The position numbers and the translations under genes were made by a program. Shown in pieces: positions 1 through 64,000 of a stretch of DNA of 64,000 nucleotides. Source of the stretch: Kofleriaceae bacterium. GTDB lineage: Bacteria; Myxococcota_A; Polyangia; Haliangiales; Haliangiaceae. How positions within the stretch are numbered: position 1 is the first letter of the stretch; each line of letters starts with the position of its first letter. A model generated the notes under the pieces. That model had not been told where the DNA came from and did not search any database. It was given only the letters and a program-made list of their open reading frames with translations. The stretch spans positions 1 to 64,000 of the forward strand of contig JBKJLC010000180.1 in NCBI GenBank assembly GCA_046597055.1. Reading direction: 5' to 3'.

Positions 1-1
1 C

Positions 2-397
2 GAGGGCCCGACGAAGACGTCGCATCACGGCTTCAAGGCCGTCGAGATCCTCGCGTCATCCCTCGTCGCGGAGGCGATGAAGCAGGCCTCCCCGGCGAGC
101 GTGTTCTCGCGCAGCACCGAAGGTCACAATCAGGACAAGGTCCCGATGGGTGCGCTCGCCGCGCGCGACCTGCGCACGATCCAGAGCCTCGCCGATCACA
201 TGCTCGCGATCTCGATGCTCGCCGCGGCGCAGGCCACGGACGCCGCGAACCGGGTGGCCGAGCTCCCTGCCCCGCTCCGCACGCTGTACACCGCGATCCG
301 CGAGACCTGCCCGGGGACCGTCGAGGATCAGCGCCACGATGTGCTGATCACGCGCTGCCTCGAGCAGTTCCACGCCGGCGCGCTACCGATCGCCTGA
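2..397 (+). CDS. Aromatic amino-acid ammonia-lyase (HAL/PAL/TAL family), C-terminal part; runs off the left edge
   Basis: The frame is open from position 2 and reads HGFKAVEILASSLVAEAMKQASPASVFSRSTEGHNQDKVPMGALAARD, matching the 'S-T-E-x-H-N-Q-D-K-V-x-M-G' C-terminal motif of MIO-dependent lyases. Confidence 0.85.
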   Translation, partial: EGPTKTSHHGFKAVEILASSLVAEAMKQASPASVFSRSTEGHNQDKVPMGALAARDLRTIQSLADHMLAISMLAAAQATDAANRVAELPAPLRTLYTAIRETCPGTVEDQRHDVLITRCLEQFHAGALPIA

Positions 398-490
398 GGG
401 CGCTCTGCCGTCTGCGTGCGCGGACGTGTGCTGTCGGTGCGTGTGTCTCCCTGCGTGTGACTCCGTGCGTCTGGCCCCGTGGGTGTGCCA

Positions 491-835
491 GAGACGTTCA
501 CCGCAGAGACGCAGAGACCGCAGAGCAGAGATCGATCGGGCGTCGCCGTTCGGGCGTGTTCCTTCGCAAGTGTGCCGCTCGAACGGGCGCTGGAGAACCG
601 ACGCCAAGAACCCAGGAAAGCCAAGCAGAGGTGATGCGATGTGATGGGATCCCAAAGACGCCCACAGCAGAGATCGATAAGGTGCTCTTGTTCTGGCGGG
701 GGCGTGTGGGCCGAGACGTTCACCAGGCGTCTTGTCCCAATTCTCGCTCTGCGGCCTCTGCGGCTCTGCGGTTAGCTTTTTCAGGCAGACGCGTGAAGAG
801 CACCCGCGTGAAGAGCACCCGCGTGAAGGGAACAC
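491..835. repeat. Repeat-rich intergenic region with REP-like CGCAGAG arrays in inverted orientation and a 15-bp tandem repeat
   Basis: ACCGCAGAGACGCAGAGACCGCAGAG (500-525) faces CTCTGCGGCCTCTGCGGCTCTGCGGT (747-772). GAGACGTTCACC occurs at 491 and 713, and AGCAGAGATCGAT at 524 and 666. CGCGTGAAGAGCACC is repeated about 3 times at 790-836. The region lies between convergent genes. Confidence 0.75.
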
Positions 836-1979
836 CTCCACGGATCCACCCGCACACGCAGCGCGAGCTTACGCCAGCAGCGCCATCAGGTCAGCCGGCA
901 GCGGCGCCTCCGCCGTCAGCCGCTTCTTGTCGGGATGTGGGAAGGTCACGCGCGCCGCGTGCAGCGCATGGCGCGGCAACACGAACAGCTCCGCGAGGTC
1001 CGCGACCAGGCCCTCGTCGCAGAACCGGATGAACGCATCATCCCCATGCGCGTACAGCTTGTCGCCGACGATCGGGAAGCCGGCGTGCGCGAGGTGCGCG
1101 CGGATCTGATGCTGGCGCCCGGTCACGAGCGTGCAGCGCACGAGCGCGTACACGCCGTGGCGTTGCTCGACGCGGACGCGCGTGATCGCCTGTAGCCCAC
1201 CCGGACCCGTGAGCATGCGGACGTGGGGCAGCCGGGTCGGATCGCCGGGCTGCGCGACGCGAAGCGGGATGTCGAGCGTGACCTCGGTGTCCCACGGCGG
1301 CTGGCCGTGAACGACAGCGAGGTACTCCTTGGTGACGGCGGTCTTCGTCGCGAACGCGCCCTTGATCGTGGCGGCTGCTTCGCGATCGCGAGCGACGACG
1401 AGGCAGCCCGAGGTCTCGCGGTCGAGGCGATGACAGATCTGGAGCTCGGGCTCGTCGGGGAAGCGCTCGCTCATCACGCGGGTCAGCGTGTTGAAGTAGA
1501 ACTTCGCCGACGCGTGAACGGGCAGGCCGGATGGCTTGTCGATCACGTAGAGCCGCGGATCGGTGAGCACGATGCCGAACGTCCGCGGGCAGGGCGGCTC
1601 CTGGCGCGCGGGACGGCGGATCACGTAGCGCTCGCCGGCGACGACGCTTGTTGCGGGCTTGAGCGAACCACCGCTGTGACCCTCGGCGCGGCGTAGCTGC
1701 GTCTCGATCACCGTCTGGATCTTGGTGCGCGACAGCCGGGGGATCTGCGTCTTGACGAAGTGATCGAGGCGCAGGCCTGCGAGCTCGGGTGGGACGATCA
1801 GGTGGCGCTCGACGATCTTCGGCGTGCCGTCGGCCTCGAGGTGCGAGGTGGTACCCCAGTCGATCGACAGGTCGGCACCGGGCGGCAGCGTGAACGCGGT
1901 GATCGCGGGCGCGCTGACCAGATCGAGATCGAGGTCCGGCTCTGGCTCGACGTCGTCGGCGACGTCGGCGTCGGCGTCG

Positions 1980-3488
<1,509 letters not shown>

Positions 3489-3580
3489 GTGGCTCGTATC
3501 CTACACCCCCCGGCGCCGCGATAAGCTGACCGGGCCGGCGACCTCCGCCCGCGGCCGCGGTACTCCGGCGCTGCCCTCCC

Positions 3581-4810
3581 GTGCCCCTCCCCGCTGACCC
3601 TCCTGACCTCGCCGTGGCCTCCGACCGCCACGGCGCCCTCGCGCTTGACGACGACCTCGCGCTCGACGGAGACGCCGGCCCGCTCGAGCTCGACGATGAC
3701 GACGATCGCGACCCGGGGATCGTTGGCGCCGCAGCCAGCCCGGCCGTCCGGTCGGCCTATGCCGATCTGGGCCCGTGGTGGCAGCCGCTGGCCGGCGTCG
3801 AGCATGGCGAGCGCTCCCACCTGCACCCCGACGGCAGCCCGCGGATCGTCGAGCGCCGCTTCACCGTGACCGAGGACTTCGCCGGCCACCGCCTCGACCA
3901 TTACCTCAAGCGCATGATCCCACGGCTGTCGCGGACCAAGCTCCAGGCGGTGATCCGCACCCAGCTGACCCGTGACAGCGGCCGACCGTTCCGGGTCTCG
4001 ACCTCGGTCGTGCTCGGCGAGCAGTGGCTGATTCGCCGGCCGGCGCGCGCCGAGCCGCCGTGCCCGCGCACCTTCGACGTCCTCCACCATGACGACGCGG
4101 TGCTGGTGGTTGGCAAGCCGCCCGGGCTGCCAGTGCACGCATCGGCGAAGTTCTACTTCAACACCCTCGCCCGGGTGGTGTCCGAACGTTTCCCCGACGG
4201 CGACTGGCAGCTCTGCCACCGCCTCGATCGCGAGACCTCCGGGGTCCTGGTGATGGCGAGCGGACGCGCCGCGTCGTCCGCGCTCAAGACGGCGTTCGCC
4301 TCGAAGACCGCGGTCGAGAAGACCTATCTCGCGATCGTGCACGGCGACCCACCATGGCCCGACGACGGCGCCGGCGACACCGCGCTCGATCACCCGCTGG
4401 CGCTGGCCGGCCCCGGCGATCCCAGCCGGCTGCCGAGCGTGCGCATGCTGGTGCGCCCGGGCGGGCTGCCTTCGATGACCCGGGTCAGCGTGGTCGAGCG
4501 CGTGCCCGGCTACGCGCTGGTGCGCTGCCGGCTCATCACCGGTCGCCAGCACCAGATCCGCGCCCACGTGGCGCACGCCGGCTATCCGATCGTCGGCGAC
4601 AAGCTGTACACCGCCGGCGAGGACGCCTTCATCGCGTTCTGCGATCGTGGCATGACCCGCGAGCTGGCGACCCGCCTCGAGCTCCCGCGTCAGGCCCTGC
4701 ACGCGTGGCGTGTGCGGGTGCCACATCCGGTCCGGGGCGGGGCGCTCGAGGTGACCAGCCCGCTGGCGTGGGACCTCGCGTCGTTCCTGGCGGCGAAGCG
4801 CGCCCGCTGA
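3581..4810 (+). CDS. RluA/RluD-family pseudouridine synthase (copy 2)
   Basis: Motifs [26 protein letters not shown] and PIVGDKLY; colinear with copy 1. Confidence 0.93.
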
Positions 4811-4862
4811 TCCGCCCGGGCCTCGAGCGCGTTCGCGCGGCGTTCGAGGCCGCGCGGTCGCG

Positions 4863-4991
4863 TCACAGACTGGCGATGGCCGCGAGCGCCGGGCCGGCAC
4901 CGGCCCACAGCGCGATCAGCATGACCATCAGCGCAACCCGGCGGGGCGTGGGGTTGGCTTCGTCGTTGTACGTGCGTGAGGATCGAAACAT
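4863..4991 (-). CDS. Small (42 aa) single-TM membrane peptide, not in the ORF track
   Basis: Translates as MFRSSRTYNDEANPTPRRVALMVMLIALWAGAGPALAAIASL*. AAGGAGG lies 5 nt before the ATG and a sigma54-like promoter lies just upstream. Confidence 0.7.
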   Translation of the reverse strand: MFRSSRTYNDEANPTPRRVALMVMLIALWAGAGPALAAIASL

Positions 4992-5022
4992 GGCCGCCTC
5001 CTTGGGGTACGCGGAGGGCTAT

Positions 5023-5038
5023 TGCGACCGGCGTGCCG
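5023..5038 (-). promoter_or_regulatory. Putative sigma54 -24/-12 promoter for the 42-aa peptide gene
   Basis: The minus strand reads CGGCACG-CCGG-TCGCA versus the consensus TGGCACG-N4-TTGCW, with correct GG/GC spacing, about 30 nt upstream of the ATG. Confidence 0.55.
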
Positions 5039-5191
5039 GCGGTTGCCAGGACGAACCCGCGGGATCTCGCGCCTCGGCGCGGCCCATCCGCGCACCTGAC
5101 TGCGCGCCCGCACGCTCGCGCGCACGCTACGCACCGCAGCACCGACCCTACCTACAGTGGACCACTCGCAGCGCCGGTCGGGACGAGTCGC

Positions 5192-5416
5192 TCACGACGC
5201 GAGCCAGCTCGGTGCCCGTCGGCTGCGCGCGCTCGCGCGGCGTTCGAGCTCGGCGGCCGCGACCCCGAGCACCGTGGCCGTCTCGATCAGGGCGTCGGGT
5301 TGGAGCCGCAAGGTCACCGAGCCGATCGTCAGGTGCACGCATCCGCACTGGCATAGATCGACCTGGAGCCCGGGGTGTCCAGCCAGGCGTTCACGGGAAC
5401 ACGAGTTGTCGTCCAT
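5192..5416 (-). CDS. Small Cys/His-motif protein (74 aa), divergent from the heme-uptake operon
   Basis: Reads MDDNSCSRERLAGHPGLQVDLCQCGCVHLTIGSVTLRL..., with coding-like codon usage and a Fur-like box directly upstream. Confidence 0.7.
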   Translation of the reverse strand: MDDNSCSRERLAGHPGLQVDLCQCGCVHLTIGSVTLRLQPDALIETATVLGVAAAELERRASARSRRAPSWLAS

Positions 5417-5425
5417 TTCAGAATT

Positions 5426-5440
5426 CAATAATCAATTTCA
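5426..5440. promoter_or_regulatory. Fur-box-like site 1
   Basis: The minus strand reads TGAAATT-G-ATTATTG, a 7-1-7 imperfect palindrome in an AT-rich island. Confidence 0.6.
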
Positions 5441-5529
5441 TACCAGAGATCAACTCGTAGCGGCTAAAGGACGGCAACAGGTTCGGAAATAATCAGCCTG
5501 TAATCGTGATGTTGGGCTTGACCTGAATT

Positions 5530-5544
5530 TGATAATAGTTTTCA
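5530..5544. promoter_or_regulatory. Fur-box-like site 2
   Basis: TGATAAT-A-GTTTTCA lies about 25 nt upstream of the TBDR start. Confidence 0.75.
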
Positions 5545-5568
5545 ATTCTCAGAACAGGCCAGGCCGAC

Positions 5569-7527
5569 ATGACCACGAACCCCAGCTTCTTCGCCTTGCT
5601 GACTGCTGCCGTCCTGGCCGCGAGCCCCGCCCGCGGGCTTGCCGAGGAGCCCGGCCCCGCCGAGCTGCTGCCCCCCGCGGCGCCGGATCGGCCCGCGCAA
5701 CCCGCCCCGAGCGCCGATCCGCCGGGCGAGATCATCGTCATCGAAGTCGCGCCAGCCGAGACCCCGGTCGCCGCGAGCCCGGTGGTGACCGAGGTGATCG
5801 ATCGCCGTCGCATGGTCGAGACGGGCGCCGCCACGGTGAGCGCGGCGCTGGCGGCGCGGCCGGGCCTGTGGCTCGAGCGGGGGCGCGGCGGCACCGGCAT
5901 CTCGATCCAGGGCCTCGGTCCTCGCTACGTGCTGATCCTGGTCGACGGCCAGCGCCAGATCGGCCGGGTCGATGGCGCGATCGACCTCGACCGGTTCGCC
6001 ACCGGCGACCTCGAGCAGATCGAGATCGTGCGGGGACCCGGGTCGGCCCGGTACGGCTCCGATGCGCTCGGCGGTGTGGTCAACATCGTGACCCGCGCGC
6101 CCGACCAGGCGCGCGCCGAGCTGGTGGTCCAGGTCGACCACCGCCGCGCCACCGATCTACGCGCCAGCGCGGCCGGCGGCCACCGCCGCGCCACCGCCGC
6201 CGCCGCCGTCGAGTGGCGGCGCGGGCCGGCGCTCGATCGCACGCCCGAGGCCGCCGGCACGACCATCGCAGGGTACGACGACGCGCGCGGCACCCTGCGC
6301 GGCCAGTACCGGCGCGGCGAGCGCTGGACGCTCGATGCCAGCGCCGACCTGCAGCGCCGCGACCTGCAGGGGGTCGAGGCCACTGCCACGGGCGCAGTCT
6401 CGGACCGCCGCAACCTCATCGAGACCGCCTCGGCAACCGGTCGAGCGCGCTGGCTCGGCGAGCGGACCGGGTTCGAGGCGCGCGCCGGGCTCGGCCACCA
6501 CCGCGATCAGTACGCGAGCGATCAGCGCGGCGGGTCCGCGCTCGACCGCTACCACGACACCCGCGATCAGCTGGTCGAGACCAGCGCGCAGGCCGAACGT
6601 TGGCTGACCGATCGTCACCGCAGCAGCGCGGGCGGCGAGGTCCTGCTCGAGGCGCTGGCCTCGGCCCGGCTGCGCGAGCCCGGCGACCGGGTGCGCGCTG
6701 CGCTGTGGCTGCAACACGAGTGGCGGGCCGGCGCCAGCCACCGGCTGTTGCTGGTCCCAGCGGTGCGCCTCGACGCCGACAGCCAGTTCGGTCGCCACGT
6801 CACGCCGCACGTGGCCGCGCGCTGGGATCCGATCGACGACGTCGTGCTGCGCGCCAGCGTCGGGATGGGCTACCGGGCACCGAGCTTCAAGGAGCTGCTG
6901 CTCCGGTTCGAGAACCCCGGCGCCGGCTATGTCGTCGAGGGCAACCCCGGGCTCCGGCCCGAGACCTCGACCTCCGTGCAGGCCGGCGGCGAGTGGCGCG
7001 CGCACGGTTCGCTGTGGCTGGCGGCGCACGTGTTCGGCAACGACCTCCACGATCTGATCGATACGATGGCGATCGAAGATGGCGCCAGCAGCGGACCGAT
7101 CCGGTTCGGCTACCGCAACACCGGCCGTGCCCGCACCGCCGGCGCCGAGCTCGGGATGACGGTCGGCCACGGCCGGCTCGCCATGGAGCTGGGCTGGGCG
7201 TACACGCGCGCCCGCGACCTCGACACCGGGCGCGCGCTCGAGGGCGTGCCGACCCAGCGCGCCGCCGCCGCGCTGCGCTGGCGCGACGACGACGAGGGCC
7301 TGACCGGCTTTGCCGAGCTCGCGGCGACCGGCGCCCGTCCCTACCAGCTCGGTGCCACCCGGGTCGCGACCGACCGCCGCCTCGACGTGCGCGCGCGGAT
7401 CGCCCGGCGCTTCGGCACCTCCCTCGAGCTCTTCATGGGCGTCGACAACCTGCTCGACGGCGGTGACGACCGCCTCGATCCGATCGCGCCACGCACCTTC
7501 CACGCCGGCGCGGCCGCGCGCCGCTGA
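5569..7527 (+). CDS. TonB-dependent outer-membrane receptor (probable heme receptor)
   Basis: Signal peptide, plug motifs (ISIQGLG..VLILVDG, IEIVRGPGSARYGSDALGGVVNIVT), GYRAPSFKEL, GNPGLRPETS and VDNLLD..PRTF; directly upstream of hmuY. Confidence 0.93.
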   Translation: MTTNPSFFALLTAAVLAASPARGLAEEPGPAELLPPAAPDRPAQPAPSADPPGEIIVIEVAPAETPVAASPVVTEVIDRRRMVETGAATVSAALAARPGLWLERGRGGTGISIQGLGPRYVLILVDGQRQIGRVDGAIDLDRFATGDLEQIEIVRGPGSARYGSDALGGVVNIVTRAPDQARAELVVQVDHRRATDLRASAAGGHRRATAAAAVEWRRGPALDRTPEAAGTTIAGYDDARGTLRGQYRRGERWTLDASADLQRRDLQGVEATATGAVSDRRNLIETASATGRARWLGERTGFEARAGLGHHRDQYASDQRGGSALDRYHDTRDQLVETSAQAERWLTDRHRSSAGGEVLLEALASARLREPGDRVRAALWLQHEWRAGASHRLLLVPAVRLDADSQFGRHVTPHVAARWDPIDDVVLRASVGMGYRAPSFKELLLRFENPGAGYVVEGNPGLRPETSTSVQAGGEWRAHGSLWLAAHVFGNDLHDLIDTMAIEDGASSGPIRFGYRNTGRARTAGAELGMTVGHGRLAMELGWAYTRARDLDTGRALEGVPTQRAAAALRWRDDDEGLTGFAELAATGARPYQLGATRVATDRRLDVRARIARRFGTSLELFMGVDNLLDGGDDRLDPIAPRTFHAGAAARR

Positions 7528-7544
7528 ACCACCAGGAGACCTCC

Positions 7545-8153
7545 ATGTTCCACCTCGACCGATCTCTCGTCCGCGGCGCGCTCGGCGCGCTGCTCGCGCT
7601 GTCCGCCTGTGCCGACGACCTGCAACCCGAGCCCGAGCTCGACGCCGGCCCGGCCGCCTCCAGCAAGGTCGCGACTGTCCGGAACCCGGACGGAACCTAC
7701 ACGACCCGGGTCGACGCCAGCGCCGCCGACGGCTGGACCCGCCTCGACCTCGACTCCGCCGCCGAGGCCACCGCAACGACCACCTGGGACCTCTCGGCCC
7801 AGCGCTTTCACCTCATGCTCAATGGCGGGGTCAGCGGCAGCGCCGGGGTCGAGGTCGCGCCGATCGCCGCGGCCCTGGCCGAGGTGACCACCCCGCCGAC
7901 CTCCGGCTGGATCTCCGATGGTCCCGACGGCGCCGACGACGGCGGCGAGCCCGACTACGCCTTCGAGCAGGGCGACGGCTGGTACGCCTACGACGGCGCG
8001 ACCCACCAGCTCACGCCGCGGCCGATGGTCTGGGTCGTGCGCTCCGACGCCGACCAGGTGATCGCGCTGGTGATCGAGCGCTACTACGATGCAGCCGGCA
8101 GCTCGGGGCACTTCACGCTGCGCTGGAAGCCGCTGGGCGGAGGTGACAGGTGA
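7545..8153 (+). CDS. hmuY: HmuY-family heme-binding lipoprotein
   Basis: Lipobox LSAC, followed by VDAS..W...DL, WDLSAQRFHLMLNGGVSG, GWYAYDGATHQL and YYDAAGSSGHFTLRW, all characteristic of HmuY. RBS AGGAG. Confidence 0.88.
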   Translation: MFHLDRSLVRGALGALLALSACADDLQPEPELDAGPAASSKVATVRNPDGTYTTRVDASAADGWTRLDLDSAAEATATTTWDLSAQRFHLMLNGGVSGSAGVEVAPIAAALAEVTTPPTSGWISDGPDGADDGGEPDYAFEQGDGWYAYDGATHQLTPRPMVWVVRSDADQVIALVIERYYDAAGSSGHFTLRWKPLGGGDR

Positions 8154-10117
8154 TCCCGGCGGGGACGACCGCGCGGCGCGGCCGCCCGCGCGCGATGGCT
8201 TGGTGGTGCCTCGGCCTCGCGCTCCTCACGCTGGCGTGCGCCGCGTCCGGCTCCGCCACCGGTCAGCTTCGGCCCGACGTGGTGGCGGCGGCCCCCCCTG
8301 CGGAGGAGGTCGGGTTCATCGTCGCGGTGCCCGATCGCGGCTTCCTCGGCAACGAGGAGTTGGCCGATGCCTTCGCCGAGCTGGCGCGCGCGCACGTCGC
8401 GGCGCTGGTGTACGTCACGGACGAGCGCACCCGCGGCGCGCTGGCGGCCGCGGTCACCGAGCTCGCCGCCCGCGGGGTCGAGCGCGTGGTGGTCCTGCCG
8501 TTGTTCCTCACCGGCGCCGAGGTCGGCTTCCAGCGGCTCGCCCGCGCGGTCGCACCCGGCGGCTGGCGGGTGCCGGTCACGCTCGGCGACCGGTTCGGCC
8601 GCAGCTACCTGGCGGTCGAGCTGCTCGCCGATCGATTCCGGACGATCACCGCGCCGGCCGGTCGACGGGTGGTCGTGGTCGGCCACGGCGCCGGCGATCC
8701 GGCGTCGGTGACCGCGATGACGACCGAGCTGCAGCGGCTGGCCGACCAGGCGGCGCAGGGCTTCGGCTTCGAGTCGGTCCGGGTCTTGGCGTGGCGCGAC
8801 CGATCGGCCGCCGCCGACGGCGATCGCCAGGCCGCCGCCACGCTGGGCGGGCTGGTCGCCGGCGGGCCCCGGCCGGTGGTCGTCCCGTTCCAGCTCGGTC
8901 CCAAGCTCGACTCGATGATGTCGTTCGCCGCGAGCCTGGCCCGCGAGCTCGGCGCGGTCGAGCGGGTCGAGGCCGACCTGACGCCGGATCCGCTGGTCGG
9001 CCTGTGGATGATCCGCGAGGCCAACCGCCACCGCCGGCTCGAGGTCGACGACGTGGGCGTGGTGTTCCTCGCGCATGGCTCGGACCATCACTGGAACCAG
9101 GGCATGCGGGCCGCGGTCGCCGGCCTGGCGGCGCGCTATCGCGTCGAGTTTGCGTTCTGCATGGCCGACGCGGCGCTGGTCGAGCGCGCGATCCGGCGCC
9201 TCGAGGCGCGCGGCGCCCGCGCGGTCGTGGTCGTGCGCGTGTTCGGCCTGGCCCGGAGCTTCCGCGCCTCGGTCGACCGGATGCTGGGCCTCGACGTCGA
9301 GGGCACCGACCCGCCCGCGCATGCCGGGCACGGTGATGGCCACGGTCACGGCCACGGGCCAGCCGGCCCGCCGCCGCCGCGGCTCCGCATCGCGGCGCGC
9401 GCGGTGAGCGTGGGCGGGCTCGAAGACAGCCCCCACTTCGCGGCCGCCCTGCTCGACCGCGCGCTGGCGATGTCGCGCGAGCCGGCCCGCGAGACGGTGA
9501 TCCTGGTCGCGCACGGCGCCGGTGACGACCCCAGCAACGATCACTGGCGACAGCGGCTCGCCTCGCTGGCCCGGACCATGCGGGCCGGCGCGGGCGCGAA
9601 GTTTCGTGCGATCGAGGTCGGGACCTGGCGCGAAGACTGGCCGGCCCAGCGCGCGCCCGAGGTGGCCGCGATCCGTGGGCTGGTCGAGGTCGCGAGCGCC
9701 GACGGCGGCCGCGCGCTGGTGATCCCGGCCCGCACCACCGGCCAGGGTCCCGAGGCCGAGCTGCTGGCCGGGCTGCGTTACCAGCTCGGCCACGGCTTCG
9801 CGCCGCATCCGCGGTTCGAGCGGTGGGTCGAGGAGCAGATCGGGCTCGGGCTCGAGGCGCTCGGCGCGGTCCAAGCGCGCCCGGCCGCCGCCGCGCCACC
9901 GGCGCCGCCAGCCCACCTCCACGACGAGCGCGACCATGGCCACCACTGCATGGGAGCCCATTCAGTCGACCAGCCGCTACCGCCTGCTCCTGCCCTCGCG
10001 CGGCGAGGAGGCCTGGCTGCCCCCGGGCGCCGCCGTGCTCGAGCTGCGCACGTCCCGCCACAGCGCGATGGGCTGGATCCTGGAGCGGTTCCGCCCGCGG
10101 CTGGTGGCCGCGGTTGA
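8150..10117 (+). CDS. Exported CbiX/SirB-like (class II) chelatase with about four chelatase half-domains and a His-rich loop
   Basis: Hydrophobic leader with LTLAC; repeated VVVLPLFL, VVVGHG, VFLAHGS and ILVAHG motifs; HAGHGDGHGHGHG insert. The C-terminal ~60 codons overlap the next ORF, so the 3' end is uncertain. Confidence 0.8.
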   Translation: MIPAGTTARRGRPRAMAWWCLGLALLTLACAASGSATGQLRPDVVAAAPPAEEVGFIVAVPDRGFLGNEELADAFAELARAHVAALVYVTDERTRGALAAAVTELAARGVERVVVLPLFLTGAEVGFQRLARAVAPGGWRVPVTLGDRFGRSYLAVELLADRFRTITAPAGRRVVVVGHGAGDPASVTAMTTELQRLADQAAQGFGFESVRVLAWRDRSAAADGDRQAAATLGGLVAGGPRPVVVPFQLGPKLDSMMSFAASLARELGAVERVEADLTPDPLVGLWMIREANRHRRLEVDDVGVVFLAHGSDHHWNQGMRAAVAGLAARYRVEFAFCMADAALVERAIRRLEARGARAVVVVRVFGLARSFRASVDRMLGLDVEGTDPPAHAGHGDGHGHGHGPAGPPPPRLRIAARAVSVGGLEDSPHFAAALLDRALAMSREPARETVILVAHGAGDDPSNDHWRQRLASLARTMRAGAGAKFRAIEVGTWREDWPAQRAPEVAAIRGLVEVASADGGRALVIPARTTGQGPEAELLAGLRYQLGHGFAPHPRFERWVEEQIGLGLEALGAVQARPAAAAPPAPPAHLHDERDHGHHCMGAHSVDQPLPPAPALARRGGLAAPGRRRARAAHVPPQRDGLDPGAVPPAAGGRG

Positions 10118-10472
10118 CCTGATGCGCACACGAGGTACCGGCCTCGCGCGGCTCGCGGCCCTCGACGCCGGAGGCTACGCGGCGGTCTTCGCCTTCGGCG
10201 CGGGCCGGCGACGCCTGCACCACGAGGTGGCCGTGCTGGCGCAGATCGCGCGCATCCTCGGCGAGGACGGCCTGCTGATCCTCGGGGACTTCGTGCCGGG
10301 TGCCGCCGATCGCACCGGGCAGATGGTCCACGGCAGCGGCGGCCCGAGGGCCTCGCTGGCCGAGGTCGGCGCCGGACTCGACGCCGGCGGCCTGGAGATC
10401 CTCGCGTGCGCGACCGACGACGCCGACCTGGGCCGCGTGATCCTCGCGCGCGCGCACCGCCGCCGCGCCTGA
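9936..10472 (+). CDS. Divergent class I SAM-methyltransferase-like protein
   Basis: The VLEL..., YAAVFAFG and LHH..VLAQIARILGEDGLLILGDF pattern is present, but the glycine-rich GxGxG motif is missing. Confidence 0.5.
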   Translation: MATTAWEPIQSTSRYRLLLPSRGEEAWLPPGAAVLELRTSRHSAMGWILERFRPRLVAAVDLMRTRGTGLARLAALDAGGYAAVFAFGAGRRRLHHEVAVLAQIARILGEDGLLILGDFVPGAADRTGQMVHGSGGPRASLAEVGAGLDAGGLEILACATDDADLGRVILARAHRRRA

Positions 10473-10488
10473 GGCCGGCCAGGAGCTC

Positions 10489-10919
10489 ATGATTGGCTTG
10501 GCGCGGTCCCGCTTCTTCGATCTGCTGGAGCCGCCTGGCGTTGCCGACGTGGTCGTGTGACCGGCGACATCCACTCGTCGTGGGCGATGGAGCTCACGCG
10601 CGATCCCACCGACGTCGCGGCCTACGATCCTGCCAGCGGACGCGGCAGCCTCGCGGTCGAGCTGGTGACCCCCGCGGTCACCTCGCCGGGCCTGCCGGCC
10701 GACCTGTCCGAGGGCATCCTGCAGCTCCTGAGCGCCAACTGCCACCTGCGCTACGCGAACGTCCACCAGCGCGGCTACCTGGTAGCTCGACATCGATCGC
10801 GCCCGCCTGCGCGCGTCCTTCCACCACTACGCAGAGGTGGAGACCGCCGAGGCGCAGACCGCGACGCGGAGCACCCAGGTCGACGAGATGGCTGGCACGG
10901 CGCGGCTGCCGGTGCGGAT
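10489..10919 (+). pseudogene. phoD: Alkaline phosphatase D (PhoD) C-terminal remnant with two frameshifts
   Basis: RFFDLL..GVADVVV / TGDIHSSWAMEL..AVELVTPAVTSPG..HLRYANVHQRGYLV / LDIDRARLRASFHHY, with frame breaks at about 10557 and 10785. The N-terminal majority of PhoD is absent. Confidence 0.8.
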
Positions 10920-11729
10920 TTACAGCCCGATCCCGAGGATCAGCCGGACCCACGCGCTGCCGCCGGGATCGCCGACCACGGCGCCACGGCCGAGGCGATC
11001 GAGCCGGGCGTAGGCCCCGAGCGACATCCAGTACTCGCCCTTCTGCATCATCAGGGTCGGGCCCAGATAGTGGCGCGCGGTCCGGGTCTCGTCGTCGTCG
11101 CGGTCCGGGTCGGGGCGGTCGAACCGACCGCGGGCCCAGTACTCGACGCCAACCGTCACCGCCGGGTGGGCCTCATACACCACGCCGACGGTCGGGTTGT
11201 AGAGCAGCTTGATCTCGTCGTCGATCCAGTACCACTCCTGCTCGATCCACAGGTTGGCGATCGCGGTCACCGGCCCGAACCGCCGCTCGAGCAGGAGCTT
11301 CTGCTCGAGCTCGAGCTCGTCGCGCATCTCGGCGATCTCGAGGTAGACGCCGACATCGACCGGCCACGCGCCCGGCTCGGACACCCGGTAGCGTAGCCGC
11401 TGCTTGAGTCCCTGGAAGCGCAGCGCGGCGGCATCGACCGACGCATCCTGGCGGAGCTCGGTGTAGAGGCCGAGCTCCAGCCGGTCGGTGAGCCCGAGCT
11501 CCAGCTCGGTCTGGAGCACGTAGCGCGGGGTGGTGACCGCCTCGCTGGTGCCGTCGGGCAGCTCGCGGGCGACCCGCATGGGGATCGCGTCGACGAAGGA
11601 CTCGAGCTCGAGCTCGCCGGCGGGGATCGTGCGGGTGGCGTACGAGAACGGCAGCACCTTGGGGTTGGCGTGGGCCGCGGCGGGCGCCAGCGCGATCGCG
11701 AGGACGACGAGAGGGGGTACAGCGCGCAT
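10920..11729 (-). CDS. Exported protein, probable small outer-membrane beta-barrel (DUF6662-like, tentative)
   Basis: Signal peptide (AAAHA), alternating hydrophobic strands (ELELGLTDRLELGLY, VDVGVYLEI) and a C-terminal WVRLILGIGL. It is the last gene of the imelysin-HTTM operon. Confidence 0.7.
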   Translation of the reverse strand: MRAVPPLVVLAIALAPAAAHANPKVLPFSYATRTIPAGELELESFVDAIPMRVARELPDGTSEAVTTPRYVLQTELELGLTDRLELGLYTELRQDASVDAAALRFQGLKQRLRYRVSEPGAWPVDVGVYLEIAEMRDELELEQKLLLERRFGPVTAIANLWIEQEWYWIDDEIKLLYNPTVGVVYEAHPAVTVGVEYWARGRFDRPDPDRDDDETRTARHYLGPTLMMQKGEYWMSLGAYARLDRLGRGAVVGDPGGSAWVRLILGIGL

Positions 11730-11730
11730 G

Positions 11731-13098
11731 TCACTCCAGGACGGTCGGATGAGGATGGATCCATGGCCGCGGCGCGAGCGCGTCGCGGGCGGTGGCGAGG
11801 TCGACGGTGGGATCGATCAGGCGCGCGCGCGGCCGCCCGTGCAGCGACACAAAGCAGTCGGCGTACACGCGCGGGGTCGCCACGCCCTGGCCGCGCAGGT
11901 CGGCGGCGGCCGCGTGCGCGAACTGCAGGATCAGATCGGGCTGGGTCGCCATCATCGCGGCCTGCACCGGCGTGTAGTAGCGAGCCGGCGAGATGACCCA
12001 GCGGCGTCCGGTCGTCGGGTCGATCGCGCGCAGCTCGCAGGCGCCGCTCTTCTCGACCAGCATGACCTTCCACGCGAACCGGAAGCCCTGCTCGGTCCAC
12101 AGCCCGTCGCCGGGATAGAGATGATGCCGTAGCGGGATCGCGACCTGCAGCGCGCCGTACAGCGCGAGCACGCTGGTCCACCCCCGCGCCGGTGGCGGGT
12201 GCTCGGCGCCCGTCGCGGGCGCGGCCGGCGCCACCGGCCACCAGCGCGCCACCAGCTGGCGTGGCCAGGACGGCGCGAAGAACACCGTCGCCATCGCGGT
12301 CATCACCCACGGGAACAGCCCGAGCTGGAACATCATCCCGGTGACCAGGTGGAAGCCGATCACGGCGGCATAGGCGACCGCGCGGGTACGCCGCCACGAC
12401 AGCCAGCCGACGATCGTCAGATCGAACCCGGCGGCCAGCCACGACGCGGCCAGCGCGACCCACGGCTCGCCGAACAGGCCGCCGAGCAGCGGGAAGTCGG
12501 GGCGCGCCGCGAGCCAGGTCCGCAGCGGCTCGCCGTCGACGAGCCAGCTCGGCTCGAGCTTGGCGATGCCGCCGAAGACGTAGACGCAGCCGACCTGGAA
12601 GCGAACCAGCCACAGCATCCAGGCCGGCATCGTGGCGACCCGGGTCCGGCCCCGGTGGGCGTCGATCGCGAGGGTCGCGCTGGCCGGCACCACCGCGAAC
12701 ACGCCGCACAGCAGCACCAGCAGGTAGTAGTGATTGAGGTACGCGGTGACGTCGCACGCGTGCGCGTACGCCAGCAGGACGCCGTAGCCGAGCGCGGCGA
12801 GCCGGTGGTGGAAGCCGAGCACGAGCGCGACCGCGCACGCGGCCATCAGCCCGAAGTGGACGTACATGCCCGGGTACGGCCACGGCTCGACCCAGCTCAG
12901 CCCGAGGTAGTGGAAGAAGTGACGCGGCTGATAGAACCCCTCGTCGATCCAGCCGTGCGCGAGGTAGCGCACCACCAGCGCGAGCAGCAGCAGGCCGAAC
13001 AGCCCGCGCGCCACCGCCAGCGAGCTCGGATCGATCGGCGCGAGCGGTCGCCAGAACCCGCGCCGCGCCGGCGGCGCCGCGATCCGGTCAATCCCCAT
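11731..13098 (-). CDS. HTTM-domain / vitamin K-dependent gamma-carboxylase-like membrane protein (copy 1)
   Basis: YLNHYYL, VYVFGGIAKLEPSW, FQLGLFPW, LWTEQGFRFAWKVMLVEK, TQPDLILQFA, VSLHGRP..LIDP. Confidence 0.9.
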   Translation of the reverse strand: MGIDRIAAPPARRGFWRPLAPIDPSSLAVARGLFGLLLLALVVRYLAHGWIDEGFYQPRHFFHYLGLSWVEPWPYPGMYVHFGLMAACAVALVLGFHHRLAALGYGVLLAYAHACDVTAYLNHYYLLVLLCGVFAVVPASATLAIDAHRGRTRVATMPAWMLWLVRFQVGCVYVFGGIAKLEPSWLVDGEPLRTWLAARPDFPLLGGLFGEPWVALAASWLAAGFDLTIVGWLSWRRTRAVAYAAVIGFHLVTGMMFQLGLFPWVMTAMATVFFAPSWPRQLVARWWPVAPAAPATGAEHPPPARGWTSVLALYGALQVAIPLRHHLYPGDGLWTEQGFRFAWKVMLVEKSGACELRAIDPTTGRRWVISPARYYTPVQAAMMATQPDLILQFAHAAAADLRGQGVATPRVYADCFVSLHGRPRARLIDPTVDLATARDALAPRPWIHPHPTVLE

Positions 13099-14143
13099 CG
13101 TTGTCGTTGAACGAGAGGGTGGCCCCGAGCGCCGACACCACCTCGGCCTGGTAGGTCATCTTCAAGGCGCGCGCGGCGACCCACGCCGCGTCGACCGCGG
13201 GCGCCTGCTGCGCGACCGCGTCGGTCAGCGGGCGCGGCATCGCCAGCACCGCGGCGCGCGCGGCGGCCAGCTCGGCCTGCACCCGCTGCTCGACCGCGGG
13301 TCGGTGGTCGGCGATCAGGTCGCCCAGGCGCGGCCCGTCCCCCTCGAGGATCGCGGCGAGGCCGTCATAGGCGGCGACCACGTCGGCGGCGCCGTGGTCG
13401 CTCCACGGCGACTCGACCAGGCCCGGCTGGGGCACGCCGCCGGTCATCGAGCCCAGCGGCTTGCCGAGCCGACCGTCGGCCACGTTCTCGGCGAGGAACA
13501 CCTGGGCGTTGACGACCGCGTCGACCCCGTCCTTGATGGTCGCGAACGGCGCGCCCGGCGCCCCGACCGCGACGAAGCGCCCCGCGTAGCCGTGGTTCCA
13601 CGCGGCCGCCAGCGCGGCGGTGTCGGCCGCGATCGCGTCGAGCACCGCGATCAGGTAGGCCTGGCGCCGCGGCTCGGCCAGCGCGCCCACCACGTCGCCG
13701 CCACCGGGCGCGGCGAACAGCAGGTACTCGGCGATCGCCATGCCCTTCTTGTTGCCGCCCTGGGCGTCGATCAGCGCGCGATCGACCGGCACGGCGTCGG
13801 CGATCAGCGCCTCGACCGCGAGCGGATCGACCGGCCACTGCGCGACCCGGCCCTCGTAGAGGTCGTCGCGCACCGGCCCCAGCCGATATGCCTGGGTGCG
13901 CATCCACGCGACCCGCAGCGCGCGCCAGCGGGCCTGCAGCTCGGTGAGGCCGGGCGGGTCGAGCGCTGGCACCGCCGCGCGCGCCGCGGTGGCCAGCTCG
14001 CCGGCGCGCCCGGCGAGGTCGGCGTAGCCGGGCACGATCACCTCGTCGCCGATCGCGCGCAGCACCTCCTTGCGCGGGCCATCGCCGAGCGGGATCGGGC
14101 TGCACGCGGCCAGCAGCACCGTCACCAGCGCCGCGCGGTTCAC
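13088..14143 (-). CDS. Imelysin-family lipoprotein (IrpA-operon partner)
   Basis: GTG start overlaps the DHOR stop. Lipobox LAAC, KGMAIAEYLLF, RLGKPLG..VESPWS and C-terminal SFNDNDGD. The ORF track extends the frame upstream spuriously. Confidence 0.85.
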   Translation of the reverse strand: MNRAALVTVLLAACSPIPLGDGPRKEVLRAIGDEVIVPGYADLAGRAGELATAARAAVPALDPPGLTELQARWRALRVAWMRTQAYRLGPVRDDLYEGRVAQWPVDPLAVEALIADAVPVDRALIDAQGGNKKGMAIAEYLLFAAPGGGDVVGALAEPRRQAYLIAVLDAIAADTAALAAAWNHGYAGRFVAVGAPGAPFATIKDGVDAVVNAQVFLAENVADGRLGKPLGSMTGGVPQPGLVESPWSDHGAADVVAAYDGLAAILEGDGPRLGDLIADHRPAVEQRVQAELAAARAAVLAMPRPLTDAVAQQAPAVDAAWVAARALKMTYQAEVVSALGATLSFNDNDGD

Positions 14144-15537
14144 AGCGACTCCAGGAAGGCGAGCAGCTCGGCCCGCTCGCTCGCGGTCATCGCGAGGAAC
14201 GCGCGCTGGGCGGCGGAGGCCTCGCCGCCGTGCCAGAGGATCGCCTCGGCGAGATCGCGCGCGCGGCCGTCGTGCAGGAACAGCGTGTGGCCGTTGACGG
14301 TCTCGACCAGGCCGATGCCCCACAGCGGCGGGGTCCGCCACTCGTCGCCGGTGGCCTGGTGCTCGGGGCGACCATCGGCGAGCTCGGGGCCGAGATCGTG
14401 GAGCAGCAGATCGGTGTAAGGGCGGATCTCCACACCGGCGAGCTCGGGCACCCGCGCGATCACCCCGCCCTCGCCGGTGATCCAGGTCGGCCGGTGACAG
14501 CCAGCGCAGCCGGCGGCGGCGAACCGCGCCTTGCCGGCCAGCACGTCGGGCTCGCGCACGTGGCGCCGCCCGGGCGCGGCCAGGGTCTGACCGTACACGG
14601 TGACGTCGTCGAGCTTGTCGTCGTCGAGCTCGGCCGGACCGGCGCCCTCGCCGCCGGGCGCGCTTGCGCACGCGATCTGGGCCGGCGGACAATCTTGCTG
14701 CGGAAACAGGCTCGAGGTGATGCCGATGTCTCCGACGAACGCGCCGGCGCTCTGCTGGCGGACGCTCGGCTGGCCGGCCTTCCAGCCGAACCGCCCGATC
14801 ACGGCCCTGGCCTGACCGACATCCCAGACCCGGTTGACGCGACCGCTGAGGCCATCGCCGTCGGCGTCGGCGGGATCCTCGCCCGCGAGCAGGTCGGCGT
14901 CGTCGATGCTCTCGAGCAGCCCGAGCCCGGCCACGACCGGTGCCACCCGCGCCGAGGTCAGCGTGCCCGGCTCCATCGCGCCGAAGGCGAGGCCCTCGAA
15001 GGTCAAGCGCGGCCGCCGCAGCGTGTACGGCGTGCCGTCGTCGTAGCGGCCGGCGACCTCGTCCCATCCGATCACGGCGGTGCCCTCGCCGGGCACGCCG
15101 AGGATCCCGCGCGGGTTGAGCTGGCCGCCATAGCTGGTCTCACCACGCGGCCCGCCATGCAGGTCGGTGCCGGGCACCGACAGCCGGATCAGCATCGACT
15201 CCATCGGCGCGCCATCGACGGGCGGCCGACCCCGGCCGTCGAGGAAGTGACAGCTCGAGCACGACGCGGCGTTGAAGGTGGGCCCGAGGCCGTCGAGCCC
15301 CTCGGTCGACGACGGCGCGGTCACCCAGTTGCGATTGAACAGCGAGTTGCCGACGAAGAACGGGTCCTTGCGCACGCCGTCGAGGACCGGGAACGGGCGC
15401 GAGAACGCGGTGCGGGTGCTGTCGAACGCGGTGCCGCCGACCCCGCCGGCGTACTCCTCGCCGGCCTCGTAGCCGGCGGCGTCGTCGCTGCACCCGGCCG
15501 CCATCAGCCCGATCGCGATCAGCGCGCGGCGCCTCAC
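14140..15537 (-). CDS. Di-heme oxidoreductase (DHOR/DUF1111) lipoprotein
   Basis: DGLGPTFNAASCSSCH, GRFGWKAG, CAGCH, PYTDLLLHDLG, WRTPPLWGIG and LHDGRAR..EAILWHGGE. Confidence 0.93.
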   Translation of the reverse strand: MRRRALIAIGLMAAGCSDDAAGYEAGEEYAGGVGGTAFDSTRTAFSRPFPVLDGVRKDPFFVGNSLFNRNWVTAPSSTEGLDGLGPTFNAASCSSCHFLDGRGRPPVDGAPMESMLIRLSVPGTDLHGGPRGETSYGGQLNPRGILGVPGEGTAVIGWDEVAGRYDDGTPYTLRRPRLTFEGLAFGAMEPGTLTSARVAPVVAGLGLLESIDDADLLAGEDPADADGDGLSGRVNRVWDVGQARAVIGRFGWKAGQPSVRQQSAGAFVGDIGITSSLFPQQDCPPAQIACASAPGGEGAGPAELDDDKLDDVTVYGQTLAAPGRRHVREPDVLAGKARFAAAGCAGCHRPTWITGEGGVIARVPELAGVEIRPYTDLLLHDLGPELADGRPEHQATGDEWRTPPLWGIGLVETVNGHTLFLHDGRARDLAEAILWHGGEASAAQRAFLAMTASERAELLAFLESL

Positions 15538-16697
15538 AGCTCGGTCGACACCGGCACGTCGAGGGCCTCCGCGACCTCGACGACCGTGTCGCCGATCGCC
15601 TGGACCGCGCGGATCGCGGCCAGGACCTGGGTCCGCCCCGCATCGGCATCCGCCCCGAGGATCGCCTGATCGAACGGACCCGGGATCGCCGCCATCGCGC
15701 GGGTGGCCGCGGCCAGCTGATCAGCCATCCGCGTCGCCAGCTCCGGATCGCGCGCGGTGACCAGCTCGTGCAGCGCGGGCCCGGGCCCGGGGCCAGCGCC
15801 CCGCCCGAACCAGACGGCCTCGATCCCGGCGAGGTTGCCGGTCAGATCGTCGAGCGTGGTGTCGGAGAAGCACGAGTGCTCGTCCTCCTGGTCCTTGTTC
15901 TCGTACGCGGTCAGCATGCGCTCGCCCGACAGCTCGGACGCCGACAGCGTGCCGAGGCCGGTGAGGATGCGGGTCAGCGACTCGACCGGCGCGCCGGTGA
16001 ACGTGGCGCGGTAGTCGCCGCTGGCGCTCCACCGCGCCGCGACGTGATCGAGATCGGCGACCAGCAGATCCGACACCGTGGTCAGGTACCCGCGGCGACG
16101 CGCCTGGTTGGCGGCGGTGCCCCCATCGACGAAGTCGGTATGCGGGCGCGCGCCCGGGCCGGCGGTCGACTGGTCCTGCCCCCACAGCAAGAACTCGATG
16201 GCATGGAAGCCGACCGCGACGTTGGACTCGCCGCCGACGAAGTTGATCGAGGTCAGGGTGGCGGCGTCGAGCGTCGGGAACCCGGTCGCATCGTTGATGA
16301 CGCCGGCGCTCGGGTTGCCGTCGACGTAGTCGACGTAGGCCTCGTCCATCGGCCACGCGTTGATGCGCGGCTCGCGCTCGTCGTCGGGATCGTCGATCGG
16401 CCCGCCGTAGAACCGCAGCGCCTCGGTCTGGCGGTAGGGCGCCCGGGCGGCGATCCAGGCGGCGCGCGCCGCGGCCAGCGTGGTCGGCGACGGCGCGGCG
16501 ACGAAGGCGTCGATCGCGGCATCGAGCGCGTGGCCCTGGACCGCGACGTCGGCATACAGCGCCGCCGCGAGGTCGGCGTGATGGTCGATCATCGGCTGCG
16601 CCCGGACGGCGAGCCCGTCCTCGGTGTCGCCGCCGCATGCGGCCACGAGGAGCCCGGCGCTGGCGGTGAGCGCCGTCACAAGCGGTCGGTACGTCAT
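15534..16697 (-). CDS. Imelysin / iron-regulated protein A lipoprotein
   Basis: Lipobox VAAC, RINAWPMDEAYVDY, GFHAIEFLLWGQD, ELSGERM and QEDEHSCFSD. Confidence 0.93.
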   Translation of the reverse strand: MTYRPLVTALTASAGLLVAACGGDTEDGLAVRAQPMIDHHADLAAALYADVAVQGHALDAAIDAFVAAPSPTTLAAARAAWIAARAPYRQTEALRFYGGPIDDPDDEREPRINAWPMDEAYVDYVDGNPSAGVINDATGFPTLDAATLTSINFVGGESNVAVGFHAIEFLLWGQDQSTAGPGARPHTDFVDGGTAANQARRRGYLTTVSDLLVADLDHVAARWSASGDYRATFTGAPVESLTRILTGLGTLSASELSGERMLTAYENKDQEDEHSCFSDTTLDDLTGNLAGIEAVWFGRGAGPGPGPALHELVTARDPELATRMADQLAAATRAMAAIPGPFDQAILGADADAGRTQVLAAIRAVQAIGDTVVEVAEALDVPVSTEL

Positions 16698-16717
16698 CCG
16701 CCAGACGTATCAGAAAT

Positions 16718-16732
16718 CGAAAACGAATGTCA
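16718..16732. promoter_or_regulatory. Fur-box-like site 3
   Basis: CGAAAAC-G-AATGTCA followed by AACTCA, about 20 nt upstream of the imelysin start. Confidence 0.6.
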
Positions 16733-16867
16733 AACTCAAGATCGTCGAGGCCGCGTCAGCCTCGATGCCCGGGCGCTCACATCGAGACGGGTGTGATCAC
16801 GCCGTCGATGTTGACGCCGCGGGCGAGGTCGCCGCCCCGCCGTGTGTGGGCCGGCGAGGCCGCGCGG

Positions 16868-17884
16868 CTACGGCGCGTGCTCGGCGAGCGAGACCACCGC
16901 CGGTCGCTCGAAGTCCGTGCGCCAGTGGATCGTCAAGCGACGACCGTCGGACTCGACGGCGAGGCCGCCGAGCTCGCCGTCCGGCACGAGCTCCCAGAGC
17001 GCGACCTCGCAGAACGCCAGCCACTCGTCCGCGCTACGGCCGGTCGGAGGCGGACTCGGCTGGCAGAACCAGTCGAGCGACACGTCGGCGTCGCGCAGGC
17101 GCTGCGGCACCGAATCGAGCACCTCGTGACGCGCGCGGGTCTCGCTCGTGAGGTAGCCGCGCAGCGCGACCGCGGCGTCGAGGTAGCCGAGGAGCACGGG
17201 CAGCTTCCACTGCTCGAGCGCCGTTCGCTTGTCGGCGAGCCGCTCGTCCGACAGGAGGCCATGCCACTCGAGCGCGCCCAGCACGGCCTTGCGCTCGCCG
17301 ACGAGCGCGGCCTGCGGTGCGCCGGTCGTGGCGGCCGCCGCGGCGGCGTCGAGCGCGGCCGCGCGCCGCTCGAGAGCCACCATGTCGGCGCGATCGGTCG
17401 CACTGGCAGCTCGACCGGTCGGGGTCTGTGTGAACAGCTCGGCGGGCGACGCCGGCGACGTCGGCGCCGCGGCAGCGGGCGTCGCGGGGCGCGGCCACCG
17501 CGCCGCCTCGCGCCGCAGCTCGGTGAGCGCGTTCAGGAGCGCGAGCAGGGTCGCGCGTGGCACCACGAAGCTCGGCTGGGTCATCACCGACGTGGCGAGG
17601 ACGAGGTCGTCACCGGGCTCGTCACCGCCGAGCTCGTTCCAGAGCGCGCGCGACGCGTCGGACGCCTCGGCCCGGGACACGCGCATCACGCCGAAACCGT
17701 TGCGGTGAACGCTGTCCCCGCGGGTGAGCGCATCGACGAGCTCGGGCAGCTCGCCGTCGAGCCAGACGTTCACGACCCAGGCCAGCGGCTCGAACGCGCC
17801 GCGCGCGTCGAGCGTGGGGCCGGTCCAGCCGTCGACGATCGGGAAGCGCACGCCGTCCACGGTCAGGAAGGGAGGCACGATCAT
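16868..17884 (-). CDS. Hypothetical protein (338 aa), candidate immunity protein
   Basis: The frame reads as coding from MIVPPFLTVDG and starts 7 nt after the stop of a toxin-like tip. No known motif was recognised. Confidence 0.65.
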   Translation of the reverse strand: MIVPPFLTVDGVRFPIVDGWTGPTLDARGAFEPLAWVVNVWLDGELPELVDALTRGDSVHRNGFGVMRVSRAEASDASRALWNELGGDEPGDDLVLATSVMTQPSFVVPRATLLALLNALTELRREAARWPRPATPAAAAPTSPASPAELFTQTPTGRAASATDRADMVALERRAAALDAAAAAATTGAPQAALVGERKAVLGALEWHGLLSDERLADKRTALEQWKLPVLLGYLDAAVALRGYLTSETRARHEVLDSVPQRLRDADVSLDWFCQPSPPPTGRSADEWLAFCEVALWELVPDGELGGLAVESDGRRLTIHWRTDFERPAVVSLAEHAP

Positions 17885-17891
17885 GGGATGC

Positions 17892-20800
17892 TCATAGCTT
17901 GGGGTAGATCGTGTTGAGCCTCCAGTGCGGAGGCGGTCCGGCGGTGAACAGGTAGCCGCCCTCGTAGGCGATGCCGGCGGCGTTGCGCGGCGTCGTGAAG
18001 CGCGGCTGCGTCGCGGCGAGGCCGGTCGGCGGGGGACCAGCCGTGAAGTTCGCGCTGCGCCAGGCCTCCCACGCCAGCTCGGCGTCGCGCACGTACGGCT
18101 GCAGCGCATCGGCGGTGGTCTTCGGCACGCCGGCGACATCCCACAGCGCCTGCTCCGCGGGCCCGAAGCTCGAGCCGCCCGGTCGCCGCGCATCGCCGAC
18201 CGGTGAGCGCCATCGTCGTGACGACGCGGATCAACAGCATCCGCTTCTGATCGGCGGTGAGCGTCGGGTCGCCGACGATGCTCGAGATCGCCTGGATGCT
18301 CTCGACGCTGACCAGCACGGCGGCGACGCCGGAGCCGACGAAGTTGGTCCACAGCACGAACCGGGACGCCTGCCCCATGACGTTCACGGCCTGTGCCCCG
18401 GCCGCCAGCCCGCGGATCGCCGCGCCGCCGGCGACGAAGCTCGTGACGATGCCGACGATGTCGAGCGCGACGCCGGTCGGGCTGAGCTCGGCGTGCTGCA
18501 GCCGCTCGGCGAGGCTGAGCGCGCCGGCGGCGACACCAGCCGCCGCGGAACCGATGAGCAGCAGCGCCACCGCGACCGACCCGCCGCCGGTGAACGGCGC
18601 CGCCACCACCGCCGCGCCGAGGAGGACCAGCGAGGCCAGGCCGAAGCGGCTCGGCCAGCTGTCGAGCTGGGTCTCGCCGGTGGTCACGATCTCGTGCTCG
18701 GCCGTGGGGATCGCGGCGCCGTTCGGGCCGAGGTGGTTGTTCGCCGGCACCCGGAGCCGGATCACGCCTCGCAGATGGTGGTTGCGCGCGCGGAACTCGG
18801 CGAGCGCGAGGTCGAAGGTCGCGCCGTGGAACTCGAGCTGATGATGCTCGGGATCGAGGCCCGGCGTGAGGTCGACGATCGTGATGCCGTGCGCCGACGG
18901 TCCGGCGAACAGCTGCAGCCGGTTAGTGGTCGCCGCCTCGACGGCGACGTGCACGGCCGTGAGCGGCGTGCGGCTCTCCGGGCGCAACCGGCCGGCGAGG
19001 CCCTCGGCCCGCGCCATGTAGGCCTCGAGCTTCTCGAGGTCGCGGCGCTCGGCATCGTTGAGGACCGTCTGGAGGTAGCGCGCCTCGCTGAGGCGCTGGC
19101 CGCTGGCGTCGAGGACGCGGCAGACGACGACGAAGACGTTGTGCTCGGTCGATGGCATCTGGGCCGTGACGCCGGTGCCGAGATCGAAGTAGCCGCCTTG
19201 GCCGTCGAGGCTGACCGTGCGCAGGTTGCCGAACCCCGGCGAGCGGTCGCGGTGGTAGGGCAGTGTCTGCGGGTTGAGCGCCTTCACGTACCAGTGATAG
19301 GTGCTCGTCGGCGGGGCCGGCGAGGTCGCCGTCCGCGCGACCGAGAAAGAAATGTCCGGTCCGCGATCGGTGACCGACGCGGGGTTTGGGGAGGTGGTGT
19401 CGATGCGGTAGTCGCCGGAGGCCTGCTGGCTCGGCCCGGGCGGCCGGAGGAGTGCGCGCTGGATCTCGAGCGGGCTGCGCATCTCCTCGTACGAGTTGTC
19501 GGCGACACCCGGCAGCAGCGACCGGGCGTGTGCGCCGGCATCGACCGCGGTGAAGGTCTGCTCGATCGGAAACACCTGGCGATCGCCGCCGAGCGCGCCG
19601 CTCTGGACGATCACGCTGCTCCTCATCCGGTAGGTGCCAGGCTCGGTGATCGGCAGCCGCACCATCTCGACCGACGGCGACCAGTCGATGCGGCCCGACG
19701 GATACGTCAGCTGCCACTCGCCGGCGAACGTGACCTGACTCCCCGTCTGGACCGGGCGCCGAAGGGTGAACCGGAGGTTCATCCCGACGACCGCCGGCTG
19801 CCCGGGCGCCAGCGCCGGCGACATGTCGATGCCGACCCGGTGCCGGCGCGCGAGGTCGGCCGCCTGCTGCTCGGTGACCGTCGGCGGCGGATCGACGCAG
19901 CGTGACAGCCGCATGCCCGAGGATATGGCGGGTCGAGCACGGCCGGTCAGCGCGCCGGCGACGCCCTTCACGCCGCCGTAGAGCCGGGCGAGCACCGACG
20001 TCGCCGCCTCGTCGGCGTCGTCCTCGTGCGCGGGCACGGGGTCGGTCGCGAGCGGGCGGTGCTGCGCGGCGGCCGGCGCGCCCCGCTGCTGGACCACGTG
20101 CGCGAGCTCGTGCGCGAGCAGCGCGTCACCGGCGACCGTGTCGGGCTGGTAGGCGCCGGGCGCGAATGCGATCTGGTTACCGACCGTGACCGCGACGGCG
20201 CCGTGCTCGCCGGCCAGCGCGGCGGCGCGCGCGTCGGTATGGACCCGCACGTCGCTCAGCGACTCGCCGTAGGTGTCGGCGGCCGCCTCGACGACCGCCG
20301 CCGGTGCCGGCGCGCCGTCGCCGAGCTGCCGGGTCACGTCGGCCGGCGTGATCGCGAGGCCCGCGGGTCGCGGGGCCATCGCGAGCGCCTCCGCCGGCAG
20401 GCGGCCGCTGTCGCGCCAGGCCCGCACGCCATGGCGGACGCGTTCGACGACGAACGGCACCAGCCCCGCGGCGGCGTCGAGCCCGCGCGTGCCGCCGCCC
20501 GCGTAGTGGCGGAGCGCGCGCTCGAGGTGCTCGGCGTCGCGCTGCTGGTAGTAGGCGACGATGTGTGCGAGGTACGGGCAGCCCTCGGTCGACCGCTCGG
20601 GCGCCAGCTCCGCGTCGGCAGCCTCGGTGATCGCGGCGTGGAGCACCGCGACGAAGTCGCCACGGCGCAGCTGGCCAGGCCGGAGCTCGTCGTCGGGAGC
20701 GGCGTCGTCGACGATCAGCCGCCGGCTCGGCGGGAGGCGCTCCAGTCGCCGGGTCGCGACCGTGCGCCCGGGTGCGACCGCCGGCGGCGCGTTCGACGGC

Positions 20801-20952
20801 GCGTCGAGCTCTTGCAGGGCGATCGCGAGCGCGTCGAGCCAGGGCCAGCCGACGACCATGAGCTCGCCCACGCGGGCGTCGAGATCGTCTTCCTGCTCGT
20901 CGCGACGACCGTCGCCTCGGTGCTGGTACAGGGGGCCCACCATACGCACCAT
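17892..20952 (-). pseudogene. DUF4157 (eCIS-core) protein / polymorphic toxin with a frame break at about 18200
   Basis: DVRVHTD..AVTVGNQIAF..LLAHELAHVVQQ, followed by a long hydrophobic Gly/Ala helical region (AAPFTGGGS). After MALTG the frame turns Arg-rich, while another frame gives a plausible C-terminal domain ending WRLNTIYPKL*. Confidence 0.7.
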
Positions 20953-21156
20953 GACGGTATCGGCTGCCGGGTGGCAAAGGCTGGAAAGCGCCGCGCCGAC
21001 GTGTGCGCGTCAGTGCTCGAAAGGACACGGCGCGGGGACCGGCGCGGCGCGGCGCGGACCGTCCGAGCACATGTCGCCGGCGGCGGCGCGGTTCGATCGC
21101 GAGCGAAACATGAAGACGCCCCTGCTGGACTAGGCGCGCCGACCAGCGCGGCCAGT

Positions 21157-21987
21157 TTAGCGCAGGTAGGCGTGGCAGCGCGGGTCGCCGTCGACGACGT
21201 CGTCACCGGTCGCGGCTCCGCGCGGGAAGCGGGTCCGGTCGCACAGCGCGGCGAGCAGATCGAGGATCTCCTGCGCCATCGCGCGGCCGTCGGGACCGAC
21301 CACCTGCCGCCCCATCTCCTCACCGGGCTGACCGTTGAGGATCTTGGACCAGTCCTCGTAGGCCTTCTGGCGGGCGTGGGTGCCGAGCGTGTACTCGCCG
21401 TCGTCGATCGGAATCTCGGTGCCGTCGGCGCCGTGGCACTCGCTGCAGCGGTCGGCGTACAGCGCGGCGCCGCGCGCCGGATCGCCGCCGGGCCGCAGGA
21501 CGTAGTTGCCCGGCGTGCCCTCGGACAGATCCCAGATCCAGTCGGGCCGGGCCAGGCGACCCTCGCGCACGTCCACGATGTAGGTCGCGATCGCGCGCAG
21601 CGCGCCGTCGTCGAGCGCCGGGCCCAGCGCCGGCTGCGCGCCGTCACCGTCGCGCAGGATCGCCGTGATCTGCTCGACCGACTCGGTGCTCACCAGCCAG
21701 TTGCGCTCGAGCACGAACTTCTTGGCCTGGTAGCGCGGACCGTAGATGCCGGCGGCGCCGCGCAGGTCCCAGCCGTAGAGGTTCTTGAGCCGGTAGTCGT
21801 GACCGGCATCGCTCGCCGCCAGCGCGTCGGGCCGGGCCGCCACGTCGGCGCGCCACTGATCGAACGCGCGGCCACCGCGCTCGTTCACCGGGACCTCGGC
21901 CGGCGCCGGCGTGGTGGTGCTCGAGGAGGACGAGCCGCCACACGCAGCGACGAGCGCGACGAGAAGGGTACTGCGAACAAGATGCAT
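21157..21987 (-). CDS. c-type cytochrome lipoprotein
   Basis: Lipobox VAAC, GDPARGAALY..CSECHGADG and a candidate axial Met (NGQPGEEM). Confidence 0.85.
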   Translation of the reverse strand: MHLVRSTLLVALVAACGGSSSSSTTTPAPAEVPVNERGGRAFDQWRADVAARPDALAASDAGHDYRLKNLYGWDLRGAAGIYGPRYQAKKFVLERNWLVSTESVEQITAILRDGDGAQPALGPALDDGALRAIATYIVDVREGRLARPDWIWDLSEGTPGNYVLRPGGDPARGAALYADRCSECHGADGTEIPIDDGEYTLGTHARQKAYEDWSKILNGQPGEEMGRQVVGPDGRAMAQEILDLLAALCDRTRFPRGAATGDDVVDGDPRCHAYLR

Positions 21988-22085
21988 GGACGTCCTATAG
22001 CCGAACGTGCCGGTCAGTTCGAGCACCGGCGACGCGATCCGCGCCTGCCATGCTGGCTGACCGGGACGGGACGGTGCACCACGCG

Positions 22086-23576
22086 TCACGGCATCGGCAG
22101 GATGACGGCGTACGCGTCGTCGTTCACCGTGTCGGTCTGCATCGCGGCCGGACCGCCGCCCTTGTAGCCGACCAGCAGCGCCTGGTTGCCCGAGACCGCG
22201 GCGCCCCAGAACTGGTCGTTGCCGTTGGCGCCGAGCGGGAACGTGTGCAGCCCGTCACCGAAGGCGGTGTCGAGCCGGCCGGTGGCGTCGAGCACCGCCA
22301 GCACGGCGTCCTGCACCGGCATGTCGTTCGGGCCGGTCGACCCGAACAGGAGGGTCTTGCCGCCGGGCAGCGCCAGCGCGCCACGGCAGTTGTCGCCGAC
22401 CATCGCGCCCGAGGCATCGATCAGCACGGCGCCACGCGCGGCGCCGCCCCAGGTCAGGTCACGCGCGCCGGTGGTGGCGTCGAAGCGCATGGACACGTAG
22501 TCGTTCAGGGTGCTGGCGCCGCTGTCGCGACCGTAGCCGCCGGTGACGAGCTGGTTGCCGTGGACCGCGACGCCGTAGATCTCGGTCTGCACTTGCAACA
22601 CGGCGCTGTGGAAGAAGCCACCCGCGAACGCGGTGTCGGGGACGCCCGCCGGGGTCAGCTTGAACAGCACCGGCTGGACCGTGGAGCCCACGCCCTCCGA
22701 GTTGGCGTAGCCGCTGCCGATCACCGAGCCGTCGGCGAGGACCTGGATGCCGCGCGGCGTGGCGTTCGACCGCTGGATGTCGAGCAGGTACTTGCCGCCG
22801 GTGCCATAGCTGCTGTCGACGCCGCCGTCGGCGGTCAGGCGGACCACCGCGAAGTCGGTGTCGGTTCGCGGCGCACCGGGGGCCTCCGGGTCCACGCCGC
22901 GCTGGACCGCATAGACGTGGATGAGCCCGGCCGCGCCGATCGCGACGCCGCGGGCGGCATCGGTGCTGACGGGGGCGGTCGTGCTGGTGGCGGTGCTGAG
23001 GTCGAGCAGGCGGACGCCGCCGACGCCGAAGCCGAGGTCAGGGGTCCCGTCGGTGTTCAGGCGGGCCACGGCGACGTCGCGATCGGCCGCGGTGACCGGG
23101 TTGGCGACGGTGGCCGACACGACAATCTTGCCACTCGGCTGGACGCCGATGCCGACCTCGCCGGCGCCGCCCTTGAAGTCGAGGGTGGTCGCCGCGATGC
23201 CGTCGCCGCTGAACGTCGGGTCGAGCGCGCCGGCCGCGGTCAGCTTGACCACCGTGACCAGGCGCGGGCCAGCGATCGTCGCACCGACGAAGCCGGCGGC
23301 GTAGAACCCACCACCAGGCGCGGCGACCGCCGACTGGAGCTGGTCGGGACCGGCCGCCGACAGCGGCACCGCGACCGGCGTGGGCGGCACGAACGGGGAC
23401 GGCGGCGCGTCGGTCGGGGCGTCGGTCGGGGGCACCGCGGCGTCGACGGTGGTGACCACGCCAGCGTCGGTCTGAACGTCTGGCGACTTCTCGTCGTCAC
23501 CACAGCCCGAGAGCGAGAGGGTCGACAGCGCGGCGCCGAGGAGGAAGGGGAGCGGAAGGGTTTGCAGCGTACGCAT
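22086..23576 (-). CDS. Delta-60 repeat (DUF5122-like) beta-propeller lipoprotein
   Basis: AAGGAG RBS, lipobox LSGC, and repeated KLTAAGALDPTFSGDG / RLNTDGTPDLGFGVGG / RLTADGGVDSSYGTGG / QPSGKIVV units. Confidence 0.87.
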   Translation of the reverse strand: MRTLQTLPLPFLLGAALSTLSLSGCGDDEKSPDVQTDAGVVTTVDAAVPPTDAPTDAPPSPFVPPTPVAVPLSAAGPDQLQSAVAAPGGGFYAAGFVGATIAGPRLVTVVKLTAAGALDPTFSGDGIAATTLDFKGGAGEVGIGVQPSGKIVVSATVANPVTAADRDVAVARLNTDGTPDLGFGVGGVRLLDLSTATSTTAPVSTDAARGVAIGAAGLIHVYAVQRGVDPEAPGAPRTDTDFAVVRLTADGGVDSSYGTGGKYLLDIQRSNATPRGIQVLADGSVIGSGYANSEGVGSTVQPVLFKLTPAGVPDTAFAGGFFHSAVLQVQTEIYGVAVHGNQLVTGGYGRDSGASTLNDYVSMRFDATTGARDLTWGGAARGAVLIDASGAMVGDNCRGALALPGGKTLLFGSTGPNDMPVQDAVLAVLDATGRLDTAFGDGLHTFPLGANGNDQFWGAAVSGNQALLVGYKGGGPAAMQTDTVNDDAYAVILPMP

Positions 23577-23602
23577 CAGCGGCTCCTTGAGACAATTGAA
23601 TG

Positions 23603-23617
23603 TGAAAACCGTAATCA
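23603..23617. promoter_or_regulatory. Fur-box-like site 4
   Basis: TGAAAAC-C-GTAATCA in an AT-rich patch upstream of the Delta-60 gene. Confidence 0.7.
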
Positions 23618-23659
23618 ATGAGAACGCGCGCCGCAGGCGCAGCGCGTGGGGGACCGAGC

Positions 23660-25962
<2,303 letters not shown>

Positions 25963-25966
<4 letters not shown>

Positions 25967-27354
25967 GGGCGGGCGTGGAGGTGGATGGGAGGGGTGGTGG
26001 GCGCGGGCGTGACCCACCCGCGGGGACCGAGGTCGACGATGCCGGCGAGATCGACCGCGGGATCGATCAACGCCACCGGCGGCCGGCCGTTGAGCGAGAC
26101 CCGGGTGTCGGCGTGGACCGCGACCTCGCCGTGGCCGGCGGCGCGCAGATCCGCCGCGATCCGGCGCGCCAGCTGCGCGATCAGGTCGGGCTGCCCGGCC
26201 ATCTCGCGCTCCTGGCGTGCGGTGAGGTACCGGCGGGGCGGGACCTCGAGCCGGCGACCGTCCGAAAACCGGACGACGAAGGTGACGCTGCCGTGCTTCT
26301 CGCGGACCATCACCTGCCAGGCGAACCGGGCGCCGTCCTCGTTCCACAGCAGGCTGCCGGGGTAGACGTGGTGGCGCAGGGGGAGGAGCAGCTGGAGCAC
26401 GACGTGGAGGGCGAGGACCCCGCCGACCGCGCGCGACACCACCGCGGGCGCGGTCGCCGGCGGTGGCACCGAGGCCGGCCGCGGGCGGCCGATCGTCGCG
26501 AGCAGGCGGCGCGGCCAGCCCGGCCCGAAGAAGATCAGGGCCGCGCTGGTCATGATCAGCGGGAACATCCCGATGTTGAAGAAGTAGCCGGTCGCGGCGT
26601 GGAAGCCGATCAGCACGCCAAAGGCGGCGCGCCGGGTCCGGCCCCACGACAGCCACACCACGATGGTGGTGTCGAACAGGAACCCGGCCCAGCTCATCGC
26701 GTGCGCGACCCAGCGCTCGTCGAGCCACGGCCCGATCAGCGGGGTGTCGGTGCGCGCCGACAGCCACACGTTGATCGGCTGCGCGTGGATCAGCCAGTCG
26801 GGCTGGGCCTTGGCCAGCCCCGCGAACACGTACACCGCCCCGACCTGGACCCGGAGCAGCCACACCGTCCAGGCCGGCACCACCTCGAGCGCGATCGCGG
26901 GCCGACGCCAGGCATCGACCGACCAGGCCCGGTGCGCGGGCAAGACCGCGAGCAGCCCGCCGAGCAGCACGACCAGATAGTGATGGTTGAGGTAGTTGGT
27001 GACGTCGATCAGCTGCGTGTACGCGAACCCGAGCGTGAACAGCGGCGTCACCACCCGGTGCCAGGCGCCGGCCGCGATCGCGAGCGCCAGCCCGGCCAGC
27101 ACGCCGTAGTGGATGTACATGCCGGTGACCGACCACGGCTCGACCCAGGCGAACCCTGGAAACGCGAAGAAGAACCGGGGCGCGCCGTACATCGGCTCGA
27201 TCCAGCCGGTCGCCAGGAACCGCACGATCCCGCCGAACATCACCAGCCCGAAGATGATCCGGAACGCCGCCAGCGAGGCGACATCGACCGGTCGCGCCGC
27301 GCGCGCGACCACGCGCCGCGACAGCGTCCAGGCGCGGGGGACCGGGATGAACAT
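25963..27354 (-). CDS. HTTM-domain / vitamin K-dependent gamma-carboxylase-like membrane protein (copy 2)
   Basis: YLNHHYL, VYVFAGLAKAQPDW, FNIGMFP, LWNEDGARFAWQVMVREK, QPDLIAQLA and VSLNGRP. Confidence 0.9.
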
Positions 27355-28535
27355 CAGTCGACGTCTCCGGCCACGTCGTCGGGGATGTCGAGCCCGAGCA
27401 CGGTCAGGAACTGGCTCTTGAGGTCGTCGGTGAACGCCTTGGTCGCGGCGTGGACCGCGACGATCCGCGCGCGATCAGCGGTGAGCGCGGCGATGAAGCC
27501 GTCGGGCAAGGCGTCGGCCGCGACGATCGCGGCGTCGAGCGAGCCGGTCATCCGGTCCGCCAGCTCGGTCGCGCCGACCGCGCGCAGGTAGTCGTCGAAG
27601 CCGGGGCCGTCGACCGCGGCGGTGCCGGTGAACGCGGCGCGCAGCGCCCGCAGGTTGATCCGGATCGCGAACGACGACCGGTCGGCGAAGCGGTGCTCGA
27701 CCTCGCGCAGGCACGGCGCGTCGACCGTGCCGCACGCGTTCATCGTGAGGCCCGAGGCCTCACCGAGCTTCATGTCCTTCACGATCTCGTCGACGTAGAA
27801 GAGGCCGTCGGACACCATGTTGAGCGCCTCGCGCTCGCTGACGATCGACGAGCCAGCGGTGCCAGCCAGGGCCAGCTGGTCGCGGTAGCCACCGCCGCCC
27901 GGGCGCCACGCGGTCGCGAGCGCCGCGGCCTGGGTCGCGACGTCACGGGCGATCGACGCGGCGAGCGCGCACCGGGCCTTCGGCAGGTCGGCGCCGAGCG
28001 CGTCCCAGCCGTTCGGCGCCAGCGGGCAGCTGTGGCTGGTCGCGGTGAAGAAGAGCAGGTACTCGACCGCAGCCAGCGAGCGCGCATTGTCGAACCGGGT
28101 CGTCACGTCGTACGAGGCCGGCGTGTTCCACCGGACCAGCACGTCGTTGTCGATCGAGCACGGGCCCACGTTGGGCCAGGCGTAGATGCGGTTGCGCAGG
28201 GTGGCGTCGGCCGCGACCGCCGGCCCCACCAGCACCGCATCGGCGGACTCCCAGCCGTCGATCGCGGTCGCCCACGCGGCCTGGGCCGCCACCTCGGTCG
28301 CGACCGGATCACCCGCGCCGCCCAGCGCGGCGCAGCGGGCGTCGATCGCGGTGACCAGCCCCACGGTGTCGGTCGCGAACCGGTCGTAGGTCGGGATCAG
28401 CAGGTGGTCCGCGAGGTGCGCGAGCACCGCCCGGCGATCGAACCCGACCTCGGCCGCGTCGGTCACGAACCTGCCGTCACCGCTGCACCCGGCGAGGGCC
28501 AGGGTGGCGGCGAGGGCGGTCAGCGTGCGAGCCAT
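27354..28535 (-). CDS. Imelysin-family lipoprotein (third copy)
   Basis: Lipobox LAGC, RIYAWP, RSLAAVEYLLF, VKDMKLG and acidic C-terminus AGDVD. Confidence 0.85.
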   Translation of the reverse strand: MARTLTALAATLALAGCSGDGRFVTDAAEVGFDRRAVLAHLADHLLIPTYDRFATDTVGLVTAIDARCAALGGAGDPVATEVAAQAAWATAIDGWESADAVLVGPAVAADATLRNRIYAWPNVGPCSIDNDVLVRWNTPASYDVTTRFDNARSLAAVEYLLFFTATSHSCPLAPNGWDALGADLPKARCALAASIARDVATQAAALATAWRPGGGGYRDQLALAGTAGSSIVSEREALNMVSDGLFYVDEIVKDMKLGEASGLTMNACGTVDAPCLREVEHRFADRSSFAIRINLRALRAAFTGTAAVDGPGFDDYLRAVGATELADRMTGSLDAAIVAADALPDGFIAALTADRARIVAVHAATKAFTDDLKSQFLTVLGLDIPDDVAGDVD

Positions 28536-28557
28536 ACCCTCACGTAACACGACCTAT

Positions 28558-28586
28558 GTGAGTTTGAAAAGCATTATCAAACTCAC
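28558..28586. promoter_or_regulatory. Fur-box-like site 5 inside a perfect 10-bp inverted repeat
   Basis: GTGAGTTTGA-aaagcatta-TCAAACTCAC, with core TGAAAAG-C-ATTATCA at 28565-28579. Confidence 0.8.
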
Positions 28587-28634
28587 CTTCCACCGCCTAC
28601 ATCTATGTCGGGACACCCGTGCTAAATAGCAGCC

Positions 28635-28913
28635 GTGAGCAAGCCGCCCCTGGCGCAGCGTCGCAAGGACCGCGCCCGGCCGTTCTCCCGCAAGCACGCA
28701 CGCTACTGGCTGACCGCGGTCGGCGGAATGGTCCTCATCATGGCCGTCAACGTCGGCCTCGGCGTCTGGTTCATGGACGACCCGCCCGACGCCCTGCCGC
28801 CCATCGAGTACGCCCCGATCCCTCCCATGGTGGTCCCGCTCGACGCCGGGGTGCCGCTCGACAGCGCACCCGGTGGGGGCATGGTCCCGCCGGCCGACGT
28901 CGCGCCGCGCTGA
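28635..28913 (+). CDS. Small single-TM hypothetical protein
   Basis: Basic N-terminus, one TM segment, and a Pro/Asp-rich tail with the DAG motif. Confidence 0.7.
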   Translation: MSKPPLAQRRKDRARPFSRKHARYWLTAVGGMVLIMAVNVGLGVWFMDDPPDALPPIEYAPIPPMVVPLDAGVPLDSAPGGGMVPPADVAPR

Positions 28914-28924
28914 CCGCCGGGCGA

Positions 28925-29178
28925 GTCGAAGGGCCTTCCGAGGGAGCCCGCCCATGTTCCGGTGGCCCTGAGCCAGGGCTCGCGCAGCGAGCCCGCGGTC
29001 GAAGGGCAGACCGTCGAAGATGACGTGCTGGACCTCGCTGCTCGGCCCTTCGACACGGCGCTTCGCGCCGGCTCAGGCCCACCGGAACGGGAGCGCTTTT
29101 TTCGATCACATCGAGGGAGGGTTCAATCCCGAGGCGCGCCCTTCGACCTCGGGTTCGCAACGAGCCCTTCGCTCAAGG
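28925..29178. repeat. Cluster of REP-like palindromic elements (CCTGAG...GTCGAAGGG / CCCTTCGAC...CTCAGG)
   Basis: Copies at 28966-29006 (+), 29046-29077 (-) and 29139-29178 (-), with a partial copy at 28925-28933. Each full copy has an internal hairpin. They lie between convergent genes. Confidence 0.75.
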
Positions 29179-29210
29179 ACACCGGGAAAGTCAGCCACGG
29201 CCGCGCCTGG

Positions 29211-31754
29211 CTACTCCCACACGATCTCGTACGGCAGCCGGGCCTGGACCGACTCGGGCGCCACCAGCAGCGACGGCGGGATCGCGCCGAGCACCGCGCG
29301 CACCGCGGGCAGATCGCCCAGCCCGATCGCGGGCGTCGGTGCCTGCGCCCGCGCGCCGAGCAGGGACACCAGCGTACCGAGCAGGCCCGCGCTCACCCGC
29401 GGCAGCGCGATCACGCGGACGCGGTCGTCCGGGCTCAGCCCGATGCGCTCCTTCGCGAGCGTGATCGCATCGGCGATGCCCCCGAGCCGGTCGACCAGCC
29501 CGATGCCAGCCGCCTGCTGCCCGGACCAGACCCGGCCGCGGCCCAGCTCGTCGACGCGGGTCTGGGTCAGCTTGCGGCCTTCGGCGACCGCGCCGGTGAA
29601 GCGCCGGTAGAAGTAGGTCAGCCGGTCACGCAGCAGCGTGCGCTCCTCGGGGGTGTACGGCCGGTACATGCTCTCCATGTCGGCGCGGGCCCCGCGCCGG
29701 AACGTATCGGTGGTGACGCCGAGCCGGGCCATCAGGCCCGACAGGTCGAACTTGCCGTAGAAGATGCCGATCGACCCGGTGATCGTCATCGGCTCGGCAA
29801 AGATCACGTCGCAGCCGGCGGCCAGGAAGTAGCCGCCCGACGCGGCGACGTCGCCCATCGAGCAGATGATCGGCTTGACTCCGCGGGTCTTGAACACCTC
29901 GCGCGACATGACCTCCGACGCCAGCGCGCTGCCCCCGGGCGAGTCGATGCGGATCACGATCGCGCGCACCTCGGGGCTGTTGCGGGCGGCGCTGATCGCC
30001 TTGGCGATGGTCTCGCCGCCGACCAGCTTGCGACCCAGGAACGGGATCGACGACGACTGGCCGTCGACGATGTCACCGTCGGCATAGATGACCGCGATCG
30101 CCGGGCGCAGCCAGCGATCGTCCTGCTCGCGCGGCGCCTCGCCGACCGGCGCCAGGCCGCCCAGCTCGATCGACACCAGCTCGGCCACGCGCTCGGGGTT
30201 GGCGACCGCGTCGATCAGCCGCGGCTCCTTCTCGAGCTGGCCGGCGGTGTACGGACCCCCGTCGATGAGCGCGAGCACGGTCGCCTGGTCGAGCTTGCGG
30301 CCGGCGGCGATGCCGTCGACGAAGCTCTGCCACAGGCTGTCGTACAGCTCGTTGCGCATGCGCAGCGCGGCCTCCGACGGCGCGATCTCGGTGAACTGCT
30401 CGGGCGCGCTCTTGTACTCGGCGATCTTCTCGAACTGGGCATCGACCCCGAGCTTGTCGAACGCGCCGCGGAAGTAGAGCGTGGTGCCGGCGAACCCGAC
30501 CAGCCGGACCCCGCCGGCGGGGTCGAGGTAGATCTTGTCGGCGGCGGTGGCCAGCCAGTAGTCGCGGCCCGACGCCGAAACCAGGTACGCGAACACCTTG
30601 GTGCCGCCGCGCGAGACCGCGCGCACCTCGTCGCGGATCTCCTGCAGCGATGCCCAGCCGGCGCCGGCGCCGTCGATCGCGAGGACCACGCCCTTCACCG
30701 CGGGATCGCGGCGGATCGCGCGCAGGCGCAAGACGATCGCGGTGACCTCGCGCGGCCCGATGCTCCCCGACAGCTCGATGCGTTCGATCCGCTGGGCCCG
30801 GCCCTGCACCGCGGGCGGTGGGCTCGCCGACCAGCGCGCGATCAGGGTGCCGCCGGTCGGGTGGCCGGTGCCGTCCTCGTCGATGCGGCCGCGGCCATAG
30901 ACGCCGGCGCCGAGCGAGCCGAACGACAGCTCGAGCCCGGCCGCGAAGCGCACGTCGCGGTCGGTGCGATCGGTCTCGTCGACCGGCGTGGTCTCGATGA
31001 TGTGGAGCGCGCGGGTCTCGGCCGAGGCCTGCAGGTACACGCCGCGGGCGGCGCGCACCGACACCCGCAGCCAGCCGTCGACGTCGCCGCGGGTCTCGCC
31101 GACCCGGCCGCCGAGGCCGAGATCGACCCGGTCGGTGCCGAGCGGGCGTGCGGTCAGCTCGAGCTCGTAGCGACGCTGGACCGGCACCGTGCCGAGGGTC
31201 GGCGCGTTGACGTCGCGCACGACCGCGCCGGCCGCGAGGTGATTGCCCATGCGCAGCGACAGGCCGAGATCGACGGTGGTGCGGCCCTGGGCCGGGCCCT
31301 CGCCGTAGAAATGACGGAGCGCAATGCCGAGCCCGCCGCGCCGGCCGAACGGGGTCGACATCGCCACCGACACCCGCCAGGGCGTGCCGGGATCGGGGGC
31401 GAGCGTCTGCCGCGGCGGCCGCAGGGCCTCGACCCCGAACCCGATGCCGAGCCGGGGCAACACGCCACCGCCGGCCGGCCCGGCCAGGAACAGCCCGACG
31501 CCGTTGCCGGGGCTGGCGGCGGTGTCGGCATCGGCGAGATCGAGCGCGAGCGTCAGGCTGCCGCCGGTCAGGTGCTGGAGCCCGCCCGGGTTGAGCGCGG
31601 TCGCGCGGGCGTCGTGGTCACCGGCCAGCGGGGTGGTCGGCAGGTCGACGCCGCCGGTCGGCTCCTCCGCGTACTGGCGGGTCGCGGTCTGGGCGTGGGC
31701 CAGCACGGGAACCGCCGCGAGGACGACCGCGGCGACGACGGAGCACAGCTGCAT
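29211..31754 (-). CDS. sppA: Signal peptide peptidase SppA (S49) with N-terminal beta-strand-rich extension
   Basis: [53 protein letters not shown] and GLVDRLGG. Confidence 0.93.
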
Positions 31755-31800
31755 CGGCCGGAAGGTAGCACCCGCGCGGCCCGCCCCGTATGATCGGCCG

Positions 31801-32265
31801 GTGTCGACCGCCCAGCTGCTCGAGCGTCACCCGCTCCTGGCCCGGTTGAGCCCGGCGCAACTCGAACAGATCGTCGCGGCCGGCGAGCTCGAGACGTTCG
31901 CCCCCGGCGAGGAAGTGGTGGCGGAGGGCAGCCTCGGCGACGCACTCTACCTGGTGCTCACCGGCCGGGTCGCGGTGGTCAAGGGCGGCCACCCGCTCGC
32001 GCGCCTCGGCTCTGGCGAGTTCTTCGGCGAGATGGCGCTGGTCGAGCCCGCGCCGCGCTCGGCGACCGTGGTCGCCGAGGAGCCGTCGTTCCTCTACCGC
32101 CTGCCCTACCTGTCGCTGCAGCGGCTCTTCCAGGCCGAGCCGGTCGCCGGCAACGCGGTGCTGATCGAGGTCATCAAGACCCTGAGCGAGCGCCTGCGCC
32201 GCGCCAACCGGATGGTCAGCTCGGTCGGCGAGCTCGCCGACTGGCTGGCCGGCTCGCTGGTGTAA
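31801..32265 (+). CDS. Stand-alone cyclic-nucleotide-binding domain protein
   Basis: EGSLGDALYLVLTG..GEFFGEMALVEPAPRSATV; the GTG start at 31801 is inferred. Confidence 0.9.
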   Translation: MSTAQLLERHPLLARLSPAQLEQIVAAGELETFAPGEEVVAEGSLGDALYLVLTGRVAVVKGGHPLARLGSGEFFGEMALVEPAPRSATVVAEEPSFLYRLPYLSLQRLFQAEPVAGNAVLIEVIKTLSERLRRANRMVSSVGELADWLAGSLV

Positions 32266-32330
32266 CCCGGCCCGCAGCGGGGGCGGTCCGGCGGTCGACG
32301 CGCGCGCCGACCGTGAGTAAGCTGCGCCCG

Positions 32331-32945
32331 ATGTCCTCGCTCTCGCGACCGCCGTCCACCTTGTCCTGCGCCGAGCTGTTCACGACCTGGCTCCCGGCCG
32401 CCTTTGCCCAGGCCCGCGCGGCCGGCGCGACCCCACCCGACGTGATGATCGCGATCGAGCTCGCCGGCGACGGCGGTGGCGCGTGGACCCTGGTCGTCAC
32501 CGGCGGAGCGCTCGAGGTCAACCCCGGCGCCGATCCGGCCGCGGTGATCACGCTGCGGCAGTCGGCCGCCGACCTGCGCGCCGCGATCTGGGGCGAGGGT
32601 GACGTGCCGCCGCTCTTGCCGGCCGAGGTCGACCTCGGCCAGGCGCTGGCTGGCCAGAACAGCCTGCCGCTCGGCGCGCTCGCGCAGGCCCGCGGGACCC
32701 TCGTGGTCGAGGTGCCCGGCTTCGCCGGACGGACCTGGAGCGCGGTCATCGCGATCGGCGGCGCGACCACGCCGAGCGCCACCGTGCGCGCCGAGCTGGA
32801 GACGCTGGACGCGCTCCGCCGCGGCGAGCTCGGCCCGTCGCAGGCGTTCTTCACCGGCAAGATCGCGATCAGCGGCGACGTCGCCTGGCTGATGCAAGTC
32901 GGCATGAGCCTGGCGGCCGGGGGAATGGGCGGCCTGCCCAATTGA
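32331..32945 (+). CDS. SCP2 sterol/lipid-binding domain protein (tandem SCP2-like)
   Basis: ELAGDGGGAWTLVVTGG and GELGPSQAFFTGKIAISGDV. Confidence 0.8.
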   Translation: MSSLSRPPSTLSCAELFTTWLPAAFAQARAAGATPPDVMIAIELAGDGGGAWTLVVTGGALEVNPGADPAAVITLRQSAADLRAAIWGEGDVPPLLPAEVDLGQALAGQNSLPLGALAQARGTLVVEVPGFAGRTWSAVIAIGGATTPSATVRAELETLDALRRGELGPSQAFFTGKIAISGDVAWLMQVGMSLAAGGMGGLPN

Positions 32946-34267
32946 ACGGACGGCGGACCACGCGACTCCTGCGCGCCGCGGTCGCGGTCGCCGCGATCGC
33001 GATGCTGGGCGGCTCGGGCGGAGGGCTCCAGGCCGAGCTGCTGCTCGCGATCGCCGTGATCCTCGGCGCCGCCAAGCTGTCCGGCGACCTGTTCGACCGG
33101 GTCGGCATGCCGCCGGTCCTGGGCGAGCTCACCGCCGGCATCGTCATCGGCAACCTCGATCTGCTCGGCTGGCATGTCTTCGACGCGTCGCTCGCCCACC
33201 CCAACCTCATGTTTCTCGCCGAGCTCGGCGTGATCGTCCTGCTGTTCCAGGTCGGCCTCGAGTCGAACCTCGGCCAGATGGCGAAGGTCGGCGTGTCGGC
33301 GTTCGTGGTCGCGACCGTGGGCGTGGTGCTGCCGATGGCGATGGGCTACGGCCTGCACGCCGCGCTCGCCCCCGACAAGACCTGGCATACCCACCTGTTC
33401 ATCGGCGCGATCCTGACCGCGACCTCGGTCGGCATCACCGCCCGCGTGTTCAAGGACCTCGGCCAGATCGCGTCGCCGACCGGGCGGGTCGTGCTCGGCG
33501 CCGCGGTGATCGACGACGTCCTCGGCCTGATCGTCCTCGCGGTGGTGTCCGGGGTCGTGGTCGGCGCCGGCGGCGGCACGCCGCTCGACGCGCTCGGCAT
33601 CGCCATCATCATCGGCAAGGCGGTCGGCTTCCTCGCGGTCGCGATCGCGCTCGGACCGTACCTGTCGCGGCGGCTGTACCGGGCGGCGTCGTACCTGCGC
33701 GTGCACGGCGTGCTGCTCGCGACCTCGCTCGCGATCTGCTTCGCGGTCGCCTATGCGGCCCACGCGGTCGGGCTGGCCCCGATCGTCGGCGCGTTCGCGG
33801 CCGGCCTCATCCTCGACGAGCTGGTCTTCCACGATCACCTCGCCAAGGGCGACCGGCCGCTGGAGGCGCAACTCGAGCCGATCGGCCAGATGCTGACGCC
33901 CCTGTTCTTCGTGGTGACCGGCGCCGGCGTCAATCTGGGCGCGTTCGGTGATCGCGAGGCGGTGATCCTCGCCGGCGCGCTCACCGCCGCCGCGATCATC
34001 GGCAAGCAGGCGTGCGCGCTGGTCGCGTTCGGCAACGGCGTCGACCGGCTCTCGGTCGGGATCGGCATGATCCCGCGCGGCGAGGTCGGGCTCATCTTCG
34101 CCGCGACCGGCGCGGCGCTCATGTTCGAGGGCCGCGCGGTGGTCGACCCGCGCACCTACGCGGCGGTGGTGCTGATGGTGATGATCACGACCATGGTGAC
34201 CCCGCCGGTGCTGGGCTGGTCGCTGCGCCGGGCCGCCGCGCGCGACGCCGCCCGCGGGGCCGCATGA
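32942..34267 (+). CDS. Cation:proton antiporter (CPA2/NapA-like)
   Basis: PPVLGEL, LAELGVIVLLFQVGLE, TATSVGITARV, AAVIDDVLGL and GMIPRGEVGL. Confidence 0.93.
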   Translation: MNGRRTTRLLRAAVAVAAIAMLGGSGGGLQAELLLAIAVILGAAKLSGDLFDRVGMPPVLGELTAGIVIGNLDLLGWHVFDASLAHPNLMFLAELGVIVLLFQVGLESNLGQMAKVGVSAFVVATVGVVLPMAMGYGLHAALAPDKTWHTHLFIGAILTATSVGITARVFKDLGQIASPTGRVVLGAAVIDDVLGLIVLAVVSGVVVGAGGGTPLDALGIAIIIGKAVGFLAVAIALGPYLSRRLYRAASYLRVHGVLLATSLAICFAVAYAAHAVGLAPIVGAFAAGLILDELVFHDHLAKGDRPLEAQLEPIGQMLTPLFFVVTGAGVNLGAFGDREAVILAGALTAAAIIGKQACALVAFGNGVDRLSVGIGMIPRGEVGLIFAATGAALMFEGRAVVDPRTYAAVVLMVMITTMVTPPVLGWSLRRAAARDAARGAA

Positions 34268-34773
34268 ACCGCCGCGGGCTGATCCTCGGGGTCGTGGCCG
34301 GCGCGCTCGCCTGCGGCGGCCCCGCCAACCCGGCGGCACCGGGCCGGGTCGCAAATGGCCCGCTGATCGCGCTCACGCTGCCGGTGCTCGACGGCGGCGC
34401 GCTCGATCTGACCAGCCTGCGCGGCCAGGTCGTGGTGATCCACGTGTTCGCCACCTGGTCGCTGGCGGCCCAGGGCGAGGTCGATGCGCTCCGCGCGGTC
34501 GATCAGGGCCCCGACGTCACGGTGGTCGGGCTCGCGCTCGACCCCGAGGGGCGGGTGCTGGTGTCACCGTGGCGCAACGCGAGCGACGTCCGCTACCTGG
34601 TGGCCCTCGCCGACGAAGACCTGCGCGCGGGCCGCGGCCCGCTCGGCCCGCTGCCAGTGGTGCCGATCACGATCGTGCTCGATCGCGCCGGCCGCATGCA
34701 CGGCCGCGTCGATCGCCAGATCACACCGGCCGAGCTCGACGCGATGATCGCAGCGGCGCGCGCCTCGTCATGA
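34264..34773 (+). CDS. TlpA/redoxin-fold lipoprotein lacking CxxC
   Basis: LDGGALDLTSLRGQVVVIHVFATWSLAAQGE, VPITIVLDRAG and lipobox ALAC; ATGA overlap with the antiporter. Confidence 0.8.
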   Translation: MNRRGLILGVVAGALACGGPANPAAPGRVANGPLIALTLPVLDGGALDLTSLRGQVVVIHVFATWSLAAQGEVDALRAVDQGPDVTVVGLALDPEGRVLVSPWRNASDVRYLVALADEDLRAGRGPLGPLPVVPITIVLDRAGRMHGRVDRQITPAELDAMIAAARASS

Positions 34774-34851
34774 CGCACATGTTATCGTGCCCGCCATGAG
34801 CGCCGCGCAGCGACGGAGGGTGGGCCCCCTGCCTGCTCCGCCGGTGAGATC

Positions 34852-35823
34852 ATGCTGAGGGCGACCGCCTGCGTCGCCCTGGTCGCGCTGAGTGCGGGCG
34901 TCGCCGGCGCCGGCAAGACCCTGCCGTCGCACGCGGTCGGTGGCATCGCGGTGACCGGCAACGCCGACGCCGGGCTCGGCCTGGCCGTGCGCAGCGCCGC
35001 CGAGGCCGGGCTCGCCGGTTCGACCCTCCACGTCTCTGCGCCCGCGGTCGCGAAGATCCTCGGCGCGGTCCCCGATCTCGCCGGGTGCACCGACGCCGCG
35101 TGCCTGACCCGGTTCGCCGCCGCCGCCGGCGCCGATCGGGTGGTCGCGGTCGAGGTCGCGGCCAAGGGCGAGCTCCATCAGCTGACCGTCCTGGTCGCCG
35201 ACACCACCGGCCGCGCGCTGCGCCGCCGTCAGGACGATTGCATCGCGTGCGCGGTCCCGGAGATCCAGGAGAAGATCACCGAGCTGGTGCGCGCTGCGGT
35301 GACCGCCGGCGCCGACGACACGATCGCCGTGGAGGTCGGGTCGACCCCGGCCGGCGCCGCGCTCACCGTCGATGGCACCGACCGCGGCCCCACTCCGTGG
35401 CGCGGCGAGCTGACCGCGGGCGCCCACGACGTGATGGTGACCGACCCGGATGGCCGCGCGATCCGCGAGCAGATCTTCGTCGACGCCGCCGGCGATGGTC
35501 GGTTCAGCGTGATCATCCCGGAGGTGACCTCGGTGCCGCGCCGGTGGGGCACGCTGCGCTGGGTGGCCGCCGGCACCGGCGGCGCCGCGCTGATCACCGG
35601 CATCGTGCTGCTCGGCAAGGACGGCGACGGCACCTGCGACGAGCCAGTCTGCCCCGAGCGCTACGAGTCGACCGCAACCGGCGTCCTCTTCGTCGGGACT
35701 GGGCTCGCGCTGGGTGCGGCCGCCGGCTGGATGATCTGGCAGGACCGCGAGCACGGGCACCCGACCCTCGCCATCACGCCTACCGCCGGTGGGATCAGCG
35801 CCGCGGTCGGCGGCCGGTTCTGA
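34852..35823 (+). CDS. PEGA-domain exported/membrane protein
   Basis: STPAGAALTVDGTDRGPTP..LTAGAHDV, CxDxxC motif and C-terminal GGRF. Confidence 0.85.
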   Translation: MLRATACVALVALSAGVAGAGKTLPSHAVGGIAVTGNADAGLGLAVRSAAEAGLAGSTLHVSAPAVAKILGAVPDLAGCTDAACLTRFAAAAGADRVVAVEVAAKGELHQLTVLVADTTGRALRRRQDDCIACAVPEIQEKITELVRAAVTAGADDTIAVEVGSTPAGAALTVDGTDRGPTPWRGELTAGAHDVMVTDPDGRAIREQIFVDAAGDGRFSVIIPEVTSVPRRWGTLRWVAAGTGGAALITGIVLLGKDGDGTCDEPVCPERYESTATGVLFVGTGLALGAAAGWMIWQDREHGHPTLAITPTAGGISAAVGGRF

Positions 35824-35886
35824 GCGACGCCCCTCGGGCTGGGCTCACTCGACGGTGCTGAACCGATGCCGCCGCGGCGGCCGCGT

Positions 35887-39048
<3,162 letters not shown>

Positions 39049-39260
39049 CTGAAGGCGGGCCCAGACTAGCACGCGCTCTCCCGCGTCACCAATTCATGGA
39101 TGGCCGGGAGCGTTCAGCCAGGATCTGTCAACCGGCGGGACCCACACCGCCGGGGTGTCAGCCATTTTCGGAGTCCCCGGTCGCGTTGCGCCGCAACGAT
39201 AGGTGCTCATAAGATGCGCGCTGCGGGACACGGACGAACCTCTGACCAGGATCCCACGAC

Positions 39261-40682
39261 ATGGCCGGTGAGCGCGTCCTCGTGATCGACGACAGCCCCA
39301 CGATCGTGCGGGTGGTGCAGCTCGTGCTCACCAAGGCGGGGTTCGAGGTGAGCTCGGCACCCGACGGCGAAGCCGGGCTCGCCGCCGCCCGCGCCCAGTT
39401 GCCCGACATCATCTTGCTCGACTTCGTGATGCCGCGCATGAACGGGTACCAGGTGTGCCGTGAGCTCGCCGCCGATCCCGGGCTGCGCGACGTCCCGGTC
39501 GTGCTCATGAGCGCGAAGGGCGACCAGGTCGGCGAGCGCTTCGTGAAGGTGATGGGCATCGTCGACTACATCACCAAGCCGTTCTCGCCCGAGGCGATCA
39601 CGGCGGTGGTGCAGCACACCATCGGCAAGTACGGCAAGGCCGGCGCCGAGCCGCGCGCGACCGCGGCGCCCGAGGTCGACGGTGCGCTCACCGCCGACGA
39701 CGGCGCGCCGGCCCGAGCCCAGGCGCTGGCTCAGCTGCGCACGCAGATCGCCGACGTGGTCGGCGCCCGGATCGCCGCGCTGTTCTCGCTGGCGACTGCC
39801 GCCCACACCGACCCGGCCGCCGCCAGCGAGGGCCGGATCCCGACCGACGCCTCCGCGATCGCCGACGCCGCGCGCTCGGCGCTCGACGACGCCAGCCTCG
39901 GCGCGATCCTGGGCGCCATCGATCTCGCCGCGTTCGACACCAGCGCGGCCTCGCTCACCGGCGACCTGCGGGTGATCCCGCTCGCCGAGGTGCTGCAGCT
40001 GGTCGATCACCAGGAGCAGTCCGGCGTGCTCACGGTCGCCCGGGGCGCGGCGCGGATCGAGCTCTACTTCCGGAAGGGCCGCATCGACCAGGCGCTCGGT
40101 CACGGCGTCGCCGACGATCTGCTGCTCGGCCGCTACATCGTCGACTCCGAGCTGATGTCGCGCCAGGACTTCGACGGCTTCCTCGGCTCGCGCACCGGCG
40201 GCGCCAAGCTGATCGGCGGCCAGCTGGTGAAGCTCGGCTACGTGGGTCCCCAGGATCTCAAGTCCACGCTCGCCCGCCAGACCAGCGAGCTGGTCTACGA
40301 GACGCTGCGCTGGCGCTTCGGTCGCTTCCAGTTCGTGTCGGGTCGCGACCTGCCGGCGCCGGTGGTCGAGGCCTCGCTCGAGCTCGACGTCGAGGCCATC
40401 CTGATGGAAGGCTTCCGCCGGGTCGACGAGTGGCACCTGATCGAGCGGGCGATCGACGACTTCGATCTGGTGTTCCTCCGCAACGAGGACGCGGTTGCCC
40501 AGATGGGCCGCGGCCGGCTCACCCGCGAGGAGCTCGCGATCCTCGAGCTGGTCAACGGCAAGAACAGCGTGAAGGACATCGTCCGCAAGTCGCGGATGGG
40601 CAGCTTCGAGGTCAGCAAGATGCTGTACCGGCTGCTGTCCATCAAGCTGGTGCGCCGGCGCGTCCTGCCGGTCGCGGTCTAG
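39261..40682 (+). CDS. Response regulator with DUF4388 (PatA-like) domain
   Basis: VLVIDDS, ILLDFVMPRMNG and YITKPF, followed by LTGDLRVIPLAEVLQL..SGVL and ILMEGFRRVDEW. Confidence 0.92.
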   Translation: MAGERVLVIDDSPTIVRVVQLVLTKAGFEVSSAPDGEAGLAAARAQLPDIILLDFVMPRMNGYQVCRELAADPGLRDVPVVLMSAKGDQVGERFVKVMGIVDYITKPFSPEAITAVVQHTIGKYGKAGAEPRATAAPEVDGALTADDGAPARAQALAQLRTQIADVVGARIAALFSLATAAHTDPAAASEGRIPTDASAIADAARSALDDASLGAILGAIDLAAFDTSAASLTGDLRVIPLAEVLQLVDHQEQSGVLTVARGAARIELYFRKGRIDQALGHGVADDLLLGRYIVDSELMSRQDFDGFLGSRTGGAKLIGGQLVKLGYVGPQDLKSTLARQTSELVYETLRWRFGRFQFVSGRDLPAPVVEASLELDVEAILMEGFRRVDEWHLIERAIDDFDLVFLRNEDAVAQMGRGRLTREELAILELVNGKNSVKDIVRKSRMGSFEVSKMLYRLLSIKLVRRRVLPVAV

Positions 40683-40695
40683 CCGCGGCAACGAC

Positions 40696-42405
40696 CTACT
40701 CCGAGACGCTGGCGTTGTAGCGGGCGTCCTCGCGGGTCGACGCGTAGACCTCGTACGAGGTCAGCGCGAGGTCGGCCGGCAGCTCGCCCTCGATCGAGAA
40801 GACGCCGTCGGGGCCGGTGACGCCACGGCCGATCGCGATCGGCGGGGCGCCGCGCGCGCCGGTGTGCACCAGCATGACGTCGACGCGGACGCCGGGCACC
40901 GCGGTCGCGCCGGCGTCGACCCGGCCCTCGACCCGCAGGAGCTCGCCGCGGTAGCCGACCGGATCGGTGAGCGTGATCGCGACCGCGGGGGTGAGCTTGG
41001 ACGGATCGCTCGGCCGGGCGCGCGGATCCTGGGTCGGATCGATGACGCCGTCGTCGGTGCCCGCGGCGGCCCCGGTGCCGGTGCCGGTGCCCTCGCCGAA
41101 CACCGCGTCCCAGTCGCCCGACGCGGGGCCGTCGCCGGCCGCCTTGTGGGCCTCCTCGAGCTGGGCGTCGGACAGGCCGCGGATGTCGCCCTCGAGCTGG
41201 GTGTAGCCCTGGTCGTACGCGGCCGGCTTGGCAAACGGATCGGCCGCGCGTGGGCGGTGGATCGTCTTGTCGGCGCCATTCTGGACCTCGAGCCGCAGCG
41301 CCGCGCCGCCGAGATCGATGCGCTGCCAGCCGCGCTCCGGGAACCACACCTCGACGAACGCGTGGGCCTCGTTGGTGACCAGGCGGGTCGGGATGCCGAG
41401 CGCGTTGGCCGTGATCATGAACGTCGACGACCGGTGCCGGCACACGCCGGCCTGGTTGCTGTACAGGTCCCAGAACACGTCGCCGGTCGGGTCCGCGATC
41501 GACTTGGCCTCGAAGCCGCGGAAGTAGTAGACGAGCTTGTTGAAGGCGTCGGCGAGGTCGGTCGTCTCCGACAGCCCGCGCTCGGTCACCGCCTTGCGCG
41601 CGATCGCCAGCACCGCCGGCGGCAGGACGGGCAAGAGCCCCTGGCGGAGCGCCAGCTCGCGCACCCGGCCGACCGAGTATGGGCGCCGCGGCAGCTGGGG
41701 CGCGAAGTAGCCGGCATCGGCGTCGGCGAGGAACACCAGGCGGTACTGGCCCCCGCTGCTGCGCGGGTCCGAGCGGACGTAGAAGTTGTCGGCCGAGTCC
41801 TTGCCGAAGGTGACCGTGACTGGCGGCTCGGTCTCGTACGACAGGATGCGCATGTCGGGGGCCACCGACGGGATCGCGACGTCCTTGCCTGGCGTGAGCT
41901 CGATCATGATCGAGGCCCAGAAGCGATCGCGGCTCTGATCGGTGGCGCCACCGAGCGGCAGGTCGGTCACGAGGTCGCTGCGGATGATCGCGGTGTAGTC
42001 GCCGGCGACGCCGTCGAGCGAGCTCATGCGCTTGAACGGCATCACGTCGGGGTTGAACACGCTGACGTAGTGCAGCGTGCCGTCCGCGCCGGTGTCGTAG
42101 TCGGGCTTCTGCGAGGTGTCGCGATCGGTGCTGAAGCCCTCGCGCCCGTACACCGGCTCCGACGACGCCTTGGGCGCCAGCTCGGGCTCCGGTAGCACCT
42201 TGTCACCCGACGCGAACGCCTCGGGGTTCTTGCCGGAGGTGGGCTCGGCGCCGACCAGCGGCGACGGATCGGCGTCCCCGCTCGGCGACGGCAGATCCTC
42301 GTGGAGCGTGCGCGGCCGCTTCGCCGACTGCTGGGCCCAGGCCGCGGCGCCCGCGGTGAGCATCCCGGTGAGAACCAGCAGGGCGACGGGACCGCGCATC
42401 GGCAT
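40696..42405 (-). CDS. Exported transglutaminase-like domain protein
   Basis: Signal peptide and the Cys-His-Asp triad GVCRHR / NEAHAFVEV / WQRIDLG. The ORF track over-extends the frame upstream. Confidence 0.87.
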   Translation of the reverse strand: MPMRGPVALLVLTGMLTAGAAAWAQQSAKRPRTLHEDLPSPSGDADPSPLVGAEPTSGKNPEAFASGDKVLPEPELAPKASSEPVYGREGFSTDRDTSQKPDYDTGADGTLHYVSVFNPDVMPFKRMSSLDGVAGDYTAIIRSDLVTDLPLGGATDQSRDRFWASIMIELTPGKDVAIPSVAPDMRILSYETEPPVTVTFGKDSADNFYVRSDPRSSGGQYRLVFLADADAGYFAPQLPRRPYSVGRVRELALRQGLLPVLPPAVLAIARKAVTERGLSETTDLADAFNKLVYYFRGFEAKSIADPTGDVFWDLYSNQAGVCRHRSSTFMITANALGIPTRLVTNEAHAFVEVWFPERGWQRIDLGGAALRLEVQNGADKTIHRPRAADPFAKPAAYDQGYTQLEGDIRGLSDAQLEEAHKAAGDGPASGDWDAVFGEGTGTGTGAAAGTDDGVIDPTQDPRARPSDPSKLTPAVAITLTDPVGYRGELLRVEGRVDAGATAVPGVRVDVMLVHTGARGAPPIAIGRGVTGPDGVFSIEGELPADLALTSYEVYASTREDARYNASVSE

Positions 42406-42534
42406 GAGGATACGACTGCGACACCCGGATGCCAGCCCGGGTTTCGCGAGTTCCATCCCCGTCGCCTCCTGCCAGCGGGTCGCGTCCGGTCGGCTCGGCC
42501 CGTCGCCGGCAGCCAGCGGGTAGGATGCGCCCGG

Positions 42535-45500
42535 ATGTCTGCTCCTGGCCAGGACCCCACCGCGCGGACCGCCGCGCTGGTCCTGGCGTTCGCCAGCGCG
42601 GGCGCCCAGCTCGCGGCCAGCGCGGCCGATGCCTGGTTCCTGGCCTCGTTCGGGCCCCGCTACCTCGGCGGCGCGATCGCGGCGTCGAGCCTGCTGGTCG
42701 CGGTCACGCTCGCCGTGGTCGGCGCGGCCAGCGACCGCCGCGATCGCCGCCGCACGCTGATCGTCCTGGCCGTGGCCGGGGCCCTGGTGCTCCCGGCCCT
42801 CGACCTCGCCCACCGACTCGGCGCCCGGCCCGCCGCCTTGATCGCGATGATCGTGGTCAAGCAGCTCCAGGCCGCGGTCGACCTCGGCTTCTGGGTCGCG
42901 CTCGCCGAGCGCTTCGATGCCCGCACCTCGCGCCGGCTGGTGCCGTGGCTCACCGCGGCCGGCGGCCTGGGCGCGACCGCCGGGGCCGTGCTGGTGATCC
43001 CGATCGCGCGGGCCGGCGGCGCCAGCGCGGTGCTGATCGCCGGCGCGGTGATGATGGCCGCGGCCGCGGCCATGACCACCCGGCTGCCGGCCGCGCGCCG
43101 GTTCGGCGCACCCGCCGCGGGGGCCGGCCTGCGCTGGGGCGGCGGCTGGGATCAGCTGCAGCGCCAGCCGCTCGCGCGCGGCCTGGCCGTGGTGGTCGCG
43201 CTCGGCGGCGCGTTCGCGTCGCTGGCCTACTTCGTCCTCGGCGCCGGGGCCGCGGCTCGCTATCCCGAGGCCGGCGACATGGCGCAGTTCCTGGGCGCGG
43301 TGCGCGCGCTGTCGCAAGGCTCGATGCTGGTCGTGCAGGTCTTGATCGCGCCGCGGGTGCTCGCCCGCGCCGGGGTCGGGGGCGCGCTCCTGGTCGCGCC
43401 GATCGGCGCCGCGCTGGCGTCGATCCTGGTCGCGCTCACCGGCGGGCTGGGCGCGGCCGCGCTGGTCCAGGCCCAGGCCCGGGTGCTCGACGGCGCTCTC
43501 GAGGCGCCCGCCGAGAAGCTGGCGCAGAACCTCCTGCCGGCCGAGATCCGCGGCCGGGTCGGCGGGTTCCTCGACGGCGTCGCCAAGCGCGCCGGCGCGA
43601 TCACCGGCGGCCTCGCCGCCGCGGTCCTGGTGTCGGCGCCCACCGCGTTCTCGATGGTCCTGGTCGGCGTGGCGGTGGCCTGGGCGGTCGCGGCCGCGGT
43701 GGTGCAGGCGCGCCTGCCGGGCTGGGCGCTGACCGCGCTGGGCGGCGCGCACCCGACCCGCGATGACGGCGACGAGGATGACCTGGTGCTCGGGCCCGGC
43801 GCCGCGCGCAGCATCGCGGCCGAGCTCGACCAGCACGAGCCGGTGCTGGCGGCCGGGGTCGCGGCCCGCCTGCACCACGCCGGCGCGATCGACGCGCGGC
43901 CGCTGATCGCCGGGCTGCTCGCGCGCACCGCGCCCGAGGATCAGCTCGAGGTCGCGACCGCGCTGTGGAGCTGCGTGCGCACGCCGGCGTCGACGCTGGT
44001 CATGATCTCGACCGACGCGATGGCCAGCATGACCAGCCGGGCCAGCGTGGCCGGCATGGCCAGCCTGACCGCGGTGACCCGGCCGCCGCGCTCGGAGCGC
44101 GACGGCAGCTACGCAGCCCGGGCGGCCGCCGCGGCGCTGCCAGCGCTGGGCGACGCCGCTGCCGAGTGGGTGGCGCGCACCGCCGGCGTGATCGCGCGGG
44201 GCGCGCGGGTCGACCTGCCCGGCAACCGTCGCGGTGCCGCCGGCGCGGCCCTCATGATCGCGCGGGCCCGCTCCGACGGCGAGGGCGCCGCGATCGACGT
44301 CGCGATCGAGCTCACGCTCGACGACCACGACCCCGCGGTCCAGGCGGTCGGGGTGCGCGATCTCGCGGTCGAGGTCGAGGCGCTGGGACCGGCCCCGGGC
44401 AGTCGCGGGTTCGAGCTCGGCCGCCGGCTGCTCCGGATCGCGCGCCGGGGTCGGCCCGGCACCCCGGTCGATCGAGCCCACGCGGTGACCGCGATCGGCG
44501 GGCTGGCCCGGGCCGCGCGCGGCCTGCCCGACGCCGAGGCGGTGCTGTTCCACACCGAGGCCTACGAGCTGATCCGCCGCCTCGCGGATCGCCACCTCGA
44601 GCTGGCGCCGGCGCCGGTCGCCGCCGCCGCGCTCGGCCAGCTCGCCGCGTGGTCGAGCCCCTGTCCGACCGAGGACGTGCACCTGCTCGCCGATGCGCTC
44701 GGCGACCGCGACGACGACGTGCGCGCCGCCGCCGCCACCGCGCTGCGCCGGCTGGGTCCGTCGGCCGCCCCCGATCTGGCGCGCGCCGCCGGCTTCGGTC
44801 GCCGCGCCGCCCGCGACCGCGCGCTCGCGCTGCTGCGCGACCTGCCGGTGACCACGGCGACCCTCGATCGGCTGGTCGCCGCCGAGCTGGACGCGCTCGA
44901 CCGCGGCGCGCTCCACGCGGCCGAGCTGGCCGGCCTCGGCGACCCGTGGGTGACCCGCCGGCTGGGCGAGCGCCTCGACGAGATCGGCCACACCACGCTG
45001 CTGCTGGTCGCCGCCCGCGAGCGCTCGCCGGCGATCGCCGGCGGGACCCGGCTGCTGCGCCACGCCCACGGCAAGGAAGAGCGCGCCCGCGCCCTCGAGG
45101 CGCTCGACGCCGCCCTGCCCCGCGCGCTCGCGGTCCGGCTGTTGCCCGCGCTCGACGCCGGCGACCTGGTCAGCCGGGCGCGCGGGGCCCGGTCGCGCGT
45201 GCGGGGCGCCGCGCCGCGCCGCGACGCGGTGATCGAGGCGGAGCTCGGCGGCGGCGACCTGCTGCTACGCCCGCTGCTGGTGCGCGCGCTCGGCGCCGAG
45301 CGCGGCAACTACCGGGCCGCGATCGGCGTGGCCGCCCGCGCCGCCGCCGCCGAGGTCAGCCCGCTCGACCTCTTGCGCCGGATCACCGCGCCCGACGAGG
45401 ATGGCGACGACGTGCCTGCCGCGGTCGAGAAGATGCTGCTGCTCGCCAGCCTGCCGATGCTGGCCGAGCTGACCACGCCCCAGCTCGTGGCGCTGGCCGA

Positions 45501-45801
45501 GCGCGCGCAGGTGCTCGACCTCGCCGACGGCGAGGTCCTCTACGCCGAGGGCGAGCGCCTCGACGCGCTGATCGTGGTCGCCGACGGCACCCTCGCCATG
45601 GGCGCGCGCCGCGTCACCACCGGCCAGGCGGTCGACGAGCTGGCGCCGATGGCGCCGCGCCCGGTCGCAGCGGCGGTGGTCGCCGCTGGCGACGCCCGAG
45701 TGGTGCGGGTGCATCGGGTCGACTTCGAGGAGCTGGTCGACGACGAGCCCGGCCTGGCCGCGGCGATCCTGCGGCAGCTCGGCGAACGCTTGCGGGCCTA
45801 G
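42535..45801 (+). CDS. MFS/Npt1-like transporter fused to HEAT repeats and a cNMP-binding domain
   Basis: About 12 TM helices (FWVALAERFDARTSRRL), HEAT repeats (ALGDRDDDVRAAAATAL) and a C-terminal VEKMLLL..EGERLDALIVVADG. Confidence 0.85.
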   Translation: MSAPGQDPTARTAALVLAFASAGAQLAASAADAWFLASFGPRYLGGAIAASSLLVAVTLAVVGAASDRRDRRRTLIVLAVAGALVLPALDLAHRLGARPAALIAMIVVKQLQAAVDLGFWVALAERFDARTSRRLVPWLTAAGGLGATAGAVLVIPIARAGGASAVLIAGAVMMAAAAAMTTRLPAARRFGAPAAGAGLRWGGGWDQLQRQPLARGLAVVVALGGAFASLAYFVLGAGAAARYPEAGDMAQFLGAVRALSQGSMLVVQVLIAPRVLARAGVGGALLVAPIGAALASILVALTGGLGAAALVQAQARVLDGALEAPAEKLAQNLLPAEIRGRVGGFLDGVAKRAGAITGGLAAAVLVSAPTAFSMVLVGVAVAWAVAAAVVQARLPGWALTALGGAHPTRDDGDEDDLVLGPGAARSIAAELDQHEPVLAAGVAARLHHAGAIDARPLIAGLLARTAPEDQLEVATALWSCVRTPASTLVMISTDAMASMTSRASVAGMASLTAVTRPPRSERDGSYAARAAAAALPALGDAAAEWVARTAGVIARGARVDLPGNRRGAAGAALMIARARSDGEGAAIDVAIELTLDDHDPAVQAVGVRDLAVEVEALGPAPGSRGFELGRRLLRIARRGRPGTPVDRAHAVTAIGGLARAARGLPDAEAVLFHTEAYELIRRLADRHLELAPAPVAAAALGQLAAWSSPCPTEDVHLLADALGDRDDDVRAAAATALRRLGPSAAPDLARAAGFGRRAARDRALALLRDLPVTTATLDRLVAAELDALDRGALHAAELAGLGDPWVTRRLGERLDEIGHTTLLLVAARERSPAIAGGTRLLRHAHGKEERARALEALDAALPRALAVRLLPALDAGDLVSRARGARSRVRGAAPRRDAVIEAELGGGDLLLRPLLVRALGAERGNYRAAIGVAARAAAAEVSPLDLLRRITAPDEDGDDVPAAVEKMLLLASLPMLAELTTPQLVALAERAQVLDLADGEVLYAEGERLDALIVVADGTLAMGARRVTTGQAVDELAPMAPRPVAAAVVAAGDARVVRVHRVDFEELVDDEPGLAAAILRQLGERLRA

Positions 45802-45827
45802 CGAGAAACCAACCTGAGCCGAGCGAA

Positions 45828-46604
45828 TCAGTCGGGCAACGCGCAGACGTAGGCGTCGATGAAGATCCGGTAGGTCGCCTCGGGGCACGGCACCTCGTAG
45901 ACGTCGATGATCGACCCGCACGCGCCGCCGGCCCCCACGTTGCCGACCCGCGCGGCATGGGCGCGGTCGTACGAGGGGCTGTCGTCGGCCTGGTTGCGGA
46001 ACGGTAGGCTGCCGTCGTCACACCGCGCGGCGAGCAGCCACTCCATCTGGGCCGGGATGCCGCACACCTCGACCGGCGACTCCTTGGCGGTGACGACGTC
46101 GCGGTACTTCCTGGCGCCGGCCCCGCGCCGCTTGGCCCAGTCGGCCGCCGACCGCCCGACCGGCGCGTACTCGCTGGTCTCGGCGCAGGTGCGGAAGGTG
46201 GTCGGCGTGCCGTCCTGCTCGTTGCTGAACTCGTTGAGGGAGGCCATGCAGGTGGTCGCGGCCTGGCAGCTGTCGTTGTCGAGGAGACAGCGGGCGGCCG
46301 CGGTGGTCGCGTCGCGCGCCTCGTTGCCGCGCTCCTCGAGCGAACGTCGCATATCGACCTGGCACTCGGCATCGGACAGCTCGTAGCTCTCGGCCAGCTC
46401 GCACCGCTGCCCCTTGAGCTCGAGGATGCGCGCGCAGATGCGCTCGGGCGTCACCGCGCTGCCACCCTGCACCGGGGCGCCGCCGCCACCGCCTGCCCGC
46501 GGGTCGGGCGCGTCTGCCGACGTGACCGGCGGCCTGCCTTTCGGGCCACACCCGGCGGCCCCCACCCCGACCAGCACCGTCACGGCCAGCTTGATTCCCC
46601 TCAT
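45828..46604 (-). CDS. Cys-rich lipoprotein of unknown function
   Basis: GGAGG RBS, lipobox AAGC, many Cys residues and a VEVCG..RVGNVGAGGACGSIIDVYEVPC domain. Confidence 0.8.
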   Translation of the reverse strand: MRGIKLAVTVLVGVGAAGCGPKGRPPVTSADAPDPRAGGGGGAPVQGGSAVTPERICARILELKGQRCELAESYELSDAECQVDMRRSLEERGNEARDATTAAARCLLDNDSCQAATTCMASLNEFSNEQDGTPTTFRTCAETSEYAPVGRSAADWAKRRGAGARKYRDVVTAKESPVEVCGIPAQMEWLLAARCDDGSLPFRNQADDSPSYDRAHAARVGNVGAGGACGSIIDVYEVPCPEATYRIFIDAYVCALPD

Positions 46605-46702
46605 CCCTCCCAGGGTACCAGTAGCGCCGGACCCGGACTGGCAACGACTGGCGCGGACAACTTTGCCGCGTGGGCGCGCGATCAACCATCTATCCTCGCG
46701 CG

Positions 46703-47896
46703 GTGACCGGCGCCGATCCACCGACCTCGCCGGTCGGGCACCTCAGCTACCGATGCCCGCACTGCGGCGCGGCCCAGGCGCTCGAGCCTGGCACCGACGC
46801 GCTGGCGTGCGGCCACTGCGGCCACCAGGTGCCGATCGACACCTCGGCCCGCGCGATCCACGCGCACGACTTCGCCGCGGCCCGGGGCCGGGCCCGCCGC
46901 GGCCCGGCCGGCGCGATCGTGCGAGGGGGCCACGAGGTCGCGTGCCGGCGCTGCGGCGCGCGCTCGATCACGATCCACCACGCCGGTCGCTGCCCGTTCT
47001 GCGACGAGCCGCTGGTGACCGACGTGGTGGCCGCCGCCGACGCGGTCCTGCCCGACGCGGTGCTGCCGTTCGCGATCGGCCGCGCCGACGCCGCGCGCCG
47101 GCTGACTGGCTGGCTGACCTCGCGCTGGTTCGCGCCGCGCGATCTGGTGCGCCGCGCCCGCCGCGACGGGATGGACGGCGTCTACGTGCCGTACTGGATC
47201 TACGACTCCGACACCACGACCCGCTACACCGGGGCGCGCGGCGCGCACCACTGGGTGACCGAGGAGTACCGCGACGCCAATGGCAAGGCCCAGACCCGCC
47301 AGGTCCGCCGGACCCGCTGGCACCCGGCCGCCGGCACCGTGCAGGTCGACTTCGACGACGTCCTGGTCCCGGCGTCGCGTGGTCTGCCCCGCGACCGGCT
47401 GGCCCAGCTCGCGCCGTGGCAGCTCGGCGACCTCCAGCCGTTCGACGGCGGCTTCCTCGCCGGCTTCGTCGCCGAGTGCTACTCGGTCAACCTCGACGAC
47501 GGCTTCACCGAGGCGGCCCAGATCATGGAGCGCCACATCGACGCCGCGGTCCGCGACGACATCGGCGGCGACGAGCAGCGGGTCCACGACCTCGACGTCC
47601 ACCACGCCGACGTGCGCTTCAAGCACGTGCTCCTGCCGGTGTGGGTGTCGAGCTTCCGCTACCGCCACAAGCTGTTCCGGGTGGTCGTCAACGCGCGCAC
47701 CGGCGAGGTCGCCGGTGATCGGCCGTGGAGCGTGCTCAAGATCGTGCTGTTCGTGCTCGCGGTGGCCGCCGCGATCACCGCGATCGTCCTGCTCGTGAGC
47801 TACCTGCGCGAGCCGGTGCTGCCGCCGGATCCGGAGCCGGTCTGGCACTCGGCGGTCGGCGCGCCGCTGAGCCCGACCCTGCCGCGGACGTCGTGA
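46703..47896 (+). CDS. Zn-ribbon membrane protein (CPxCG pairs; family often mislabelled 'primosomal protein N')
   Basis: CPHCG, CGHCG, CRRCG and CPFC; PDAVLPFAI, GVYVPYW, KHVLLPVW, VVNARTGEVAGDRPWS and a C-terminal TM. Confidence 0.85.
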   Translation: MTGADPPTSPVGHLSYRCPHCGAAQALEPGTDALACGHCGHQVPIDTSARAIHAHDFAAARGRARRGPAGAIVRGGHEVACRRCGARSITIHHAGRCPFCDEPLVTDVVAAADAVLPDAVLPFAIGRADAARRLTGWLTSRWFAPRDLVRRARRDGMDGVYVPYWIYDSDTTTRYTGARGAHHWVTEEYRDANGKAQTRQVRRTRWHPAAGTVQVDFDDVLVPASRGLPRDRLAQLAPWQLGDLQPFDGGFLAGFVAECYSVNLDDGFTEAAQIMERHIDAAVRDDIGGDEQRVHDLDVHHADVRFKHVLLPVWVSSFRYRHKLFRVVVNARTGEVAGDRPWSVLKIVLFVLAVAAAITAIVLLVSYLREPVLPPDPEPVWHSAVGAPLSPTLPRTS

Positions 47897-47921
47897 GCCG
47901 CCGATACCGCCGGGCCGGTCG

Positions 47922-48638
47922 TTACCCGGGCGTGACCCAGGGCCCGCCCGCGGACCACCGTCCGGGCGAGCTACCCGCGACCACGGCCCCGAACAGCGGC
48001 AGCGCGAACCCGGCGACCTCTCGGATCACGGCAGCGAGCGCTCGCGTGTCGGCCGCACGCAGCTTCTTGATGAATGCCGTCCACTGCGCCATCTTGCCCA
48101 GGTCCTCGGCGAATACGTTCGTGAGTGCCACTGGAGCTTGCCGCGGGACCTCGGTGCCGCGCCGGCTGAACGTGGCGGTTACCGCCTTGGCCAGCAGCCC
48201 GCCATCGAACGAGAACTGCATCCGGCGTGATCACGTCTCCGAAGCCGATGTCGATCTGCAGACGGACGACGGCCGCTTCGATCCGGGCGACGAGACGCGC
48301 ACGGACTCCGCTGTAGGCTTGGTCCTCCCGGATCGGTGAGATCTCCAGGCTGCCGGCATCGAGCACGACGCCGTCCGGCACCACCTCGGCCGCAATCACG
48401 TCGTGCATGATCTGCTGCGCGCGAGCCTCGCTCGGGTCGCCGCGCCCGTGAAAGCCGTGAACAGAGCCGCCCCCTTGAGGACGAGCTGATCGGCGTGAGC
48501 CGTCACCGACAGGCGGTGCAGGAAGCGCTCGTTGGCATACCGGGTGAGCACCAGCTGGAAGTCTTCGCCTCGAGCGCGGGCCTGCTGCAGCAGGCGCGCA
48601 CGAACCGAAGCCGCGATGTTGGTCGGGACCTTGGTCAC
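47922..48638 (-). pseudogene. abiEii: AbiEii/AbiGii nucleotidyltransferase toxin, split over three frames
   Basis: NIAASVRARL..YANERFLHRL..VLKGA / IREDQAYSGVR..LQIDIGFGDVITP / FSFDG..ATFSRRGT..QWTAF. The RxTxDxD and EK..NSRMKD segments are missing. Confidence 0.85.
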
Positions 48639-49264
48639 GCGAGCGCCTCCAGATAGGGCTTCATGACCGAGTACACACGATCGGCGCGTGCCGCCGTGAC
48701 CAGCTGATCGATCGTGAAGCGACCACGATCACGCACAGGGCCGCGTCCGTGCCGCAGGTAGTCGCGCAGCGCGGCCAGAGCCACGTCGAGCCCGACCCGC
48801 CGACGAAACCGAAAGCAATCCGCGACCGTCTTGGCCGCGCCGGTCACCCGCAGGTTGATCCCGTCCGCGTCACGGACCTCGATCCCGTGGGAGAGCGCGG
48901 GCCCGCTCGCCCGGACGACCTCGAGCCGAGGCGAGGCGAGCGTGGGCCTCCGCGCGCTGCGGTCGATCAGGATCCACACGGCATGTGGAACCTCCGTCGT
49001 GAGATCGTGGAGCGGCAGCGCGCTCAGCAGACATACAGTCGCGTGCGGAACGCGCCGGCTGACCTCGAGCAGGGACGCGAGCTCACCGACCGGCGCATCA
49101 CTGGCCCGGTAAAGGCCACGACTTATGCGCTCGATCTGGCCCCGGGCTTCCAGGCGCTTCAGATAGCTGCGCGGCGCGCCTAGCGGGTCGAGGTCCCGTG
49201 CGCGGATCGGCCCACCTCGGACCAGCGCGAGGACCGCGTTCATCTTGGTGGGGTCGTCGGACAT
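48635..49264 (-). CDS. abiEi: AbiEi-family type IV antitoxin
   Basis: IERISRGLYR, VCLLSAL..HDLTT and KTVADCFRFRRRVGLDVALAAL; overlaps the toxin start (GTGA). Confidence 0.88.
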   Translation of the reverse strand: MSDDPTKMNAVLALVRGGPIRARDLDPLGAPRSYLKRLEARGQIERISRGLYRASDAPVGELASLLEVSRRVPHATVCLLSALPLHDLTTEVPHAVWILIDRSARRPTLASPRLEVVRASGPALSHGIEVRDADGINLRVTGAAKTVADCFRFRRRVGLDVALAALRDYLRHGRGPVRDRGRFTIDQLVTAARADRVYSVMKPYLEALA

Positions 49265-49328
49265 GATACGTATCGTACACCATCAGCCGGACGGACATAC
49301 GTTTCGTACCACGCGGTCCCTCGAGGCG

Positions 49329-50489
49329 CTACCGCGGGCCCATGTACTTCGTGATGTCCGTGCTCAGGAGCCGCCGGTTTTCCTCGAGGTCGTCGGAGCG
49401 CACGAAGATGACCGCGAACGTCGAGGTCTCCTGCTCGTCGAGCATGCGGAACTCGAGGACCTCGCCGAAGCTGCGCCAGAGCGCGCGATCGTCGATGCGC
49501 AGCGCCGGGTCGCCGTAGCGCTCGGTCGGCACGTCGGTGCACAGGAACGTGTAGACCGAGTCGTCGGGCTCGGCGAGGATCGAGTCCCAGTCGGGGCGGG
49601 TCTCGCGGAAGAAGTGCTTGTAGACGTTGATCGCGTACGCGTACTCCGCGATCTCGGTGGTGCCGAGGCCGGCGAAGCGCAGCGGGTTGACCTCGATCGG
49701 CAACAGCTGCCCGTGCGGGGTCAGGCGCAGCTCGAGGTGCATCGGGAAGCGCTTGAGGTCGAACAGATCGCCGAGCTTGACCAGGAACTCGCGGATCGCC
49801 TGGTAGTGGCGGCGGACCAGCGAGCGCCGCGTGTAATAGACGAGGTCGCTGGTGTCCGACGCGTCCTTGAACATGTGCTCCATCACGTTGAGGATCACGG
49901 GCTCGGCGGCCGAGTCGAAGTAGCAGTCGACCGCCAGCTCGATGCCGGGGATCCACTCCTCGAGGATCACCTTCTGGCTGTCGACCACCGCGCTGGTGTA
50001 GTTCTGCGCGTAGGTGGCGAGGTCCTTGGTGAGGAACTCGACCGCGGCCGGCCACTCGGCGGCGCGCTCGACCCGACGCACGCCGATCGACGAGATGCCG
50101 GCGGCCGGCTTGATCATCAGCGGGAAGCGCAGCGTGGTCGGGTCGAGCCGCGGCAGCTCGGTGACGCTGGTCTCCTTGAAGTAGAACTCGGGGTACAGCT
50201 TCGCCAGCGACCGCCGGAACGCGACCTTGTCCTTGAACAGCCGCGCCTTGAGCACGCGGTCGTCGTGGGGGATGGCCTCCTGCAGGAACGCGAGCGCGTT
50301 CTCCGAGCTGGTCAGGATCAGCGACTGGTAGGCGTGCTTCGGGCGGTCGACGATGACCTGCGCCGGCTCGATCCGCAGCGCCGGCTTCATCGGCACCTTG
50401 AGATCCTCGGCGAGGATCGTCGGCTCACCCAGCTCGAAGAGGGTCTTCGACAGGTACGGAGAGATCGACGGACGCGCCAGGATGATCAT
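49329..50489 (-). CDS. ATP-grasp domain protein
   Basis: FKDKVAFR, FPLMIKPAAGISSIGV, ILEEWIPGIELAVD and HLELR..PIEVNPLRFAG; start MIILARP. Confidence 0.88.
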   Translation of the reverse strand: MIILARPSISPYLSKTLFELGEPTILAEDLKVPMKPALRIEPAQVIVDRPKHAYQSLILTSSENALAFLQEAIPHDDRVLKARLFKDKVAFRRSLAKLYPEFYFKETSVTELPRLDPTTLRFPLMIKPAAGISSIGVRRVERAAEWPAAVEFLTKDLATYAQNYTSAVVDSQKVILEEWIPGIELAVDCYFDSAAEPVILNVMEHMFKDASDTSDLVYYTRRSLVRRHYQAIREFLVKLGDLFDLKRFPMHLELRLTPHGQLLPIEVNPLRFAGLGTTEIAEYAYAINVYKHFFRETRPDWDSILAEPDDSVYTFLCTDVPTERYGDPALRIDDRALWRSFGEVLEFRMLDEQETSTFAVIFVRSDDLEENRRLLSTDITKYMGPR

Positions 50490-50515
50490 CGTCGCGCACG
50501 ATACGTCACCGGTAT

Positions 50516-50549
50516 CCCTGAGCAAGGCGCGAAGCGCCCCGTCGAAGGG
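50516..50549. repeat. Isolated REP-like element of the same family as 28.9-29.2 kb
   Basis: CCCTGAGCAAGGCGCGAAGCGCCCCGTCGAAGGG nearly matches the reverse complement of 29046-29077. Confidence 0.75.
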
Positions 50550-50578
50550 CCCGCTCAGGGCCGTCACTTCCCAGCCGA

Positions 50579-51124
50579 TCAGGGCAGGTCGATGAAGGGG
50601 ATCCGGGCCATCGCCCGGGCGCCCTCGCCGTTGGGGATCCACAGCATGTTCGTGGCCCCGGTCAGGCCGGTGTACCGGAAGACCAGCTGATCGCCCTCGG
50701 CCACCGGGCTCACCGCGGGGCCGACCGCGCGGAAGTCGTGGGTCTGCGGGATCTGCACGCGCTCCGACGGCTCGAAGCGTTGCTCCCACATCACGATCGG
50801 CGTGTCGCCGCCGGCGGCCGCCCGCCACAAGATCTCGAACCGCACGTCAACCGGCTGGATGACGAAGCAGTCCGCGGCGAGGTGCCACTCGCCGGCCCTG
50901 ACGTCTCCGAGCAACGTCCACTCAGCCTCATAGGAGCTCCCGGCCCCTACTCCAGGTGCTCAAAAGGGGGGGGGCTCGAACGCGGCCAAGCGCACCTGGA
51001 CCTCGGAGCCGTCGAGCGCGAGCCAGAGCTTCGACGGATTGGGACCGTCCGGCGCGTCGTCCCCCGGGCAGCCCGTGAGCGACAGCAGAGCGAGAGCAGG
51101 CAGCGCGGCGGCGAAGCGGTTCAT
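50579..51124 (-). CDS. Lipoprotein with one in-frame TGA at codon 55; candidate selenoprotein (181 aa)
   Basis: Reads MNRFAAALPALALLSLTGC...RLAAFEPPPF[TGA 50962-50960]APGVGAGSSYEAEWTLLGDVRAGEWHLAADCF...IPFIDLP*, all in one frame. The ATG overlaps the methyltransferase stop. Confidence 0.6.
50930..50950 (-). other. Candidate bacterial SECIS hairpin
   Basis: mRNA G-UAGGGGC-[CGGGA]-GCUCCUA-U: a 7-8 bp stem starting 10-11 nt after the UGA, with a 5-nt loop carrying G at position 2. Confidence 0.55.
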
Positions 51125-51810
51125 GGGGTGACCTTGGTGGCGGGAGGGGTCGGGGCGGTGACGGGCGGTGTCGGCGGCGGCGGCGGCGTCGCCGGCGCAT
51201 CGGTCACCTCGAAGACTGCAACGAACTGGCCCGGCATGTCGCTGATCTCCGTCACAACACGGAAGCCCGTCGCCTCGGCGGCGGCGATCGCGGCCGCGCG
51301 GTGGTGCATCCGGTTGGCGATGGCAAGCTTGCCACCTTTCACCAGGGCCGGTCGTGCCTTGGTGAGCCAGCTCACGCGGTCGTCGAAGTAGTGATCGACC
51401 TGGGCCAGCAAGATCGCATCGAACCGCCCCGGCTCGAGGCCAGGCTCGCTCGGCTGCACCACGCGACCCTCGACCACGTGGTCGTAACCCGCGGCGACCA
51501 TGCGCGCACGCAGGTAGTCGAGCACTGCGCCGTCGATATCGGTGGCGACCACGCGCCCGCCCGGCGACACCGCGCGGGCGACGTGGACGGTGAGCAGCCC
51601 GGTGCCGGCGCCGACGTCGGCGACCACCATGCCGGGCTTCAGCCCGAGCGCACGCAGGATGCTCTCGGGCTGGCGCTCGCGATCGAAACGATTCTGATCG
51701 TCGCTGCTGAGGTCGCTGCCGCTGCCCGCGGTGGCGCGGTCGGGCTCGCCCTTACAGCCGCCGAGCGCGCTGACGACACACAGCGACGCGATCAGGACAG
51801 CGACTCGCAC
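51121..51810 (-). CDS. Class I SAM-dependent methyltransferase with lipoprotein signal
   Basis: LGGC lipobox, LGLKPGMVVADVGAGTG, VVATDID and LVKGGKLAI. Confidence 0.9.
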   Translation of the reverse strand: MRVAVLIASLCVVSALGGCKGEPDRATAGSGSDLSSDDQNRFDRERQPESILRALGLKPGMVVADVGAGTGLLTVHVARAVSPGGRVVATDIDGAVLDYLRARMVAAGYDHVVEGRVVQPSEPGLEPGRFDAILLAQVDHYFDDRVSWLTKARPALVKGGKLAIANRMHHRAAAIAAAEATGFRVVTEISDMPGQFVAVFEVTDAPATPPPPPTPPVTAPTPPATKVTP

Positions 51811-51868
51811 GGCGGCAAGCTAGCAGCCCGGTGCAACCCTGTCATCCCCGCGGCTCGCCGCGTCATCG

Positions 51869-53263
51869 TCACATCGTGATCGGACGGACCACGCCGTTGA
51901 TGTTGACGCCGCGCGCGAAGTCGCCGACCCGGCGCATGTCGCCCTTGGCGATCGCGTAGGCGACCGCGGCCGAGGCGGGGCCAGCGAGGTCGCGCGACGC
52001 GGTGTCGTTGTCGGCGCCGGTCGCCGGATCGAAGCCCTTCACGGTGCCGTCGCGCATGATGCCGCCGAACCAGCCGGTCTTGAGCAGGCCGTTGCCGTAG
52101 ACGTACATCCAGTTGCTGTTGTTGGGCGTGCCGTCGGGCCAGCCGTTGCGATCGCGCGGGTTCTTGGGCGTGTCGCCGTGGATCGTCATCACCACGTTGT
52201 CGCTGAGCTTGCTGCCGGCGCACGAGGCGTCGTCGTAGCCGGCCAGGTCGAGCATGAAGCCGTCGAGGATCTTGCCGAGCAGCGAGACCCGCATGCGCAG
52301 GTTGTTCATGTCGTTGAACGCGCCGTGCGGGTCGTCGCGCAGGACCGACATCGCGACGCTCGAGGTCAGGCCCATGTTGAACGCCTTGGCGGTGACCATC
52401 AGCGACTCCGCCATGCTGCGGATGTTGGCCGGGGTGCCACCGTCGACGCCGTAGCGGTTGAGGTCCTCGGGGGTGATCGCCAGCCGGTCGGCCAGGTTGG
52501 TGCCGAGCAGCCGGGCCGCGGTCTTGGCGGTGCCGTACGCGCGGGTCTGGGTCGGCCGGTCGGCGGCGCGGTTGAGCGAGGCCATCGCCGCGTAGTGGGC
52601 GTCGTAGAGGCCGGCGTCGCCGCTGTTCTCGAGCAGGCCACCGGCGCGCGAGGCCGCGCTGTTGAACAGGCCGACGAACTGGTCGGCCGAGCCGACCGCG
52701 CTGGGCCGGGGCGCGCCCGGCGCGTTGCCGAACTCGGCGCCGTCGATGGTCACCACCGGGATGACGCTCGGGTTGGTGGTCTGCAGCGAGGCGGCGATCG
52801 CCGGCACCGTGTTGCCACCGACCGTGACCGTGGTCTGCGGGTTGTTGCGGTGGGTCTCGTTGACGCCGGCCATGAACGCCGTGATCTGGCGGCCGCCGGT
52901 GGCGGTGCGGAACGGCGCCTCGGGGCCGAGCGCCAGCGGCCGGTCGGTGCCGGCCGCCATCGTGTGCTGCCCGGGCGCGTGGAACGCGAAGCTGGGGTCG
53001 GCCGCGGCCGCGATGTCGACGTGCGGCCACAGCAGCTGGAACCACGCGAAGCCGCCGGTGCCGGCGATCAGGTGGACCGAGCGGTTGGTCGGCTGGCACG
53101 AGGCGTCGGCGGCGATCGCCTTGCCGACCGCGCCCTCGAGCGCCTCGTACACCTTCCAGCGCGCGATGCCGAGGGCGGCGCCGGCGTAGAGGCTCCACTT
53201 GATGATGTCGCGGCGACCGAGCTCACGGCGCTCGTCCTTCTCGGAGGTCTTCGACTTGGCCAT
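51869..53263 (-). CDS. Tat-exported DUF1501-like protein
   Basis: AAGGAG RBS, GRRDIIKW twin-arginine leader, SVHLIAGTGG, DDPHGAF and NVVMTIHGDTPKNP..WPD. Confidence 0.75.
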   Translation of the reverse strand: MAKSKTSEKDERRELGRRDIIKWSLYAGAALGIARWKVYEALEGAVGKAIAADASCQPTNRSVHLIAGTGGFAWFQLLWPHVDIAAAADPSFAFHAPGQHTMAAGTDRPLALGPEAPFRTATGGRQITAFMAGVNETHRNNPQTTVTVGGNTVPAIAASLQTTNPSVIPVVTIDGAEFGNAPGAPRPSAVGSADQFVGLFNSAASRAGGLLENSGDAGLYDAHYAAMASLNRAADRPTQTRAYGTAKTAARLLGTNLADRLAITPEDLNRYGVDGGTPANIRSMAESLMVTAKAFNMGLTSSVAMSVLRDDPHGAFNDMNNLRMRVSLLGKILDGFMLDLAGYDDASCAGSKLSDNVVMTIHGDTPKNPRDRNGWPDGTPNNSNWMYVYGNGLLKTGWFGGIMRDGTVKGFDPATGADNDTASRDLAGPASAAVAYAIAKGDMRRVGDFARGVNINGVVRPITM

Positions 53264-53274
53264 GGTGGTCTCCT

Positions 53275-53943
53275 TCACTCGCACGTGTGGGCAGCGGCGA
53301 GCAGCGTCGCGACGGCGATGCGCTTGCCCTTCTCGACGTCGCTGGCGCGCGACACGGTCAGGTTGCAGAGCTCGAGGTGGCTGGCGGTCGCCGGCACCCC
53401 CAAGAGACACGCGATGCCGTCGGCGGTGCACTGGTTGTCGCCGTTGAACATCGACGTGCCGGTGCCGGCGACGGTGCACGCGGGCAGGGTCGGCATCGCC
53501 GTGATGATCTCGGGCGCGGCCGAGACGAAGATGTCGAACAGCTTCGACGCGGTCGCGGTCGACAGCTCGCGACCCTCGCGCTGGCGGGCCGCGTAGTTGG
53601 GCGCGCCCAGCGCCTGGTCGCCGTTGCGGTAGAGGGCCCCGGCGGTGCCGGCCGCGGTGGCGGCCAGGTTGACGCCGCGCGAGGTCAGCAGCCGACCCAG
53701 CGTGTCGTACTTCATCTTCGGGCAGCTGTGGACCCGCGACGAGTAGCGGGCCGGGCCCTCGCGGCGCAAGCGGTCGAGCAGCTCGAACGGATCGACGTAC
53801 TCGCCGGGGTGATCGAAGGTGTTGTCTTCGCCACCCGACGCGTTGTCGTCGGGGATGGGCGCCTGATCGAGGGTGTCGAGGTCGCCGGTGCACGCGGCGA
53901 GCACCAGCGACAGACCGAGACCGAGGTAGCGGTAATTCGTCAT
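53275..53943 (-). CDS. Cys-containing lipoprotein of unknown function
   Basis: GGGAG RBS, lipobox LAAC, NTFDH, RVHSCPK and C-terminal AAAHTCE. Confidence 0.8.
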   Translation of the reverse strand: MTNYRYLGLGLSLVLAACTGDLDTLDQAPIPDDNASGGEDNTFDHPGEYVDPFELLDRLRREGPARYSSRVHSCPKMKYDTLGRLLTSRGVNLAATAAGTAGALYRNGDQALGAPNYAARQREGRELSTATASKLFDIFVSAAPEIITAMPTLPACTVAGTGTSMFNGDNQCTADGIACLLGVPATASHLELCNLTVSRASDVEKGKRIAVATLLAAAHTCE

Positions 53944-53954
53944 GGTCATCTCCC

Positions 53955-55121
53955 TCAGAAGCTCACGAAGTCGTCGCTGGTGTAGACCGTGAAGATCGCG
54001 TCCTTGAGCTTGCCGCCGCTGGCCTGGAACGCCGCGGTCTGGGCCGCGATCACCTCGGTGGGGACCAGCGCCAGGGTGTCGACGATGTCGCCCTTGCCGA
54101 GCGCCCAGTTCCACACCCGCGCGACCGCGCACTCGGCGACGAGGGGATCGGCGGCCAGCGCGGCGCCGAGCGCCGGCAGGTCGGCGGCGACCGTGCCGAA
54201 CCGCCACGCGGTGGGCTCGCCGGCCGGGAGCCAGTCGCTCAGCAGCGCGGTCGGGCTGCCGTCGGCCGGCGTCTTGACCTGGATCGCGGGCTGCTGCCGG
54301 CCCTGCTCGTCGAAGTACGCGAACAGCGGCGCGAGGTGATTCATCGTCGCGTGGCAGTTGGCGCACACGACCGCGCTGGTGTCGTGGAAGTCGATGCTGC
54401 CGCCGTTGCCGGCGCCGGCGATCGAAAGGAACGGCCACGGCGACGAGTACGCGGCCGCGGCGCCCTCGGCGGGCGCGTCGGTGATCTCGGCCGGGAACGC
54501 GGTGCACGCGAAGCTCTCTTGCACCCAGCGGACCCGGCGGAACGCCAGGTTCGAGAAGAAGTGGGCCTGCACGCCCGGGTTGGTCAGCACGCCGGCGTGG
54601 GTGGTGACCCCGTTGGCGCAGTCGGCGGCGGTGAAGGTGCCGCCGGCGACCGTCGGGCAGGTGCCGGTGGTCGCGGTGAACAGCTCGCCGAACGGCCGGT
54701 TCTCGACGGTGAGCTGGGCGGCGAACACCGGCGCGGTGTCGAGCATCGCGGTCCCGCCCATCTTGAGCTGGTCGCGCCAGAACCCGACCATCTGCTGGGT
54801 GAACGCCGGGCTCTCGAGGTAGGCCCGGATGAACGACTCGTAGACGACCTGCTGGGCGGCGACGTCGCCGGCGTCGGCGACCGCCTTGATCTCGGCCAGC
54901 GTCGGCAGCTGGCCGGTCAGCCGCAGCGCCGCGATGCGCAGCGCGGCGCCGTAGTCGACCGTGCGCTCGGCCAGCTGCTGGTCCCACTCGTCGAGCGGGG
55001 TGGGGCTGTCGTCGTCGCCGACGACATCGTCGCCGGTGCTGGTGGTACCGCCGCAGGCGGCGACACCGGCGAACGCGGCGGCCGCGAGGACGCGAGCCAG
55101 GATGGAGACGGTCGGACGCAT
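53955..55121 (-). CDS. Lipoprotein with CxxCH (DUF1549/DUF1585-like planctomycete-type cytochrome c)
   Basis: Lipobox VAAC, LRIAALRLTGQLPT, HAGVLT, CANCHATMN, ECAVARVWNWALG and KLKDAI..SDDF. Confidence 0.8.
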   Translation of the reverse strand: MRPTVSILARVLAAAAFAGVAACGGTTSTGDDVVGDDDSPTPLDEWDQQLAERTVDYGAALRIAALRLTGQLPTLAEIKAVADAGDVAAQQVVYESFIRAYLESPAFTQQMVGFWRDQLKMGGTAMLDTAPVFAAQLTVENRPFGELFTATTGTCPTVAGGTFTAADCANGVTTHAGVLTNPGVQAHFFSNLAFRRVRWVQESFACTAFPAEITDAPAEGAAAAYSSPWPFLSIAGAGNGGSIDFHDTSAVVCANCHATMNHLAPLFAYFDEQGRQQPAIQVKTPADGSPTALLSDWLPAGEPTAWRFGTVAADLPALGAALAADPLVAECAVARVWNWALGKGDIVDTLALVPTEVIAAQTAAFQASGGKLKDAIFTVYTSDDFVSF

Positions 55122-55138
55122 GGCGTTCTCCTCGGTTC

Positions 55139-56257
55139 TCACGGAGCGGCCTCGGCCTGGATCCAGGCCAGCATCTGCGTGCGGTAGTTGGCGAAGTTGG
55201 CGGCCGGCACCTTGAACTGCGGGTGCACGTTGGCGACGGCGGGGTCGACCGAGACGATGATGCTCGACTGGTCGGGGTTGAGCTTCGAGACCCGCGACAG
55301 GATCTGGGCGCAGGCGTCGGCCTGGCGGGCCTCGTTGCCGAGCAGCGTCATGTCGGTGGCGCCGGTCGCGCCGGCGTTGGTGCCGCCGTGGCACTGCTGG
55401 GCGCACGCCTGCAGCGCGGGCCGCGCGCTGGCGGTGAACAGCGCGACCGCCTTGCAGCCGCCGCCGACGATGCCGCCGCCGCCGCCGGTCGGCGGGGTGC
55501 CGTTGGCGAGGCTGATGGTCTTGAAGTGGATCGACAGCTCGCCCTGGGGCGGGATGTCGACGAACACCGCGGTGCCACCGCCAACCTGGCTCGACGCCGC
55601 CTCGGCGACCGTGAGATCGATGTCGCTGAAGCGGTCGATCGGGTCGGGGATCGCGGTGGCGCCGTCCCACACCACGAACAGCGGGTGGACCAGGCGGACG
55701 CCGCCGGTGCCGGCATCGACCGAGATGCGCGACAGGTACATGCCGGTCGCGAGCGGCTGGTAGTCGAACTTGAACTTCGAGCCGGCCAGGCCGATCGACG
55801 TGAGGTCGAGCTCGTTGCTGCCGACCCGCGGCGCGATCTTCGCGGTCTCGACCACCGGCTCCTGCACGACGCCGGCGACGACCGCCTCGAGCTCGGCCCA
55901 CGCGGTCACCTGCGCGGCCTCGGCCGGGGTGTAGTTGACGCCGACCGAGGCGTGGGCCTGGCTCGACGGGTACACCGCGAGCCGGCTCGCGCCCGGGTTC
56001 ATCAGATCGACCAGCGACGCGTTATTGAACTTGAGGACGCCCTCGCGCAGGGTCGGGTCGGGCCGCATGAACTGCGGCGCCACCAACGATGCGTGGCAGG
56101 AAGCGCACTTCGCCTGCAGCGTCGGCGCCACGTTGACCTCGAACGCCTCGATCGCGACTCCGGACGGGTCGCCGTCTCCCGGGTCGACGATCTCACCGGT
56201 GCAGGCGCCCGCGAGCGCGACCGCTGCGAGCACGAGGCCGGCGCGCAGCCGGACCAT
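55139..56257 (-). CDS. c-type cytochrome lipoprotein (CxxCH plus CxxxCH)
   Basis: Lipobox AGAC, FEVNVAPTLQAKCASCH, CAQQCHGG and C-terminal MLAWIQAE. Confidence 0.8.
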   Translation of the reverse strand: MVRLRAGLVLAAVALAGACTGEIVDPGDGDPSGVAIEAFEVNVAPTLQAKCASCHASLVAPQFMRPDPTLREGVLKFNNASLVDLMNPGASRLAVYPSSQAHASVGVNYTPAEAAQVTAWAELEAVVAGVVQEPVVETAKIAPRVGSNELDLTSIGLAGSKFKFDYQPLATGMYLSRISVDAGTGGVRLVHPLFVVWDGATAIPDPIDRFSDIDLTVAEAASSQVGGGTAVFVDIPPQGELSIHFKTISLANGTPPTGGGGGIVGGGCKAVALFTASARPALQACAQQCHGGTNAGATGATDMTLLGNEARQADACAQILSRVSKLNPDQSSIIVSVDPAVANVHPQFKVPAANFANYRTQMLAWIQAEAAP

Positions 56258-56348
56258 CGGGAGATGGCGACAGAGGAGGTCCAGCATGGCCTTCCGGGTG
56301 CCCGGAAGTGCGCGTGAAACCTGGATTCCCGTCATGCCTGAGCACTAC

Positions 56349-56364
56349 AGCAACTGCTGTGCCT
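56349..56364 (-). promoter_or_regulatory. Putative sigma54 promoter of the cytochrome/DUF1501-like operon
   Basis: The minus strand reads AGGCACA-GCAG-TTGCT, with canonical -24/-12 spacing. Confidence 0.65.
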
Positions 56365-56559
56365 CGCTGCGGTCAGCGGGCCGCGCCCCGCGATCACCGC
56401 GTAAGTAGCCGCACAGCCAAGGTTTGCGGTCACCCGGCGCCGGCGAGCCCGGGGTGGGGTCAACCGTTCCGTTGGGGGGTGCCCCCCCAGGTGGGATCGC
56501 CGAGCACCAGCGTCCGCCAGCGCCCACCGGCGCCGGTCGCCGCTGGGGCCTACTCGGCC

Positions 56560-58431
56560 CTACTTGCGCCGGCGTACGTAGTAGTGGACGCCGTGCTGCG
56601 GGTGGGCGAGGCGGATCGCGAACTCGCGCTTGCCGACCACCTCGAGGTTGACGCGAAATCGACCGGCCGCGTCGGTCGGGACCGCCACGCCGTCGACCGC
56701 GACGGTCCAACCTTCGACCGTGACGCCGGCCACGGCGACGCTGTCGCCCCACACCGCGCCCGGCGCCGGTGACCAGATCTGCGCGGTCGGCGCCGCGTTG
56801 TCGAACGCGATCCGGACCACCGTGCGCGGCGAGGTGCGCGCGCCGCCGGTCATCCACATCTCATGTCGGCCCTCCGCGATCTCGCCGGCCGCAAGCTCGA
56901 CCGAGGCGCCACCCGCGAACGTGCGTTCCCCGCGGGCGCTCGCGACGTGGAGCACGCCGCCGGAGCTCGGCGCGCCCGACCACCGCACGGTCACCGCCGG
57001 AAGCCGGTTCTGGTACCCGATCGAGTAGTTGCGGCCGTCGAGGTCGACCTGGTTGATCTTGCTGCGCGCGGCGTCCTTCACGATCGGCGCGGCCCCGGTG
57101 TCGCCGCGCACCGCGATCGAACCCTGCTTGGCGGTCTTGCCGTCGGTGCACCGCAGCCGGTAGCGAACGCCGCTGGCTCCGACGAAGAACGCGGCGACGC
57201 CGCCGCCACCGAACCGCCGCGGATCGCCGAAGCTGCCACGGGCATCGGCGAGCTCGAGCGCACCCTCGCCGGCGCAGGCGGTGCCGAACCCGACCTTCAC
57301 CGCCACCCGGCGCGACGGGTCGTGGATCGTCGCGCTCTCGCCGAGCGCCAGCTCGACATCGGTCGTGGTCGGGACTGGATCGCGGACCTCGACGCTGCCA
57401 TCGGCCTTGACCAGGCCGGTCTCCCCGACGCGCACGACCGCCTCGCCGCGCCGCCCGGTGAGCCCGGCCTCGCCGCGCTCGACCCGGACCCGCGCCACCG
57501 CGCGCGTGATGGCGACGGCGGCCTCGCCACCGCGGGTGACGATCACGCCACCGGGGACCGCCAGCGCCAGCTCGCCGCCGCGAGCAACCACGCGCACGGT
57601 GCCGCTGCGGGCGGTCGCCACCGGGCCGTCGGCGGTGCCGAGGTCGAGCTCGGCTGGTCCGGTCACGGTCGCGCGATCCGCGCCGCGCGCGAGCTCGAGC
57701 GTCGCGCCGCGCGGCAGCTTCACGGTCTCGCCGGGCGCGAGCGTCGCCGGCCCGGCGGGGAGCGTGCGCCACGGGCCGGTCCCGACCCGCGCGGTGACGC
57801 CCTTGCCCTTCACGTGCGCCGTCGCGGTGGTGACCGCGGCGGGCGGGGGCGCCGCGTCGACGATCGGGGGCGGCGCCGGCCCCGGCGCGACCGGCTCGAT
57901 GCGCTCGATGATGGCGCCGCCGATCGCCACCACCAGCCCCTGGCCGCCGCCGAGCGGGATCGGCCCGTCGACGCCCATGATCACGGCGCGCCCGACGGTG
58001 ACCTGGAAGCGCAACCCGCCGGGCCCGCGCTCGGCGCGCAGGCGGCCGCCCGGCTCGACCTGCGCCGGCCCGGCCTCGGTCTCGATCGTGAACGCCAGCT
58101 CCTCGGCCTCGGCCTCGCCGACCTCGAGGCGCGCGCCGCCGGCCGCGAACCGGAGCAGCGTGTCGGCGCCCATCCGCACCACGCCCCCGCCGCGCACCCG
58201 CAGCCGCGCCCACGCGGCGCTGCCGGTACGGACGGCATCGCCGACCACGAACGGCTGCCCATGCGGCGCCGCCGCCCACGCGCCGGCGTGCTCGCGCTCG
58301 ACCGTGCCCTGCCCCTCGACCAGCTCGGCGACCGGCGCCACCGCCGACGTCCCGCAGCCGACCAGCGCCACCACGATCGCCAGCGCGCCGCGGGCGACCG
58401 GGCGCTGCCACCGGCCGACCGGACAACTCAC
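56560..58431 (-). CDS. FecR-domain lipoprotein with C-terminal Ig-like segments
   Basis: GTG start overlaps the upstream stop. LVGC, GDAVRTGSAAWARL..VRMGADT and a second FecR-like repeat (RVRVERGEA). Confidence 0.78.
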   Translation of the reverse strand: MSCPVGRWQRPVARGALAIVVALVGCGTSAVAPVAELVEGQGTVEREHAGAWAAAPHGQPFVVGDAVRTGSAAWARLRVRGGGVVRMGADTLLRFAAGGARLEVGEAEAEELAFTIETEAGPAQVEPGGRLRAERGPGGLRFQVTVGRAVIMGVDGPIPLGGGQGLVVAIGGAIIERIEPVAPGPAPPPIVDAAPPPAAVTTATAHVKGKGVTARVGTGPWRTLPAGPATLAPGETVKLPRGATLELARGADRATVTGPAELDLGTADGPVATARSGTVRVVARGGELALAVPGGVIVTRGGEAAVAITRAVARVRVERGEAGLTGRRGEAVVRVGETGLVKADGSVEVRDPVPTTTDVELALGESATIHDPSRRVAVKVGFGTACAGEGALELADARGSFGDPRRFGGGGVAAFFVGASGVRYRLRCTDGKTAKQGSIAVRGDTGAAPIVKDAARSKINQVDLDGRNYSIGYQNRLPAVTVRWSGAPSSGGVLHVASARGERTFAGGASVELAAGEIAEGRHEMWMTGGARTSPRTVVRIAFDNAAPTAQIWSPAPGAVWGDSVAVAGVTVEGWTVAVDGVAVPTDAAGRFRVNLEVVGKREFAIRLAHPQHGVHYYVRRRK

Positions 58432-59878
58432 CGCGACTTCTTTTGCAGGTCGATGTTGCGCACGTCGACGTCCTTTTCGCCCAGCTTGAACGTGCGCGTC
58501 TGCGACACGTAGCCTTCCATCGAAACGACCACCTGGTAGGTGCCGGGCGCGACCTCGACCGAGAAGGTGCCGTCTGCGGCGGCGGTGAGCACGCGCGCAC
58601 CGGGCTCGATGCGCACCGTCGCCGGCAGGCCGGTGCCCTTGAACGAGCGGATCAGGAGGCGGATCTCGGCCGCGGGTGGCAGCGGCGGCAGCGTGACCTC
58701 GACCGCGGCCTCGCCGCCCGCGCTGACCGCGACCGTGCGCGGCTCGGGCGGCCGGCCGGCGGCCTCGACCACGACCTCGACCTCGCCCGGCTCGACCCGA
58801 TCGAACACGAACCGGCCGTCGGCGTCGGTGGTGACCTCGCGCGCACCGAGCCGCACGGTCGCGCCCACCACCGGCGCGCCGTCGGCGTCGGTGACCCGGC
58901 CGCGCACGGCCCCGACCGTCGGGGCCGACGGCACCACCGCGCGGGGCGGCGCGGCCTCGACCGGGGCCTCGATCGCGCGCGGGCGGGCGGCGGGACCGGC
59001 GGCGCGCGGTCGCCACGACAGCCCGACCACCGCGCTCGCCCGCGGCTCGACCGCGACCAGCGGATCGCCCGACGACGTGCCCGGGCGCCGTCCCGGCGAC
59101 AGCTCGACCAGCGCCTCCACCTGCAGGACGTCGCCGAGCGCGCGGCGCACGCCCACGCCGATCCGCAGTGGCGACGCCAGCACCTCGGGCGAATACTCGC
59201 CGACCAGGAGGTCCCAGCTCGCCTCGCCGAGCAGCTGCCAGCGGCCGCGCCGGTGACTGACGCCGGCACCGAGCAGCACCGCGTCGAACTGCGACAGGCC
59301 GAGCGCGAGCCGGTCGGGATCGCTCAGCAGGTGCGGCTCGGGGAACGACGCGGCCGAGCGATCGATCCGGTAACCCCCGGTGGCGGTCACCGCGGTGCCG
59401 CCGCGCGACCAGGTCAGCACCGCGGCCAGCTCGAACGTCATCGCGTCGAGTTCGATCGAAGACAGCGAGTTGCCGGGCAGCCAGGCGCCGGCGCGCGCGC
59501 CCAGCCAGGTGCCGGGCGCGACCCGGCCGCCGCCGCTCGCCCACAGCCGCGGCTCGCCGATCCAGCCGTCGTCGGCGACCCAGCCGGCATGGCGGTCGTA
59601 GCGACCGGCGAGCAGCCCGCCCAGCTCGAGCCAGCCGAGCGGCCGGCCCGCGAGCGCCAGCGTCCCCGACAGCCGATGGTGCGCGTCGTCCTGATCGAGG
59701 ACGTCCTCGGTGTAGCCGTAGCCGGTGGTGGCGGCGACCACGAGCGCGGGTCCGGGCCCGACCGCGCGCACCCGTCCCACCGCGGGCATCCCGCCGTCGG
59801 CACGGGCCAGCCCGGCCGCGGCCACGACCAGCAGGAGCGCCAGGGCGATGACGCCATCGCGCCGGGCTGACGACGGGT

Positions 59879-59882
<4 letters not shown>
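58428..59882 (-). CDS. Exported protein with beta-barrel-like N-terminus and carboxypeptidase-regulatory-like domains
   Basis: Signal peptide, VRGRVTDADGAPVVGATV..TTDADGRF and ADGTFSVEVAPGTY. Confidence 0.82.
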
Positions 59883-61735
<1,853 letters not shown>

Positions 61736-61936
61736 GTCGCCCGCGCAGCATACCGTCGGATCGCGGCTCACCGCGACCCCGCGGTGACCGGTGCCGTCAT
61801 TTCCCGCTCGATGTAAGCGCGTGATCGATCGCGGGTGCCCGCTCACCGGGCGAACCCGCTCACCCGACGCGCCCTGCCAGCTTTCACCCCCAGTTGCCGT
61901 CACCCGGTGCGCGGCTCGGCCAGTATGCTCGCGAGC

Positions 61937-62443
61937 ATGATGCGGCACGGCTCGATGGTGGCGTTGCTGTTGCTGGTGGGATGTCGCGCCGACTACGACG
62001 CGAGGGAGCGCGGCGACGACACCGGTCCCGACGGCTCGGTCGACGCGTCCGACGCGCCGACCGACGCCGAGATCGATACTCCGGTGCCGCTGTTCTGTCC
62101 CCAGGGCCTGCTGGAGATCATCTCGATGCCCGCCGCCTGCATCGAGAAGGACGAGCACGGCTTGGCCGACCACACCGACGCGACCGCGGCCTGCGCGGCG
62201 CTCGGGCTGCGCCTGTGCACCGGCGTCGAGTGGGTCGCCGCCTGCGGCGACGGCACCGAGGTCAAGGAGATGTTCAACGACGTCGACGGCACCGAGCCCC
62301 GGTGGGAGTGGGTCAGCGATCTGATCGAGCCCGACAGCGCCTACAAGCGCGGCGAGCGCTCCTGCGACCACGTCTCTTCATTTCTCCGCGTGGGCCCCAC
62401 GTACGACTACCGCTGCTGCGCGGACAAGCGACCGGCGCCCTGA
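61937..62443 (+). CDS. Small Cys-rich lipoprotein, FGE/sulfatase-modifying-like fold
   Basis: LVGC lipobox, CIEKDE, ACAALGLRLCTGVEWVAAC, WEWV and YRCC. Confidence 0.75.
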   Translation: MMRHGSMVALLLLVGCRADYDARERGDDTGPDGSVDASDAPTDAEIDTPVPLFCPQGLLEIISMPAACIEKDEHGLADHTDATAACAALGLRLCTGVEWVAACGDGTEVKEMFNDVDGTEPRWEWVSDLIEPDSAYKRGERSCDHVSSFLRVGPTYDYRCCADKRPAP

Positions 62444-62455
62444 TCGGCGGCGCGC

Positions 62456-63595
62456 TCAGTGCGCGTGGCCGTGGTGCGAGTGGTCCACGGCGGGCGCCGA
62501 CGGATCGCCGATGACCGGGAAGCCCTGCTGCTTCCAGAACAGAACACCCTCGTCGAGCACCGCGGTGTTCTTGTAACCGCGCTTGCGCAACTCGTCCACG
62601 ATGATACCCGACGCGTGGTGCGGGCACGCGCAGTACGCGATGACCCAGGTGCCATCGTTGGGGATGCGATCGAGCGCGCCCAGCTCGTAGTACGGGATCG
62701 AGATCGCACCCGGGATGCGCTCGCGTACCCAGTCCGACGGCGCCCGCGCGTCGACGATCACCATCTTGCGCTTCTCGGCGACCGCCTTGGCGATCTGCGC
62801 AGCGGCGACGAACCGGTCCTCGCGCATCGTGAACCGGGGCGGCTTGCCCTTGGGGTTCATCACGATCGGACCGCCGTCGGGCACCGGGCCCGGCGCCGGC
62901 GCGGCCGGCGGCACCGCGGGGACGGTCGCCATGCCGCGGACGAACGCGACCACGTCGTCGATCTGCGCGTCGGTGAGCTTGCCGGCGAACGCCTCCATCG
63001 GCGTGCCGGGGCGGCCGCTCACGATCGCGTAGCGAATGAAGGGGTCGCTCGCGAGCGCGAGGAAGGTCGGGTTGGCCAGGTGCGGCGCGGTGCTGCGGGT
63101 GGTGGCGTCGCCATGGCACTTCTGACAGCTGGCGGCGTAGACCGCCGCGCCGCGCGCCGCGACCCCGCCGACCGACGGCGCCAGCGGCTTCGACGCGGGC
63201 CCGCCCTGGCGGTAGAACGCGATCAGGTCGGTGATGTCGCGATCGCTGAGCGGACCGCCAAGATCCTTGCCGTAGCCCGCCATCGGCGTGCCCGGGCGAC
63301 CGAGCTCGATGCTGCGCGCCAGGAAGGTGTCGTCGGCCGACGCCAGGAACGTCGAGCTCACCATCGACGGCGCGTTGTCGGCGGCGTAGCCGCGGGCGTC
63401 CTTGCCGTGGCACAGCGCGCAGTAGCGAAGGTGGAGCTCGGCGCCGCGTGCGACCCGGGGATCGCCCGCGTCGGAGGTCGCGGCGACCGCAGGCCCGGCA
63501 TCACGGGTGGGTGCGGGACCCGGTGCGCCATCCGAGCGCGAGCCACCACAGGCGGCGAGGCCGACGAGCAAGACGACGAGGTACGACGATCTCAC
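62456..63595 (-). CDS. Di-heme cytochrome c - rhodanese fusion lipoprotein
   Basis: LAAC lipobox, CALCH..GRPGTPM, CQKCH..GRPGTPM, IVDAR..IPGAISIP, YCACPHHAS and His-rich tail. Confidence 0.9.
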   Translation of the reverse strand: MRSSYLVVLLVGLAACGGSRSDGAPGPAPTRDAGPAVAATSDAGDPRVARGAELHLRYCALCHGKDARGYAADNAPSMVSSTFLASADDTFLARSIELGRPGTPMAGYGKDLGGPLSDRDITDLIAFYRQGGPASKPLAPSVGGVAARGAAVYAASCQKCHGDATTRSTAPHLANPTFLALASDPFIRYAIVSGRPGTPMEAFAGKLTDAQIDDVVAFVRGMATVPAVPPAAPAPGPVPDGGPIVMNPKGKPPRFTMREDRFVAAAQIAKAVAEKRKMVIVDARAPSDWVRERIPGAISIPYYELGALDRIPNDGTWVIAYCACPHHASGIIVDELRKRGYKNTAVLDEGVLFWKQQGFPVIGDPSAPAVDHSHHGHAH

Positions 63596-63753
63596 CGGCG
63601 CATCTTGCCTCGACCTGGGTCGCGGCGCACGTGGCGGGATCCGACGTTCACAGGTCGGTCGATGTCGCCAGATCCGGCACCGGCGCCGCCTGGCCCGACC
63701 GGGTCACCACCGGGTTCTCCCCACTTGCCCCGCACCGCGGCCGGCTTCCGGCG

Positions 63754-63769
63754 TGGCACGCGACTTGGA
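63754..63769 (+). promoter_or_regulatory. Putative sigma54 promoter
   Basis: TGGCACG-CGAC-TTGGA lies about 40 nt before the ATG at 63809. Confidence 0.55.
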
Positions 63770-63808
63770 TTGTGGTCTCCCGTCCGCCGTCGCCAAGGAG
63801 CCTCTTCT

Positions 63809-64000
63809 ATGTTCGCCACAGTCCGCACCGCCCTCGCCGCCACCGTCGCCCTCGGGCTCACCACCACGCTCGCCGTCACCGCCTCGGCCCAGAGCGGCCC
63901 ACCCGGCGCATGCGACTGCGATGCCCCGCCACCGGTGGTCCTGGTCGCCCCCGCCCCCGCCCCCGCGCTGCCGCGCTGGGGCATCGGCCTCCGGCTCGGC
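63809..64000 (+). CDS. Exported (probable outer-membrane) protein, 5' part; runs off the right edge
   Basis: AAGGAG RBS, MFATVRTALAATVALGLTTTLAVTASAQ signal peptide, then RWGIGLRLG. Confidence 0.75.
   Translation, partial: MFATVRTALAATVALGLTTTLAVTASAQSGPPGACDCDAPPPVVLVAPAPAPALPRWGIGLRLG

Follow-up and report, generated by a model that had tools for sequence, protein, structure and literature searches.

Two operons in a 64,000-nucleotide stretch of a Kofleriaceae bacterium genome (assembly GCA_046597055.1, contig JBKJLC010000180.1; this whole stretch is hereafter the window) each pair an HTTM gene, encoding a membrane enzyme related to human gamma-glutamyl carboxylase (GGCX), with the gene for an imelysin lipoprotein that lacks the imelysin histidine and ends in Asp-x-Asp (DxD). 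We propose that each HTTM is a dedicated maturation enzyme for its adjoining His-less imelysin, and assign a probability of about 0.4 to the reading that it is a menaquinol/O2-dependent enzyme carboxylating an aspartate of the imelysin tail to yield a tethered metal ligand. The features of operon A, of operon B and of the adjoining region are:

16713..16737 (−), Fur-like box heading operon A; motif match, weak alone
15534..16697 (−), ImelA, imelysin lipoprotein (PF09375) with canonical GxHxxE and without a DxD tail; LruB model below cut-off
14140..15537 (−), DHOR, di-haem lipoprotein of the DUF1111 type (PF06537)
13088..14143 (−), ImelB, His-less IPPA-type imelysin lipoprotein (PF09375); GTG start, 351 aa, C-terminus D349-G-D351
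13091..13099 (−), codons of the ImelB Asp-Gly-Asp tail, from sequence; the HTTM1 start codon lies inside (11-nt overlap)
11731..13098 (−), HTTM1, GGCX-like membrane enzyme, 455 aa; N122/H123/K180 correspond to GGCX N159/H160/K218
10920..11729 (−), small outer-membrane barrel-like protein, 269 aa; no Pfam match, DUF6662-like by Atlas features
28560..28584 (−), Fur-like palindromic box heading operon B; strong motif match
27354..28550 (−), ImelC, His-less IPPA-type imelysin lipoprotein (PF09375); likely start ATG 28535
27357..27365 (−), codons of the ImelC Asp-x-Asp tail, predicted target (sequence, conservation and co-fold)
25963..27354 (−), HTTM2, GGCX-like membrane enzyme, 463 aa; N123/H124/K182/D228/F264 correspond to GGCX N159/H160/K218/D263/F299
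23660..25966 (−), TonB-dependent receptor, 4-nt overlap with the HTTM2 stop; its best NCBIfam matches, to siderophore/FecA receptor models, all fall below cut-off
23602..23618 (−), extra Fur-like motif copy before the DUF5122 gene; motif match
22086..23576 (−), DUF5122/delta-60 repeat beta-propeller lipoprotein (domain match), a frequent operon B companion

Operon A runs imelysin, DHOR, IPPA-type imelysin, with HTTM as the fourth gene, and operon B has neither a DHOR nor a His-containing imelysin. The preliminary description had reported an HTTM/VKGC-like gene overlapping an imelysin stop twice, and both overlaps are present: the HTTM1 ATG (13098) lies 11 nt within ImelB, whose stop is at 13088, and the HTTM2 ATG overlaps the ImelC stop by 1 nt at 27354 (TGATG). 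Gene content and Pfam matches revealed no inner-membrane permease in either operon, a sigma-70 scan found no promoter, and predicted terminators were at chance level. Both operons do lie in the window, but unrelated genes (16868–20952, e.g. an eCIS_core protein) separate them and their counterparts in relatives are far apart, so the term 'one iron island' applies only loosely.

The linkage of HTTM to imelysin is conserved among the loci sampled, which comprise Myxococcota kin, Chloroflexota and metagenome contigs and were in part chosen for their resemblance to the query: the pair occurs at 20/21 close loci, 36/47 loci of the phylum, 71/80 metagenome loci (32–77% GC) and with 5 of the 6 full-length HTTM copies in the Chloroflexota sample. 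It is also found in Chondrinema and Persicobacter and spans at least three phyla, the Bacteroidota evidence consisting of three plasmid records, one paper table and low-GC contigs. Seven other genomes carry two pairs, one per operon type, and adjacency outlasts changes in gene order, with HTTM before the imelysin in some loci and convergent orientation in Chloroflexota. The linked HTTMs form a distinct sequence clade, with seven full-length unlinked copies bearing another signature, and their constant neighbour is specifically the His-less imelysin. An outer-membrane protein follows HTTM in both operons here, as initially described, but this is not constant in relatives; both the receptor and the barrel were rejected as constant partners, since a barrel homologue (DUF6662-like) occurs in 1/68 loci and 12/36 linked phylum loci have a DHOR but no receptor within the fetched flanks. 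Exceptions to the pairing are L172 and L184, with a linked-type HTTM and no imelysin, and L208, where the imelysin has neither HTTM nor a hydroxylase. A mirror-tree correlation of the pairs (rho 0.69) was set aside as evidence because shared ancestry alone gives it. No relative was found in viral contigs, and no functional study or description of the pairing in the literature searched (subscription journals and supplements being outside its scope). Shared regulation only, in which the iron operon houses an epoxidase-like or vestigial enzyme that has no functional tie to the imelysin, would fit counts gathered among kin and the general frequency of short overlaps between genes in high-GC operons, but it is very improbable given an adjacency that survives rearrangement in at least three phyla, the distinct clade of linked HTTMs and the co-fold described below.

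HTTM1 and HTTM2 (47% identity) both match PF05090 (HTTM) and PF22777 (VKGC lumenal domain), at 241/148 and 280/132 bits respectively (cut-off 27.7). The match to GGCX has an E-value of 2e-36, the fold is shared across GGCX residues 49–500 approximately, and superposition, carried out for HTTM2 (model pLDDT 96), gave a TMq of 0.83 to human GGCX 9bvk with a TMt of 0.57–0.60. The NHxYL and G-x-A-K segments noted earlier are retained in both copies, YLNHYY/YLNHHY aligning to GGCX N159/H160 and G-x-A-K to K218. Across 114 HTTM–imelysin pairs, N159, H160, V210, K218, W223, D263, F286 and F299 (GGCX numbering here and below) are present in 114/114, while six of the naphthoquinol pocket residues V210, A214, G259, F286, F294, F299, M401 and N290 are kept or nearly so, M401 being replaced by Val and N290 by Thr/Val/Ile and never Asn; the invariant K218, D263, W223, F286 and F299 are quinol-activating residues. 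Within the Glu-binding set (N159, H160 and Y395 with N158 and R436), only N159/H160 are invariant: Y395 is Tyr in 27/114 and mostly Met/Phe (Ala in HTTM2, Phe in HTTM1), N158 is Leu in 113/114, and R436 is Arg in 6/114 and mostly replaced (Glu/Met), the last column resting on a gapped sequence alignment. The coupling residue K217 is Ala in 114/114, and the complete two-lobed propeptide-binding domain is missing, with alignments stopping at GGCX 490–504; the 374–418 segment reportedly required for carboxylation is present (residue roles from PMC12589487 and PMC12647623). In the source genome, a profile search placed menD above cut-off and found one VKOR match unlinked to the HTTM operons and no match to the futalosine gene PF02621.

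ImelB and ImelC carry the imelysin domain with GxxxxE, the His-less signature that defines the IPPA/PA4372 subfamily (PMC3143127), ImelC also lacking the Gly. Among 186 complete imelysin ORFs, 139 His-less proteins end in DxD and 45 His-containing proteins do not, with 2 exceptions. The ImelC tail is D396-V-D398 (398-aa numbering); C22, D396 and D398 are invariant among the homologues aligned, and across the 114 pairs the two C-terminal Asp are the invariant acidic residues of the HTTM partner, three extra residues following DxD in 6/114 tails. In the model of ImelC alone the tail scores 69 v. 95, lower than any part but the N-terminus, and the IPPA crystal likewise has this tail disordered (PMC3143127). 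DxD also ends the IPPA structure 3pf0 and imelysins paired with a hydroxylase or DUF1513, and the idea that it marks HTTM partners alone was rejected. The preliminary description had envisaged Gla metal ligands on the imelysins or receptor; Gla on Glu is disfavoured, a Glu occurring within four residues before DxD in just 19/114 tails. Because the partner's invariant acids are Asp and the Glu-holding Y395, R436 and N158 are mostly or wholly replaced, comparison of the sequences suggests aspartate rather than glutamate of the tail as the likelier carboxylation target.

Co-folding of HTTM2 with ImelC scored 0.79, against 0.00 for the best of 3 controls; the pass mark is reached by 116/157 solved and 2/215 mismatched pairs (rough counts, computed with their own alignments). 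Runs agreed in at least 89% of contacts with a partner pLDDT of at least 87. On the HTTM2 side the predicted interface includes 122–124, 259–264, 348–349 and 352–356, taking in the carboxylate pocket, and on the ImelC side 382–392 and 395–398, taking in the last four residues. The 25 best-scored contact pairs join the HTTM2 lumenal domain to ImelC 268–270 and 375–380 rather than tail to pocket, and the interface is listed per chain, so the predicted fit of the acidic tail in the active site is a reading of residue lists; the model may also have been guided by the available GGCX–peptide structures. We regard the imelysin as probably a physical partner or substrate of HTTM. If the substrate of HTTM were instead a small molecule or lipid, such as a chelator or a metal-binding lipid, the imelysin would be a co-regulated product binder and the co-fold an echo of GGCX–peptide complexes. 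Members of the FA_hydroxylase family, which can take the place of HTTM (see below), act on lipids, the malonomycin enzyme MloH, as cited, works on a small-molecule intermediate, and L172 retains HTTM and receptor without an imelysin. We consider this alternative quite unlikely, as the best contacts join folded surfaces, with no counterpart of the lumenal domain–imelysin helix contact found among solved structures, and the module is accompanied by no biosynthetic genes; genomes G050 and G066, moreover, carry a hydroxylase beside ImelC and HTTM beside ImelB, the arrangement to be expected if each imelysin has its own enzyme.

The slot occupied by HTTM is filled in other ways elsewhere. Related imelysins without HTTM have a PF04116 di-iron fatty-acid-hydroxylase gene in the same position at 18 loci, with full His boxes and with weak, below-cut-off matches to OlsE models; the two enzymes exchange in 7 changes on the imelysin tree, 4–5 of them forced by well supported branches. 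In proteobacterial operons the slot holds DUF1513 (PF07433), whose profile found no match in the source genome and was silent in control genomes too. A plasmid search with the hydroxylase gave no match. The His boxes of the slot hydroxylase should face the cytoplasm. As neither hydroxylase nor DUF1513 is a carboxylase and the same DxD tail stands beside both, carboxylation is not needed by the tail in those lineages. We entertain, tentatively, a broader model in which IPPA-type imelysins are armed post-translationally at the Asp-x-Asp tail to become protein-tethered siderophores, with three enzymes unrelated to one another, GGCX-like carboxylase, di-iron hydroxylase and DUF1513, swapped into the slot for this purpose. 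Within the same enzyme–substrate pair the chemistry may also differ, a quinol/O2-generated base or oxidant hydroxylating, epimerising, cyclising or cleaving the tail. The repeated swap agrees with this, since HTTM, the hydroxylase and perhaps DUF1513 could converge on identical or similar products, such as beta-hydroxy-Asp, well known as a ligand in siderophores; so do the altered Glu pocket and K217 replacement, and, in the passages available, the part that HTTM proteins play, through an unclear mechanism, in the maturation of linaridins (PMC9927463) and giant-virus VKGC-like domains beside or fused to sterol desaturases (PMC13486548). With F299 of the CO2 pocket, N159 and H160 invariant and the 374–418 segment present, we regard such other chemistry as somewhat unlikely; given the imelysin as partner or substrate, carboxylation has slightly better than even odds.

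A Fur-like box had been said to head each operon. This is clear for operon B, whose box matches the classical Fur consensus at 14/19 positions and is among the 8 best strand-matches of the genome; the operon A box (12/19, with 1044 such matches genome-wide) is weak alone and is tied to the first by a shared motif. This 17-bp motif is common to both boxes and two more window sites, with 4 of its 7 genome sites falling in the window, an enrichment that is partly circular because the motif was derived from these very sites, and it lies upstream of an imelysin in 6/11 relatives checked. Published data on homologues report iron repression of genes of the same names (carboxylase/imelysin) in Riemerella; a term search of a second Riemerella iron transcriptome (PMC5429918) returned neither 'carboxylase' nor 'imelysin', which neither confirms nor contradicts this. 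The earlier proposal of an uncharacterised iron-linked step is supported by the conserved linkage, the largely retained quinol site, the co-fold and the iron repression of the same-named Riemerella genes. That step could involve no covalent change, the imelysin bringing tail-bound Fe3+ to HTTM for reduction or release at the menaquinol site. The tail is conserved whichever gene occupies the slot, DxDGD-type tails look like metal-binding loops, neither operon has an inner-membrane permease, the hydroxylase that can fill the slot also contains iron, and the co-fold suits docking as well as modification. Simple electron transfer, however, would not need the invariant O2-activating K218, D263 and W223 or the carboxylate pocket, and HTTM showed no recognisable set of ligands for a metal or haem. 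A Ser next to the lipidated Cys usually directs a lipoprotein to the outer membrane, which would suit passing rather than lasting contact. We judge iron release at HTTM unlikely.

Under the preferred carboxylation reading, the operons would be switched on under iron shortage, as the motif and homologue data suggest. HTTM would reside in the inner membrane with a periplasmic active site, by analogy with GGCX topology, past which the exported imelysin lipoprotein travels. Its lumenal domain is predicted to grip the last imelysin helix in place of the missing GGCX propeptide clamp, and the flexible Asp-x-Asp tail to enter the N159/H160 pocket. With O2, menaquinol would be activated by K218/D263 to give a base that deprotonates a tail aspartate, and CO2 would be added at the alpha carbon, as in MloH, or at the beta carbon. 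The malonate-type product would be a stronger Fe3+ ligand tethered to the lipoprotein and may serve to capture iron together with the receptor or with the DHOR/imelysin pair.

In many bacteria, then, a homologue of vitamin-K carboxylase, an enzyme of human blood clotting, adjoins an iron-uptake lipoprotein, which offers the imelysin as a concrete candidate protein substrate for a bacterial HTTM family of largely unknown job. Bacterial GGCX homologues are widespread, and only MloH has an assigned reaction in the portions of the literature consulted; imelysins have so far been linked with iron uptake, but no mechanism has been given. As the module points to a single enzyme, a single partner and a pair of residues, the HTTM and imelysin questions become testable together, with the hydroxylase swap as an independent handle on slot function. 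If the proposal is true, the HTTM clade would be a bacterial vitamin-K-dependent protein carboxylase acting on aspartate and a living model of GGCX folded-substrate recognition before the propeptide system.

Among known systems, human GGCX shares with HTTM K218, D263, W223, V210, F286, F294, F299, N159 and H160. HTTM differs in its length (about 460 aa), in lacking the second propeptide-binding lobe and the Arch region, in the K217, N290, N158, Y395 and R436 replacements, and in its predicted substrate, a lipoprotein C-terminal Asp motif in place of Glu after a propeptide. MloH, likened here by its description as cited, is a bacterial VKGC homologue reported to alpha-carboxylate an aspartyl residue in malonomycin biosynthesis (Law et al. 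2018), a precedent in bacteria for carboxylation of Asp, but its substrate is a polyketide-peptide intermediate and its setting an antibiotic cluster. The Leptospira VKGC homologue, like HTTM, is a bacterial GGCX homologue without K217, and is reported to be uncoupled from substrate; in work by Rishavy and colleagues from 2005 it is reportedly an epoxidase without carboxylase activity. DUF5819–HTTM pairs, linaridin LinG/CrdG and the giant-virus VKGC-like epoxidase-desaturases share the core with the catalytic Lys, but are split or truncated and occur in peptide or lipid contexts, with no imelysin link in the passages available. The closest operon-level relatives are the IcmP/IrpA operons PA4370–PA4373 and VC1264–1267 (imelysin, DHOR, IPPA-type imelysin, DUF1513), which are Fur-regulated (PMC3143127) and whose four genes cofit (bioRxiv 10.1101/072470); they match operon A in the first three genes, their order, the His-less second imelysin and the DGD tail, and differ in the fourth gene, DUF1513 there and HTTM in operon A.

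The window (GC ~73%; nearest relatives Kofleriaceae/Myxococcales MAGs at ≤82% identity) carries two operons, both on the minus strand, in which a gene resembling human gamma-glutamyl carboxylase (GGCX), HTTM1 or HTTM2 (47% identical), stands beside an imelysin gene.

Genes of operons A and B
15534-16697, minus: ImelA, His-containing imelysin (operon A)
14140-15537, minus: DHOR, di-haem lipoprotein of DUF1111 type (operon A)
13088-14143, minus: ImelB, His-less imelysin (operon A)
11731-13098, minus: HTTM1, PF05090 and PF22777 (operon A)
10920-11729, minus: barrel-like gene (operon A)
27354-28550, minus: ImelC, His-less imelysin (operon B)
25963-27354, minus: HTTM2, PF05090 and PF22777 (operon B)
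23660-25966, minus: TonB-dependent receptor (operon B)
22086-23576, minus: DUF5122 propeller lipoprotein, after the receptor (operon B)

The HTTM/imelysin gene overlaps of the preliminary description are present in the sequence (11 nt at 13088-13098, 1 nt at 27354). A 1023-aa eCIS_core (DUF4157) protein (17881-20952, minus) interrupts the two iron operons, an unannotated 314-aa ORF (16868-17812) likewise lies between them, and a lipoprotein with one CxxCH haem motif (21157-21987, minus) directly follows the DUF5122 gene. The genome encodes two more HTTM-only genes, unrelated to HTTM1/HTTM2, and no imelysins beyond those of the window.

The coupling of HTTM to imelysin is widely conserved, being found in 20/21 loci of close relatives (the remaining locus ends at a contig edge), 36/47 loci of a phylum sample (directly adjacent) and 71 of the best 80 of 575 confirmed metagenome loci (chosen by similarity; GC 32–77%); these figures are given as counts, with no test, because kin are not independent. 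The phylum sample came from a PF22777 profile search of 151 genomes, a selection unbiased by similarity to the query, which matched 50 places in 35 genomes; the window's own two and one below the cut-off were omitted. The other 11 phylum loci comprise two cut on the imelysin side, two fragments and seven full-length proteins of another signature (in most, N290 retained, 395 His and 402 Lys/Arg), while seven of the nine unlinked metagenome loci are cut near the gene and L172 and L184 are true exceptions within the best 80 of 575. Flanks of the 36 linked phylum loci contain a receptor without DHOR (21), DHOR without receptor (12), both (2) or neither (1). Seven other genomes (G041, G064, G069, G080, G085, G095 and G110) hold one pair of each type, so the double occurrence first noticed here is recurrent. 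In a Chloroflexota sample, 7/201 genomes match and 5/6 full-length HTTM copies abut an imelysin ending in Asp-x-Asp (DxD), four of them tail to tail. The Bacteroidota Chondrinema litorale has the order imelysin-DHOR-imelysin-HTTM-receptor, Persicobacter has imelysin-DHOR-imelysin-HTTM, and Bernardetia has a stand-alone HTTM of the unlinked signature; DUF4856 lies upstream in the four low-GC contigs examined.

Several individual loci add to this picture. Rearranged forms occur at L013:602-5897, with a single HTTM between two divergent imelysin operons, and at L020 and L186-L189; in Chloroflexota, HTTM is convergent with an imelysin-DHOR-imelysin operon whose tails have three extra residues. The genes ahead of some unlinked copies (L086, L087, L232) encode TamB, a TSP3/FG-GAP surface protein and a DCC1-like thiol oxidoreductase, and at L098:6730-10974 (G117) a more GGCX-like copy directly follows a Mur-ligase, CapC and a third gene, a poly-gamma-glutamate-type operon that makes this HTTM a candidate for polyglutamate carboxylation. 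At L214:2602-5451 and L223:6302-9106, a His-containing imelysin precedes a protein of 935-950 aa that matches HZS_alpha, PD40 and cytochrome c.

The neighbour of HTTM is a His-less imelysin of the IPPA/PA4372 type (as defined in the part of PMC3143127 consulted) with a DxD C-terminus. The 186 complete imelysin ORFs of these loci, a few loci being counted twice, divide into 139 His-less with DxD, 45 His-containing without it and two rule-breakers. D396 and D398 (ImelC numbering) are invariant in the imelysin alignment; across 114 pairs of HTTM and imelysin, counted without three duplicate loci and without partial imelysins, x is mostly Gly or Asn, and six tails continue for three residues. In the IPPA crystal (PMC3143127) this segment is disordered, and in ImelC modelled alone its confidence is 69 vs 95 immediately before.

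Co-folding of HTTM2 (10-455) with ImelC (30-398) gave a score of 0.79 vs 0.00 for the best of three controls, passing a mark reached by 116/157 solved complexes and 2/215 mismatched pairs, rates that are only rough here because our own alignments were used. At least 89% of contacts agreed between runs, with partner pLDDT of at least 87. The co-fold supports, and falls short of showing, a predicted binding. The interface comprises HTTM2 122-124 (GGCX 158-160), 259-264 (294-299), 348-349 (401-402) and 352-356, its lumenal domain at 367-386 and 418-426, and ImelC 267-270, 374-380, 382-392 and 395-398; the best contact pairs printed join the lumenal domain to ImelC 268-270 and 375-380. From these residue lists, rather than coordinates, we infer that the ImelC tail may sit in the HTTM2 pocket, although the model may have learned from GGCX-peptide structures to place an acidic tail there. 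Searches with HTTM and imelysin found no solved imelysin-GGCX complex.

HTTM2 aligns with human GGCX residues 49-490 (E 2e-36) and HTTM1 with 57-504. The AlphaFold2 model of HTTM2 (pLDDT 96) matches GGCX structures only (TMq up to 0.83; next match E 0.1), in line with the kinship first proposed. By the printed sequence alignment, with residue roles from the parts consulted of PMC12589487 and PMC12647623, the catalytic K218 recurs in 114/114 pairs, as do N159, H160, D263 and W223 (GGCX numbering). The quinone site is retained at V210, F286 and F299 (114/114) and F294 (112/114) and replaced at N290 (Thr/Val/Ile, 114/114) and M401 (Val, 113/114). K217 is Ala in 114/114 and N158 Leu in 113/114; the Y395 position is Met (50), Phe (28) or Tyr (27), and R436 is Arg in 6/114. 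G341, R343, E352 and K353 (HTTM2 numbering) are clade-specific and strongly kept, and the propeptide-binding second lobe of GGCX is absent. Mostly invariant quinol-side residues, largely replaced substrate-side residues and the missing lobe therefore point to a largely intact quinol/O2 half and a remodelled substrate half. Quinol-fed iron reduction or hand-over with no modification is a rather unlikely alternative to the carboxylation proposed below, and action on a lipid or small molecule is less likely still. The genome has menD above the cut-off and one VKOR match unlinked to the operons.

A Fur-like box had been placed ahead of each operon. That of operon B (28560-28584) stands, with 14/19 positions of the classical consensus and a rank among the eight best strand-hits in the 8.4-Mb genome; that of operon A is weak by the same consensus (12/19). 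A motif built from these sites occurs at five places in the window vs 0.03 expected, a partly circular comparison, and at seven sites genome-wide, four of them in the window (reversed control pattern, 2). Each of these four precedes a putative iron gene, a fifth genome site precedes a barrel-gene paralogue (G000:C302:2476-3118), and the motif recurs upstream of imelysin in 6/11 relatives. It also lies at 5529, with a weaker copy at 5421, in a likely haem-uptake operon (5421-10117).

Genes of the likely haem-uptake operon
5569-7527: TonB-dependent receptor
7545-8153: HmuY
8150-10117: CbiX-domain exported protein with His-rich linker

In Riemerella anatipestifer, the portion of PMC5609570 consulted lists consecutive genes annotated as TonB-dependent receptor, vitamin K-dependent gamma-carboxylase, imelysin and hypothetical protein. 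Their expression is higher when iron is restricted (ratios 2.1-3.1), when fur is mutated (1.4-1.9) and when iron is restricted in that mutant (2.7-3.1), so Fur alone does not account for the response.

An imelysin search of the same 151 genomes, for which 38 additional loci were fetched, revealed DxD imelysins without HTTM. Sixty DxD imelysins (58 from the sample, two from the window) adjoin HTTM (38), a PF04116 fatty-acid-hydroxylase with full His boxes (18) or neither (4, three at contig ends); no PF04116 hydroxylase occurs in the flanks of HTTM-linked loci, and at L201 an HTTM of the unlinked type lies at a distance of 4.5 kb. Twelve hydroxylases are fused to the N-terminus of a TonB-dependent receptor in single ORFs (L195, L198, L200, L202, L203, L205, L207, L210-L213, L224), two to that of an imelysin lipoprotein (L194, L196; found by our own profile only), and four stand alone. 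A hydrophobic signal-like stretch between the aligned domains suggests polyproteins cleaved after export, and the hydroxylase-receptor architecture also forms an Atlas cluster of 77 members. On a quick IQ-TREE imelysin tree the HTTM/hydroxylase label changes seven times, 4-5 of these forced by well supported branches and all inside the ImelC clade. Sulfitobacter and a Pseudomonas plasmid have DUF1513 in the slot, and their imelysin still ends in DGD; DUF1513 is reported to cofit with its own operon (bioRxiv 10.1101/072470, in part). The apparent need for the slot speaks for a genuine functional step. That its occupants lack a common carboxylase chemistry cuts against carboxylation. Covalent chemistry of another kind on the tail is a doubtful but slightly stronger contender than iron reduction, and co-regulation alone we regard as highly improbable.

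Carboxylation is the reading we prefer, at a probability of roughly 0.40. Observed directly are the genes with their overlaps, the motifs and linkage, the fold, the pattern of residues and the swap. HTTM, its active side probably facing the periplasm, would use menaquinol/O2, grip its own imelysin and carboxylate a tail aspartate to a malonate-type metal ligand that may capture iron. Both families are known, and their adjacency already appears in one transcriptome table (PMC5609570, as consulted); in the literature searched, with subscription papers and supplements outside its coverage, we found no functional study of the pairing. A 2026 preprint, seen in part, describes a different complex, HTTM-DUF5819. 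GGCX residues are broadly conserved in bacteria according to the part of PMC12647623 consulted, and the residue pattern suggests an HTTM that works like GGCX yet falls outside GGCX proper. Its proposed reaction would be closest to that of MloH, which citing papers, themselves seen in part, report to carboxylate an aspartyl intermediate.
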